Shown here one piece after another: positions 1 to 64,000 of a stretch of DNA of 64,000 nt (position 1 is the stretch's first letter; every line of letters starts with the position of its first letter). The translations under genes and the position numbers were made by a program. Location: contig NIVC01000690.1 in the NCBI GenBank assembly GCA_002269645.1, forward strand, positions 413,196 through 477,195, written 5' to 3'. The notes under the pieces were generated by a model. It searched no databases. It was not told the DNA's origin and saw only the letters and a list, made by a program, of their open reading frames with translations. This stretch comes from Macrostomum lignano (taxonomy: Eukaryota).

Positions 1-540
1 TTGTCGTAAACAAAAAATGGTAAAAACCCTAAAGTTGTGCCAACGTTATTGTCTCATTAAAATTGCTTAATATATGGCGATTTTGTTGAGTGGCATTTAC
101 CCGCACAAAAAAATTCATAAATAGAAATTTGTTGTGTTCAGCCTAGGCATTATTGCTTTTTGTCGCATTATTCAGTCTAGCTTTAGGGATTGGCACACTT
201 TCTGGAGGCAAAGGTTCACGGGACAAATAACATACGAGTGCGCATAGGCCTAGTAGATTCTTGCGTAGCTAAATAAGCGCTTTCCTGTTAAGTATAGATC
301 ACAGATATTGCTTCGCAATTTCATTTGTAAGCAATAGCGTCTATGTTTTTCCTTTTCGTCTTTTAGAGTTTCATTGCAGAAAATTTCAGTATTCACTAAT
401 ACTGTACTTTGGAAGCGAAAATTAGGTACGAGTACGACTGTTATTATGGTTATGTTATCGTCATGTTATGCTAGGTAATTCTATGTTATGTTAAGAGTAC
501 GTTTTCGTAAAAATTACCCGTATTTCTTGCTCTCCCTCAG

Positions 541-1996
541 AGCCGGCCTCCGCCAAAGCCAGCCAACGTCGACGGCAGACCACGGCCACCTCATCGTCAA
601 TTTCATTTGGCGGCGTTGGCGCTTCAACTTTTGCCGACGCGGACAGCAACGCTGCTAACGAAGACGACGATCTACAGGATGAAGACGTCAACGAAGACGA
701 TGGGAGCGATGGAACCTCGTCTGAGACCGACGACAATCAGGACGAAGACGACGATGACAACGAGAAGGCGTCGAGACACGGGGACGACGCTCCGGAAGAG
801 AAAATGGGTAGCAAGGATCTTCGCGCCCTGCCGGTCACTAAGCCCGAGCATTCCGAGCTTCGAATGCGCCTAACGGAGCTCGTCTCAGCCACCGAGCAGT
901 GCGCACTCGAAGCGCCCAGTCTGCTAAAATGCGACCGACTGCGCGTGTTCGACTATCGCAAATACGACAAGCGACAGTCGCAGTCAAGACCAGCTTCCGG
1001 CGCGTCTGCCGACAACAAATCCGTTGCCGATGAGGAAGACAAAGACGACGAGACGGTGGCCACTCTCGGTGGCGACATGACCTGGCCGAATCGTCAGCTG
1101 CTCTTCGACAGCGATGCGGCGCATCAGGCGGCTCTGTCGGAGCTGAACAGCACCGTCGACCGATCAGAGTCGAACGTGGCCGCTTTCGCTCGCCAGTTTA
1201 TCCGTTTCTGCGGCATGGTGGACACAGCTAAGCAGTTGGACGTTCACAAGGCTAACGCTAAGCGTCCCTGGCAGACGGAAGATTTTCATCGGGCGCTGCT
1301 AACCTTCACCGAGCACGTTTCGGCTATGAAAGCCATGGTGCCAGAGCAGCGCGTAGATTTTGTTAGCGTATCAACCGAAGATTTCGCTTCGTCGTGTCTG
1401 CCGCACCCGTCTCGAGTGCTGGGACAGATCAGCGAAATCCTGCCACGGCAGGCTCATGCCAGAAACGTTTCCCTGCTTAACCACGTGCACGACGCATCGA
1501 AACGGTTGGACATCACGCCGGACAACGTCGAACAGTTTGTCGATCATTTGACCTTCTTAAACAAGACGGCCACCGAGCTGCCCGCTATGGAAAAAGAGTT
1601 CCTAGTCGTTAATAGAATGTTTACCATCGCCAGAGATTTCGGTGTACAGTTGGAAGCCGAAAGCATGGCTCTGTACAAAACTCTGGGACCGAGCTACCAA
1701 CGATTGAAGAACATCGTCATGTACCACGAGGCCAAGAAGGAAGAAAGTGTGCAACGCTTCAGCGCTGACCTGGAGAGCCTCATCAACAAGATTAGGAACG
1801 AGATCACCGACCTGAGAGTGGAGGTCAATCAGCCCATGTTTCTGAGCCGAGCCACCGCAGAGAAAACTGCGGTCGAAGCGATCCGCGAGCTCCAAGAGAA
1901 AGTCGGCGGACTGAGCATCAAAGCGCGCAGCTACGCCTCATATCAGGAGCGATTCGGCAGCCAGGCCCAGGCTAGACAAGCTCGCTTCTTCTCCGA
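541..1996 (+). CDS. Dynein HC exon 1 (tail region, acidic low-complexity start)
   Basis: Acceptor ctccctcag ending at 540; frame open from 543 and continuous with the 804-2000 ORF; donor GTGAGT at 1997. Confidence 0.8.
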
Positions 1997-4900
1997 GTGA
2001 GTGAATGCTCAAGATAATTCTAAATCCCACTTTTTTTTCGATCCCACATCTCAGGATCTGAGATTTTAGGATTCCAGATGCCACATTCCCAGATGCCACA
2101 TCCCCAGATGCCACATTCCCAGATGCCACATCCCCAGATGCCACATCCCCAGATGCCACATCCCCAGATGCCACATCCCCAGATGCCACATCCCCAGATG
2201 CCACATCCCCAGATGCCACATCCCCAGATGCCACATCCCCAGATGCCACATCCCCAGATGCCACATCCCCAGATGCCACATCCCCAGATGCCACATCCCC
2301 AGATGCCACATCCCCAGATGCCACATCCCCAGATGCCACATCCCCAGATGCCACATCCCCAGATGCCACATCCCCAGATGCCACATCCCCAGATGCCACA
2401 TCCCCAGATGCCACATCCCCAGATGCCACATCCCCAGATGCCACATCGCCAGATGCCACACCCCTCTTGCTTACCGCATCCGCCCGCAGAGACTCCGGAG
2501 GTGCCAGCAGCACGGCCAAAGCGATTCAGCAGGAGCTGGCTGAGCTGGAGCGCGACCTCACGCTGCGCCGCCTACTCTGGGACAGCCTGGAGGAATGGCG
2601 CCAGCTGCACAAGGAGCTGGAGCTGACGCCACTGCACCAGCTGAACGTGGACAGTCTACAGAAGAGCGTCGCCAAGTTCACCCAGACAGTCTTCATGCTA
2701 GAGAAAGGCCTGCCTCATAACGACGTTCTGCCGCACCTCAAGGAGGAGGTTATGGAGTTCAAAACCGGGATGCCGGTTGTGCTGGCGCTTAGGAATCCAA
2801 ATTTGAAGCCGCGGCATTGGAAAGATATTGACGACGTTGTGCAGAAGAATATCAGCCAGGATGAGCTGTTGACCTTGGTGGATCTTATCGAGACAAATGT
2901 GAGTGCGGTGGCTTGGTGATGATGCGCGATGGTTGTTTGGCCTTGATTTTTTGTTTGATGTGGCATAATGGAATGACGGGATGGGATCATTGGAGGATGG
3001 GATGATGGGAAGAGAAGATTCTAGAATTGTGGGATGATGCATGGAATGGTTGGAGGATGGGATGATAAGATGATGGGATGATGGAATGATTAGATTATGG
3101 GATGATGGGTTGATAGGATGATTGGATGCTGGGATGATGGATGATGGGATGACTGGAGGATGGGATGATAAAATGATGGAATGATAGAAGTATGGGTTGA
3201 TTAGATAATGGAATTACGGGATGAGATGATTGGATGATGGAATAAATATTGAGGATGTAGGAGCCTTGGATATGCATGATGAATGAATCATGTCTCCAGG
3301 ATAACGGAAACGTTAATTCCAAACTCGACCCTCTCTTCCCCAAAACCCGCCAGGTGCTTCGGCATCGCAACACAATCCAAGAGATTTCCACGACTGCTAG
3401 CAACGAGGCCACTCTGGAGCAGATGCTGCGCAAAGTGGTGGAGCTCTGGCAGAGCACCGAATTCCGGCTTGTCAGTCATCAAGCTCGCGGCACCTGGATC
3501 GTGTCCGGTGCCGAGGACATCCAAGCGCAGCTGGAGGAGTCGCAGCTTACAGTCGGCACCATCCGGTCGTCGCGATACGTCGGACCGATTCGCAACCAAG
3601 TGGAAGAGTGGGAGCGCAGGCTGAACCTGTTCTCTCGCACCCTGGACGAGTGGATGTCCTGCCAGAGGAACTGGCTCTACCTGGAGCAGGTGTTTCACAC
3701 GCCTGACATTCAACGCCAGCTGCCGGCAGAGTCGAAGGCTTTCGCCTGGGTGGACAAGCAGTGGCAGGAGCTCATGCGCAAGGTTGAGGACCGACCGAAC
3801 GCGCTCCGATGCGGAACTTCCGCTGGCACGTTTGAAACTCTTCAACAGTGCAACATCCAGCTGGACAAGGTGCAGAAATGCCTGGAAGACTACCTGGAAA
3901 CTAAACGACTTATCTTTCCCAGATTTTATTTCCTTAGCAATGACGAACTGTTGGACATCCTAGCGCAGGCCAAGAATTTTGATGCCGTACAGCCGCACCT
4001 GCCGAAGCTGTTTAGCAACGTGAAGCAGCTGGACATTCGCCAGTTGCCAAGGCAACCGCCCACAGTGTTCAATATGGCCAGCGCTGAGGGGGAAATTATG
4101 AGCATGCCAAAGTGAGTTGTGACGTCGAATTAAAGTAGAATGATGACGGAAAACTGCTTTTCTTAGAAAAAAATGATGTCTGACTTTAAGCGATAAATAC
4201 TTTACCAAGACAAAAAATGGTTATAGCCTAGTGGTTAGAGCGTCGGATTCACGGCTAAAAGGTCGGGGGTTCGATTCTCGATCCTACTCGGAACAATTTG
4301 AGTCCTTGAGCAAGACACTTAACTCTGCATTGCTTCAGTTCATTCAGCTGTAAAATGGGTGCCAGCATTAGCTGGGGTAATTGAGGGTGCGTGGCGACCC
4401 CCCAGTCCTTGGACTGAACAGCCGTACGCAGCCTTCAGATGCGCCGCGCAATAGCTGCGGCTGAGCTGTCGGTTGCACATCTGCCTATTAGGGCAGGGAC
4501 TATTAATTATTATAAATAGTTATTACTTTCTTTGAAAAACTTGTACATGTATCCGTCTAGAGGTCAGTAATTATTGTAAAAAGTCGTATTATCTTAATAT
4601 TAGCATTTGGTCTGCGTTTTTACGTCTAAAACCAGTCTTCATAGTCTTTCCAAGAAACAAAGATTCATCTAAAATGCTGTTTTTGCTCTAAAACCGAAAC
4701 GATTTTAAAATCGAATGGCACTCTGAATTGCAGAAATCTGCGCGCAAGAGGCGCAGTGGAGCAGTGGCTTGGCAGCGTCGAGGGCGGAATGTTCGACACC
4801 GTGAAGAAGTGAGCAATTTTGGGACAGTGTTTTATTTAACTAATTGCTTGTACTTTGCTTTGAGCAAACATTATCCTAACGTTTAGTTTAGTCTGGGAAT

Positions 4901-7900
4901 GACTGAAGATATTCTTATTATGGAATATTTTTAAAGTGCGAGAGATTAATCAAGGTGTGGGATTTCTAAGATGTGAGATTCTCCAAGGTTTAAGATTCCT
5001 AAGGTGTGAGATTCCTAAGGTGTGAGATTCCTAAGTTGGGAGATTCCTAAGGTGTGAGATTCCTAAGTTGGGAGATTCCTAAGGTGTGAGATTCCTAAGT
5101 TGGGAGATTCTAAGGTGTGAGATTCCTAAGGTGTGAGATTCCTAAGTTGGGAGATTCCTAAGGTGTGAGATTCCTAAGTTGGGAGATTCTAAGGTGTGAG
5201 ATTCCTAAGGTGTGAGATTCCTTAAGTGTGAGATTCCTAAGTTGGGAGATTCCTTAGGTGTGGGATTCCTAAGTTGGGAGATTCCTAAGGTGTGAGATTC
5301 CTAAGTTGAGAGATTCCTAAGGTGTGAGATTCCTAAGGTGTGAGATTCCTAAGGTGTGAGATTCCTAAGGTGTGAGATTCCTAAGGTGTGAGATTCCTTA
5401 AGTGTGAGATTCCTACGGTTTGAGATTCCTAAGGTGGTAGATTCCTTAGGTGTGGGATTCCTAAGGTGTGAGATTCCTAAGTTGGTAGATTCCTTAGGTG
5501 TGAGATTCCTAAGGTGTGAGATTCCTAAGGTGTGAGATTCCTAAGTTGGTAGATTCCTTAGGTGCGAGCTTCCTAAGGTGTGAGATTCTTAGACTGTGAG
5601 ATTCCAAAGGTGAGAGATTTCCAAGGGATTGAAGTCCTATGCTCAGTCTGGGTGATTATCAAAGTATATGAGATTCTTAAGATGTGTGAAGTTTCTAATG
5701 TTCGAGATCTTAAAAAGTGTGAGATTTCTCAAGAATTGAGTTCCTTAATGGGACGTGGTAGTTTGAGTACAATAGCCCCTCCAGACATTGAAAGAATCTA
5801 ATGCGTGACAATGCCCAACACAAATCGCCCAGGCACATTCGTCAGGGTCTCGCTGAGCACCCAGGCTATGCTGGCAAAGGCGTGAGTCAGCTGCAGAGCT
5901 GGCTGGTTGATCACGCTGGGCAAGTCATCCTGACTGTGGTGAGTATTCAAAGTCTAGTGCGCAATCACTGGAAAGTAGCCGAGGGACCAGTATGCTATCC
6001 TTTCTATTTACCTTGGCACTCCATCTATCGTGACCTATATAGTATTATACAGTCAAGGATGTTAAAAGACCCTCAAGACAAATCTAGAGACCCTGACACC
6101 CTATCTAGAGACCCTGACACCATTTATCTAGAGACCCTGACACCATTTATCTAGAGACCCTGACACCATTTAACTAGAGACCCTGACACCATTTAACTAG
6201 AGACCCTGACACCATTTAACTAGAGACCCTGACACAATTTATCTAGAGACCCTGACACCATTTATCTAGAGACCCTGACACCATTTATCTAGAGGCCCTT
6301 ACACCATTTATCTAGAGACCCTGACACCCTATCTAGAGATTCTGACACCCTATCTAGAGATTCTGACGCCCTATCTAGAGACCCTGACACCCTATCTAGA
6401 GACCCTGACACCCTATCTAGAGACTCTGACACCATTTATCTAGAGACTCTGGCACCCTATCTGACACCTAACCAGAGACAACAAAATTCATTCCAGACTC
6501 AAATAATTTTCACCCGAAGCGTCGATGCCGCACTGAACTCGTCAGATCCACACAAAGGTGTCGTGAAATTTTCCATGAGTACAGTCCAGCTGCTCAACCA
6601 GGTGGCCGGGGTGATTTCGGCGCCGCTCAGCGAACACATCCGTCTTGCACTCGAGGCCATGCTGATAGTGAATGTGCACAATCGCGACATCTTAACCAGC
6701 TTGGCAGACAATAAGGTGTCAAGTTCTGAGGATTTCAACTGGAGAAAGTGAGTTGTGTTTAGAAATTGCTTCAATTGCAGCGTAATTGTACTTTTGAGCG
6801 AGCGCCCCTTGGTGCTGGCGCCCCTTGGTGCTGGCGCCCCTTGGTGCTGGTGCCCCTTAGTGCTGGCGCCCCTTGGTGCTGGAGCCATTTGGTGCTGGCG
6901 CCCCCCCCCCCCCGATAAAAATCCCAGCTACACCCAGGGACTTATCCCCATTCCAATCTGCAGACAACTTCGCTACCAATGGGACGATGTCAGCAACCAG
7001 TGCCAGGCCCTGCAGGTGGACGCTGTCATCCAATACGGCTACGAGTATCTTGGCTGCGCGCCTCGCCTGGTGCTGACGCCCCTGACAGACCGGTGCTACC
7101 TGACCCTGACAGGCGCTATGAGCCTCCACCTGGGCGGCTGCCCGGCCGGCCCAGCTGGCACTGGCAAGACGGAGACGGTGAAAGACCTCGCCAAGTCAGT
7201 GGGCAAGCACTGCGTTGTGTTCAACTGCTCGGAGGGCCTGGACTACAAGATGCTGGGCAAGCTGTTCAGCGGACTGGCTCAGGCTGGAAGTTGGGCCTGC
7301 TTTGATGAGTTCAATCGAATCGACATCGAAGTGCTCAGCGTTGTTGCCTCGCAGGTGCAAACAATCAAAGCTGCCAAGGATCAATTGGCTCAACGATTCG
7401 TATTCGAAGGTCGCGAAGTGAAGCTGGACTCGTCGTGCGGCATCTTCATCACGATGAATCCGACTTACGCTGGTCGGGTGGAGCTGCCGGACAATTTGAA
7501 ATCTCTGTTCCGTCCAGTCGCAATGATGGTGCCGCACTATGCTCTCATTGCCGAGATTCTGCTGTTCTCTGGCGGATTCCGGTCCGCAAAGATCCTGTCT
7601 AGAAAGATTGTCAATCTGTACGAGTTAACCTCCAAGCAGCTGTCGCAGCAGGACCACTACGATTTCGGTATGCGAGCGATAAAGTACGTCCTGGTGATGG
7701 CCGGCCAGATGCGGATGAAAGCGCAGCAGGGGTGAGTGCTGTTTCAAATTTAACCTGTTGAAAATTACTAGCTCGTACGGATCTACGCAATTGAGTTCAC
7801 GAATAGTTTTTAACAGATTAGGGCAAGCAGCTTTGCGGTCAACGTGTCTGACTTTTTCGCGCCACACGACCCCTAGCTGGTTCGGTTCCTCGAGAATTTC

Positions 7901-10900
7901 CTTAACGGTGGGACCAATTTAAGGACAATTGCTTGAACGGATTATTAAAGACAGTAAAGGACAAGCAAAGTGATAAAAAGCCATCCAATGTGAGAATTTA
8001 TTGGTCTTTTAAAACTTTGCTTGTCCTTTATAGTCTATGGCTCATAGACTAGGCTGGACGCAGCTAGGCCCTTCGTATTCAGCGTAGGAAGGATTCTCAC
8101 ATTGGATGGCTTTTTATCACTTTGCTTATCCTTTATAGTCTATGGCTCATAGACTAAGGCTGCACGCAGCCAGGCCCTTCGCAGTCAGCGTAGGCAGGAT
8201 TCTCACTTTGGATGGCTTTATTCTCAGTTAGGCTGACAAAACCTATATTACACCTTTTCGCGTTCAATTTTGATCAAAGTCCAATTCTAAAAAAACTAGC
8301 GGAAATTCAATTCTGACAATTCAGACTGGGGCAACGCTTACGAAAAATCAATAAAAACAAACCCCAGTTCTAAACATTCTGCCACCGAAGCAAGGTTTAG
8401 CCATAGACAAAATTGTCCCCAGTCTGAATAGTCTGAATTGAATTTCCGCTAGTCTTTTTAGAACTGGACTTTGATCAAAATTGAACGTGAAAAGGTGTAG
8501 TAGAATCTCCATTCATAGCCGCCTCTTGAGGATGCTAAACTTTAGCAGTAAAAGTTTTATCCTTTAGCTGAACTGCTACGCTCACGAAACCGCGAACTAG
8601 CAATCTGCAAAAAACCAAGCCTTTTGACCATATACATCGCTCAGAAACCTCTCATCCGACTGCTAAGCTCGTGAAGCAAAAAGTTAGCAGACTGGTAAAA
8701 ATTAGAGTGCGACTGCTCTCAAGAAACCAAAAGCTTTTGAAATTGCTTCATGAAAGTGCTTCATGAAATTGGTCCCTGGAGTGGTGAGACGATGACTCCA
8801 TGAATTTCAACGAAGGCGGTGAAATTTTAATATATTTTATTCATGTTAACAATGCATTAACGAAATCCTTAAGCTTTGGTCAGTTCTAAGGTCAAAATAT
8901 CATTTTTCTGGCGGCTTCAATTCGGCGCTGGAAAACATCCGCTTTCGAACAAATGAAATAATTTATAATTTTGTTATAATTTATCCAAAATTATAACAAA
9001 TTTCCTTGAATTCTCGTCTGACTACGAGCGTATCGTTCACTTTCAGCATAAGCGACCATCCGCTGTCTGTGTAAGACTGCAGATTTAATCAAAGCATTAT
9101 TACCTTTTACCTTTTAAACAATTACTCTTCTCTGATTTCATTTACCTGAAGAGCAGCCCTCTAAGGGTACTCAATGGTTTATAAGAATTTACGAATGAAT
9201 GAGATTTTAAATTTGTTCACCATTGTTCGTAGCTATCGGTCGTAATGCATGCACACTTTTCATTGATGTCGCACCCAGTTTTATATTGTACAGTACCCCC
9301 CGTACCTAACACCATTATCTAAGTAGTTTTTATGACATTCTTTCATATCGAATAGAACTAAATAGTGCACCTCGAATTTCCTGTAAAATATCTATACGTC
9401 ATGCACCTTCTATTGTAGGATTCCACAATAAAATATAAAATTGGTTGCATTGGGTGTGGAGTTCATTAAATTTTCTGTTTGCATTCTCTCCTAAATTTCC
9501 CTGGTAAAAGAGTTAGCTAACACACTATTCATTTCTGATGTAACCTTAATTGGCTTTATTTCCAGTATTCGTCTTGTCGATAAAAGCGATAGAATACCAT
9601 CCCGATTAAGCTACTATTTTGTGCTACTTAACGTGAGTAGTAGCATGCGACGTTTTTTCGAACAAAATTTCGATCACAAATCAAATCACGTCATGAATTT
9701 TCGAATCACAAAACGCGCTGCTGTTACAATATTTGCACAAAAATCTTTCTACAATATAGCTGAACTTATATAATCACTGCTAAAAGTCAAATCCGAATAA
9801 AAAAAAATTTATCCTTTCGACTGACAAAGCAAAATAAAAGTTCACAAGTTTGATTGGCTCAACTATCCAAACAGTTTATAATTTAAACAAAAATTGTGGA
9901 AAATCCGATGTACTTTGTTTTAATGCACTGAATGTTTTTTTCAGCTTTGCATCGCAGTACAGGTGAGACAGACAGCTGCATAGAGAGACAAAAATATTTT
10001 TTCTATCGTCTATTCTCTATTTTTAATGAACATCGATCCCATTTTTTTCAAAAAGCTTCTTTAAATAAAAATAGAAACACTTTGACAGTGTTTATAAGCT
10101 TTTCAGTTCAGATTAAGCTTTGCTGCTTAAATCATGACATCGCATTTATTGGCTTCCGATGACTATAAAGTAAAAGTGTCATTTTTTGCTGAACAGGTTT
10201 TTAAATTAATGAAAATAAGAGTAATAATGATCGTTAAAAATGTTTTTAAACCTTAAAAATGCACAAAAACGCAAAGAATTAAACTCTAAATGTATTTGTC
10301 TACATGAATATTAATCGTATTAACTTGATTTTGTTATAACAATTTCTAAGATATCAGATCAGACAAAATTATTCGTTCGGTATTTTCGCTCATTGAAGTC
10401 TACGAAGTTGTGCAATTAATCTGCAATCAACCTCAGCAAATATTTTGGTCTTTTAAACTCTGGAATTATATAGGTTCTAAAATTATATTTTTGTGTAGCT
10501 CTCTCACGTACTACGAGTATAAATTTTGACTGAATACTATTAGTAGTTCATATTGATTTTTTCTGGATAGCGCAAGTTATTGTAGTAAAAGTTTAAATTT
10601 CTGTGTTGTCTGTAAATTTAGCGAACCATTTTTAGTGAACAGTCGGATAGATGTATCTTGCTTTCAAAGTGTACCATAGCAACAATCACAGTTTATTAAA
10701 TTTGCTTGCTTATTGCGCAATAGAAATTTCGCAGGTACATGTAAAATCAAATGCTTATCACGATGGCAGTGCCACGAAAGTCGTTATGCCACAGAAGTAT
10801 TCAAATATCTATAAAGTATATTTTACTTGAAATCTTTCCACTTTCAGATTAATTGAAGTGCCAGATCTCAAAGCAAGCGGAGGCAGAGGTAGACACAGTG

Positions 10901-13640
10901 TGCTCACCGAGGATCAAGAAGCTTATATCCTTATTCAGGCGCTCAGAGACTCAAATCTGCCTCGCTTCGTAGCCGAAGATGTGCCACTATTCGAAGCGAT
11001 CATGTCGGATCTGTTTCCGAATTTTTCTGCACCGGATAAGCTGAGCGAACATCTTGACGTAAGGCCTGTTGGATCGTTTGAATTCGATTTTTTTCTTTCG
11101 TGTTCTTTTCTGAGTTTCAATTTAAACAAACATTCCTTCTCTCAGTCTACTTACCACAGAATATACACAGAATGCTTCAATAATGCATTTCGAAAGAATT
11201 TCTTGCACATGAATTACATTCTTCACTAGCTACTCTCATTGTGAAGATAAGTAAATTAGGTTGTATCGCATTGTTTCTATAATAATTTTCTATATATAGG
11301 ATTTTTTAAACATTTTAATAATTATAAGAATCTTACTCCTATCGTTATTAAAACTGATTAGGCAGAAGACCTTTCTTTTCTCTCCCCTCTATACCTTTAG
11401 TCTACCTATTTCTCTACTCACCTGCTTCTTTTCTCTACTAATGTCTCTACGAATCTGTTCATTACATTTTTATCTTGATGTCAAGGCTTAGAGGGAAATT
11501 TCTGAGACGTCAAGGCTTCCTGATGGAATTGCTGAGATGTGAAGGCTTACGGGGGGAATGGCTGAGATGTGAAGGCTTACGGGGGGAATTGCTGAGATGT
11601 CAAGGCTTACTGGGGGAATTGCTGAGATGTCAAGACTTACTGGGGGAATTGCTGAGATGTCAAGGCTTACTGGGGGAATTGCTGAGATGTCAAGGCTTAC
11701 TGAGGGAATTGCTGAGATTTCAAGGCTTACTGAGGGAATTGCTGAGATGTCAAGACTTACTGGGGGAATTGCTGAGATGTCAAGGCTTACTGGGGGAATT
11801 GCTGAGATGTCAAGGCTTACTGAGGGAATTGCTGAGATTTCAAGGCTTACTGGGGGAATTGCTGAGATGTCAAGGCTTACTGAGGGAATTGCTGAGATGT
11901 CAAGGCTTACTGGGGGAATTGCTGAGATGTCAAGGCTTACTGGGGGAATTGCTGAGATGTCAAGGCTTACTGAGGGAATTGCTGAGATGTCAAGGCTTAC
12001 TGGGGGAATTGCTGAGATGTCAATGCTTACTTGGGGAATTGCTGAGATTTCAAGGCTTACTTAGGGAATTGCTGAGATTTCAAGGCTTACTTGGAGAATT
12101 GCTGAGATGTCAAGGCTTATTTGGAGAATTGCTAAGATGTCAAGGCTTACTGAGGGAATTGCTGAGATATCAAGGCTCAGGTCAGAAGCTATTCTTTGTT
12201 GGCTCCCCATGAGAGGGCGCTGATTGCCAGTCCAATTGCTAATTTTCACGCTAAAAAACCTGTTGTCAGATGGCCATCCGTCAGAGCTGCCACGAGCTGG
12301 GCCTGCAGGTCTGGGAGTCCCAGGTGGCCAAAGTGCACCAGCTGTACAAGCAGCTGCTAGTCCGTCACGGAGTCATGCTTGTTGGCCCAACTTGCGGCGG
12401 CAAAACAGCTACACGGTTGATTCTGTTCAAAGCTCTGGGCCTGTTGCCAAGTGTGGTTTCTAGGGCTGAGGCTGCGGCCTCCGCCGCTGCTGCTGAAGCG
12501 GCTGGGAGAGCCAGCCAGACTCCGGTGCAGGTAAGCTCTTCTGGGTGCGATGAACGTCTGGTAACTTGGTTTTGATTTGGGGCATTTGCGACTTGCGATC
12601 TGGGAGCTATTGACTTCTAATTGGGGATCTGCTGACTTCTAATTGGGGATCTGCTGACTTCTAATTGGGGATCTGCTGACTTCTAATTGGGGATCTGCTG
12701 ACTTCTAATTGGGGATCTGTTGACTTCTAATTGGGGATCTGCTGACTTTTAATTGGGGATCTGTTGACTTCTGAATGGGGATCTGTTGACTTCTAATTGG
12801 GGATCTGCTGACTTCTAATTTGGGGATCTGTTGACTTCTAATTGGGGATCTGCTGACTTTTAATTGAGGATCTGCTGACTTCTAATTTGACCTTCAAGTT
12901 TGAATCCAATGGTTTCCAAAAGAAAATCAATATTTTTCTCCGATAAACCGCAAATCAACCAATGAACTCGACAGTCGGCAAGATCAAAGAGATTGTCGGC
13001 AAAGCAGAAGGAGCGCAAAAAGGAAGCAGAAGGAAACAGGACCGAAGAAACGGTATCCGAGATTTTTGCCTAGATTGAGTCCTTGTATTTTGTTTCATTC
13101 GGAATTCATTTTTATTCAGCTTACTTTATTTAGATGATTAGTTAGTTTAATACAAAAAAATTATCCACTCGCGGTAACTTCATGCCTTTTATTTACCCCC
13201 CCCCCCCCCACAATTTATTTGAAATCCAGTAGCTAAATAAGGAAATGGAATGCTTTCCTTAGACTTGAGTTGCTTTTTTGCTTTTTGTGCTTGAAAAACG
13301 CTGAAACCGCCTATACTTTACTGTTAGTAGTTGCAGTGCAGACTGCGAGTCATTCTTTACTACTTACGTCTCAGTAGGATTTATAGATTAACTAATTTAG
13401 TTTCGTAATGTGTGTAGCAAAGGGATGTAAATGATTAGAATTTTTCGCTGAACAAAACCCCCGCAGAAGCCGCGCAAAGCTCACGTTGAGCACGTGATTC
13501 TGAATCCGAAGTGCGTACAACTTGGCGAACTGTTTGGCTGCACAGATCCAAACACGTTTGAATGGACAGACGGTCTGGTTGCTAATATTGTTAGAAAGTT
13601 TACAAAAGCAGAAAATCAGCAACAACAGCAGCAACAGCAA

Positions 13641-13675
<35 letters not shown>

Positions 13676-16600
13676 ACAGTCACCTGAAACACCAAAAGTA
13701 AGAATAATAACCTCACATATATCTGTTTGGCTTACAAAGTGCCGCATTTAGTAATGCAATAATAGTACATTAATACCCATGCTTTAAGGGCGTTAATGGA
13801 TAAATAATCAGCGGTCCCAGACAATCGTTGCCACGCACTGGGACCGCTGATTATTTGCATTGTTTTTCTGTTTGACGATCCTACAGACAATGCATTGTTT
13901 GTAGTAATGGATTGTTCTGCACTAAAAATGTAAATAATGATCGTCAAATTGCTAAACAATGGGAAAATCAGAGGGCGCCGTTAGGCGCCCGAGGATTTCT
14001 CATTAACGCCCGCAAAGCATGGGTATTACTATTATTGTGCCTTAGACATTTGTGTCCTTGACAAAGTGGGACAAAATTAGCGGGCAGTTAATGATATAAA
14101 CTGCCCGCTAATTTGCATTAGAGTAAGTGTGACTCCTGCAAGCGGGCTTAAATGTAGTGTATGGCATTAAAAGGCAAGAATAAGTGCCCAGCGGGCACAA
14201 ATGTCATGGTACAGTAATATTTATGTTCGCATCACCTTTCGCGTCAGATAGCACAACTGTTACAGACTGATATGGACCATTTTCGTGCCATGGGTTTTGT
14301 TGAAACGCACAAAAATCTTTTTTTGTTTTTTTAAGACAAACGCAGATACTTGTAGGAGCCTTCGGCGAAGTCGTTCCATAGCCAGTGTTGTGACAATTTT
14401 GTTCATTCCGCTGACTTCAGAGCATGCACACACAAGCGCGCCAATAATGTACACAGGCACAGCACTGATACACACCGGCTCACACAGGGTGTACATCGTA
14501 CGATTCAACCCTTGAAAAAAACTCCCTACGCCAGATTCCACGCGAAGGCTCGGCAGTGTCTTCAGAGAACGCCGGCTCGGCGACACCTGTTGAAGGCGAG
14601 GACGACGATGCCAGCGTAGGCGACGTCGAGGGCAGAAAGCAGTCGGCAGAGTCGAAGAAGGATGAAGCAAGCGGTGGCCAGTCTAGCGGTCAGCCTGAGA
14701 AGATTCTGCCCTATCAAGGTAATGTTGATTTATAATTCTATATGTAATCAACTTCAAAAATTGTTCAAGTATCGTAACAGCTAACACTTTTCTTTTGTAT
14801 TCAACGAGTAAACTTTTGTTGTCAACTTTCAGTTGCAGAAAAGATAGTGAGAGGTCGGTGCCGAAATCTACGCTCGTACATGTACCTCATTTATTTTTAC
14901 TGCTGTTTTTGTGTTGAAATATTTTTTTACTCACGCATAAATGATGACGCTTCTCGGTGTATTTCTGTGTGCAATTTTAAAATCGATGCTTGATAAGACA
15001 TGCTTATGGACCACTAGAAGTTTCCATTTTATCAGGATGTAACAATTTGCGTACTATGGACAAATAGAAAGTTTTCAAAACTCTAGCAATAAAAATACAG
15101 TCAGTAGCATCAACTTCAGGGCTTCAAATATCCAAATAAGGCTGGTATGCCCTTGGTTGGAGGTTAGCTCATAGGATAGCACAAAACACAATAGATTAGA
15201 ATGTCACGGTAATTTTCAGTGGTCTTTGGAAATGCTTTACGCAACTACTTTTAGACACTCGTACAATATAGCTTGTACCGTGACTTTCTGTGAAGACAAT
15301 GATTATTGATACAATTATGATTGATGTTTGTATTAAAATTAATTTCAATAACTTTGCCGTGTTTTTCAGTAAACAGAATGCTGTATTTGCATCGGTCAGA
15401 TTTTTACGGCATTATTTCACAAGCTATGATGACAGAAAAACAAACGCAAAAACTTCAGATTGGCGCTGGCTCGTGCTGGACGGTCCAGTCGACACACTCT
15501 GGGTGGAGAATCTCAACACGGTGCTGGACGACTCCAAGGTGCTCTGTTTGGCCTCGGGCGAGCGTGTCGCCCTAACGCAATCAGTTCGACTGCTATTCGA
15601 AGTGGACTCGCTAGCCCAGGCGTCCCCGGCAACCATCAGCCGATGCGCCATGGTCTACATGGATCCGGTGCAGCTGGGCTGGCGACCCTTCGCGAGAACT
15701 TGGGCCGCCCGTCTGCCAAAAGATCTGCCCGAGAGCGGTCGCAAGCACCTTCTGGACCTGATGGAGCGCAGTGTCAGTCGCGGTCTGACTTTCCTGCGCG
15801 AGAAACCGCAGCACCAGCTGATCAGATCACCGGAGCTGGGCCCGGTGCAGACCCTGTGCCACCTGATGTCAGCCATGCTCAACTTTATGACCGATCACGG
15901 CGGTTTCGGCGCTCCAGACGCCGTAGCGACTGCAACGGCGGGTGCCGGCGCTGCGCCTGCTGCCGATGTCGGAGGTCGCGGAGGCGGAGATGCCGGCAGT
16001 CGAGCTGGCGAAGTGACGACAGCAGGTGGACAAGCTGAGTAAGAATTTCATATTTACTAAAAATAAACAGCTAGAATTATTTTTCAAATTTTTCGACCAG
16101 CTGGTATTTGGACAAACAAGTCAACATGCTTTTGCAGCCAACTTCAAGTCAAGAAGCGCCGTGTAGTTGTAGCGCCAAAGCCAAAAATGCGGCAGTTGTA
16201 AGAGTTCGCAGAGGACTTTTAATCTAGTTTTACTTTTACTGAGTTTCAGTTGTTTCTTCTTCTTTTCTGTGATTTTCTTGTAATTTAAAAAATAGCTACT
16301 CCACTTTGCTACAAGCAGAAAAACACATCTACTGGTTTATTATTGTTTAACTTCGTTTTTCGTTTTTACCTCTTGTACGCTATAGTCTTTGCTTTACACT
16401 GAATATCGAATGACACTGGCTGCTTTCAAGTGCATTGCTTTGCTTGTTAACGAACTCTCTAAAAACTAGTTGGATTTGTAAAAAAAATGTAACATTCTAA
16501 AACCCTCAGAGCAAAGCAGTTCTACATGGAGAAGAACCCTAAAGAGCTCAAAAACCTTCTCGGCAAGTTATTCGTATTCGCCTTCACCTGGGCCTTTGGC

Positions 16601-19600
16601 GGGAATCTGAACCGTCAGGAAGAGATGGACATCGACATCAGCAATTTGAAAGGTGCCGGTGGCGGCGGCGCTGGTGGCGGCGGCAGCAAACGGCCGATGG
16701 AGGACGTGGCGGACGAATTCGACAACCTGGTGCACGAGTTGTTCGACACTGAGCCTCCACTTGGCGTGCGCCTGCCATCGGCCAGTCGCAACATCTTCGG
16801 CTATTTTGTCGATTTAGAATCTGGCAACTTTTTGCCCTGGGAGAGCCTTGTGCCGAGCTCCAGCAGCTTAGTTGAACGCGCCACCTCGGTTCTTGGTGGC
16901 AGCGGAGGTGTCGGGAGTTCCGGCGGCGCGGTATCGAGGAGGTCAACCCAGCCGGAGTTGGTGGCCACGGTTGACACGATCCGGTACTCCTTCCTGACTG
17001 CTCTGCTTCTGGTCAGTCGCAGTCCAGTGCTACTCGTTGGCGAGTCTGGTGTTGGTAAAACGGCCCTTTTAAGGTCACTATTGAAAAAGTTGGCCGAACC
17101 GAACGGCGCCTCTACGCAGGGCAAATCTGTTCTCGGACAGGTGTTAAGCTACTCAGAGAAATCTGCAGGACTGCTGGAGAGTCTGCGAGCTCTGACGAAC
17201 GATGGCGATGACGATGGGTCAGATGGTAAGTAGTGAGACAATGTATTCCAATCCAATATACTAAAAATGGTCTGTCGGTATGTGTGTGTGTGTATGTGTG
17301 TGTGTGTGATCGATTAGCAAAAACGGCTCAACCGATTTTCTTCGAACTTGCACTGTTCGATCAGAAATTTTCCCGTGACAGTACATGCATCGTGGCTAAG
17401 AAATTGCTTGATGCTAAAGGGATTAAATATTCGAAAAACATGCTTTTTTGCAAAGGTCAAGCAGCTCTTTCGACTTGAAATGCATCGTAAGAATGCTAGC
17501 AGAAAAACTGACTGGTTGAATTCTGATTCTGAAATAGATTGCATCACAATACACTTTATTTATCGTCTGTGTACTGGCTGAATTTGACACTCAATTGAAT
17601 TGCGTCACAGCTTTGAGTGTGAAAGCATAGCGCAGTACTGAATTTATATTACGTAACCATATTGTAAACTTTCATAGACACTGGTACTGACTTGCCTAAG
17701 AAATTGATTATGTCATAACTGCTTCGTGTGACTTTTTACTCTACCTGACTTGGTGTGAGTGTTGAATTATATAAGTGGTACAACATCACTGATAACTTCG
17801 ATGAGAGCTAGCCTAGAGCTTAACAGACCAGACTGCTAATGCAGCGACCTAGGTTCGAATCTAAGTAGTTTAAAAGTAGTAGTGTAAAATTTTTTATTAA
17901 AAGGTTTTATTAAAGGACTAAATAAAAACACTTAGATTACTGCACTCGATAAGCCAAGGATTATTGCTATTAATAAACCAAGGATTACTGCACTTGGAAA
18001 ACCAAGGATTACTGCACTCGATAAACCAAGGACTATTGCTCTTGGCAAACCAAGGATTACTGCACTCAGGAAGCCAAGGATTATTGCACTTGGAAAACCA
18101 AGGATTACTGCACTCGATAAACCAAGGACTATTGCTCTTGGCAAACCAAGGATTACTGCACTCAAGAAGCCAAGGATTATTGCTATTAATAAACCAAGGA
18201 TTATTGCACTTGGAAAACCAAGGATTACTGCACTCGATAAACCAAGGACTATTGCTCTTGGCAAACCAAGGATTACTGCACTCAAGAAGCCAAGGATTAT
18301 TGCACTTGGAAAACCAAGGATTACTGCACTCGATAAACCAAGGACTATTGCACTTGATAAACCAAGGAATATTGCACTTGATAGGCCAAGGATTACAGCA
18401 CTTGATAAACCAAGGATTATTGCACTTGATAGGCCAAAGATTACTGCGCTTGATAAACCAAGGATTATTGCACTTGATAAACCAAGGATTATTGCACTTG
18501 ATAAGCCAAGGATTACTGCGCTTGATAAACCAAGGATTATTGCACTTGATAAACAAAGGATTATTGCACTTGATAAACAAAGGATTATTGCACTTGATAA
18601 ACAAAGGATTATTGCACTTGATAAACCAAGGATTATTGCACTTGATAAGCCAAGGATTATTGCACTTGATAAGCCATGGATTATTGCACTTGATAGTAAA
18701 GAATGTTGCACTTGATAAGCCAAGTATTAATGCACTGAATTATTCAAGGATTATTGATATTAATAAACCAAGGACTACTCCACTCGATAAACCAAGGATT
18801 ATTGCTCTTAATAAACCAAGGATTACTGCACTTGGAAAACTAAGGATTACTGCACTCGATAAACCAAAGACTATTGCACTTGATAAACCAAGGATTATTG
18901 CACTTGATAGGCCAAGGATTACTGCACTTGATAAACCAAGGATTATTGCACTTGATAGGCCAAAAATTACTGCGCTTGATAAACCAAGGATTATTGCACT
19001 TGATAAACCAAGGATTATTGCACTTGATAAGCCAAGGATTATTGCACTTGATAAACCAATGATTATTGCAGTTGATAAGCCAAGGATTATTGCATCTGAT
19101 AAACCAAAGATTATTGCACTTGATAAACCAAGGATTATTGCACTTGATAAACAAAGGATTATTGCACTTGATAGGCCAAAGATTACTGCGCTTGATAAAC
19201 CAAAGATTATTGCACTTGATAAACCAAGGATTATTGCACTTGATAAGCCAAGGATTATTGCACTTGATAAACCAAGGATTATTGCAGTTGATAAGCCAAG
19301 GATTATTGCATCTGATAAACCAAGGATTATTGCACTTGATAAACCAAGGATTATTGCACTTGATAAACCAAGGATTATTGCACTTGATAAACCAAGGATT
19401 ATTGCACTTGATAAACCAAGGATTATTGCTCTTGGCAAACCAAGGATTACTGCACTCGATAAGCCAAGGATTATTGCTCTTAATAAACCAAGGATTACTG
19501 CACTTGGAAAACTAAGGATTACTGCACTCGATAAACTAAGGATTATTGCTCTTGGCAAACCAAGGATTATTGCACTTGATAGGCCAAGGATTACTGCACT

Positions 19601-22600
19601 TGATAAACCAAGGATTATTGCACTTGATAAACCAAGGATTATTGCACTTGATAAGCCAAGGATTATTGCACTTGATAGGCCAAGGATTACTGCGCTTGAT
19701 AAACCAAGGATTATTGCACTTGATAAACCAAGGATTATTGCAGTTGATAAGCCAAGGATTATTGCACTTGATAAACCAAGGATTATTACACTTGATAAAC
19801 CAAGGATTATTGCACTTGATAAACCAAGGATTATTGCACTTGATAGGCCAAGGATTACTGCACTTGATAAACCAAGGATTATTGCACTTGATAGGCCAAA
19901 GATTACTGCGCTTGATAAACCAAGGATTATTGCAGTTGATAAGCCAAGGATTATTGCACTTGATAAACCAAGGATTATTTCACTTGATAAACCAAGGATT
20001 ATTGCACTTGATAAACAAATATTGCACTTGATAAACCAAGGATTATTGCACCTGATAAGCCAAGGATTACTGCGCTAGATAAACCAAGGATTATTGCACT
20101 TAATAAACCAAGGATTATTGCACTTAATAAACCAAGGATTATTGCACTTGATAAACCAAGGATTATTGCACTTGATAAACAAAGGATTATTGCACTTGAT
20201 AAACCAAGGATTATTGCACTTTATAAGCCAAAGATTACTGCACTTGATAAACCAAGGATTATTGCACTTGATAAACCAAGGATTATTGCACTTGATTAAT
20301 CAAGGATTATTGCTATTAATAAACCAAGCATTATTGCACTAGCTGAGAAGCTGATTACTGCGCTGTCTAAAAAAGAGATTATTGCGCTCGCTGAGACGTG
20401 GATTGTTGCACAACCTGAGAAAGCGATTATTGCATTAGCGGAAGTAACATTTGCACTAGCTACTTGCTGTCTCGTGGATGCTTGCTCTCGAGGGGGGATA
20501 CTTGCTATTTGGGAGAGGGGGTACTGGCTACATGCAGGGGATTCTTTCTATCCAGGGATGCTTGCTATTCAGGGATTCTTGCTATCTGCAGGATGCTTGC
20601 TATTTAGGGATTCTTGCTATCTGCAGGATGCTTGCTATCTGGGTGGATGCTTCTATAATATCTGGGGGGTGCTTGCTAATCTGCAGAATGCTTCTATAAT
20701 ATCTGGGGGGTGCTTGCTAATCTGCAGAATGCTTCTATAATATCTGGGGGGTGCTTGCTAATCTGCAGAATGCTTCTATAATATCTGGGGGGTGCTTGCT
20801 AATCTGCAGATGCTTGCTATCTGTGGTGATTCTTGCTATGAGCATTAGAGGATGCTTGCTATCTGCGATTGTTCACTTTTGGAGGGGGTTGCTTGCTGTC
20901 TTGGGAATATTTTCTATTTAGGGAAACGATATTTTGTTGACTGTTTGTTAATTTTAGAGAAAATGTGATTTTTTAATTTTGCAAACATCTTAGTCCGTGA
21001 CAATTTTACACGAATAAGGTGATTTTTAAAATGTGAAGAAGGAATTAGTGTTTAAGAAAATGTGTTTTGTTATTGTTTTCCATGAACTATTTTTGCTCCT
21101 TTCTTATTGGGCGCCCCGAAGGGGGGCCGCACTAGATTGCTAGTGTACTTCTAAATGCATTGTAGGGACAACTCGATTTAAAATTGATCTGTCTTGTGCA
21201 GCATTCATGGCTTTTATCATGGCTTCTTGTCTTCGCAAAGAACAAAGGGACAATTATTTTTGTATAGTATGCTGTCATTATATGAATTTAAAATTACAAA
21301 TCAGTAAATTGGCATCTGCGAATGTTTCCAGCTTATCAGCAAACATTTCTGTGTAAGTTGCTGCCTAACAGCTAGAACCAGAATAACTGAAGCGATTAAC
21401 GGTGTTTTAATTCTGAACCATCTCGTTTGCTTGTGCTTTGCTAACCATGGTGAAACTTGAGCGCCAAAATTGCATGTTAGAAACAAGCGTTGTTAGCAAT
21501 AGCTTGTTGTTAAGTTTGTAATTTGTGTCGCACATTTTCTAGCTGAAATTCGACCATTCGCGAGCATCGAAGACTTGGACTTGGGTAAATCTGGGGTTTC
21601 CTAGAAACTAAATCCCGTTTAGTTACGGCACATTGAGTAGCCAGAGCATCAACTATTCAATACTCGAATTTAATTTTACCACCGAATAGACATGCAATTG
21701 AAGTACGTTTGTGTTGTCTTCCTTTTGTTTAGAATTGTAAAGTCACTTTTGTTTTCTTATTGTTTTGTTAGCACTTTATAACCTTCTATTAACTTTTTGA
21801 CGTGACTTTTAGTTAAGATTCGAGTGATTTGTGTTTTGTTTGCGGTACAAACAGTAATTTTCGATAGCATACCGTTATAGACCCTTTGATTTTAATGTTA
21901 TCAAATATTAATCAATTTTTACGTGCTAGGACAGGTGTTAGTCGGAGTTCTAGTGTAGTGGTGGTGTACGAGTGTACGATTTAATGTGAAGCAATAGAGT
22001 TTACTAAAGAAAGAACTAAAGAAGCTAAAAAGCATCAAAAAGATTTTTCTTTAATATCTTAACACTAAACTAAAACTCTCTTAGACGGTGCCCAAACGGA
22101 GAAACAGGGCTTGGAGCAAAGCCTCCTGTTTACCACATTCGAGTTCACTGCTCAAACGCGGCCGTCTCGGCTGCAGTCGCAAATCTCCGGCCGACTTGTC
22201 AAACGCAGCCGCGACGTTCTCGGTCCCCGAAAGGGTCGTCGAATGGTGATCTTTGTCGACGACTTAAACATGCCGCTGCCTGACGAATTCGGCACTCAAG
22301 CTCCGCTAGAACTGCTGCGACAATTCCTCGATTTGGGTGGATTCTACGATCTGCAGAAGCTGAGCTGGCGTAGCGTTGTTGACACGGTGATGCTGGCCGC
22401 CTGCGGACCGTCTGGCGGGGGACGACACCATGTGTCTCCTCGGCTGCTTCGGCACTTCAGGTTTGAAAAGAACAAAAATGATTGAAAACTACTTATTTTT
22501 TAATAAAGACTATTTTATTAGTGACATCAATATAATTATCGTACAATACCTTTCTGCAGTCTTCTCTCGCTGCCTCTGCCGTCGAGTCGCTCTCTGCAGC

Positions 22601-25600
22601 ACATCTACCACGTGCAGCTCGGCCGATTCCTGCAGGATCACGACTTTCACGCCGAAATCCGCGACCTCATGCTAAACATGGTCAGCTGCGCCATCAATTT
22701 GTACTACAGGCTTCGAGCAGCGCTAAAGCCGACACCAGCCAAGCTGCACTATACCTACAATTTGAGAGATCTGACCAAAGTTGTTGAAGGATTTTACATG
22801 GCTAGCGAGAAGGTGATTTATAGTTATTCTAATCTCTTTGGTCTACTACTCATTCCTCAGCTAATCCTTTATTTTTCAATTCAACCGTTCCTTTCTAAAT
22901 GCAGGTTGTGACAAGTCGCGAAGCCTGCATCGACTTGTTCGTGCACGAGTCAACCCGCGTTCTCCACGATCGCTTGTGCACCCCGGAGGACAGGGAAACC
23001 TTCTTTGCCCATCTGGCAGACGAACTGCGCCAACAGTTGAAGCTTCGTCTGACCGGAGACGCGTTGCGCGATCAGACGCTCATGTTCGCTCGCTTCCTGG
23101 ATCCCTCAGCCGCCGAATCATCTGGTGCTCGCGGTGGCGGTGGCGGTGCAGCCGACGAAGCAGCCAAGAATGCGCCCTACGCACCCGTGCGGGATCTCCG
23201 CCGACTCCGGCAAGCGTTGGAGGATCTGCACATGAAGCAACGAGTTCAAGAGGTCGATGGGGCGGGCGACGAAGCGTCGGGCGGAGGCGGCGACCAGCAG
23301 TTTGTGTTCTTCAAGGAGGCCATGGAGCATATTGTCCGAGCGGTCCGCGTGCTCGGTCAGCCTCGGGGCCACCTTCTGCTGATCGGCATTGACGGTACTG
23401 GCAAAACATCAACAGTTCGCATGGCCGCGAGCATCGCCCGTGCAAGGGTCGCCCGACTTAGACTGACCCGCAACTACCAGCTGCAGGACTTCCGTGCCGA
23501 CCTCAAATCGGCTTTCATCAGGTCGGCGGTTCAAAACTCCGGCACCGTGTTTCTTCTGACTGACGCCGATATTGTCAATGAATCGTTCTTGGAAGATGTG
23601 AACTCGATTCTCAACTCGGGTGACGTTCCTGATCTATTTGACGCCGAGGAGCTCGAAGGCGTGCTCATCAACTTGAAAGGCGACGCCAGTTCAGCTGGCG
23701 TTCAGGATAATCGCGAGGAACTGTACGCCTTCTTTCTGGATCGGGTGCGTCGGAACCTGCACGTGGTTCTGACACTGAGTCCGCTAGGCGATCGGTTCAG
23801 ACAGCGGTGTCGAGCGAATCCATCCTTGATCAACTGCACCACCATTGACTGGTTCGATCCTTGGAGTCCGGAAGCCATGCTCTCCGTGGCCGAAGTCTAC
23901 TTTGAGCAAGAAGACTTTGCTGGTGCAGATCCAGTAAGTTTACTCATTGTTTATTAAAGTTTGAATATTTTCTTTACTAGTCATTCCATATTTTTCGCGG
24001 TTTCTACAGGCCTTAAAACCGGAGATCTGCAAAGCGTGCGTCACTTTCCATCAGGATATGGAAGGCATTGGAAAGAGATTCTTCGAAGAGACTAAGCGAC
24101 CGTACTATGTCACGCCTAGCAGCTACATGGAGTTTATTAAAACATTTAGCAAAATGATCCTGGAGAGCAGGACAAAGTTTGAGGGCAACAGGTGAGTTTT
24201 TATTTTCTGAATTTTGAGTAGTTATTAAAGATTTTTTAACACTTTTTCACTGTCCTAAAATATTCAGGGATCGTCTTACTCGCGGCCTTCGGCAACTCGA
24301 CGAATCTGACCGTCTAGTGGTGACAATGCAGGAGGACCTTGTCCAGTTGGGTCCGCAAATCGAAGCCAAAGCTCAAGAAACTGAGCGAATGCTTGCTGAT
24401 CTTCAACTTGACCAGCAAGCTGTAGAGGAGGTTCGCCTCACTGTAGTTCAAGAGGAATCCGTTATGCAGCAGGAGGCTGAGATTGTCGAGCGTTACGCTT
24501 TTGAATGCCAGCAGGATTTGGACTCTGTAATACCGGCACTCCAGGAGGCTGTCCGAGCACTGGACGCCCTGTCAAAGCAGGACATCTCTGAGGTCCGGGT
24601 GTACACTAACCCTCCAGATCTAGTGCTCCAGGTAATGGGGTCAGTTTGCGTTCTTCTCGGCGTTAAACCCGATGCCAAGAACCCCTGGAAGACGAGCAAG
24701 CAGCTGTTGACTGATCCGCACTTCCTGTCTCGCATGGTATCGCTTGACAAAGATGCCATTTCGCCAAAAGTATTTCGCCAGTTGAAAAAGTTTACTCGAC
24801 AGGCTAACTTTAAGCCTGATCAGGCTGGACAGGTGTCGCGAGCCTGTCAGTCAATTTGTACCTGGGTATTGGCCCTGGAGCACTATCACGACGTGCAGAA
24901 CATGATAGTGCCAAAGCAGCGCAAAGTAGAAGAGGCAAAAAAGGCACTGGCCATTGCTAAAAGCAATCTAGAGGTGAAGCAGAAGCGTCTCGGTCTCATA
25001 GTCCAACAGCTTGCAGCATTGCAACGCGACTGCGAGGCCAGCGTCTCGGAACGCGAGAGTCTCAAGCAGAGACTGGTGCAGACGGGGGCTCGGCTGAAGC
25101 GAGCCGGACTGCTCACGGCGGCTTTGGGCGGTGAGCGGCAGCGCTGGGAGGAGGCCATAGACAGTTTGCGGCTCCGCTTGAGGACACTGTCGGGTGACAC
25201 GCTTCTATCGGCTGGGGCCGTTGCCTATTTTGGCGCTTTGACCGCTCCGTATCGACAAGCCGCCACGCAGCGTTGGTGCGATTTGTGCAGAGAAAAAAGC
25301 ATCCCGCTCAGTGACGGCTTCTCATTTGTCGGTTGCCAGACCACGCCGCACGATCTGCTTGACTGGCAGAATCGGGGCCTAGCTAGGGACGCAAACTCGG
25401 CTGAGAATGCCGTGATACTGCACGAGAGTCGTCGCTGGTGTCTTATGATCGATCCGCAGCAGCAGGGTCTTCGGTACTTGCAGGTAAAGTATAACTGATT
25501 CTTTCTTTCTATCTAAATCCTACTCAATTCTTGACTGACTACTGAATACTTTGCAGGGTCTCGAGCCGAGCTTGAAACTCGCCCGAGCAACCGACCCAGC

Positions 25601-28600
25601 TTTCCTACAGACTGTGGAGCGAGCCATTCGAGTTGGCGAGCCGGTCGTCTTGCTTGACGTGGGAGAATCTCTTGACCCAACTCTTGGCCCCGTGCTGCGG
25701 AAAGAGATCTTCCACAGGGGCGGGCACAAGCTGATTCGTGTTGGCGAGAACGACATTGATTATGGCGACGGCTTCCGACTCTACCTGTGTACTGCCACGC
25801 ATAACCCCCACTTTCTGCCTGCCGCCAGCATCTTAGTAAACATCGTGAACTTCTCTGTGACTTTTGAGGGTCTTCAAGAGCAACTGCTGTCCTGTGTGGT
25901 GGCTCAGGAGCGGCCCGAACTCGAGCAAGAAAGAGCAGCGCTTTTGCAGTCTCTGGCTCGGTGAGTTATAAAATCGATACTGTTTAAATTGTTCTTCATT
26001 GTAGTTTCCTTTAATAAATATCTAATAAATCGAAAAACTTAAATTTACAGCGACGGTTCTCTCCTCCGTGAACTAGAAGACCGCACCCTAGGCCTGCTCC
26101 AAGGCTCTACCGGTCACATCTTGGATGACGAGGATCTACCTCGCACCCTCGAGCAGAGTCGCTCAATGTCCTCCGAGATCTCGGAGCGTGTCGCCAAAGC
26201 TGCCGCCACCGAACGCGAACTCAGCGCGGCGCGCCAAGTCTACCTGCCAGTGGCCACGCGCGGCGCTGTCATCTATTTCGTGATCGCCGACCTGCCCTCC
26301 ATCAACTTGATGTACCAGTTCAGTCTGTCAACTTTCGAGTCCAGCTTCAGACGCGTCATCGCTGCAGTGCCTTCCAAGAATAGCGAGGATCAGCCGCTAT
26401 CGCTGGAGCAGCGGATGCGTCAAATGATCCACGACGTTACCATGACAACGCAACGAACCGTCACCCTGGCGCTGTTCTCTGAACACCGACTCTGCTTCGC
26501 TTTTCTTCTCTGCGCCGCTGTTATGCGCGCTGTCGACCGACTTCCGGCGGCCGCTTCCGTCGGCACCTCGGCTGAGCCGCTGCCTCAGCGCGACTGGAAC
26601 TTCTTCCTGCACGGTGCGGAGCTGGCGGGTCTGTCCGCCACGGCAACCTCGGGAACTGCCGCTGCTCCGACCGACGGTCCTATTGAGATTGACTGGCCTT
26701 CCGAATCAGTCAGAACAGCATGCGCCAGCTTGGAGTCAGCACCGTCTAGCGGATTCGAAGGTCTTTGCGCCAGTTTCAGCCAGGCAACGGCGCAATGGCA
26801 AAGCTTTCGCGACGCTGAAGACGCCTTCAAGTTAATGCTGAAGCCGCCAAACTTGACGCCCCAGTTTGATTGGTCAAAGTTATCCGATTTCCGACGCTTG
26901 CTTCTGATTCGATTGCTTCGACCGGCTCAGCTAGAAGCAAGCATGCGTCATCTGGTTGCTAGGCAACTCGGGCCGGAATTCACCGGTACGAATACGGCAG
27001 GACTACGGGAGGCCTTTGAATCGGCTAGCGCCGAGACGCCGCTTCTGTTCCTGATGGCTCCGGGCGCCGATCCCACCGCTGCGCTGATGCGACTGGCCAC
27101 GGATTTGCGCGGGTCGGCACTCCACCTGGACATGGTGTCGTTAGGACGCGGCCAAGGACCCAAGGCGGAGGAGCTAATCGGTAAAGCCCAGATTCTCAAA
27201 GGTCGATGGGTGTTTCTGCAGAACTGCCATCTGGCCGCCTCTTGGATGCCGCGGTTGCAGCAGCTGGTTGATAGGTATGCTTTTTCATATGCTTTTTCAT
27301 AGTTGTTCAAAGAACTTTCTCACAAAATTTAGCATAGCATTTTTGATCCGCTTCAACCGTTTCGATCATCTGTTCCATTTCAAAGCTAAATATATTGTTT
27401 ACAATGCACTTGAACGTAGTAGCATGGTCGTAGCATAATCGCATTGAATGGTCAAAAGGGGTTTTAGACTCATGATTTGAAGGTCAGGGGTTCGATTCCC
27501 GATCCCACTGGAACAATTTGCGTTCTTGAGCAAGACACTTAACCCTCAAACCCTAAAAACGAAGAGGTTTATAAATTAAAGGAGGGGGCAGACACGAGAG
27601 ATAAAGTTCGATAATTTGAATATATCTAGGTCGATAAGAGCACAATTAAGGTACGACGGAGGGACACAATATGAGGGAAAGTTTACCAGCACGATTTTTT
27701 GCGACAGGTTGAAGCAGACAGGCTGAGCGAGAAAAGCTCTGAAACTCTCCTACGAGCATCTGTTGTGTGTAAAGAAAGTATGGACGATGCTAAACTTGAA
27801 GAAAGTCCAGCATCGATTCGTGGGGAGCGTAGCGACCAGAGAGAATTCATTGATAGCTCGTATAATACCACATAGCTCGTTAGTAACGCTACGAAAATTT
27901 TCTTCTTCCAGCTTCCAGCGCGGAACGATGCAGCTAGACTCGCAGTTTCGGCTTCTGCTTAGCTCCAAGCCGGACGCCAGCTTCCCTGTCCCGGTGCTGC
28001 ACGCGGCCTGCAAAGTGGCCATCGAATCGCCACGCGGCGTCAAGAGTCTCTTGCGGAAGGCGTTTGCGCCAGACGGTACCGGCTTAGTGTCGAGTCGCGG
28101 GTTCGACTCTCAAACGCCGGACACACGGCGCTTAGTGTTCGCCCTGTGCCTGTTCAACTCGGTGCTGCTTGAGCGCAGTCGCTTCGGCAGTCTCGGCTTC
28201 AACGTGCCGTACGAATTCAATGACAGCGACCTAGAGGTGTCCCTTGTTCACCTGACTGGCAAGTCGACAGTGGACTGGCCCGCCGTGAGCCACCTGGTTG
28301 GAGACATCGCCTACGGTGGTCGAGTCACCGACGAACGCGATCGTCGCTGCTTAGCAGCCGTTTTAGGCGCCTTCCTGCGTCCGGAGGCCCTTCAACCGGG
28401 TTGGCAGTTTGCCACCGGCCTTACCAGCCTCCCGGATGAAGCCGAATTCAACTGGACTCAAGCCTACATTAACCAGCTACCGGAGGCGGAACCACCCGAC
28501 GTGTTCGGCATGGACTCAAACTCGGAGCGAGCGGCGATGGAAGCGCGCGGCCGTCGATTGCTGGATGTGGTTGCAGCGGCGCAACCGAGAATTGCCACTA

Positions 28601-31541
28601 CCACTGCGGCTGGGTCTGCGACCTCAGTCGACTCCATCGGCGGTGCCGACGCTCTAGCTATGGAGGTTATTGAGCACTTGACTCAGGTGAGTATTGAGAA
28701 AATTCCCATGAAATATTAATATTGAAAACATAGTTGTTCGATAATTATTTTTCACACTTAGAGCGTGTTAGCGCTTCCACTCGAGGACACAAACACACGG
28801 ATGTGTGACACGCACAAGCATAAAAAATAACCTTTAAGAAAAATCAAGATATTTGTCTTTTTCTTCGCAACTCGTTTGGCGCTTCGTTCAAAAAGACAGA
28901 AGGTGCTGCGAGCACAAGACGTCAGTACATTAGTAGTGGGATTAAATAAGAGAAGAAGTTTTGCAAAGACAGTTAAAAGGCGGCGAGTGAGAGAAGCGAC
29001 TGCAGGCAGACTTAAAGACCAAATTCCGGGGGTGAGAATGGTACTGAAGTCGGTTAGTTCCCCATACCTGCTCACATTTTTAGCTGCTACCGAAGTCGGT
29101 AGAACGCGAATCTCTTGAGCCGGAGGATCTCCGCAAACGACTTGGCCCTCGCCAGTCCCTGGCCAAAGCCATGGCGCTCGAGGCCCAACGAAGCGGCAGC
29201 GGCACCGTCGCCAGCGGGAAGCTGGGCTCGGCGCTTCATCAGCTTCTGCGCCAGGAGATAGATCGCTACGACAACTTGTTGCGTCAGGTCCGACGCGACC
29301 TCAAGCAACTACGTTTAGCTCTGCACGGCGACACCCTGATGACGGACTCGCTAGAGTCGGCCCTGTCCGCCTTCCTGCGCAACCGGGTGCCGCCCGCCTG
29401 GCTGCGCTACGAGTCCTGCAAATCCCTCAGCGCCTGGGCTGCCGATCTGCGCACTCGGGTTCGATTCCTCGCCGGCTGGGCGGAACGACTCGTGCGCGAC
29501 TTCCAGCAACGCAGCGGCCTGCTCAAGGAGCCGGATATGTTTCCGCACGGACCGGAACCGTTCGCGCATTGGCTGCCGGCCTTCTTTTTTCCGCAAGGAT
29601 TTCTCACCGCCGTGCTTCAGGCTCAGGCCAGGAGGCTTCGCGTGCCAGTGAGCCAGTTTATTCTGAGTGACCGCATGCCATCACCGATTGACTCCATGCT
29701 ACCACCCCTCTACTCCATGCTACCACCCCTCTACTCCATGCTAAAGCACCCTCTCCTCCATGCTAAAACACCCTCTCCTCCATGCTAAAGCACCCTCTCC
29801 TCCATGCTAAAAGACCCTCTCCTAAAGCATTAAAGTTGACCTGCAAGGCGACGTCACCGGTTCTAGAGGCTATAAACAGTACGGTCCTAATATGGCTTTA
29901 AATAACGGAGAAGTGCAGTTTTTACACGTATTTTGTGTTACAATAGGTACCTGGTTAGCAGTATTAACTAATCGTTTTATCTGTTAAATGTTAAACAAAA
30001 AGGTCGACCTACTGGAGTTCCGTCATCGAGTCCTGCCAAGCAGTCCCCCGATTGGCAGCGGCAGCGTCGAGGAGTTCGCCTTCCAGTCTGGCTCTCCTCC
30101 ACCAACCGACGGAGTGTTCGTGTTCGGCTTGGTGCTGGACAGCGCTGCTTGGACCGAGAGCGCCGGCGGTCTCACAGAGAGTCCGCCGGGTTCGAGATTC
30201 TGCGAACTGCCCGCTATGCACATGCTGCCGTGTCAGGTTAGTCCGAATCTCGCGCTAAATTCGTTGGGTTTTATTCCATGCATGGCCTTGATTAGGCTGG
30301 CTAAGGCACAACGAATGTAGGTACATACTAGAAAATGAGAAATGCAGGGTCGCTGTACAACCTGCGTACGTATCATTATCCTATCGTTTATCCTATCGGC
30401 AAAGCTGTTTTCCTCCTCTTCAATGTGGCTCTTGACTAATGATTAATTGATTAGTATATTGCTAAATGATTATTACTCAGTTTGTTCGGAGCCTCAGACA
30501 CTGCTACACATCAAGAGCAGTAGGAATGGGCATAGCTGTTTTCCTCCTCTTCAATGTAGCTCTTAGTAATGTAACTCTTCGATGTAGCTATAGATGACCC
30601 GAATTTGTGTCATACCATCATTAAATAACCTTGATTTGTGTCATAATATCATCGTTAGATAACATTGATTTGTGTAATATCATAATCACTAGATAACCTT
30701 GATTCGTGTCATATTATCATCATTAGATAACCTTGATTTGTGTCATAATATCATCGTTAGATAACATTGATTTGTGTAATATCATAATCACTAGATAACC
30801 TTGATTAGTGTCATATTATCATCATTAGATAACCTTGATTAGTGTCATATTATCATCATTAGATAACCTTGATTTGTGTCATAATATCATCGTTAGATAA
30901 CATTGATTTGTGTAATATCACAATCATTAGATAACCTTGATTTGTGTCATATCATCGTCGTTTGATAACCTTGAGTTGTGTCATATCATCGTCGTTCGAT
31001 AACCTTGAGTTGTGTCATATTGTCAACACTAGATAACCTTGATTTGTGTCATATTGTCAACACTAGATAACCTTGATTTGTGTCATATTGTCAACACTAG
31101 ATAACCTTGATTTGTGTCATATTGTCAACACTAGATAACCTTGATTTGTGTCAAATTGTCAACACTTAAAATTACACTTAATTTTCGTCATGTTGTCAAC
31201 GTTCGACATGGCTCATTTTTGTCATATTTCCTGCATTATACATCTGTTGAATTGTGTTGTCTTATTTATTTGGATTTAAAGTATCAACACTCGTCTGCCA
31301 TTTACTCTCAATTCAGACCGGCAACCCTGACCCAGCTGACTCTACCGACTCAACAGCGGCTGGTTCGGCCAGCTTCAGCTACGACTGTCCCGTCTACCGC
31401 ACCGCCAGACGTGCCGGGGCGCTGTCCAGCACGGGCCACAGCACCAACTTCGTCTGCTCGGTGCGCCTACCGGCCACGCAGCCGCAGAGCGTGTGGCGAC
31501 TGCGCGGCGCCGCCCTGCTCTGCGCTCCGGACATTGATTGA
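541..31541 (+). CDS. DNAH14: Axonemal dynein heavy chain, DNAH14-like (DNAH6/14 group); 24 exons visible, 5' end outside window
   Basis: Phase-consistent GT-AG chain: 541-1996, 2490-2898, 3354-4111, 4734-4808, 5833-5938, 6497-6747, 6964-7731, 10848-11058, 12270-12530, 13467-13697, 14535-14718, 15459-16038, 16510-17225, 22085-22460, 22560-22812, 22905-23933, 24010-24191, 24268-25483, 25557-25960, 26051-27274, 27912-28686, 29084-29647, 30003-30236, 31317-31541 (TGA). Four P-loops [32 protein letters not shown], plus linker, stalk/MTBD and C-terminal CPVY. Dynein identity is certain; the DNAH14 label rests on recalled similarity to the human protein. Confidence 0.9.
2074..2462. repeat. 15-bp minisatellite (CCCCAGATGCCACAT) x~26, dynein intron 1
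   Basis: Near-perfect tandem copies visible directly. Confidence 0.97.
2490..2898 (+). CDS. Dynein HC exon 2 (linker/DHC_N2: [14 protein letters not shown])
   Basis: Acceptor ccgcag ending at 2489, donor GTGAGT at 2899, conserved RHW motif. Confidence 0.9.
2915..3265. repeat. Degenerate GGATGAT/GATGG-rich simple repeat, dynein intron 2
   Basis: Recurrent ggatgatggg motifs. Confidence 0.75.
3354..4111 (+). CDS. Dynein HC exon 3 (DHC_N2: [24 protein letters not shown])
   Basis: Canonical linker motifs; AG ending at 3353, GTGAGT at 4112. Confidence 0.95.
4217..4512 (+). mobile_element. tRNA-derived SINE with a CORE/V-type central domain
   Basis: A-box-like TAGCCTAGTGG, B-box GGTTCGATTC (4268-4277), then CCTTGAGCAAGACACTTAAC...CTGTAAAATGGG resembling the MIR/CORE-V conserved block; AT-rich tail. 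Confidence 0.75.
4734..4808 (+). CDS. Dynein HC exon 4, 75 nt ([24 protein letters not shown]); missed by the ORF track
   Basis: Matches the dynein RG-VE-WL-VE motif; phase 2/2 fits both flanking exons. Confidence 0.85.
4955..5625. repeat. 16-bp minisatellite (CCTAAGGTGTGAGATT), dynein intron 4
   Basis: About 40 copies with ggtgt/gttgg variants. Confidence 0.95.
5833..5938 (+). CDS. Dynein HC exon 5 ([13 protein letters not shown])
   Basis: cccag acceptor, GTGAGT donor at 5939. Confidence 0.85.
6083..6470. repeat. 21-23-bp minisatellite (CTAGAGACCCTGACACCATTTAT), dynein intron 5
   Basis: Direct tandem copies. Confidence 0.95.
6497..6747 (+). CDS. Dynein HC exon 6 (VHNRDI...DFNWRK)
   Basis: ttccag acceptor, GTGAGT donor at 6748. 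Confidence 0.9.
6801..6912. repeat. 16-bp minisatellite (GCGCCCCTTGGTGCTG) x~6 ending in a poly-C run, dynein intron 6
   Basis: Direct tandem copies. Confidence 0.9.
6964..7731 (+). CDS. Dynein HC exon 7, AAA1 ([38 protein letters not shown])
   Basis: Hallmark AAA1 motifs. Confidence 0.97.
8249..8499. mobile_element. MITE / foldback element with ~85-bp TIRs and TA flanks (Tc1/mariner-type)
   Basis: Left arm TACACCTTTTCGCGTTCAATTTTGATCAAAGTCC...TTCAGACTGGGG; the right arm is its reverse complement with few mismatches and ends ...GAAAAGGTGTA. Confidence 0.85.
10848..11058 (+). CDS. Dynein HC exon 8 ([17 protein letters not shown])
   Basis: tttcag acceptor, GTAAGG donor at 11059. Confidence 0.9.
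11490..12180. repeat. 30-bp minisatellite (GGGGGAATTGCTGAGATGTCAAGGCTTACT) x~22, dynein intron 8
   Basis: Direct tandem copies. Confidence 0.97.
12270..12530 (+). CDS. Dynein HC exon 9, AAA2 P-loop ([15 protein letters not shown])
   Basis: Motif plus AG/GTAAGC boundaries. Confidence 0.92.
12598..12890. repeat. 22-bp minisatellite (CTGACTTCTAATTGGGGATCTG) x~13, dynein intron 9
   Basis: Direct tandem copies. Confidence 0.95.
13467..13697 (+). CDS. Dynein HC exon 10 ([13 protein letters not shown]...EWTDGL plus Q21)
   Basis: AAA2 NPK/W-DG motifs; ccgcag acceptor, GTAAGA donor at 13698. Confidence 0.92.
13617..13679 (+). repeat. Coding CAG/CAA tract (Q21) within dynein AAA2
   Basis: In frame within exon 10. 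Confidence 0.95.
13756..14040. mobile_element. MITE/HINE-like element with ~29-bp imperfect inverted ends and an internal GC hairpin
   Basis: TAATACCCATGCTTTAAGGGCGTTAATG (13771) pairs with CATTAACGCCCGCAAAGCATGGGTATTA (14001-14028); hairpin GGGCGCC-GTTA-GGCGCCC at ~13973-13990. Confidence 0.6.
14041..14210. mobile_element. Small MITE-like element
   Basis: Ends GACATTTGTGTCC / GGGCACAAATGTC; perfect ~16-bp internal stem AAATTAGCGGGCAGTT...AACTGCCCGCTAATTT. Confidence 0.5.
14535..14718 (+). CDS. Dynein HC exon 11, acidic/Ser-rich insertion within AAA2; missed by the ORF track
   Basis: cgccag acceptor, open frame [12 protein letters not shown]...[13 protein letters not shown] donor; supplies the phase 0 to phase 1 bridge between exons 10 and 12. 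Confidence 0.75.
15459..16038 (+). CDS. Dynein HC exon 12 ([34 protein letters not shown])
   Basis: AAA2 Walker B and sensor motifs. Confidence 0.95.
16510..17225 (+). CDS. Dynein HC exon 13 (AAA3 P-loop GESGVGKT)
   Basis: Motifs [25 protein letters not shown]; GTAAG donor at 17226. Confidence 0.93.
17252..17499 (+). mobile_element. Non-autonomous Helitron-like element (Lep1/DINE-style architecture)
   Basis: 5' TC after A, ATATACTAAAAA, (GT)n microsatellite, AAAACGGCTCAACCGATTTT block, 3' weak hairpin plus CTAG; the 3' flank is not T. Confidence 0.5.
17936..20335. repeat. 24-bp minisatellite (GCACTTGATAAACCAAGGATTATT) x~100, dynein intron 13
   Basis: Tandem copies giving 8-aa periodic pseudo-ORFs. 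Confidence 0.98.
20475..20900. repeat. Degenerate GGATGCTTGCTATCTG repeat, including three to four ~41-bp copies
   Basis: atgcttctataatatctggggggtgcttgctaatctgcaga repeated at ~20648-20810. Confidence 0.8.
22085..22460 (+). CDS. Dynein HC exon 14 (AAA3: [21 protein letters not shown])
   Basis: Walker B and arginine-finger motifs. Confidence 0.95.
22560..22812 (+). CDS. Dynein HC exon 15 ([15 protein letters not shown])
   Basis: AAA3 lid motif. Confidence 0.92.
22905..23933 (+). CDS. Dynein HC exon 16 (AAA4: [32 protein letters not shown])
   Basis: AAA4 motifs. Confidence 0.96.
24010..24191 (+). CDS. Dynein HC exon 17 ([11 protein letters not shown]); missed by the ORF track
   Basis: AAA4 lid motif; ctacag acceptor, GTGAGT donor. 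Confidence 0.9.
24268..25483 (+). CDS. Dynein HC exon 18 (stalk coiled coils, MTBD, start of AAA5: [11 protein letters not shown])
   Basis: Stalk/MTBD motifs NPPDLV, ERQRW, ENAVI. Confidence 0.95.
25557..25960 (+). CDS. Dynein HC exon 19 (AAA5: [22 protein letters not shown])
   Basis: AAA5 motifs. Confidence 0.94.
26051..27274 (+). CDS. Dynein HC exon 20 (strut/AAA6: [28 protein letters not shown])
   Basis: AAA6 motifs. Confidence 0.95.
27420..27560 (+). mobile_element. Second, truncated copy of the tRNA-derived SINE family seen at 4217
   Basis: Shares GGTTCGATTC-CGATCC-ACT-GGAACAATTTG-GT-CTTGAGCAAGACACTTAAC with the 4217 copy; 5' part diverged, sequence unrelated after CACTTAAC. Confidence 0.75.
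27912..28686 (+). CDS. Dynein HC exon 21 ([30 protein letters not shown])
   Basis: AAA6 lid motifs. Confidence 0.94.
29084..29647 (+). CDS. Dynein HC exon 22 ([27 protein letters not shown])
   Basis: C-terminal domain motifs. Confidence 0.93.
29685..29825. repeat. 21-23-bp minisatellite (CTCCATGCTACCACCCCTCTA / CTCCATGCTAAAGCACCCTCTC), dynein intron 22
   Basis: About 6 tandem copies. Confidence 0.85.
30003..30236 (+). CDS. Dynein HC exon 23 ([15 protein letters not shown])
   Basis: C-terminal barrel motif; the acceptor is purine-rich and weak. Confidence 0.88.
30595..31165. repeat. ~34-bp minisatellite (AGATAACCTTGATTTGTGTCATATTGTCAACACT), dynein intron 23
   Basis: About 17 copies in three variant blocks. 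Confidence 0.92.
31317..31541 (+). CDS. Dynein HC last exon ([25 protein letters not shown]...GAALLC)
   Basis: Canonical dynein C-terminus, TGA at 31539-31541. Confidence 0.95.
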   Translation, partial: TGNPDPADSTDSTAAGSASFSYDCPVYRTARRAGALSSTGHSTNFVCSVRLPATQPQSVWRLRGAALLCAPDID

Positions 31542-32092
31542 TGTTATTGAAAATATGCTTTAATCATTCATTTGATTTGAAACGTGCATGTTGTTGTGTT
31601 TGTTGAAACTAGACAATTTTTAACGAAATTATTATAATTAACGCTAAATATGCTGTTTGAATTTTAAATTGGCGCCGAAAATAGCTAAGCCTTACAATTT
31701 GTGTTTTACTGTAGTAATTGATAAATTAAAAAAGTAGCAATTTTCGGCACGATTTCAAATATCGATACTTTCAGTCCCGTTTATCGTTAATCTGTTTACA
31801 AGCATGTAGAGATTGTTAAGAATTTGAAAACCTGATAGGAGAAAAACAAGAATCTCGTAATTTATTTGTTAAAAAGATTATTTTATGATACATTGGTGAA
31901 TTTTATTGATAAACTTTACTAAATAAATAAAGCAGGACTGTGATAACACTGTAAAACAACAAATCTATCGTTTCTACTGCTGACAGCTTTTACATTGAAT
32001 ACAAAATTAAACCAAAAACGCTTTGTAAAAAATCTTTTACAAAACAATTAGTGAGATTAAATACTTCAGTACGAGCCAACCATTCAAGAGTT

Positions 32093-34481
32093 TCAAGTCA
32101 GAGCCAGAACCAATTCCAGAAAGATCTTGTCCGCCGTTTGACGAAACTGCATCAAATCGGGCAACAGTCGTTGGCCAATTATATTGGAAATGTCAAGGAA
32201 GAATCGCTGATTTAAAAGAATTGACCAAGCCACGGAGAGACTGCAATAGATAGAAAAACTTTGTTTTGTTAGTCGAATTTGTACTATTAAAATGCAAAAC
32301 TTGACGAATCGCAACTTACAGGGGCAAGATTGCAAAAATGCTCAGCATAAGCATTTGATTCGATTGGTGTCTTGATGGCGTGTTGTAAAACTGGCAGATC
32401 ACAAACTTTGTGTGCAGAAATAATTGAAGACACGCGAACGCAGCCACAATGAAGACTACAATTTCTGCTGCACCTACCAGGACAGGTCCATCACTGATGA
32501 GGATGGGAACTCTGGATAGAGCGGCCAATGCAGCGGCTAACATCGTCACCATGAACAGGCCATTGAAGCACGCTTTTCTTGCGACACTCCAATGCTTCTG
32601 CGCATCGCCGAGACCGCGATTCTCACAATCTAATAGCTCCCGGATTTTCTTAGAACATTTTCGAATTTGCTCGGTATTTCTGCTGTAGTGAGCTAGCGCG
32701 TACAACTCGTCGATGTCTGGGTCAGGCTCGAGCGCTCTGCGCCACTCGTTCAGAAATATCTGCTCTTTCGACAGCAGCTCCGCCTGAAGACTCATCAGCA
32801 GGGAGCGAAAATTCACTTGCAGCATGTTGCCACTGCCGTAGGGCGTGATTTTTATTAGCTTCCGGGTGAACTCTGGTAGAAAGCTGAAGTCTGGTTCCAC
32901 TCCGCAGGGAAAGTTGAATCTACAGGGCTCCACATGTCTCCACATGACCTGTTGCAGTTTTTCTTTGGCGCTCTCTGAGTCATCCAGGCGGAGACGAGCC
33001 ATAATTACCAAGCAAGCGCTTACTGAAGATGAGCTCGGGAGCGATCGTAGCTTTTCAATGTGCTGAAGAAATTCCTTCCGAGCATCTACCTGCAGCTTCG
33101 GGATCTCGTTGAACAAATGTTGCACAAGCAGATAAAGAAGGGCGTCACCAGTGAACGCTTCGAAATCATTTAGCTCCACCATCGGTAGCGCAGTGAACAA
33201 CTGGAATACCCTGTCCGATTCGCGCGCACTGACGCGATTCTTCACGAGATTCAGCAGCGGTGTGACATCTTTCTGGAGTGTACGCAGCCTTTCAATAATG
33301 CGATTTTTTCCTTTTTAAAATCGATACGACCGGCTTTAGACGTAGATTTTAGACGTAGTGTCGCATCCGGCATGAAAAAGTTCGGCATGCAATCGCCAGG
33401 AGTCTTGGTGGCAGTAAGGTAGTTTACTAGCATGCCAAGGGACTCCTTCAGCAATGAGATTAGCTTTTCTTTAGTCCAAGCGCTCTGTTGACTGTTGCTA
33501 TGCCCACTTATCATGAAGAAGAGCAAAGCTTTTGCGTGGCAAGCCCTAAGGCTGCGGATACTCCCTGGTGCCTCTGGAAGTAGACGCTTGAAGACGAGCA
33601 GAAGCAGCACGTACAACTGGCCTTGAATAGTGCTCAGTCTGCGCATGATCTGCTTCTCTTGCAGCTTGAAGCTCACTTTCAGTTGATCCAATTCACCCGA
33701 TTCAGTATCCAGCTCTAGAACAGTGCAAGCAGAAGTACAGGAGAGGCCTTTTGGAAGCAGCAATCGTACTCTGTCAGCCCTGTTGGGTCTGCAGCACTTG
33801 TAGACTTGGCGTATCTCCTGACTTGGCCGCGAACCATTGTTTGGAAACTTCAGCGTCACAGGATCAACTAAAAATTTATTTAATAGAATATTTCAATACT
33901 TCTCTTTACCACTCTTTAACTTAGATATCAGTGTTTGTCCCTAAATAAGAATTGTTGGCTTTGCTGCATAAATTTTACCAATAGATCCAGATGTTTTAAC
34001 TCGTCCGTCTAGCACTGGTAGCCTCTGTCCTGCCTTGCCCTTGCACTGACAATCACCATCGAGATGAGCTTGATCCTCGATCTTGAAGCTCAGCCATTTG
34101 ATGCTGTCTTTGCCGAGTCCATTTCCCTGAGGGTCAGTCAGGAGGCTCAAACTCCAGCCTTCAGCAAGCGAACCGATTAAGAGCCGTTCATCCGGATTGA
34201 GCTGTCTTGCTGCATCTTCCAGGCCGTCTGCAGCTCGGCACTGTTTACTGGCGCCTCGATCATTGATGCCAGCTTGGTTCAAATGCTCGTAAAGCTCAAT
34301 TGATGCTAGTTCGTCTGGGTCTCGTTTGGAATTGCTGAAGCACATATTTACATTTTTTATCACAGGGATTACAGAACTCAAAACTACGATCTACTCAAGA
34401 ATGAAAGCGCTAAGCAGAACTTACTCTTCGCCACAATCTTCTACAGTGCTGCTTTCTTTTGTTGAGCTGTTTGCATCACTA
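32093..34481 (-). CDS. Mab-21/cGAS-like nucleotidyltransferase-fold protein with three C-terminal hydrophobic helices; one apparent frameshift (gene or pseudogene)
   Basis: Exons 34481-34425, 34334-33979, 33867-32320, 32240-32093 (phase-consistent GT-AG). Motifs IGSLAEGW, LKVSFKLQEKQIMRRLS, GQLYVLL, HAKALLFF, W..EKLISLLKESL, CMPNFFMP fit the Mab-21 fold. The frame changes at the T6 run 33304-33309. 5' start not resolved. Confidence 0.72.
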
Positions 34482-35628
34482 CTGTAAGTAAAATCATGCT
34501 TTGTATTTAAATCCATTAAAAAGAGTTAATTTTTTACAAATAAACTTACTTTACTTGACGACGCTTTCGACCTCTGGGCCTTAAAAGCAGGAAGAGAAAG
34601 TGTCTGAATAAAGCATTTCAAAGCTTAAAGTGTAAGTCAAAGGTAAATTCAATGCGCTCATTTAGCCAGGCACTGTAGAGTTTTGATGCTTTGTTATACT
34701 TTGCAACAGAAATGCACAGTTTCGCAATAAGCGCACAAGGACCAGTGAAATAACTTGTGCAGAGGTCCTTGTAACAACAATAGATGTAGGTTGAATATCA
34801 ATATAGTACAACGAAATCAAATCAAGTCAATCAAGACAATTATTTCTTACATTTTATCCTCCAATTTTAGCACCAGAATCCTTTAGGATGGAAATCTGAT
34901 TGAAAGCGAACCAAAAACGGAAAATCTTGCAACTTTTCCGAGCATATTTATAAGGCTGAATGTACTGTTAAAGTATATTTAGACATTACGCACGAAAGTT
35001 CAGTTTGATGAGTTTCAAGTCTAATTTTATTCTTGAATTCACATACTTAGCTACCTAAAACAAGGAGCTAATAAAACTTCCATAATTATATGCGTTCTTT
35101 AGATAGCTAGTACTTTATCAGCAATATAGTTGGTCCAAAAACCGTGGAAATTCCGCGGTTTTTTCATTTGTATTAATTGCGCAAAGATGCTTAATAACAC
35201 TATCTGTGACCTTCATCGTGATTAAAATAATCTTTTTTATGCATACTAGAGAAAATGTGTCCTGTCAAAAATAACTATACATTTCATTTGAGCGCAGTTC
35301 CAGGTCAACCAGTAAGTCAAGAATTCAGTTTTGAGAAATGTTTTAGAGTGATCCTGATTTATTTTTTCTTATACTGAAAGGTATGAGTGTAATTACTGAT
35401 TGAGTTTAAGTCAAATTTGCAAATATGATATGTATCGCAATATAATACTAATAAAATAAGTAAATATGAGACGAAGGTAAATATTGATCCCACACCAGTT
35501 TAAAAAATTAAAACGAAGTGCTTCTATGTTCTGATAGGGTCTGTGCCTTTAAAGACTAATATTGGCCTTCAACTTCGAATGAAAACCAAGTTGGAGAATA
35601 ATATTACACTCGTGGCTTGCGAGATCAA

Positions 35629-38600
35629 TCAAGCCCGGGAGACGCCCGTCGCTCCTCTCCCTCCGCTCATCAGTTCGGCCACGGACCACCTGTTCGCTGC
35701 CTCGGTGCAGTACTCTGGCGCTTCGCCGTGACGCAGCGTCAGCCTCAGGCACTGCTCCATAGATGGCGGCGTCAGCGGCCTTCCCAGAGCGGACTCGAGG
35801 AAAGCGACCAAAGGTACGAGGTGATTGTCCTGACGGAAGTTGGTGAAGAAGTCCTCCATGAGATGCAGCGTTGCATGAGGCTCAGGCAGCTTGAGATTGT
35901 TGGTTTTCAGGCTCTCGTTGAACATCTGCTGTCCTGTTTTATGCGGTTGAACGGTCGTATTATGAAATGTCGCAACTATTTTTTGCTATTTGGCTTTTAA
36001 ACTTTCCCCAATTTTCTTCATTTTTCAACTACTTCTTTTCAATAACTGCTTCTCAGACTGTCCTTTTCAGACTGTCCTCCTCAGACTGTCCTTCTCAGAC
36101 TGTCCCTCTCAGACTGTCCTTCTCAGACTGTCCCTCTCAGACTGTCCTTCTCAGACTGTCCTCAGACTGTCCTTTTCAGACTGTCCTTCTCAGACTCTCC
36201 TTTCAGACTGTCTTTAGACTCTCAGGCTTTCCTTTTCAACCAAGCTCTTTCTCACCCTCTCCTCCACTTATCCTTATGCACGTGTTGCTTGCACTATATT
36301 ATAAACTTATGGTTCGAACTCTGCAATAACTACTGTCAGCAGAGAAGCGGCTCACTGTTAGGCAGCCGCTTGTAGTGATACAGCACCGGGTGCAAGAAGT
36401 TGCACTCGTAGCCAAAAGCGATATCGCAGCCGGCACGTCTCTCGTGAAACGTGTCAGCTCTGGCGCCTGAGAAATTCTTGCCGTACTCGAACTGGAACAC
36501 GATCACGTCGGTGCCCTCGTCGACTGGATGCCCAGTGATGCGTGGCAGAATGTGAAGCGTCCGGGATGGAACTTCCTCTAGCAGGGTGAAACTCGTTCGG
36601 TCTCTGTTTTAAAAAAGTTGATAAATTTAGTGCAAAAAACTGATGTTTAGTCTACTCATCGGGGCGGTCGCTAGGCCAGGGTATGTCCGATCCACTCTCC
36701 AGAAGCTGCACCTCCTGTCTTTTCCTCTTCCCATCCTTTTCCAAAAGTGTAGGGATCCAACGAGCAATAAAATTAGAACTAAAAAAGATTTCTGTTTAGA
36801 CCCCGCGGATAAAATTCTGCTAAGGGGGGTGGTATCGAAAAAAATGACCTGATTTAATGGTGTCGTATGCAGGATGTACAGCGATACCGCGATCCTATAG
36901 GTGTAAATCGCGCGAAACTCTATTGAAGCCAGAAGGTGCCATGCGGTCTCGCCAACTTTTTTAGGGGGCTCGAGCAGTGCGCTCCTTTTCAATACTACCA
37001 TAGAAGCTATGGTGAGGCTTTCGCTACTGATAGTAATAATTAAAGCATTTAAACTCACTTATCCACCAGAACAATATCGCTGAGAAAGGAAAACATCTGG
37101 TAGGTACCAGAGCCTTCGTTGATTCGTTTCACTAGGGCGTCAATCAAACCCATTAATGGTCTCCGCGTTCCCGGCCATTTGTTTCCATGACGACGATTTT
37201 CCAAGTAGCGATGCAACGCTCGAGCCGTGTAGCGAAATCCGTGAATAAAACCGCCGGCAGCCTCGCGAAAGTCCAAGCCGTGCGTCATCGTGCCGGCGTA
37301 GAAAATCCCGGGCACATCGGACGATTCGAACTGGTGGGAGATGCGCGGGTACTTGTTCCGGTGGGTCGACGTCTGACTCAGGGGCGCTGTGACGTCGGCA
37401 TCCCAGGTGAAGCCGGTGGCTCGAATGATAATGTCGTAGCAATACTGCTGCTCCTTGATCCGGGTCTCCAGGCCGTCACGAGGGTTGCCCTCCGGCGGTT
37501 GAAGACAGAACTCGCCAGTTGAACGTCGGGAGATTCCTATGGATTCTGGATGATTTTGGAGCAAGCTTGCCTATAGATTTTCAACAACCACCCTCGATGA
37601 AGCTTATGGGCGATCAACTAGCTGTAAGAGAACCTGTTGAGTTTTTCATTCAGATGTGTCTTGCTAGGCGCTTGTCGTCAGGTAAGTCAAGGCAATAGTA
37701 ATATTAGGAGTGAATAACGTGAATAATATGCTTTGAAAGTGACATCTTGAAATTAAAAATGAATCTGTAATTGTCAAGAACTCATACTCATAGGTTCTGA
37801 AGAAGAATATGATTTGCCAACTTGCAACAACGAGTACTTTAATAATTACTGCATTATTTCCGCACCGGCTTTAGAATGAGTGCCATTTGCGAATATAAAA
37901 TTATTTGATAAATGATATAACGAGTGTAAGATATGAAAAAGCTATTGAGGCAAAGTTTTTTTAATCAAAAAAGCGATTGATAAAAATTCTACTGCATAAT
38001 TTTGTAGAATACCTGTGACCTAAGCAAATAGCCAAGCCTCAGTAAAAGTGTCTCTTCAACGATGAGGATTTTTTCTCCCGAACCGACTGTTGGCGATGCG
38101 GAACGGCTTAAAAATTCTTATTTATATTCTGGAGAGTCTGAAGCGTTAAGCAAATTCTGGATGGTTAGGTAAATATTGAAATGCCAGGTAGCAATGGAAT
38201 CTTGGAGTTTTCTGCTTCTCCCGCATGACTGCAACTTCAAACCTGTACTTTATAGCATATTCTTAGAAATGTTCAAGGAATGCATCCAAAAACAAATTTA
38301 CGACTCGTATAAGTTAGCTGATTTGCGCAACTCACCGCTCTCAAACATGCCATCCAACGACTTCAGCTGATAAGTGTCCAGCAGCTCGTTGTTGACAGCT
38401 CGGACGTCTCCAACGTAGTGCGTGCTCCAGGCGAACCTGACGGCATGCCTTCCAGCCATGTGCAGGAACCGAGTGTTGCCGTAAATGTGTTGAGCAGTCT
38501 CGAATGCCGAGTTGCCCTTACCAATTATCAGCACCCGTTTGCCTTCAAAGTCGGACGCGTTCACGGACACCTTGTCGTAGCCGATGGTGTGCTCAGCTCC

Positions 38601-39143
38601 CACAAAGTCCGGCTTTCGTAGGTTTGGTAAACCGGTTGCCATGACAACCACTTTGCAAGAGTAGTTCCTGGAACCGGTAGTGTTCAAGCGAAAATTCTCT
38701 CTAGCGAGCTTCTCGACGGAAGCCACGGGGGTGTTGAAGTCGACTTTGAGGCCTAATTTGGTTTTATAATCGTTCAAGTACTTAACGAGCACTTCCTTCT
38801 GTGGAAACATGATGCTGCTGTAGTGCCGCAGCTGGAGACTCGGATCGTCGCTAATAAGGCTGTTCCAGTCGTGCCGCAGAGTGTACTCGGTGTTGGAGGA
38901 ATCCGTCCAGCGCTTGTTGATGCTAATCAGCTTGCCGTGGCGCGGGTACACCGTGAAGAACGAGCCGGCGATGCTTGCCCTCTCGATCACAACGTAGTCC
39001 CTCTTGGCGCGTTGCATGAAGTACGCCAGCTGCAGCCCGGCTGGACCAGCGCCCACGATGCAGTACTCCACCGACTTCACCTCCGTGTCAGCAGCTTCAC
39101 TGCTTCCGGCCAGAAAAACTATCAGAATCAAAATCGGCAGCAT
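35629..39143 (-). CDS. FOXRED2: FAD-dependent oxidoreductase domain-containing protein 2 (FOXRED2/ERFAD-like), 4 exons, ~615 aa
   Basis: Exons 39143-38336, ~37545-37059, 36603-36356, 35933-35629. Signal-peptide-like MLPILILIVFLAGSSEA, GAGPAGLQ, RHDWNSL, GKGNSAFE, THYVGDVRAVNN..LDTYQLKSLDG, AGGFIHGFRYT, EYGKNFSG, NFLHPVLY. The exon-2 acceptor (37545 vs 37536) is uncertain. Confidence 0.9.
36050..36222. repeat. CTCAGACTGTCCTT-type minisatellite (~16-19 bp), FOXRED2 intron 3
   Basis: About 10 tandem copies. Confidence 0.9.
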
Positions 39144-40395
39144 TGTTCACGTTGGGTTTTTCTCCGCAAAAATGCTCTGACTAAAAGGAATGTTCGACTA
39201 CTGCTTTCCTGCTTTTGAATAGAAGACGCTTTATTTGAACTCGTAGAGCTATTGTTCTCAAGAACAATCTGAGACCTATAGAAAAGCAGGAAAACAGACC
39301 CTGTGCAAAGAGGCTGCTGCACATTTTCTCTGGCCTGTTGTTCAACACGCGGCAATATGACTGTGCGTTTCTAGCCTCATCATGCACGCTACTGAGGCTA
39401 GCTCGCTCTCTGAAATATGTGGTCTATTCGAATATCTCTGCGAGAGACGAACATTCGCAGCAGGAAATCATCAAACTGCGGCGAAAGTAAAAAAATGGCA
39501 AGACAGTGGTGGCACGAAACCAAACCTCTGCGCGAACCAAAATTTGCAGACGAATTTATTGTTGCGAATCTGAGCAAACCAAAGACTCACAGGCGGAGAC
39601 AAGACTAAATAAATAACACCCGCGCTTGAGCAGCCCCCAGTACACTGACCCAGGGCCTGCATGCACCCCACTGACCCACCCCAGCCAAGCCAGCCACCTC
39701 AACCCGCAGTTTAAACGAGTTTACCACCAACACAGTGGCAAGGGTTAAACAGAACAATATAAGATGCGAACATGGATACACAGGAATGCATTTGGTTGCT
39801 GTGCTTCTCTGGGTTAGATAGACTATACAGAGTATTTACAGCTTTGCTAGAATATGCCAGATTTAAAAACTAAAGATAGAATATGACGGAGCACTATCCA
39901 TTGACCTCGGGCTTTGCTTTTATGGAGCAGTATAGCCATTCAAATAGCAATATTGAAATTCTAAATGCATGCATTAGATTACTGCAAGGGCTTTCGCCAT
40001 CGGGGAACAGGAAGGAACAGAAGGAAGGAGTTTTTTTCGCTTATGATTATTGAATTGTCTTCTCCTGGTATGCTGTTTTACCTACGTATAATAGCTAGGT
40101 TTCTTCAAATTCTTTTCTTCTGGTAGAAGCAACCTCGACAGTTAAAGATACACTTCGATAGCACGGTCGCACAAAGGGCCAGTCACCATCAAGTATCGTC
40201 ACCTTGAAATAGTTTGGAGTCATCTTCAACTAATACTAGTACTCATATTTTTACACAGAAGCACCTTCAAGTAGTTCAAATTTAATCAAAGCAGTTCGAG
40301 TCACCCATCGAGCCCCTGCTACTTTCTGGGGTAGCTACTAATACCGGTACGAGGCTACGAACGTACTGATCTGGGGATCCCCTTACTCATGAGGT

Positions 40396-41601
40396 TCAAC
40401 TACTACCACAACCGGCAGAAGACGGAGGGCAGTACATCTTGATTCCGTACTTGCTGCTCTTCGTTGGGATGTACTGCTTGAACAACAGTCTTCCCTTGTA
40501 CAGCACGAGACTTTCGTCAATCGAGAGCCGCTGACGAGGCATATAGTTGTTGCTGCACAGCTGCTTAGCCTGTTGCAGAAAAGGCTGCATCTTAGCCAAG
40601 GGACCCCCATGCAGAGCCTCAGTGCAATCGTAAAAACGCAAACAGGACAAGATCTGCTTGAACCTGTCTCTAGGAAGAGAACAAGGCTCAGCAAGAAATG
40701 CACAGTGATAAGCCGGATCTTGCGACCAATAGCTCGATATTTCAGGCTTTTTGTCCAGTCCCATCAGCAAAACAATTCCGATCAATTTTCTTACTTCATT
40801 AACCGTGCAGTCCTTCCAGTTCAGCACAAAATTTGGGACTGCTCCACCGTCAAAGTTATCCTCATAGGTCTTCCAAGCCTTTGCGTTTGTCCAGTTCTTG
40901 ATGTTCTCCATCAACCCGTCCGTCAAATACAGCTTGATAAAATCACTCTCGTTTCCGTCGGCGATCTCAGGAAGCTGCAAATCGGGCCTGACTCCTGGTA
41001 CTCCGAGGAACTCAGGCAGAGGTGCTGGCCTGGCATCAGCGCCATCTTCAACAAGATGCCACTGTTCTCCTACGAGTAACTCATCATGCTCTTCTTCCTG
41101 GTCACTGTGGGGACGTTCAACTTCGGATCCGTCAATTGACTCATCATCAGCAGTGAACCAGCTCACGTCCGAGTCTCCGTCAAAGTCTAACGCCATGTAA
41201 TGGTTCTCAGGAGCGAGTTGCTTGGTGCTTTGGGTAGACAGAGGATTAAAATATCCAATTGTATAATAAGAATGTTTCTGTATTTCTGAAGCAGGTCTTT
41301 GGCAGAACTAATATAAGCACGACAGTGATTTCAATAAATATCTATGGCCGAAAGTAGTGCCCTTTTCATATTTCCCTGTATGGTTTGCTCATGAATGAAA
41401 GACATGCAGCCATAGCATTTGGTCCCCAGCCATAGACAAATTATCTTTTGGTTAAGCGGCTTTGTTACATACGGGTATACTAGCTGCCGTCTGGAACGGG
41501 GGGGTAGAAATTCTGACACTCATACACTTGGCACGAAATCGTGCCAGACAGCCGTCGGCAAAGGGTGTGACGCATTTTTTGGTTCGTCGCGTAGAGGTTA
41601 A
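40396..41601 (-). mobile_element. Truncated piggyBac (PGBD4-like, DDE_Tnp_1_7) element retaining one terminus
   Basis: 266-aa ORF with FIKLYLT, NWKDCT..E, IGIVLLMG, YWSQD, RDRFKQILSCLRF, SIDESLVLYKGRL.FKQYIPTKSSKYGIK; similarity breaks at ~40428. Terminus TTAA-CCTCTACGCGACG at 41601-41585 with palindrome GGCACGAAATCGTGCC. Confidence 0.88.
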
Positions 41602-42529
41602 CTTAGTTTCAGAAAAAATTTTACAGCTTTGAAATCAACAGACTCCTTTCGTAACGCTCACTTTCTGCCAGAAAGTCCCCCTCAGTGCAAACCAAAATCA
41701 AGTCTGTTTGTTTGATGAGTACACTCAAGCGAGACGAGGGAGAAAAGGGAAAAGGAAAATGAGATGCATTCAGGTGGTAAAATATATTGTCGTGCCTATG
41801 AGAGGGACAGACTTAAGCAAAGCAAGGCTAAGTGAGTTATCGCGTCTTATGCTGGACTTTATTCAATATAAGTTCGCATGATCATGGAGCAAGATTTCTA
41901 TGCAAATAATAACACCCAGAAGTCCATGTCGCCAAGTTTCTCCCTGCCGTTTAGTTTTATCAGTAATTTTCTTTACCAGTCATCTAAGACTCACTCAAGG
42001 TTTCTATATTATGCTCTTGACAACCTGAATTTCTACTAATGTTACCTGTTACACAACCAAACAAAAGACTGGCTTGGAAAAATGCTCTTGTCTCCTCTCC
42101 CTAGAGTTGAAGGGCTGACAATGCTGCATGCAGTGCGGACTTCTGAGCTTGCAATATAATCTCTATTCTGTTGTTTGCCTTTGATTGAATACTCATTAAT
42201 TTTGGACTGACGCGTGAGAAGGAAGCGTTTACTGGCATGGGTTGAATGCATTTTGTGAGGGGATGGGATGAAATGCATTGGACTGGAGAATGCGGGAGGT
42301 TGCGAGGCAGCAGCAGCTCTGCAGATGAAATTTCAAGAACCAATGGGATTCCCCCTGATTAGGAGCTCTCATGCAGGGTTTTTAAATTGTCACGCCGTCG
42401 CTCCCGCATCTAGAAAGAAAAGAAGGTGTGAATAAAATGCTCAACAGTCTGCTACACGATATAACTTGACGATACAAATGAAAAGTCTGTATTTTAAGTC
42501 TAAAAGTTCTGAAGTGTTCAACTAAAGCG

Positions 42530-44380
42530 ATGTCTTCTGCTCCGGAATCGTCTTTTAACAGCGAACTCGATAGCAAGATTAAAATCAGTGTCAGCGATCA
42601 CAATAGAGAAGACGAAGCGTCGTCTAAATTGGACCCGACAAACGAGAAGACGAAAAATGAGGAGGCCAAGGAGATTCTCTTGCGATTCTGTCGGAACACG
42701 AGCCTTCGCGGAATACCAAGAATTGTGTCAGCAGATTCAAGACTGTTACGCTGCCTTTGGCTATTCTGCGTTACCGCTCTGGTAATAGCTTGTTCAGTGA
42801 ATCTCTACCAAATAGTCTCGCTGTACTTTGCCTATGACGTTGTCCAGATGCCTGTGTTCTCCGAGCGTCCAGACGCCGCCTTTCCTTCCATCACGGTGTG
42901 CAACCAGATTCCATTGTCAGTTCAGGGTCGGAAGCGCATCTATAAGAACGGTTGGCGACCGCCGAGAAAGTTCTGGAACGCTGTACTACAATCGCGATTC
43001 AGTGTTCAGCGCCTGAACCTTTCGACGGAAAAAAGTCGTTTGGTTGCAACTTACTTGCCTGGACTGTTTTCTCTCAATGGCTACTTTGCCAATCTGCCGC
43101 ACGGGCATTCGCCTTCGAACCTCGGCTTCTCTAAGGACCATCTGATTCGCAGCTGCTACCTGCTGGTTCGTAGTCTGGACCCGTCGAGAGAACCTCCCGT
43201 GTCCAGTCCATCCTGCGAATCACTCGGCTTTTGGCGACTAGTGCACGATCAGAACCGGCTCAACTGTTACGCGTTCGCGCTGCGCTCGGAAATTCTTGAC
43301 CCCGTAGTTGAGATGGAGATGCGCCTATTTTTGGGACACGACCTCGGGCTGCCATGCGACGACTGCATCACAATGGACGCGAACACGCAGATCACCGGGG
43401 CCCGAGTGGTCCTGCACGAAAACGGTACCTTCCCCGACATCTCCAAGGAAGGTTTCAATGTCTACCCAGGCACCCTGACTGAAGTCCGTTTCAGCACTAG
43501 TAATTGGACAAGGCTAAAACCGCCCTACGGACGTTGCCAAGACGAGATTCCGAGTCACATAAGTCTGCTTGGTCACAGTTTCGGATACAGCCGCGATGCG
43601 TGCAAGAGAGCGCGTCAACAGGCCAACATTGAGAGGCACTGTGGCTGCACTTTTGCATTTCTGCCTCACTCCGTGGCCAACGCGTCGGCATTCTGTGAGC
43701 GCCTTCAGGACGGCGATGTCAACCATTTTACACCTGAAGGCTTGGCTCATGCCGCTCTGAGAAGTCGGTGCGGCCTATTGGGACTCTTTGATACTGATGA
43801 TGGCATAGCTTGTCCCCAGCCTTGTAGCTCGCTGACATTCGACACTTGGACAACTCAAGCTCGATGGCCGCGCGAGTCCATGCAGCTGCATCTGTTTCAG
43901 AGTGAGCTGTGGCGCGAATCCGGTCTGAAATGGAACGCTACAATACCAGCTGTCAATTATTCGGGTGGATCCAAGGTCAATCAAGCTGAGATGGAAGAGA
44001 ATCTAATCAAACAAATTTATCTCCAAGTAGCAACACAGATTGTTTCAGGCAACAATCTTAAAGCAACTGAGCTTGTTAAGCAACACGGTCTGGTGTCTCG
44101 AAGCTTTCTGACGCTCAAGATCTCTCGTCGAGACTTCACGGTGGTTCAAATGCGAGACAAGCCAGTACGAACTCTGGCCTCGACGCTCAGCCAAATTGGT
44201 GGGTTGCTATCGATGTGGCTGGGACTTACGCTAGTCTGGATCGTGGAACTGCTGGAACTGCTGCTGCGACTTGCTAGCTGGTGCCTGCAGGGTCACCGAC
44301 GCGGCGACAACTCTGAAACCGTTGATTTTGGTGGAAGACATCGACTGCCGCTAATTCAAGTGCGAACTCGCACGACTTAG
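42530..44380 (+). CDS. DEG/ENaC/ASIC-family sodium channel subunit, intronless, 616 aa
   Basis: TM1 (LWLFCVTALVIACSVNL), FPSITVCN, GARVVLH, PPYGRC, Cys-rich thumb, TM2 LSQIGGLLSMWLGLTLVWIVELLE. Confidence 0.93.
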   Translation: MSSAPESSFNSELDSKIKISVSDHNREDEASSKLDPTNEKTKNEEAKEILLRFCRNTSLRGIPRIVSADSRLLRCLWLFCVTALVIACSVNLYQIVSLYFAYDVVQMPVFSERPDAAFPSITVCNQIPLSVQGRKRIYKNGWRPPRKFWNAVLQSRFSVQRLNLSTEKSRLVATYLPGLFSLNGYFANLPHGHSPSNLGFSKDHLIRSCYLLVRSLDPSREPPVSSPSCESLGFWRLVHDQNRLNCYAFALRSEILDPVVEMEMRLFLGHDLGLPCDDCITMDANTQITGARVVLHENGTFPDISKEGFNVYPGTLTEVRFSTSNWTRLKPPYGRCQDEIPSHISLLGHSFGYSRDACKRARQQANIERHCGCTFAFLPHSVANASAFCERLQDGDVNHFTPEGLAHAALRSRCGLLGLFDTDDGIACPQPCSSLTFDTWTTQARWPRESMQLHLFQSELWRESGLKWNATIPAVNYSGGSKVNQAEMEENLIKQIYLQVATQIVSGNNLKATELVKQHGLVSRSFLTLKISRRDFTVVQMRDKPVRTLASTLSQIGGLLSMWLGLTLVWIVELLELLLRLASWCLQGHRRGDNSETVDFGGRHRLPLIQVRTRTT

Positions 44381-46959
44381 TATCGGATTCATTTGTCATT
44401 CCGGTGCTTCATCAACCGACGAAGAGGCTAATTTGGCCCTTAAGTTCACCAAAGGGCACCGACAATGATCCTATACAAGTATAGATTCGAAGACAGACTG
44501 ACCTAACGCATTCCAGTTCGTACCAGTAAACATTGTAGTTTTCTCTTATTCCAAATGTTCGTCTTATTAAATGAATTTTATCGCTGCATGCTCCAATATC
44601 TCGCTTAGCCAATAGTTACCAACATAGAACGTTCGTTGATAATGTTTCTATTTACGAGCTACAACTGTTTGTAACTTGATGATTCAATATGAATAATGTT
44701 TATTTACTCGTAATTTTAAACTATGGAAAATTTTCTCACAACCATACACTTCAATGCTATTTCGTCTATAGCCGATGCTTTTTATCTTGCTCTTTAAGTT
44801 AAAGTTCTCGTCGATAGTTTGCAAATTCAAACTAATTTTGTCGGTAATTTCAACTCCTAAAGCATCAGTGCGTGCGTTTATCCGATTTTATTGCATATTT
44901 ATTCCCCTTACCAATGCTCCGTTCATGATAATTGTCTTGGGGAGTACAATCTATGAAAAAATGCCTGTTTGAAGGTTTTCAGAAAGCAAGTATTTGACGA
45001 AGCAGTAGAATTTCTTGGAGTCTTAAAGCTCTACAAGCAATAAAGGTAAACTTTCTCTTATCAGGCTTATCTTTACCTGCGTATTTATCTACAGTTTTAT
45101 AATCAAACTGATTATGCCGCATCACGCATCTTTGCACAGTGGTAAATATGGTTTAATTTTAAACAACTGTTTTGTCCAATCGATACTAAATGAGCTAGCT
45201 TATCACGGTCGATTATACCATGGTATATTACATCGATTATTCGATCTGTAGCTTCTAAGTCTATCCTGTGTTAGTCGTATGGGTGTCTCATTGTCAATCA
45301 GTATGCGCTTAAACTATGCCATAAAGTTTGAGATTTAAAAAGCATTCATCAGTTAAAGGCGCGTACTTTTCTGCGTGCGACCCCCAAATCGATGTGATTG
45401 AGCCTGGAATTAAACCTATATGGACTTTGTAGCAGCTGACTTACTTAAATTTACTTGAAAAATAAATTACGACGCGCTGCGCACTTACTAATAGTAGTAT
45501 CGGTCTGAACTGAACAGATGCAATACTGATGAGCGATGCCTTGATAGATAATTTAACGATAGAGTAAGTCCCCTGGTACAGGGGTGCCGTATAGTTTAGT
45601 GGTCTAATTCGGCGCTCTGATATGCCAGTGCATGGCCCAGGCTCGATTCAAATTTGGTGCTAAATTACGAGTAATTGGAAACTCGGCTTGTATCTGCTCG
45701 TGCAATAAATGCCTAACGATAAATAAATTTAGGGCCGCTGTACACTCTTGTGTGTGTGTGTGTGTTTGCGCACGGGGCATTTGTTGGGCCATACGCGTAC
45801 AACGGGACCCGCACTGTTGGGCCAAAAAAAATGTTGGGACTGTCCCATCAAGTCCGTCCAACACTTCCAAAAAAGTTACAATAGCAGCTCAAAAAAATAC
45901 TCTATGGATTCAGCTCGACAGCCTCTTTTTGATGGTGCAACTCATTTTTAATAATTTTACTTGCTGTGTCAATAAATAAGCAAAAACTGGCGTCCCAATA
46001 AGTAAAAATGATACAAAATTCGACCAAATCACTATTGGGACACTGAAATGGCTAATCTGCTCCCGCATATTTTTATTGGTTTTTTCTCATATTTTTACTA
46101 ATAGTAGATTTCAAGCGCATTCATTTGCTGCAGTCTTTGTTTTAAGACGTAAATACATAGCATACATTAAAATACATACAAAGCAAAGCATAGCAAAACA
46201 CTTTTAAGGGTATTTTATTGTCAAAGGATGGTTCTGGATGGAGATAAACCTAAAGAAATGACAAGGGCTTAAATTTACTTCTGACTGTGATGGGCATCAG
46301 TACTCTACACGAACTAAATTGTTAGGACAGTGTTGCAGTGTTGAATACAACAGCCCACTCTTGTTAGGACTCATGCTATTGACTGCTGCGCGCATTCGAT
46401 ATTCTATAAATTGTTGGAACTGTGTGCTAGAGTGTCGTTTACAAAAGCCCACTCATATTAGGACTTACCCCATACATGTTAGGACTAAGCCCTACCCCCC
46501 TGTGTACATGGCTCCAATTTACCAGAGTCCCCTTGCTAGTTAGGTGTACATTTATTTTGGTCTATTATTGACGCCACCCCGCAAACGTACGGTAAACAAA
46601 ATTGGCATGTACTCGCCATGCTGAAATCAATGGTCAACTCTGCCTCTGCCATGGCACCCGAGTCACCATGGTATGGAAAGAACAGCATGGAATGGCACAG
46701 CGATAAACATGTAAGTGGTATTAAAAAACTTTGTCGGAAACAAGAAGCATTTATATTTAAATGCTATAAAAAATACTGCTCCTGCTAAGCAGTACCTACC
46801 TTTCCTTCAGGTATATCACCTTTGATCAACTGCCATGTGGCGCAATTGCCAAAGGATCCGTCGACTTTAACCGGTAAGCTGTAAAAGCTTTGAGTAAAAC
46901 TTGACATTTCGTCTGAATCCATTGACATTCAATAGCCTACGTGTCCAACCACAAAAATT

Positions 46960-49900
46960 ATAAGTTTTGTACTTTTAACTCTCAGATCGGGTCTTAGCAG
47001 ATTTCTATAGCTATGCATGCAAGGGCCCCTCAGAAGAGATGCTTAAACACTGCAGTGCATTTTTCCTAGCAATTTTTGGGACACGAAGTGTTGGGCCACT
47101 GTGTGTGTGTCTAGTTTTTTCCGCATTTGTTAAGTCACCTAAAGAACTCAATTAATAAAGGGCTCCAGAACAAATTGATGGGCAAACGGATGACACACTG
47201 CACAGAGACTTGTTGGGACATATTAAAAACAGCTTCTTTTAGAATGGGTACACTTTACTAAAGTAGAATGCTCCTACAGAAAGCTGCAAGCAAACTAGCA
47301 TCTTCTGGAGCTGACATGCAGAGAAGAATGATTTGATTTTGTCGTCCTTGAAATCACTAAACAGATATGCGAAATCGATCTTTTGCTAATCCCACCACAG
47401 GTTCCAGTGAAAAGAAGAAACGAAACCCATTGACTAAATTGGCAGTCGACTCAACCGATTCCGACTGCAACAGACCTGTCAGCTTCGAACTCAGGAGAGC
47501 AGCTAATAGACTACGAGAGTAATGCTAGATGCCAGAATGCTTCACAGCATCAAAGTCTTAAGCAGAAGCTTCAATGAAAGGTTAGTTCATGCTGTGGCTG
47601 CATTCGTTTTCGTGTCTAGAAGCGTTATAACTTTTTGTACTTTTAACTCTCAGATCGGGTCTTAGCAGATTCTATAGCTATGCATGCAAGGGCCCCTCAG
47701 AAGAGATGCTTAAACACTGCAGTGCATTTTTCCTAGCAATTATTGGGACACGAAGTGTTGGGCCACTGTGTGTGTGTCTAGTTTTTTCCGCATTTGTTAA
47801 GTCACCTAAAGAACTCAATTAATAAAGGGCTCCAGAACAAATTGATGGGCAAACGGATGACACACTGCACAGAGACTTGTTGGGACATATTAAAAACAGC
47901 TTATTTTAGAATGGGTACACTTTACTAAAGTAGAATGCTCCTACAGAAAGCTGCAAGCAAACTAGCATCTTCTGGAGCTGACATGCAGAGAAGAATGATT
48001 TTGTCGTCCTTGAAATCACTAAATCGATATGCGAAATCGATCTTTTGCTAATCCCACCACAGGTTCCAATGAAAAGAAGAAACGAAACCCATTGACTAAA
48101 TTGGCAGTCGACTCAATCGATGCCGACTGCAACTGACCTGTCAGCTTCGAACTCAGGAGAGCAGCTAATAGTCTACGAGAGTAATGCTAGATGCCAGAAT
48201 GCTTCACAGCATCAAAGTCTTAAGCAGAAGCTTCAATGAAAGGTTAGTTCATGCTGTGGCTGCATTCGTTTTCGTGTCTAGAAGCGTTATAACTTTTTGT
48301 ACTTTTAACTCTCAGATCGGGTCTTAGCAGATTCTATAGCTATGCATGCAAGGGCCCCTCAGAAGAGATGCTTAAACACTGCAGTGCATTTTTCCTAGCA
48401 ATTATTGGGACACGAAGTGTTGGGCCACTGTGTGTGTGTCTAGTTTTTTCCGCATTTGTTAAGTCACCTAAAGAACTCAATTAATAAAGGGCTCCAGAAC
48501 AAATTGATGGGCAAACGGATGACACACTGCACAGAGACTTGTTGGGACAGATTAAAAACATCTTATTTTAGAATGGGTACACTTTACTAAAGTAGAATGC
48601 TCCTACAGAAAGCTGCAAGCAAACTAGCATCTTCTGGAGCTGACATGCAGAGAAGAATGATTTTGTCGTCCTTGAAATCACTAAACAGATATGCGAAATC
48701 GATCTTTTGCTAATCCCACCACAGGTTCCAGTGAAAAGAAGAAACGAAACCCATTGACTAAATTGGCAGTCGACTCAATCGATGCCGACTGCAACGGACC
48801 TGTCAGCTTCGAACTCAGGAGAGCAGCTAATAGACTACGAGAGTAATGCTAGATGCCAGAATGCTTCACAGCATCAAAGTCTTAAGCAGAAGCTTCAATG
48901 AAAGGTTAGTTCATGCTGTGGCTGCATTCGTTTTCGTGTCTAGAAGCGTTATAACTTTTTGTACTTTTAACTCTCAGATCGGGTCTTAGCAGATTCTATA
49001 GCTATGCATGCAAGGGCCCCTCAGAAGAGATGCTTAAACACTGCAGTGCATTTTTCCTAGCAATTATTGGGACACGAAGTGTTGGGCCACTGTGTGTGTG
49101 TCTAGTTTTTTCCGCATTTGTTAAGTCACCTAAAGAACTCAATTAATAAAGGGCTCCAGAACAAATTGATGGGCAAACGGATGACACACTGCACAGAGAC
49201 TTGTTGGGACATATTAAAAACAGCTTATTTTAGAATGGGTACACTTTACTAAAGTAGAATGCTCCTACAGAAAGCTGCAAGCAAACTAGCATCTTCTGGA
49301 GCTGACATGCAGAGAAGAATGATTTTTTTGTCGTCCTTGAAATCACTAAACAGATATGCGAAATCGATCTTTTGCTAATCCCACCACAGGTTCCAATGAA
49401 AAGAAGAAACGAAACCCATTGACTAAATTGGCAGTCGACTCAATCGATGCCGACTGCAACAGACCTGTCAGCTTCGAACTCAGGAGAGCAGCTAATAGTC
49501 TACGAGAGTAATGCTAGATGCCAGAATGCTTCACAGCATCAAAGTCTTAAGCAGAAGCTTCAATGAAAGGTTAGTTCATGCTGTGGCTGCATTCGTTTTC
49601 GTGTCTAGAAGCGTTATAACTTTTTGTACTTTTAACTCTCAGATCGGGTCTTAGCAGATTCTATAGCTATGCATGCAAGGGCCCCTCAGAGGAGATGCTT
49701 AAACACTGCAGTGCATTTTTCCTAGCAATTATTGGGACACGAAGTGTTGGGCCACTGTGTGTGTGTGTGTCTAGTTTTTTCCGCATTTGTTAAGTCACCT
49801 AAAGAACTCAATTAATAAAGGGCTCCAGAACAAATTGATGGGCAAACGGATGACACACTGCACAGAGACTTGTTGGGACATATTAAAAACAGCTTATTTT

Positions 49901-52900
49901 AGAATGGGTACACTTTACTAAAGTAGAATGCTCCTACAGAAAGCTGCAAGCAAACTAGCATCTTCTGGAGCTGACATGCAGAGAAGAATGATTTTGTCGT
50001 CCTTGAAATCACTAAATCGATATGCGAAATCGATCTTTTGCTAATCCCACCACAGGTTCCAATGAAAAGAAGAAACGAAACCCATTGACTAAATTGGCAG
50101 TCGACTCAATCGATGCCGACTGCAACTGACCTGTCAGCTTCGAACTCAGGAGAGCAGCTAATAGTCTACGAGAGTAATGCTAGATGCCAGAATGCTTCAC
50201 AGCATCAAAGTCTTAAGCAGAAGCTTCAATGAAAGGTTAGTTCATGCTGTGGCTGCATTCGTTTTCGTGTCTAGAAGCGTTATAACTTTTTGTACTTTTA
50301 ACTCTCAGATCGGGTCTTAGCAGATTCTATAGCTATGCATGCAAGGGCCCCTCAGAGGAGATGCTTAAACACTGCAGTGCATTTTTCCTAGCAATTATTG
50401 GGACACGAAGTGTTGGGCCACTGTGTGTGTGTGTCTAGTTTTTTCCGCATTTGTTAAGTCACCTAAAGAACTCAATTAATAAAGGGCTCCAGAACAAATT
50501 GATGGGCAAACGGATGACACACTGCACAGAGACTTGTTGGGACATATTAAAAACAGCTTATTTTAGAATGGGTACACTTTACTAAAGTAGAATGCTCCTA
50601 CAGAAAGCTGCAAGCAAACTAGCATCTTCTGGAGCTGACATGCAGAGAAGAATGATTTTGTCGTCCTTGAAATCACTAAATCGATATGCGAAATCGATCT
50701 TTTGCTAATCCACCACAGGTGAAAAGAAGAAACGAAACCCATTGACTAAATTGGCAGTCGACTCAATCGATGCCGACTGCAACTGACCTGTCAGCTTCGA
50801 ACTCAGGAGAGCAGCTAATAGTCTACGAGAGTAATGCTAGATGCCAGAATGCTTCACAGCATCAAAGTCTTAAGCAGAAGCTTCAATGAAAGGTTAGTTC
50901 ATGCTGTGGCTGCATTCGTTTTCGTGTCTAGAAGCGTTATAACTTTTTGTACTTTTAACTCTCAGATCGGGTCTTAGCAGATTCTATAGCTATGCATGCA
51001 AGGGCCCCTCAGAGAGATGCTTAAACACTGCAGTGCATTTTTCCTAGCAATTATTGGGACACGAAGTGTTGGGCCACTGTGTGTGTGTCTAGTTTTTTCC
51101 GCATTTGTTAAGTCACCTAAAGAACTCAATTAATAAAGGGCTCCAGAACAAATTGATGGGCAAACGGATGACACACTGCACAGAGACTTGTTGGGACATA
51201 TTAAAAACAGCTTATTTTAGAATGGGTACACTTTACTAAAGTAGAATGCTCCTACAGAAAGCTGCAAGCAAACTAGCATCTTCTGGAGCTGACATGCAGA
51301 GAAGAATGATTTTGTCGTCCTTGAAATCACTAAACAGATATGCGAAATCGATCTTTTGCTAATCCCACCACAGGTTCCAGTGAAAAGAAGAAACGAAACC
51401 CATTGACTAAATTGGCAGTCGACTCAATCGATGCCGACTGCAACTGACCTGTCAGCTTCGAACTCAGGAGAGCAGCTAATAGTCTACGAGAGTAATGCTA
51501 GATGCCAGAATGCTTCACAGCATCAAAGTCTTAAGCAGAAGCTTCAATGAAAGGTTAGTTCATGCTGTGGCTGCATTCGTTTTCGTGTCTAGAAGCGTTA
51601 TAACTTTTTGTACTTTTAACTCTCAGATCGGGTCTTAGCAGATTCTATAGCTATGCATGCAAGGGCCCCTCAGAGAGATGCTTAAACACTGCAGTGCATT
51701 TTTCCTAGCAATTATTGGGACACGAAGTGTTGGGCCACTGTGTGTGTGTCTAGTTTTTTCCGCATTTGTTAAGTCACCTAAAGAACTCAATTAATAAAGG
51801 GCTCCAGAACAAATTGATGGGCAAACGGATGACACACTGCACAGAGACTTGTTGGGACATATTAAAAACAGCTTATTTTAGAATGGGTACACTTTACTAA
51901 AGTAGAATGCTCCTACAGAAAGCTGCAAGCAAACTAGCATCTTCTGGAGCTGACATGCAGAGAAGAATGATTTTGTCGTCCTTGAAATCACTAAATCGAT
52001 ATGCGAAATCGATCTTTTGCTAATCCCACCACAGGTTCCAGTGAAAAGAAGAAACGAAACCCATTGACTAAATTGGCAGTCGACTCAATCGATGCCGACT
52101 GCAACTGACCTGTCAGCTTCGAACTCAGGAGAGCAGCTAATAGTCTACGAGAGTAATGCTAGATGCCAGAATGCTTCACAGCATCAAAGTCTTAAGCAGA
52201 AGCTTCAATGAAAGGTTAGTTCATGCTGTGGCTGCATTCGTTTTCGTGTCTAGAAGCGTTATAACTTTTTGTACTTTTAACTCTCAGATCGGGTCTTAGC
52301 AGATTCTATAGCTATGCATGCAAGGGCCCCTCAGAGGAGATGCTTAAACACTGCAGTGCATTTTTCCTAGCAATTATTGGGACACGAAGTGTTGGGCCAC
52401 TGTGTGTGTGTCTAGTTTTTTCCGCATTTGTTAAGTCACCTAAAGAACTCAATTAATAAAGGGCTCCAGAACAAATTGATGGGCAAACGGATGACACACT
52501 GCACAGAGACTTGTTGGGACATATTAAAAACAGCTTATTTTAGAATGGGTACACTTTACTAAAGTAGAATGCTCCTACAGAAAGCTGCAAGCAAACTAGC
52601 ATCTTCTGGAGCTGACATGCAGAGAAGAATGATTTTGTCGTCCTTGAAATCACTAAACAGATATGCGAAATCGATCTTTTGCTAATCCCACCACAGGTTC
52701 CAGTGAAAAGAAGAAACGAAACCCATTGACTAAATTGGCAGTCGACTCAATCGATGCCGACTGCAACTGACCTGTCAGCTTCGAACTCAGGAGAGCAGCT
52801 AATAGTCTACGAGAGTAATGCTAGATGCCAGAATGCTTCACAGCATCAAAGTCTTAAGCAGAAGCTTCAATGAAAGGTTAGTTCATGCTGTGGCTGCATT

Positions 52901-55900
52901 CGTTTTCGTGTCTAGAAGCGTTATAACTTTTTGTACTTTTAACTCTCAGATCGGGTCTTAGCAGATTCTATAGCTATGCATGCAAGGGCCCCTCAGAGAG
53001 ATGCTTAAACACTGCAGTGCATTTTTCCTAGCAATTATTGGGACACGAAGTGTTGGGCCACTGTGTGTGTGTCTAGTTTTTTCCGCATTTGTTAAGTCAC
53101 CTAAAGAACTCAATTAATAAAGGGCTCCAGAACAAATTGATGGGCAAACGGATGACACACTGCACAGAGACTTGTTGGGACATATTAAAAACAGCTTATT
53201 TTAGAATGGGTACACTTTACTAAAGTAGAATGCTCCTACAGAAAGCTGCAAGCAAACTAGCATCTTCTGGAGCTGACATGCAGAGAAGAATGATTTTGTC
53301 GTCCTTGAAATCACTAAACAGATATGCGAAATCGATCTTTTGCTAATCCCACCACAGGTTCCAGTGAAAAGAAGAAACGAAACCCATTGACTAAATTGGC
53401 AGTCGACTCAATCGATGCCGACTGCAACGACCTGTCAGCTTCGAACTCAGGAGAGCAGCTAATAGTCTACGAGAGTAATGCTAGATGCCAGAATGCTTCA
53501 CAGCATCAAAGTCTTAAGCAGAAGCTTCAATGAAAGGTTAGTTCATGCTGTGGCTGCATTCGTTTTCGTGTCTAGAAGCGTTATAACTTTTTGTACTTTT
53601 AACTCTCAGATCGGGTCTTAGCAGATTCTATAGCTATGCATGCAAGGGCCCCTCAGAGGAGATGCTTAAACACTGCAGTGCATTTTTCCTAGCAATTATT
53701 GGGACACGAAGTGTTGGGCCACTGTGTGTGTGTCTAGTTTTTTCCGCATTTGTTAAGTCACCTAAAGAACTCAATTAATAAAGGGCTCCAGAACAAATTG
53801 ATGGGCAAACGGATGACACACTGCACAGAGACTTGTTGGGACATATTAAAAACAGCTTATTTTAGAATGGGTACACTTTACTAAAGTAGAATGCTCCTAC
53901 AGAAAGCTGCAAGCAAACTAGCATCTTCTGGAGCTGACATGCAGAGAAGAATGATTTTGTCGTCCTTGAAATCACTAAACAGATATGCGAAATCGATCTT
54001 TTGCTAATCCCACCACAGGTTCCAGTGAAAAGAAGAAACGAAACCCATTGACTAAATTGGCAGTCGACTCAATCGATGCCGACTGCAACGGACCTGTCAG
54101 CTTCGAACTCAGGAGAGCAGCTAATAGTCTACGAGAGTAATGCTAGATGCCAGAATGCTTCACAGCATCAAAGTCTTAAGCAGAAGCTTCAATGAAAGGT
54201 TAGTTCATGCTGTGGCTGCATTCGTTTTCGTGTCTAGAAGCGTTATAACTTTTTGTACTTTTAACTCTCAGATCGGGTCTTAGCAGATTCTATAGCTATG
54301 CATGCAAGGGCCCCTCAGAGGAGATGCTTAAACACTGCAGTGCATTTTTCCTAGCAATTATTGGGACACGAAGTGTTGGGCCACTGTGTGTGTGTCTAGT
54401 TTTTTCCGCATTTGTTAAGTCACCTAAAGAACTCAATTAATAAAGGGCTCCAGAACAAATTGATGGGCAAACGGATGACACACTGCACAGAGACTTGTTG
54501 GGACATATTAAAAACAGCTTATTTTAGAATGGGTACACTTTACTAAAGTAGAATGCTCCTACAGAAAGCTGCAAGCAAACTAGCATCTTCTGGAGCTGAC
54601 ATGCAGAGAAGAATGATTTTGTCGTCCTTGAAATCACTAAATAGATATGCGAAATCGATCTTTTGCTAATCCCACCACAGGTTCCAGTGAAAAGAAGAAA
54701 CGAAACCCATTGACTAAATTGGCAGTCGACTCAATCGATGCCGACTGCAACGGACCTGTCAGCTTCGAACTCAGGAGAGCAGCTAATAGTCTACGAGAGT
54801 AATGCTAGATGCCAGAATGCTTCACAGCATCAAAGTCTTAAGCAGAAGCTTCAATGAAAGGTTAGTTCATGCTGTGGCTGCATTCGTTTTCGTGTCTAGA
54901 AGCGTTATAACTTTTTGTACTTTTAACTCTCAGATCGGGTCTTAGCAGATTCTATAGCTATGCATGCAAGGGCCCCTCAGAGGAGATGCTTAAACACTGC
55001 AGTGCATTTTTCCTAGCAATTATTGGGACACGAAGTGTTGGGCCACTGTGTGTGTGTCTAGTTTTTTCCGCATTTGTTAAGTCACCTAAAGAACTCAATT
55101 AATAAAGGGCTCCAGAACAAATTGATGGGCAAACGGATGACACACTGCACAGAGACTTGTTGGGACATATTAAAAACAGCTTATTTTAGAATGGGTACAC
55201 TTTACTAAAGTAGAATGCTCCTACAGAAAGCTGCAAGCAAACTAGCATCTTCTGGAGCTGACATGCAGAGAAGAATGATTTTGTCGTCCTTGAAATCACT
55301 AAATAGATATGCGAAATCGATCTTTTGCTAATCCCACCACAGGTTCCAGTGAAAAGAAGAAACGAAACCCATTGACTAAATTGGCAGTCGACTCAATCGA
55401 TGCCGACTGCAACGGACCTGTCAGCTTCGAACTCAGGAGAGCAGCTAATAGTCTACGAGAGTAATGCTAGATGCCAGAATGCTTCACAGCATCAAAGTCT
55501 TAAGCAGAAGCTTCAATGAAAGGTTAGTTCATGCTGTGGCTGCATTCGTTTTCGTGTCTAGAAGCGTTATAACTTTTTGTACTTTTAACTCTCAGATCGG
55601 GTCTTAGCAGATTCTATAGCTATGCATGCAAGGGCCCCTCAGAGGAGATGCTTAAACACTGCAGTGCATTTTTCCTAGCAATTATTGGGACACGAAGTGT
55701 TGGGCCACTGTGTGTGTGTCTAGTTTTTTCCGCATTTGTTAAGTCACCTAAAGAACTCAATTAATAAAGGGCTCCAGAACAAATTGATGGGCAAACGGAT
55801 GACACACTGCACAGAGACTTGTTGGGACATATTAAAAACAGCTTATTTTAGAATGGGTACACTTTACTAAAGTAGAATGCTCCTACAGAAAGCTGCAAGC

Positions 55901-58900
55901 AAACTAGCATCTTCTGGAGCTGACATGCAGAGAAGAATGATTTTGTCGTCCTTGAAATCACTAAATAGATATGCGAAATCGATCTTTTGCTAATCCCACC
56001 ACAGGTTCCAGTGAAAAGAAGAAACGAAACCCATTGACTAAATTGGCAGTCGACTCAATCGATGCCGACTGCAACGGACCTGTCAGCTTCGAACTCAGGA
56101 GAGCAGCTAATAGTCTACGAGAGTAATGCTAGATGCCAGAATGCTTCACAGCATCAAAGTCTTAAGCAGAAGCTTCAATGAAAGGTTAGTTCATGCTGTG
56201 GCTGCATTCGTTTTCGTGTCTAGAAGCGTTATAACTTTTTGTACTTTTAACTCTCAGATCGGGTCTTAGCAGATTCTATAGCTATGCATGCAAGGGCCCC
56301 TCAGAGGAGATGCTTAAACACTGCAGTGCATTTTTCCTAGCAATTATTGGGACACGAAGTGTTGGGCCACTGTGTGTGTGTCTAGTTTTTTCCGCATTTG
56401 TTAAGTCACCTAAAGAACTCAATTAATAAAGGGCTCCAGAACAAATTGATGGGCAAACGGATGACACACTGCACAGAGACTTGTTGGGACATATTAAAAA
56501 CAGCTTATTTTAGAATGGGTACACTTTACTAAAGTAGAATGCTCCTACAGAAAGCTGCAAGCAAACTAGCATCTTCTGGAGCTGACATGCAGAGAAGAAT
56601 GATTTTGTCGTCCTTGAAATCACTAAATAGATATGCGAAATCGATCTTTTGCTAATCCCACCACAGGTTCCAGTGAAAAGAAGAAACGAAACCCATTGAC
56701 TAAATTGGCAGTCGACTCAATCGATGCCGACTGCAACGGACCTGTCAGCTTCGAACTCAGGAGAGCAGCTAATAGTCTACGAGAGTAATGCTAGATGCCA
56801 GAATGCTTCACAGCATCAAAGTCTTAAGCAGAAGCTTCAATGAAAGGTTAGTTCATGCTGTGGCTGCATTCGTTTTCGTGTCTAGAAGCGTTATAACTTT
56901 TTGTACTTTTAACTCTCAGATCGGGTCTTAGCAGATTCTATAGCTATGCATGCAAGGGCCCCTCAGAGGAGATGCTTAAACACTGCAGTGCATTTTTCCT
57001 AGCAATTATTGGGACACGAAGTGTTGGGCCACTGTGTGTGTGTCTAGTTTTTTCCGCATTTGTTAAGTCACCTAAAGAACTCAATTAATAAAGGGCTCCA
57101 GAACAAATTGATGGGCAAACGGATGACACACTGCACAGAGACTTGTTGGGACATATTAAAAACAGCTTATTTTAGAATGGGTACACTTTACTAAAGTAGA
57201 ATGCTCCTACAGAAAGCTGCAAGCAAACTAGCATCTTCTGGAGCTGACATGCAGAGAAGAATGATTTTGTCGTCCTTGAAATCACTAAATAGATATGCGA
57301 AATCGATCTTTTGCTAATCCCACCACAGGTTCCAGTGAAAAGAAGAAACGAAACCCATTGACTAAATTGGCAGTCGACTCAATCGATGCCGACTGCAACG
57401 GACCTGTCAGCTTCGAACTCAGGAGAGCAGCTAATAGTCTACGAGAGTAATGCTAGATGCCAGAATGCTTCACAGCATCAAAGTCTTAAGCAGAAGCTTC
57501 AATGAAAGGTTAGTTCATGCTGTGGCTGCATTCGTTTTCGTGTCTAGAAGCGTTATAACTTTTTGTACTTTTAACTCTCAGATCGGGTCTTAGCAGATTC
57601 TATAGCTATGCATGCAAGGGCCCCTCAGAGGAGATGCTTAAACACTGCAGTGCATTTTTCCTAGCAATTATTGGGACACGAAGTGTTGGGCCACTGTGTG
57701 TGTGTCTAGTTTTTTCCGCATTTGTTAAGTCACCTAAAGAACTCAATTAATAAAGGGCTCCAGAACAAATTGATGGGCAAACGGATGACACACTGCACAG
57801 AGACTTGTTGGGACATATTAAAAACAGCTTATTTTAGAATGGGTACACTTTACTAAAGTAGAATGCTCCTACAGAAAGCTGCAAGCAAACTAGCATCTTC
57901 TGGAGCTGACATGCAGAGAAGAATGATTTTGTCGTCCTTGAAATCACTAAATAGATATGCGAAATCGATCTTTTGCTAATCCCACCACAGGTTCCAGTGA
58001 AAAGAAGAAACGAAACCCATTGACTAAATTGGCAGTCGACTCAATCGATGCCGACTGCAACGGACCTGTCAGCTTCGAACTCAGGAGAGCAGCTAATAGT
58101 CTACGAGAGTAATGCTAGATGCCAGAATGCTTCACAGCATCAAAGTCTTAAGCAGAAGCTTCAATGAAAGGTTAGTTCATGCTGTGGCTGCATTCGTTTT
58201 CGTGTCTAGAAGCGTTATAACTTTTTGTACTTTTAACTCTCAGATCGGGTCTTAGCAGATTCTATAGCTATGCATGCAAGGGCCCCTCAGAGGAGATGCT
58301 TAAACACTGCAGTGCATTTTTCCTAGCAATTATTGGGACACGAAGTGTTGGGCCACTGTGTGTGTGTCTAGTTTTTTCCGCATTTGTTAAGTCACCTAAA
58401 GAACTCAATTAATAAAGGGCTCCAGAACAAATTGATGGGCAAACGGATGACACACTGCACAGAGACTTGTTGGGACATATTAAAAACAGCTTATTTTAGA
58501 ATGGGTACACTTTACTAAAGTAGAATGCTCCTACAGAAAGCTGCAAGCAAACTAGCATCTTCTGGAGCTGACATGCAGAGAAGAATGATTTTGTCGTCCT
58601 TGAAATCACTAAATAGATATGCGAAATCGATCTTTTGCTAATCCCACCACAGGTTCCAGTGAAAAGAAGAAACGAAACCCATTGACTAAATTGGCAGTCG
58701 ACTCAATCGATGCCGACTGCAACGGACCTGTCAGCTTCGAACTCAGGAGAGCAGCTAATAGTCTACGAGAGTAATGCTAGATGCCAGAATGCTTCACAGC
58801 ATCAAAGTCTTAAGCAGAAGCTTCAATGAAAGGTTAGTTCATGCTGTGGCTGCATTCGTTTTCGTGTCTAGAAGCGTTATAACTTTTTGTACTTTTAACT

Positions 58901-61900
58901 CTCAGATCGGGTCTTAGCAGATTCTATAGCTATGCATGCAAGGGCCCCTCAGAGGAGATGCTTAAACACTGCAGTGCATTTTTCCTAGCAATTATTGGGA
59001 CACGAAGTGTTGGGCCACTGTGTGTGTGTCTAGTTTTTTCCGCATTTGTTAAGTCACCTAAAGAACTCAATTAATAAAGGGCTCCAGAACAAATTGATGG
59101 GCAAACGGATGACACACTGCACAGAGACTTGTTGGGACATATTAAAAACAGCTTATTTTAGAATGGGTACACTTTACTAAAGTAGAATGCTCCTACAGAA
59201 AGCTGCAAGCAAACTAGCATCTTCTGGAGCTGACATGCAGAGAAGAATGATTTTGTCGTCCTTGAAATCACTAAATAGATATGCGAAATCGATCTTTTGC
59301 TAATCCCACCACAGGTTCCAGTGAAAAGAAGAAACGAAACCCATTGACTAAATTGGCAGTCGACTCAATCGATGCCGACTGCAACGGACCTGTCAGCTTC
59401 GAACTCAGGAGAGCAGCTAATAGTCTACGAGAGTAATGCTAGATGCCAGAATGCTTCACAGCATCAAAGTCTTAAGCAGAAGCTTCAATGAAAGGTTAGT
59501 TCATGCTGTGGCTGCATTCGTTTTCGTGTCTAGAAGCGTTATAACTTTTTGTACTTTTAACTCTCAGATCGGGTCTTAGCAGATTCTATAGCTATGCATG
59601 CAAGGGCCCCTCAGAGGAGATGCTTAAACACTGCAGTGCATTTTTCCTAGCAATTATTGGGACACGAAGTGTTGGGCCACTGTGTGTGTGTCTAGTTTTT
59701 TCCGCATTTGTTAAGTCACCTAAAGAACTCAATTAATAAAGGGCTCCAGAACAAATTGATGGGCAAACGGATGACACACTGCACAGAGACTTGTTGGGAC
59801 ATATTAAAAACAGCTTATTTTAGAATGGGTACACTTTACTAAAGTAGAATGCTCCTACAGAAAGCTGCAAGCAAACTAGCATCTTCTGGAGCTGACATGC
59901 AGAGAAGAATGATTTTGTCGTCCTTGAAATCACTAAATAGATATGCGAAATCGATCTTTTGCTAATCCCACCACAGGTTCCAGTGAAAAGAAGAAACGAA
60001 ACCCATTGACTAAATTGGCAGTCGACTCAATCGATGCCGACTGCAACGGACCTGTCAGCTTCGAACTCAGGAGAGCAGCTAATAGTCTACGAGAGTAATG
60101 CTAGATGCCAGAATGCTTCACAGCATCAAAGTCTTAAGCAGAAGCTTCAATGAAAGGTTAGTTCATGCTGTGGCTGCATTCGTTTTCGTGTCTAGAAGCG
60201 TTATAACTTTTTGTACTTTTAACTCTCAGATCGGGTCTTAGCAGATTCTATAGCTATGCATGCAAGGGCCCCTCAGAGGAGATGCTTAAACACTGCAGTG
60301 CATTTTTCCTAGCAATTATTGGGACACGAAGTGTTGGGCCACTGTGTGTGTGTCTAGTTTTTTCCGCATTTGTTAAGTCACCTAAAGAACTCAATTAATA
60401 AAGGGCTCCAGAACAAATTGATGGGCAAACGGATGACACACTGCACAGAGACTTGTTGGGACATATTAAAAACAGCTTATTTTAGAATGGGTACACTTTA
60501 CTAAAGTAGAATGCTCCTACAGAAAGCTGCAAGCAAACTAGCATCTTCTGGAGCTGACATGCAGAGAAGAATGATTTTGTCGTCCTTGAAATCACTAAAT
60601 AGATATGCGAAATCGATCTTTTGCTAATCCCACCACAGGTTCCAGTGAAAAGAAGAAACGAAACCCATTGACTAAATTGGCAGTCGACTCAATCGATGCC
60701 GACTGCAACGACCTGTCAGCTTCGAACTCAGGAGAGCAGCTAATAGTCTACGAGAGTAATGCTAGATGCCAGAATGCTTCACAGCATCAAAGTCTTAAGC
60801 AGAAGCTTCAATGAAAGGTTAGTTCATGCTGTGGCTGCATTCGTTTTCGTGTCTAGAAGCGTTATAACTTTTTGTACTTTTAACTCTCAGATCGGGTCTT
60901 AGCAGATTCTATAGCTATGCATGCAAGGGCCCCTCAGAGGAGATGCTTAAACACTGCAGTGCATTTTTCCTAGCAATTATTGGGACACGAAGTGTTGGGC
61001 CACTGTGTGTGTGTCTAGTTTTTTCCGCATTTGTTAAGTCACCTAAAGAACTCAATTAATAAAGGGCTCCAGAACAAATTGATGGGCAAACGGATGACAC
61101 ACTGCACAGAGACTTGTTGGGACATATTAAAAACAGCTTATTTTAGAATGGGTACACTTTACTAAAGTAGAATGCTCCTACAGAAAGCTGCAAGCAAACT
61201 AGCATCTTCTGGAGCTGACATGCAGAGAAGAATGATTTTGTCGTCCTTGAAATCACTAAATAGATATGCGAAATCGATCTTTTGCTAATCCCACCACAGG
61301 TTCCAGTGAAAAGAAGAAACGAAACCCATTGACTAAATTGGCAGTCGACTCAATCGATGCCGACTGCAACGGACCTGTCAGCTTCGAACTCAGGAGAGCA
61401 GCTAATAGTCTACGAGAGTAATGCTAGATGCCAGAATGCTTCACAGCATCAAAGTCTTAAGCAGAAGCTTCAATGAAAGGTTAGTTCATGCTGTGGCTGC
61501 ATTCGTTTTCGTGTCTAGAAGCGTTATAACTTTTTGTACTTTTAACTCTCAGATCGGGTCTTAGCAGATTCTATAGCTATGCATGCAAGGGCCCCTCAGA
61601 GGAGATGCTTAAACACTGCAGTGCATTTTTCCTAGCAATTATTGGGACACGAAGTGTTGGGCCACTGTGTGTGTGTCTAGTTTTTTCCGCATTTGTTAAG
61701 TCACCTAAAGAACTCAATTAATAAAGGGCTCCAGAACAAATTGATGGGCAAACGGATGACACACTGCACAGAGACTTGTTGGGACATATTAAAAACAGCT
61801 TATTTTAGAATGGGTACACTTTACTAAAGTAGAATGCTCCTACAGAAAGCTGCAAGCAAACTAGCATCTTCTGGAGCTGACATGCAGAGAAGAATGATTT

Positions 61901-64000
61901 TGTCGTCCTTGAAATCACTAAATAGATATGCGAAATCGATCTTTTGCTAATCCCACCACAGGTTCCAGTGAAAAGAAGAAACGAAACCCATTGACTAAAT
62001 TGGCAGTCGACTCAATCGATGCCGACTGCAACGGACCTGTCAGCTTCGAACTCAGGAGAGCAGCTAATAGTCTACGAGAGTAATGCTAGATGCCAGAATG
62101 CTTCACAGCATCAAAGTCTTAAGCAGAAGCTTCAATGAAAGGTTAGTTCATGCTGTGGCTGCATTCGTTTTCGTGTCTAGAAGCGTTATAACTTTTTGTA
62201 CTTTTAACTCTCAGATCGGGTCTTAGCAGATTCTATAGCTATGCATGCAAGGGCCCCTCAGAGGAGATGCTTAAACACTGCAGTGCATTTTTCCTAGCAA
62301 TTATTGGGACACGAAGTGTTGGGCCACTGTGTGTGTGTCTAGTTTTTTCCGCATTTGTTAAGTCACCTAAAGAACTCAATTAATAAAGGGCTCCAGAACA
62401 AATTGATGGGCAAACGGATGACACACTGCACAGAGACTTGTTGGGACATATTAAAAACAGCTTATTTTAGAATGGGTACACTTTACTAAAGTAGAATGCT
62501 CCTACAGAAAGCTGCAAGCAAACTAGCATCTTCTGGAGCTGACATGCAGAGAAGAATGATTTTGTCGTCCTTGAAATCACTAAATAGATATGCGAAATCG
62601 ATCTTTTGCTAATCCCACCACAGGTTCCAGTGAAAAGAAGAAACGAAACCCATTGACTAAATTGGCAGTCGACTCAATCGATGCCGACTGCAACGACCTG
62701 TCAGCTTCGAACTCAGGAGAGCAGCTAATAGTCTACGAGAGTAATGCTAGATGCCAGAATGCTTCACAGCATCAAAGTCTTAAGCAGAAGCTTCAATGAA
62801 AGGTTAGTTCATGCTGTGGCTGCATTCGTTTTCGTGTCTAGAAGCGTTATAACTTTTTGTACTTTTAACTCTCAGATCGGGTCTTAGCAGATTCTATAGC
62901 TATGCATGCAAGGGCCCCTCAGAGGAGATGCTTAAACACTGCAGTGCATTTTTCCTAGCAATTATTGGGACACGAAGTGTTGGGCCACTGTGTGTGTGTC
63001 TAGTTTTTTCCGCATTTGTTAAGTCACCTAAAGAACTCAATTAATAAAGGGCTCCAGAACAAATTGATGGGCAAACGGATGACACACTGCACAGAGACTT
63101 GTTGGGACATATTAAAAACAGCTTATTTTAGAATGGGTACACTTTACTAAAGTAGAATGCTCCTACAGAAAGCTGCAAGCAAACTAGCATCTTCTGGAGC
63201 TGACATGCAGAGAAGAATGATTTTGTCGTCCTTGAAATCACTAAATAGATATGCGAAATCGATCTTTGCTAATCCCACCACAGGTTCCAGTGAAAAGAAG
63301 AAACGAAACCCATTGACTAAATTGGCAGTCGACTCAATCGATGCCGACTGCAACGGACCTGTCAGCTTCGAACTCAGGAGAGCAGCTAATAGTCTACGAG
63401 AGTAATGCTAGATGCCAGAATGCTTCACAGCATCAAAGTCTTAAGCAGAAGCTTCAATGAAAGGTTAGTTCATGCTGTGGCTGCATTCGTTTTCGTGTCT
63501 AGAAGCGTTATAACTTTTTGTACTTTTAACTCTCAGATCGGGTCTTAGCAGATTCTATAGCTATGCATGCAAGGGCCCCTCAGAGGAGATGCTTAAACAC
63601 TGCAGTGCATTTTTCCTAGCAATTATTGGGACACGAAGTGTTGGGCCACTGTGTGTGTGTCTAGTTTTTTCCGCATTTGTTAAGTCACCTAAAGAACTCA
63701 ATTAATAAAGGGCTCCAGAACAAATTGATGGGCAAACGGATGACACACTGCACAGAGACTTGTTGGGACATATTAAAAACAGCTTATTTTAGAATGGGTA
63801 CACTTTACTAAAGTAGAATGCTCCTACAGAAAGCTGCAAGCAAACTAGCATCTTCTGGAGCTGACATGCAGAGAAGAATGATTTTGTCGTCCTTGAAATC
63901 ACTAAATAGATATGCGAAATCGATCTTTGCTAATCCCACCACAGGTTCCAGTGAAGAAGAAAGAAACGAAACCCATTGACTAAATTGGCAGTCGACTCAA
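46960..64000. repeat. Tandem array of a ~662-bp unit, ~26 copies, continuing beyond the window end
   Basis: Anchor CTCAGATCGGGTC recurs at 46981, 47649, 48311, 48973 ... 54267, 54929, 55591 (662-bp period). Confidence 0.98.

Follow-up and report, generated by a model that had tools for sequence, protein, structure and literature searches.

We identified a six-exon gene on the minus strand (34852-32093) of a 64,000-nucleotide stretch of the Macrostomum lignano genome (contig NIVC01000690.1, positions 413,196 to 477,195; hereafter the window). On balance, we favour the reading that this locus is a duplicate with a 1-nt deletion, probably a young pseudogene, of a MiD-like, non-catalytic, membrane-tethered cGLR relative. 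The closest database match is the M. lignano protein PAA50173.1 (P0001, 713 aa), which is intact and 93% identical in protein sequence.

Gene structure on the minus strand

Minus-strand translation of positions 31900-34700 gives long open stretches interrupted by short GT..AG intervals. A first spliced model joined 34345-33979, 33867-32320 and 32240-32093 and was continuous only with one base added near 33305. The six exons emerged from alignment of the window with NIVC01003702.1 (L001), the contig that encodes PAA50173.1. With equivalent exon borders, the L001 coding sequence translates exactly into PAA50173.1, which confirms intron 5 and places the start two exons further 5' than 34481. The original prediction of a spliced minus-strand gene at 32093-34481 thus captured most of the locus but was incomplete at the 5' end, where two more exons extend the gene to 34852. 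The features are as follows.

34851..34852, minus strand: 3' end of exon 1, two bases that supply the 'AT' of ATG, placed by the L001 coding sequence borders; the window is identical there
34580..34850, minus strand: intron 1, 271 nt, GTAAGA...TTTTAAG, splitting the start codon AT|G
34550..34579, minus strand: exon 2, encoding (M)PRGRKRRQVN, a basic N-terminus
34425..34481, minus strand: exon 3, SDANSSTKESSTVEDCGE; its acceptor was the 5' limit of the original prediction
33979..34334, minus strand: exon 4, N-terminal half of the NTase-like core
34174-34169, minus strand: G84-S85 (GS loop), in exon 4
34105-34097, minus strand: S107-I108-K109, in place of the family D-h-D, in exon 4
32320..33867, minus strand: exon 5, remainder of the Mab-21 fold, middle domain, hydrophobic helices 1 and 2 in full and helix 3 up to its midpoint
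33817-33815, minus strand: E166, in exon 5
33562-33356, minus strand: Mab-21_C-like helices, in exon 5
between 33305 and 33304, minus strand: site of the 1-nt deletion, in exon 5, from alignment to the paralogue
33251..33253, minus strand: premature TGA resulting from the frameshift
33188-32589, minus strand: family-specific middle domain, in exon 5
32511..32564, minus strand: hydrophobic helix 1, NGLFMVTMLAAALAALSR, aa 584-601 (frame-corrected)
32415..32483, minus strand: hydrophobic helix 2, VLVGAAEIVVFIVAAFACLQLFL, aa 611-633 (frame-corrected)
32351-32210, minus strand: hydrophobic helix 3, aa 655-675, interrupted by intron 5
32241..32319, minus strand: intron 5, 79 nt, GTAAGT...TTGCAG, within hydrophobic helix 3
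32093..32240, minus strand: exon 6, which supplies LSVAWSILL, the remaining half of helix 3, then a 38-aa amphipathic tail and the TGA stop (32095-32093)

All five introns have a GTAAG or GTAAA 5' end and a pyrimidine-rich AG 3' end. Intron 5, already proposed from the window alone, joins ...AILPL to LSVAWSILL, and the identical junction is found in the annotated PAA50173.1. The five introns and the stop codon are intact, and an AATAAA lies ~185 nt 3' of the stop codon. The 5' UTR continues upstream of 34852.

Two other start sites were rejected. An in-frame ATG in intron 3 (MCFSNSKRD..., 34345) is at odds with the annotated paralogue model, in which two more exons lie upstream and the start codon is split AT|G. 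Spliced leaders in flatworms may supply an ATG, and a start of this kind at the 34580 acceptor was discarded on account of a stop codon in that frame.

The frameshift and the intact paralogue

The window and L001 are collinear over more than 20 kb at ~95% DNA identity, intergenic sequence included. In both, the gene lies between a Pyr_redox_2 gene and a dynein heavy chain gene. This collinearity indicates that the window is a paralogous (or homeologous) M. lignano segment. Three fragmentary M. lignano UniProt models (P0002, P0003 and P0018) are ~99% identical to the window. A literature search by gene identifier gave no match.

Exactly one coding indel separates the window gene from the L001 gene. 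Where L001 reads GGAAAAACATCGC, the window reads GGAAAAA-ATCGC at 33305|33304, so that a C of the paralogue is missing and the frame is shifted after codon 336. Upstream of the lesion, the window frame reads ...DFKKEKIALLKGCVHSRKMSHRC*, and the long downstream open reading frame (...RIIERLRTLQKDVTPLL...) lies in a different frame. The product as assembled is 353 aa long, ends in ...KKEKIALLKGCVHSRKMSHRC and stops at TGA 33253-33251. The stop cuts the C-terminal helical lobe of the Mab-21 fold short and deprives the product of the middle domain and every hydrophobic segment. The spliced protein of ~700 aa that had been predicted is therefore a property of the lineage, as represented by the 713 aa of PAA50173.1, and not of the window copy as assembled.

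The PAA50173.1 frame over the lesion site (KKEKHRIIERLRTLQKD) aligns with every other family member. The PAA50173.1 frame is thus the family frame, and the state of the window is derived. One hallmark of a pseudogene is present in the window copy as assembled: compared with its intact paralogue it has a disabling lesion, in a frame that is ancestral. The copy is unlikely to be a working gene; most probably it is a duplicate that lost its function recently, as a young non-processed pseudogene. We infer that its transcript is probably a target of nonsense-mediated decay.

Splicing offers no evident rescue of the frame. It would be restored by 52 stop-free GT..AG pairs, but all of these depart from the GTAAG/polypyrimidine consensus seen in the five real introns. 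The best candidate (33427..33273, 155 nt) would remove 52 aa of the helix bundle and was rejected, as was an 11-nt 'intron' implied by P0002, which is not credible.

The 1-nt gap likely represents a real, recent frameshift in the window copy; an assembly error is a distinctly less probable source. It is rather unlikely that the window copy is a working gene with a consensus error, at a locus that encodes the full 713-aa membrane-anchored pseudo-cGLR. The missing base does lie between A-runs (AAAAA[C]A), a context of long-read consensus errors, but it is a C and its loss changes no homopolymer length. P0002 contains the shifted peptide KKEKIALLKGC too, although it is not identical to the window and departs from it at several residues, and this counts against an assembly error. 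In the neighbouring dynein gene, a 4-kb coding block 97% identical to L001 has indels only in two AT-rich clusters; coding blocks of the neighbouring genes have no stray indels against L001, so the assembly is not riddled with them. The working-gene reading can also draw on the intact introns, stop codon and AATAAA, and on the 378 codons 3' of the lesion that stay open in the corrected frame with a dN/dS of 0.41. This open downstream frame and its dN/dS fit a very recent lesion and an assembly error equally.

Between the window gene and PAA50173.1, dN/dS is 0.46 overall, 0.41 downstream of the lesion and 0.50 upstream, an estimate based on only 36 substitutions and averaged across both lineages. 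The overall value shows what appears to be weak constraint only, even on the intact lineage. For annotation, the window locus deserves a frameshift flag, and its gene model is best kept free of the artificial micro-introns or exon skips found in the UniProt models P0002, P0003 and P0018.

Fold, family and hydrophobic C-terminus

A Mab-21/cGAS fold at residues about 38-375, as the original prediction proposed, is supported by profile comparison and by a structural model of the intact paralogue. Against the Pfam domain Mab-21_C (PF20266, cutoff 24.1 bits), the window model scores 17.1 bits and PAA50173.1 19.7 bits, both below the gathering threshold. A Pfam search with these two proteins gave no match to the Mab-21 NTase domain (PF03281), and a PDB sequence search with the window model found nothing. 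The paralogues P0027, P0034, P0044 and P0021 pass PF20266 with 27-31 bits. The HMM check that had been suggested thus fails for the gene itself and succeeds for these paralogues, and Mab-21 superfamily membership holds by transitive homology and predicted fold.

The AlphaFold2 model is that of the intact PAA50173.1, 93% identical to the window gene, and used trimmed cores of 19 paralogues as input (pLDDT 75.3, pTM 0.73). Foldseek comparison of this model with the PDB recovered Sp-cGLR1 (8gjy, 6.7e-5), MiD51 (4nxu, 2.2e-4) and cGAS (4.4e-4), followed by MiD49 and bacterial CdnE and CdnG. These matches extend over ~380 aligned columns with a TM-score of ~0.5 normalised to the target. By sequence, the family profile matches cGAS at 9e-7 and Sp-cGLR1 at 6.7e-6.

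A HMMER search with a small family profile against 1.84 billion representatives identified 215 proteins, 103 clusters below 1e-10. All 19 strong matches that were looked up (E below 1e-20) are from M. lignano. The weaker matches, ordinary Mab-21 proteins of invertebrates, hit both Pfam models. A repeat of the word-indexed homologue search, with profile A3, added nothing to the four models that such a search had already given. Judged by sequence, the gene is a divergent member of a M. lignano-specific expansion that consists mostly of ankyrin fusions with an intact D-h-D.

This expansion has already been catalogued and partly cloned (Li et al. 2023, PMC9980059), so the architecture of the gene, which the original prediction did not recognise, is unusual but belongs to a known family. 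The supplementary tables of that study include several ankyrin-containing M. lignano proteins, and five M. lignano proteins (numbers 89-93) are among the 140 cGLRs cloned. One of the cloned proteins, PAA45980.1, belongs to the P0044 cluster of the family described here. The active enzymes reported came only from phyla other than flatworms: insects, anemones, molluscs, hydras and corals.

The M. lignano ankyrin cGLRs (e.g. PAA45980.1 and PAA86972.1; numbers 89-90) are true paralogues of this gene (1e-48 to 1e-57), with 32-36% identity over the Mab-21 core and middle domain. The GSxxEGW loop and the middle domain are common to both. The ankyrin cGLRs have N-terminal ankyrin repeats, keep S-D-I-D and lack a hydrophobic C-terminus, whereas this gene lacks ankyrin repeats, has S-I-K and ends in three hydrophobic helices.

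These three C-terminal segments were predicted from the window and recur in both copies. Kyte-Doolittle 19-mer peaks are 2.0 (aa 581-606), 2.7-2.8 (aa 611-629) and 2.3 (aa 655-673). The first 560 aa reach a maximum of ~1.3 and contain no N-terminal hydrophobic segment. In the PAA50173.1 model, long helices are predicted at the C-terminal segments with low confidence (pLDDT 45-60 over the last 140 aa). Exon 5, which is uninterrupted, encodes the Mab-21_C region together with helices 1 and 2 and half of helix 3, and this excludes a separate transcript for these helical segments, an outcome that had been named as grounds for abandoning the model.

Charged residues flank the segments: R and K precede helix 1, a short neutral loop joins helices 1 and 2, K, R and R lie between helices 2 and 3, and the tail is mixed. 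This pattern would fit a three-pass anchor with an N-in, C-out topology. It is improbable that the protein is instead peripheral or soluble, with a C-terminus that forms a monotopic hairpin (on lipid droplets or the ER surface) or packs into a buried helical bundle. Only ~9 residues, one Pro included, separate helices 1 and 2, helix 2 contains a Glu and pLDDT is low in the hydrophobic region, all of which would suit a non-spanning arrangement. All three segments nonetheless reach 2.0-2.8 over 19 residues, against a usual cut-off of 1.6, and the loop charges obey the positive-inside rule for a three-pass N-in topology. A weak match to Oleosin (aa 563-615, E 0.16), which would also favour the hairpin, is non-significant.

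Apart from that Oleosin match, the 130-aa hydrophobic tail had no domain hit. A search with the 166-aa hydrophobic C-terminus matched only a model of the same gene, and none of the other 150 relatives listed has a similar hydrophobic cluster after the core, so that the paralogues of this architecture sought in the original prediction did not appear among them. Lacking a homologue or domain match, the hydrophobic module reads as a lineage-specific anchor, and the proposed 'membrane effector domain' finds no counterpart in these searches. The preferred reading is thus of a membrane module that looks like a lineage-specific anchor.

Catalytic positions and nearest analogues

Li et al. 2023 (PMC9980059) defined cGLRs by an active-site motif, homology over both lobes and AlphaFold similarity. 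The motif is h[QT]GS-[X8-20]-[DE]h[DE]h-[X50-90]-h[DE]h. The family consensus here, GS[FY][AS][ED]GWGNSL..L[DN]GRT..SD[IV]D[VW] followed by RPA.D ~55 residues later, matches it. The window gene and PAA50173.1 keep the GS loop (GSLAEGW), but their D-h-D position is S107-I108-K109, within GKDSIKW, and their third acid is E166. Their active site departs from the cGLR motif: IGS (84-85) is followed after 21 residues by S107-I108-K109-W, and the third acid stands in Q-E166-I. Homology over the NTase core and the C-terminal helix bundle is present, as seen with the family profile and the M. lignano paralogues, and structural homology by AlphaFold is present for the intact paralogue PAA50173.1. PAA50173.1 did not turn up in those Li et al. 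2023 (PMC9980059) files that were searched, as expected for a protein that departs from the motif.

Among relatives with a scorable GS loop, 71 of 87 keep [DE]h[DE]h by regular expression, and four more by eye bring the number to ~75. In the PAA50173.1 model, S107-I108-K109 lies at the start of a predicted strand (108-121) and E166 in another (165-173). Other relatives have also lost acids: P0013, P0014, P0057 and P0065 have D-h-N, P0017 and P0022 have G-I-D, and P0024 has N-V-N. Dead members are thus not unique to this gene within the family, and catalytically dead Mab-21 proteins are common (PMC2794190).

The original prediction that the acidic pair is lost and that the protein is probably catalytically dead is well founded on this alignment of catalytic positions. 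The protein is very probably non-catalytic, without the capacity for two-metal nucleotidyl transfer, and the loss of D-h-D predicts that no second messenger would be made. It is highly improbable that the protein is still an enzyme that signals from the membrane through non-canonical residues (e.g. D106, E88, E166) or by another reaction: the GS loop and third acidic residue are kept, D106 directly precedes the substituted pair and core dN/dS is below 1, but the metal-binding D-h-D positions are Ser and Lys in otherwise well-conserved columns, S-I-K stands at a predicted beta-strand start as in cGAS, and the D-h-D motif is treated as essential by Li et al. 2023 (PMC9980059).

Sp-cGLR1 (8gjy), the best structural match, and cGAS have the GS loop, the D-h-D strand and the third-acid strand in the same order as this protein. 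Both are active enzymes that are soluble and retain the whole acidic triad. In this protein two of the three acids are missing, and a 200-aa middle domain and a membrane module are added.

The nearest functional analogues of the intact form may be MiD49 and MiD51 (MIEF2/MIEF1), mitochondrial outer-membrane Drp1 receptors. Like the protein proposed here, they combine a membrane-tethered NTase fold with a lack of transferase activity, and MiD51 (4nxu) is the second-best structural match of the PAA50173.1 model. They are vertebrate proteins with a single N-terminal anchor, have no significant sequence similarity to this gene and lack its middle domain. The three C-terminal segments (aa 584-675) of this gene differ from the MiD anchor in position and number, a contrast that the original prediction had drawn correctly. 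ITPRIP/ITPRIPL (DANGER) and TMEM102 are further Mab-21 proteins with predicted signal or transmembrane segments, mostly without catalytic residues (PMC1784063; PMC2794190). The localisation signals of ITPRIP/ITPRIPL are N-terminal (PMC1784063), and these proteins have no specific sequence relationship to this gene.

The intact form (PAA50173.1, 713 aa) would thus consist, in order, of a short basic N-terminus, a cytosolic cGAS/Mab-21 fold, a middle domain and a hydrophobic C-terminus. Within the fold, Ser and Lys would replace the Mg-binding aspartates, with the GS loop and the third acid (Glu) kept. The middle domain would be family-specific and of helical/beta structure, and the C-terminus would comprise three hydrophobic helices and an amphipathic tail, without a homologue elsewhere. 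Tethered to a membrane and without catalysis of its own, such a protein may serve as a scaffold, ligand binder or decoy, by analogy with MiD49/51, whose dead NTase fold works at the membrane of an organelle. Topology, membrane anchoring and scaffold function are all inferred here.

A bolder version of this reading, which we put forward only tentatively, is that the intact form is the first cGLR-family protein with a C-terminal polytopic anchor. The anchor would have been recruited de novo and catalysis lost, leaving a protein that regulates the ankyrin-cGLR expansion from an organelle, as an adaptor, decoy or ligand sink. If the intact paralogue is functional, a cGAS-like fold would have given rise to a pseudo-enzyme at the membrane separately from MiD49/51, with the polarity of the anchor reversed relative to theirs. 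Flatworms are a phylum reported as having largely lost cGLR signalling. A functional intact paralogue would also offer a handle on the regulation of a very large cGLR expansion in a genetically tractable flatworm.

Flanking genes and the scale of the duplication

Two genes flank the window's minus-strand cGAS/Mab-21-fold gene, and both have counterpart regions on the paralogous contig L001 (NIVC01003702.1).

~23548-31000, plus strand: dynein heavy chain (L001:13727-22755)
~36000-39800, minus strand: Pyr_redox_2-type flavoprotein (L001:5342-9228)

Both genes are collinear with L001 at 95-97% identity. This collinearity of sequence points to the window and L001 being a large segmental or whole-genome duplicate, rather than a local gene copy.

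Gene structure and existing models

A 271-nt intron interrupts the start codon of the window gene: exon 1 ends in AT (34851-34852) and exon 2 opens with G (34579). The start codon of the annotated paralogue on L001 (PAA50173.1) is likewise intron-split as AT|G. UniProt holds three models of the window-type copy (P0002, P0003 and P0018), which bypass the frameshift either by skipping large exon portions or by invoking an ‘intron’ of 11 nt. The names assigned to them automatically (‘GB1/RHD3-type G domain’, ‘Acyl-CoA desaturase’) bear no relation to the gene. Both the bypassing structures and the names are annotation artefacts that need correcting.

Acidic-pair loss and domain fusions among relatives

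Among the paralogues closest to the window gene is P0014 (PAA93319.1, 2111 aa), which has the HRLLIGS and RADRVRLLLP motifs in common with it. At the metal-binding dyad, P0014 reads D-I-N. The partly altered dyad of this close paralogue suggests that the acidic pair was lost stepwise in the sub-branch containing P0014 and the window gene.

Several other M. lignano relatives are predicted to have composite architectures. P0013 combines a cGLR-like core with ankyrin repeats and a caspase (Peptidase_C14) domain, and P0016 and P0026 each contain two cores in tandem. Sequence lying directly after the core's end in P0064 looks kinase-like by eye. Some of these fusions may be gene-model merges.

Tandem repeats in the window

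We identified many minisatellites in the window, with periods of 14-41 bp. One of them (17935-20340) consists of a 24-bp unit repeated ~100 times.

2074-2464: minisatellite
4952-5619: minisatellite
6082-6456: minisatellite
11477-12177: minisatellite
12611-12887: minisatellite
17935-20340: minisatellite
20618-20820: minisatellite
30616-31161: minisatellite
36049-36212: minisatellite
46958-64000: tandem satellite, period ~662 bp

Some of the minisatellites sit in the intervals separating genes whose order is shared collinearly with L001. The ~662-bp satellite, whose copies are 98-99% identical, occupies the final 17 kb of the window and continues past its end; it is missing from the Tandem Repeats Finder output because its period exceeds 500 bp.
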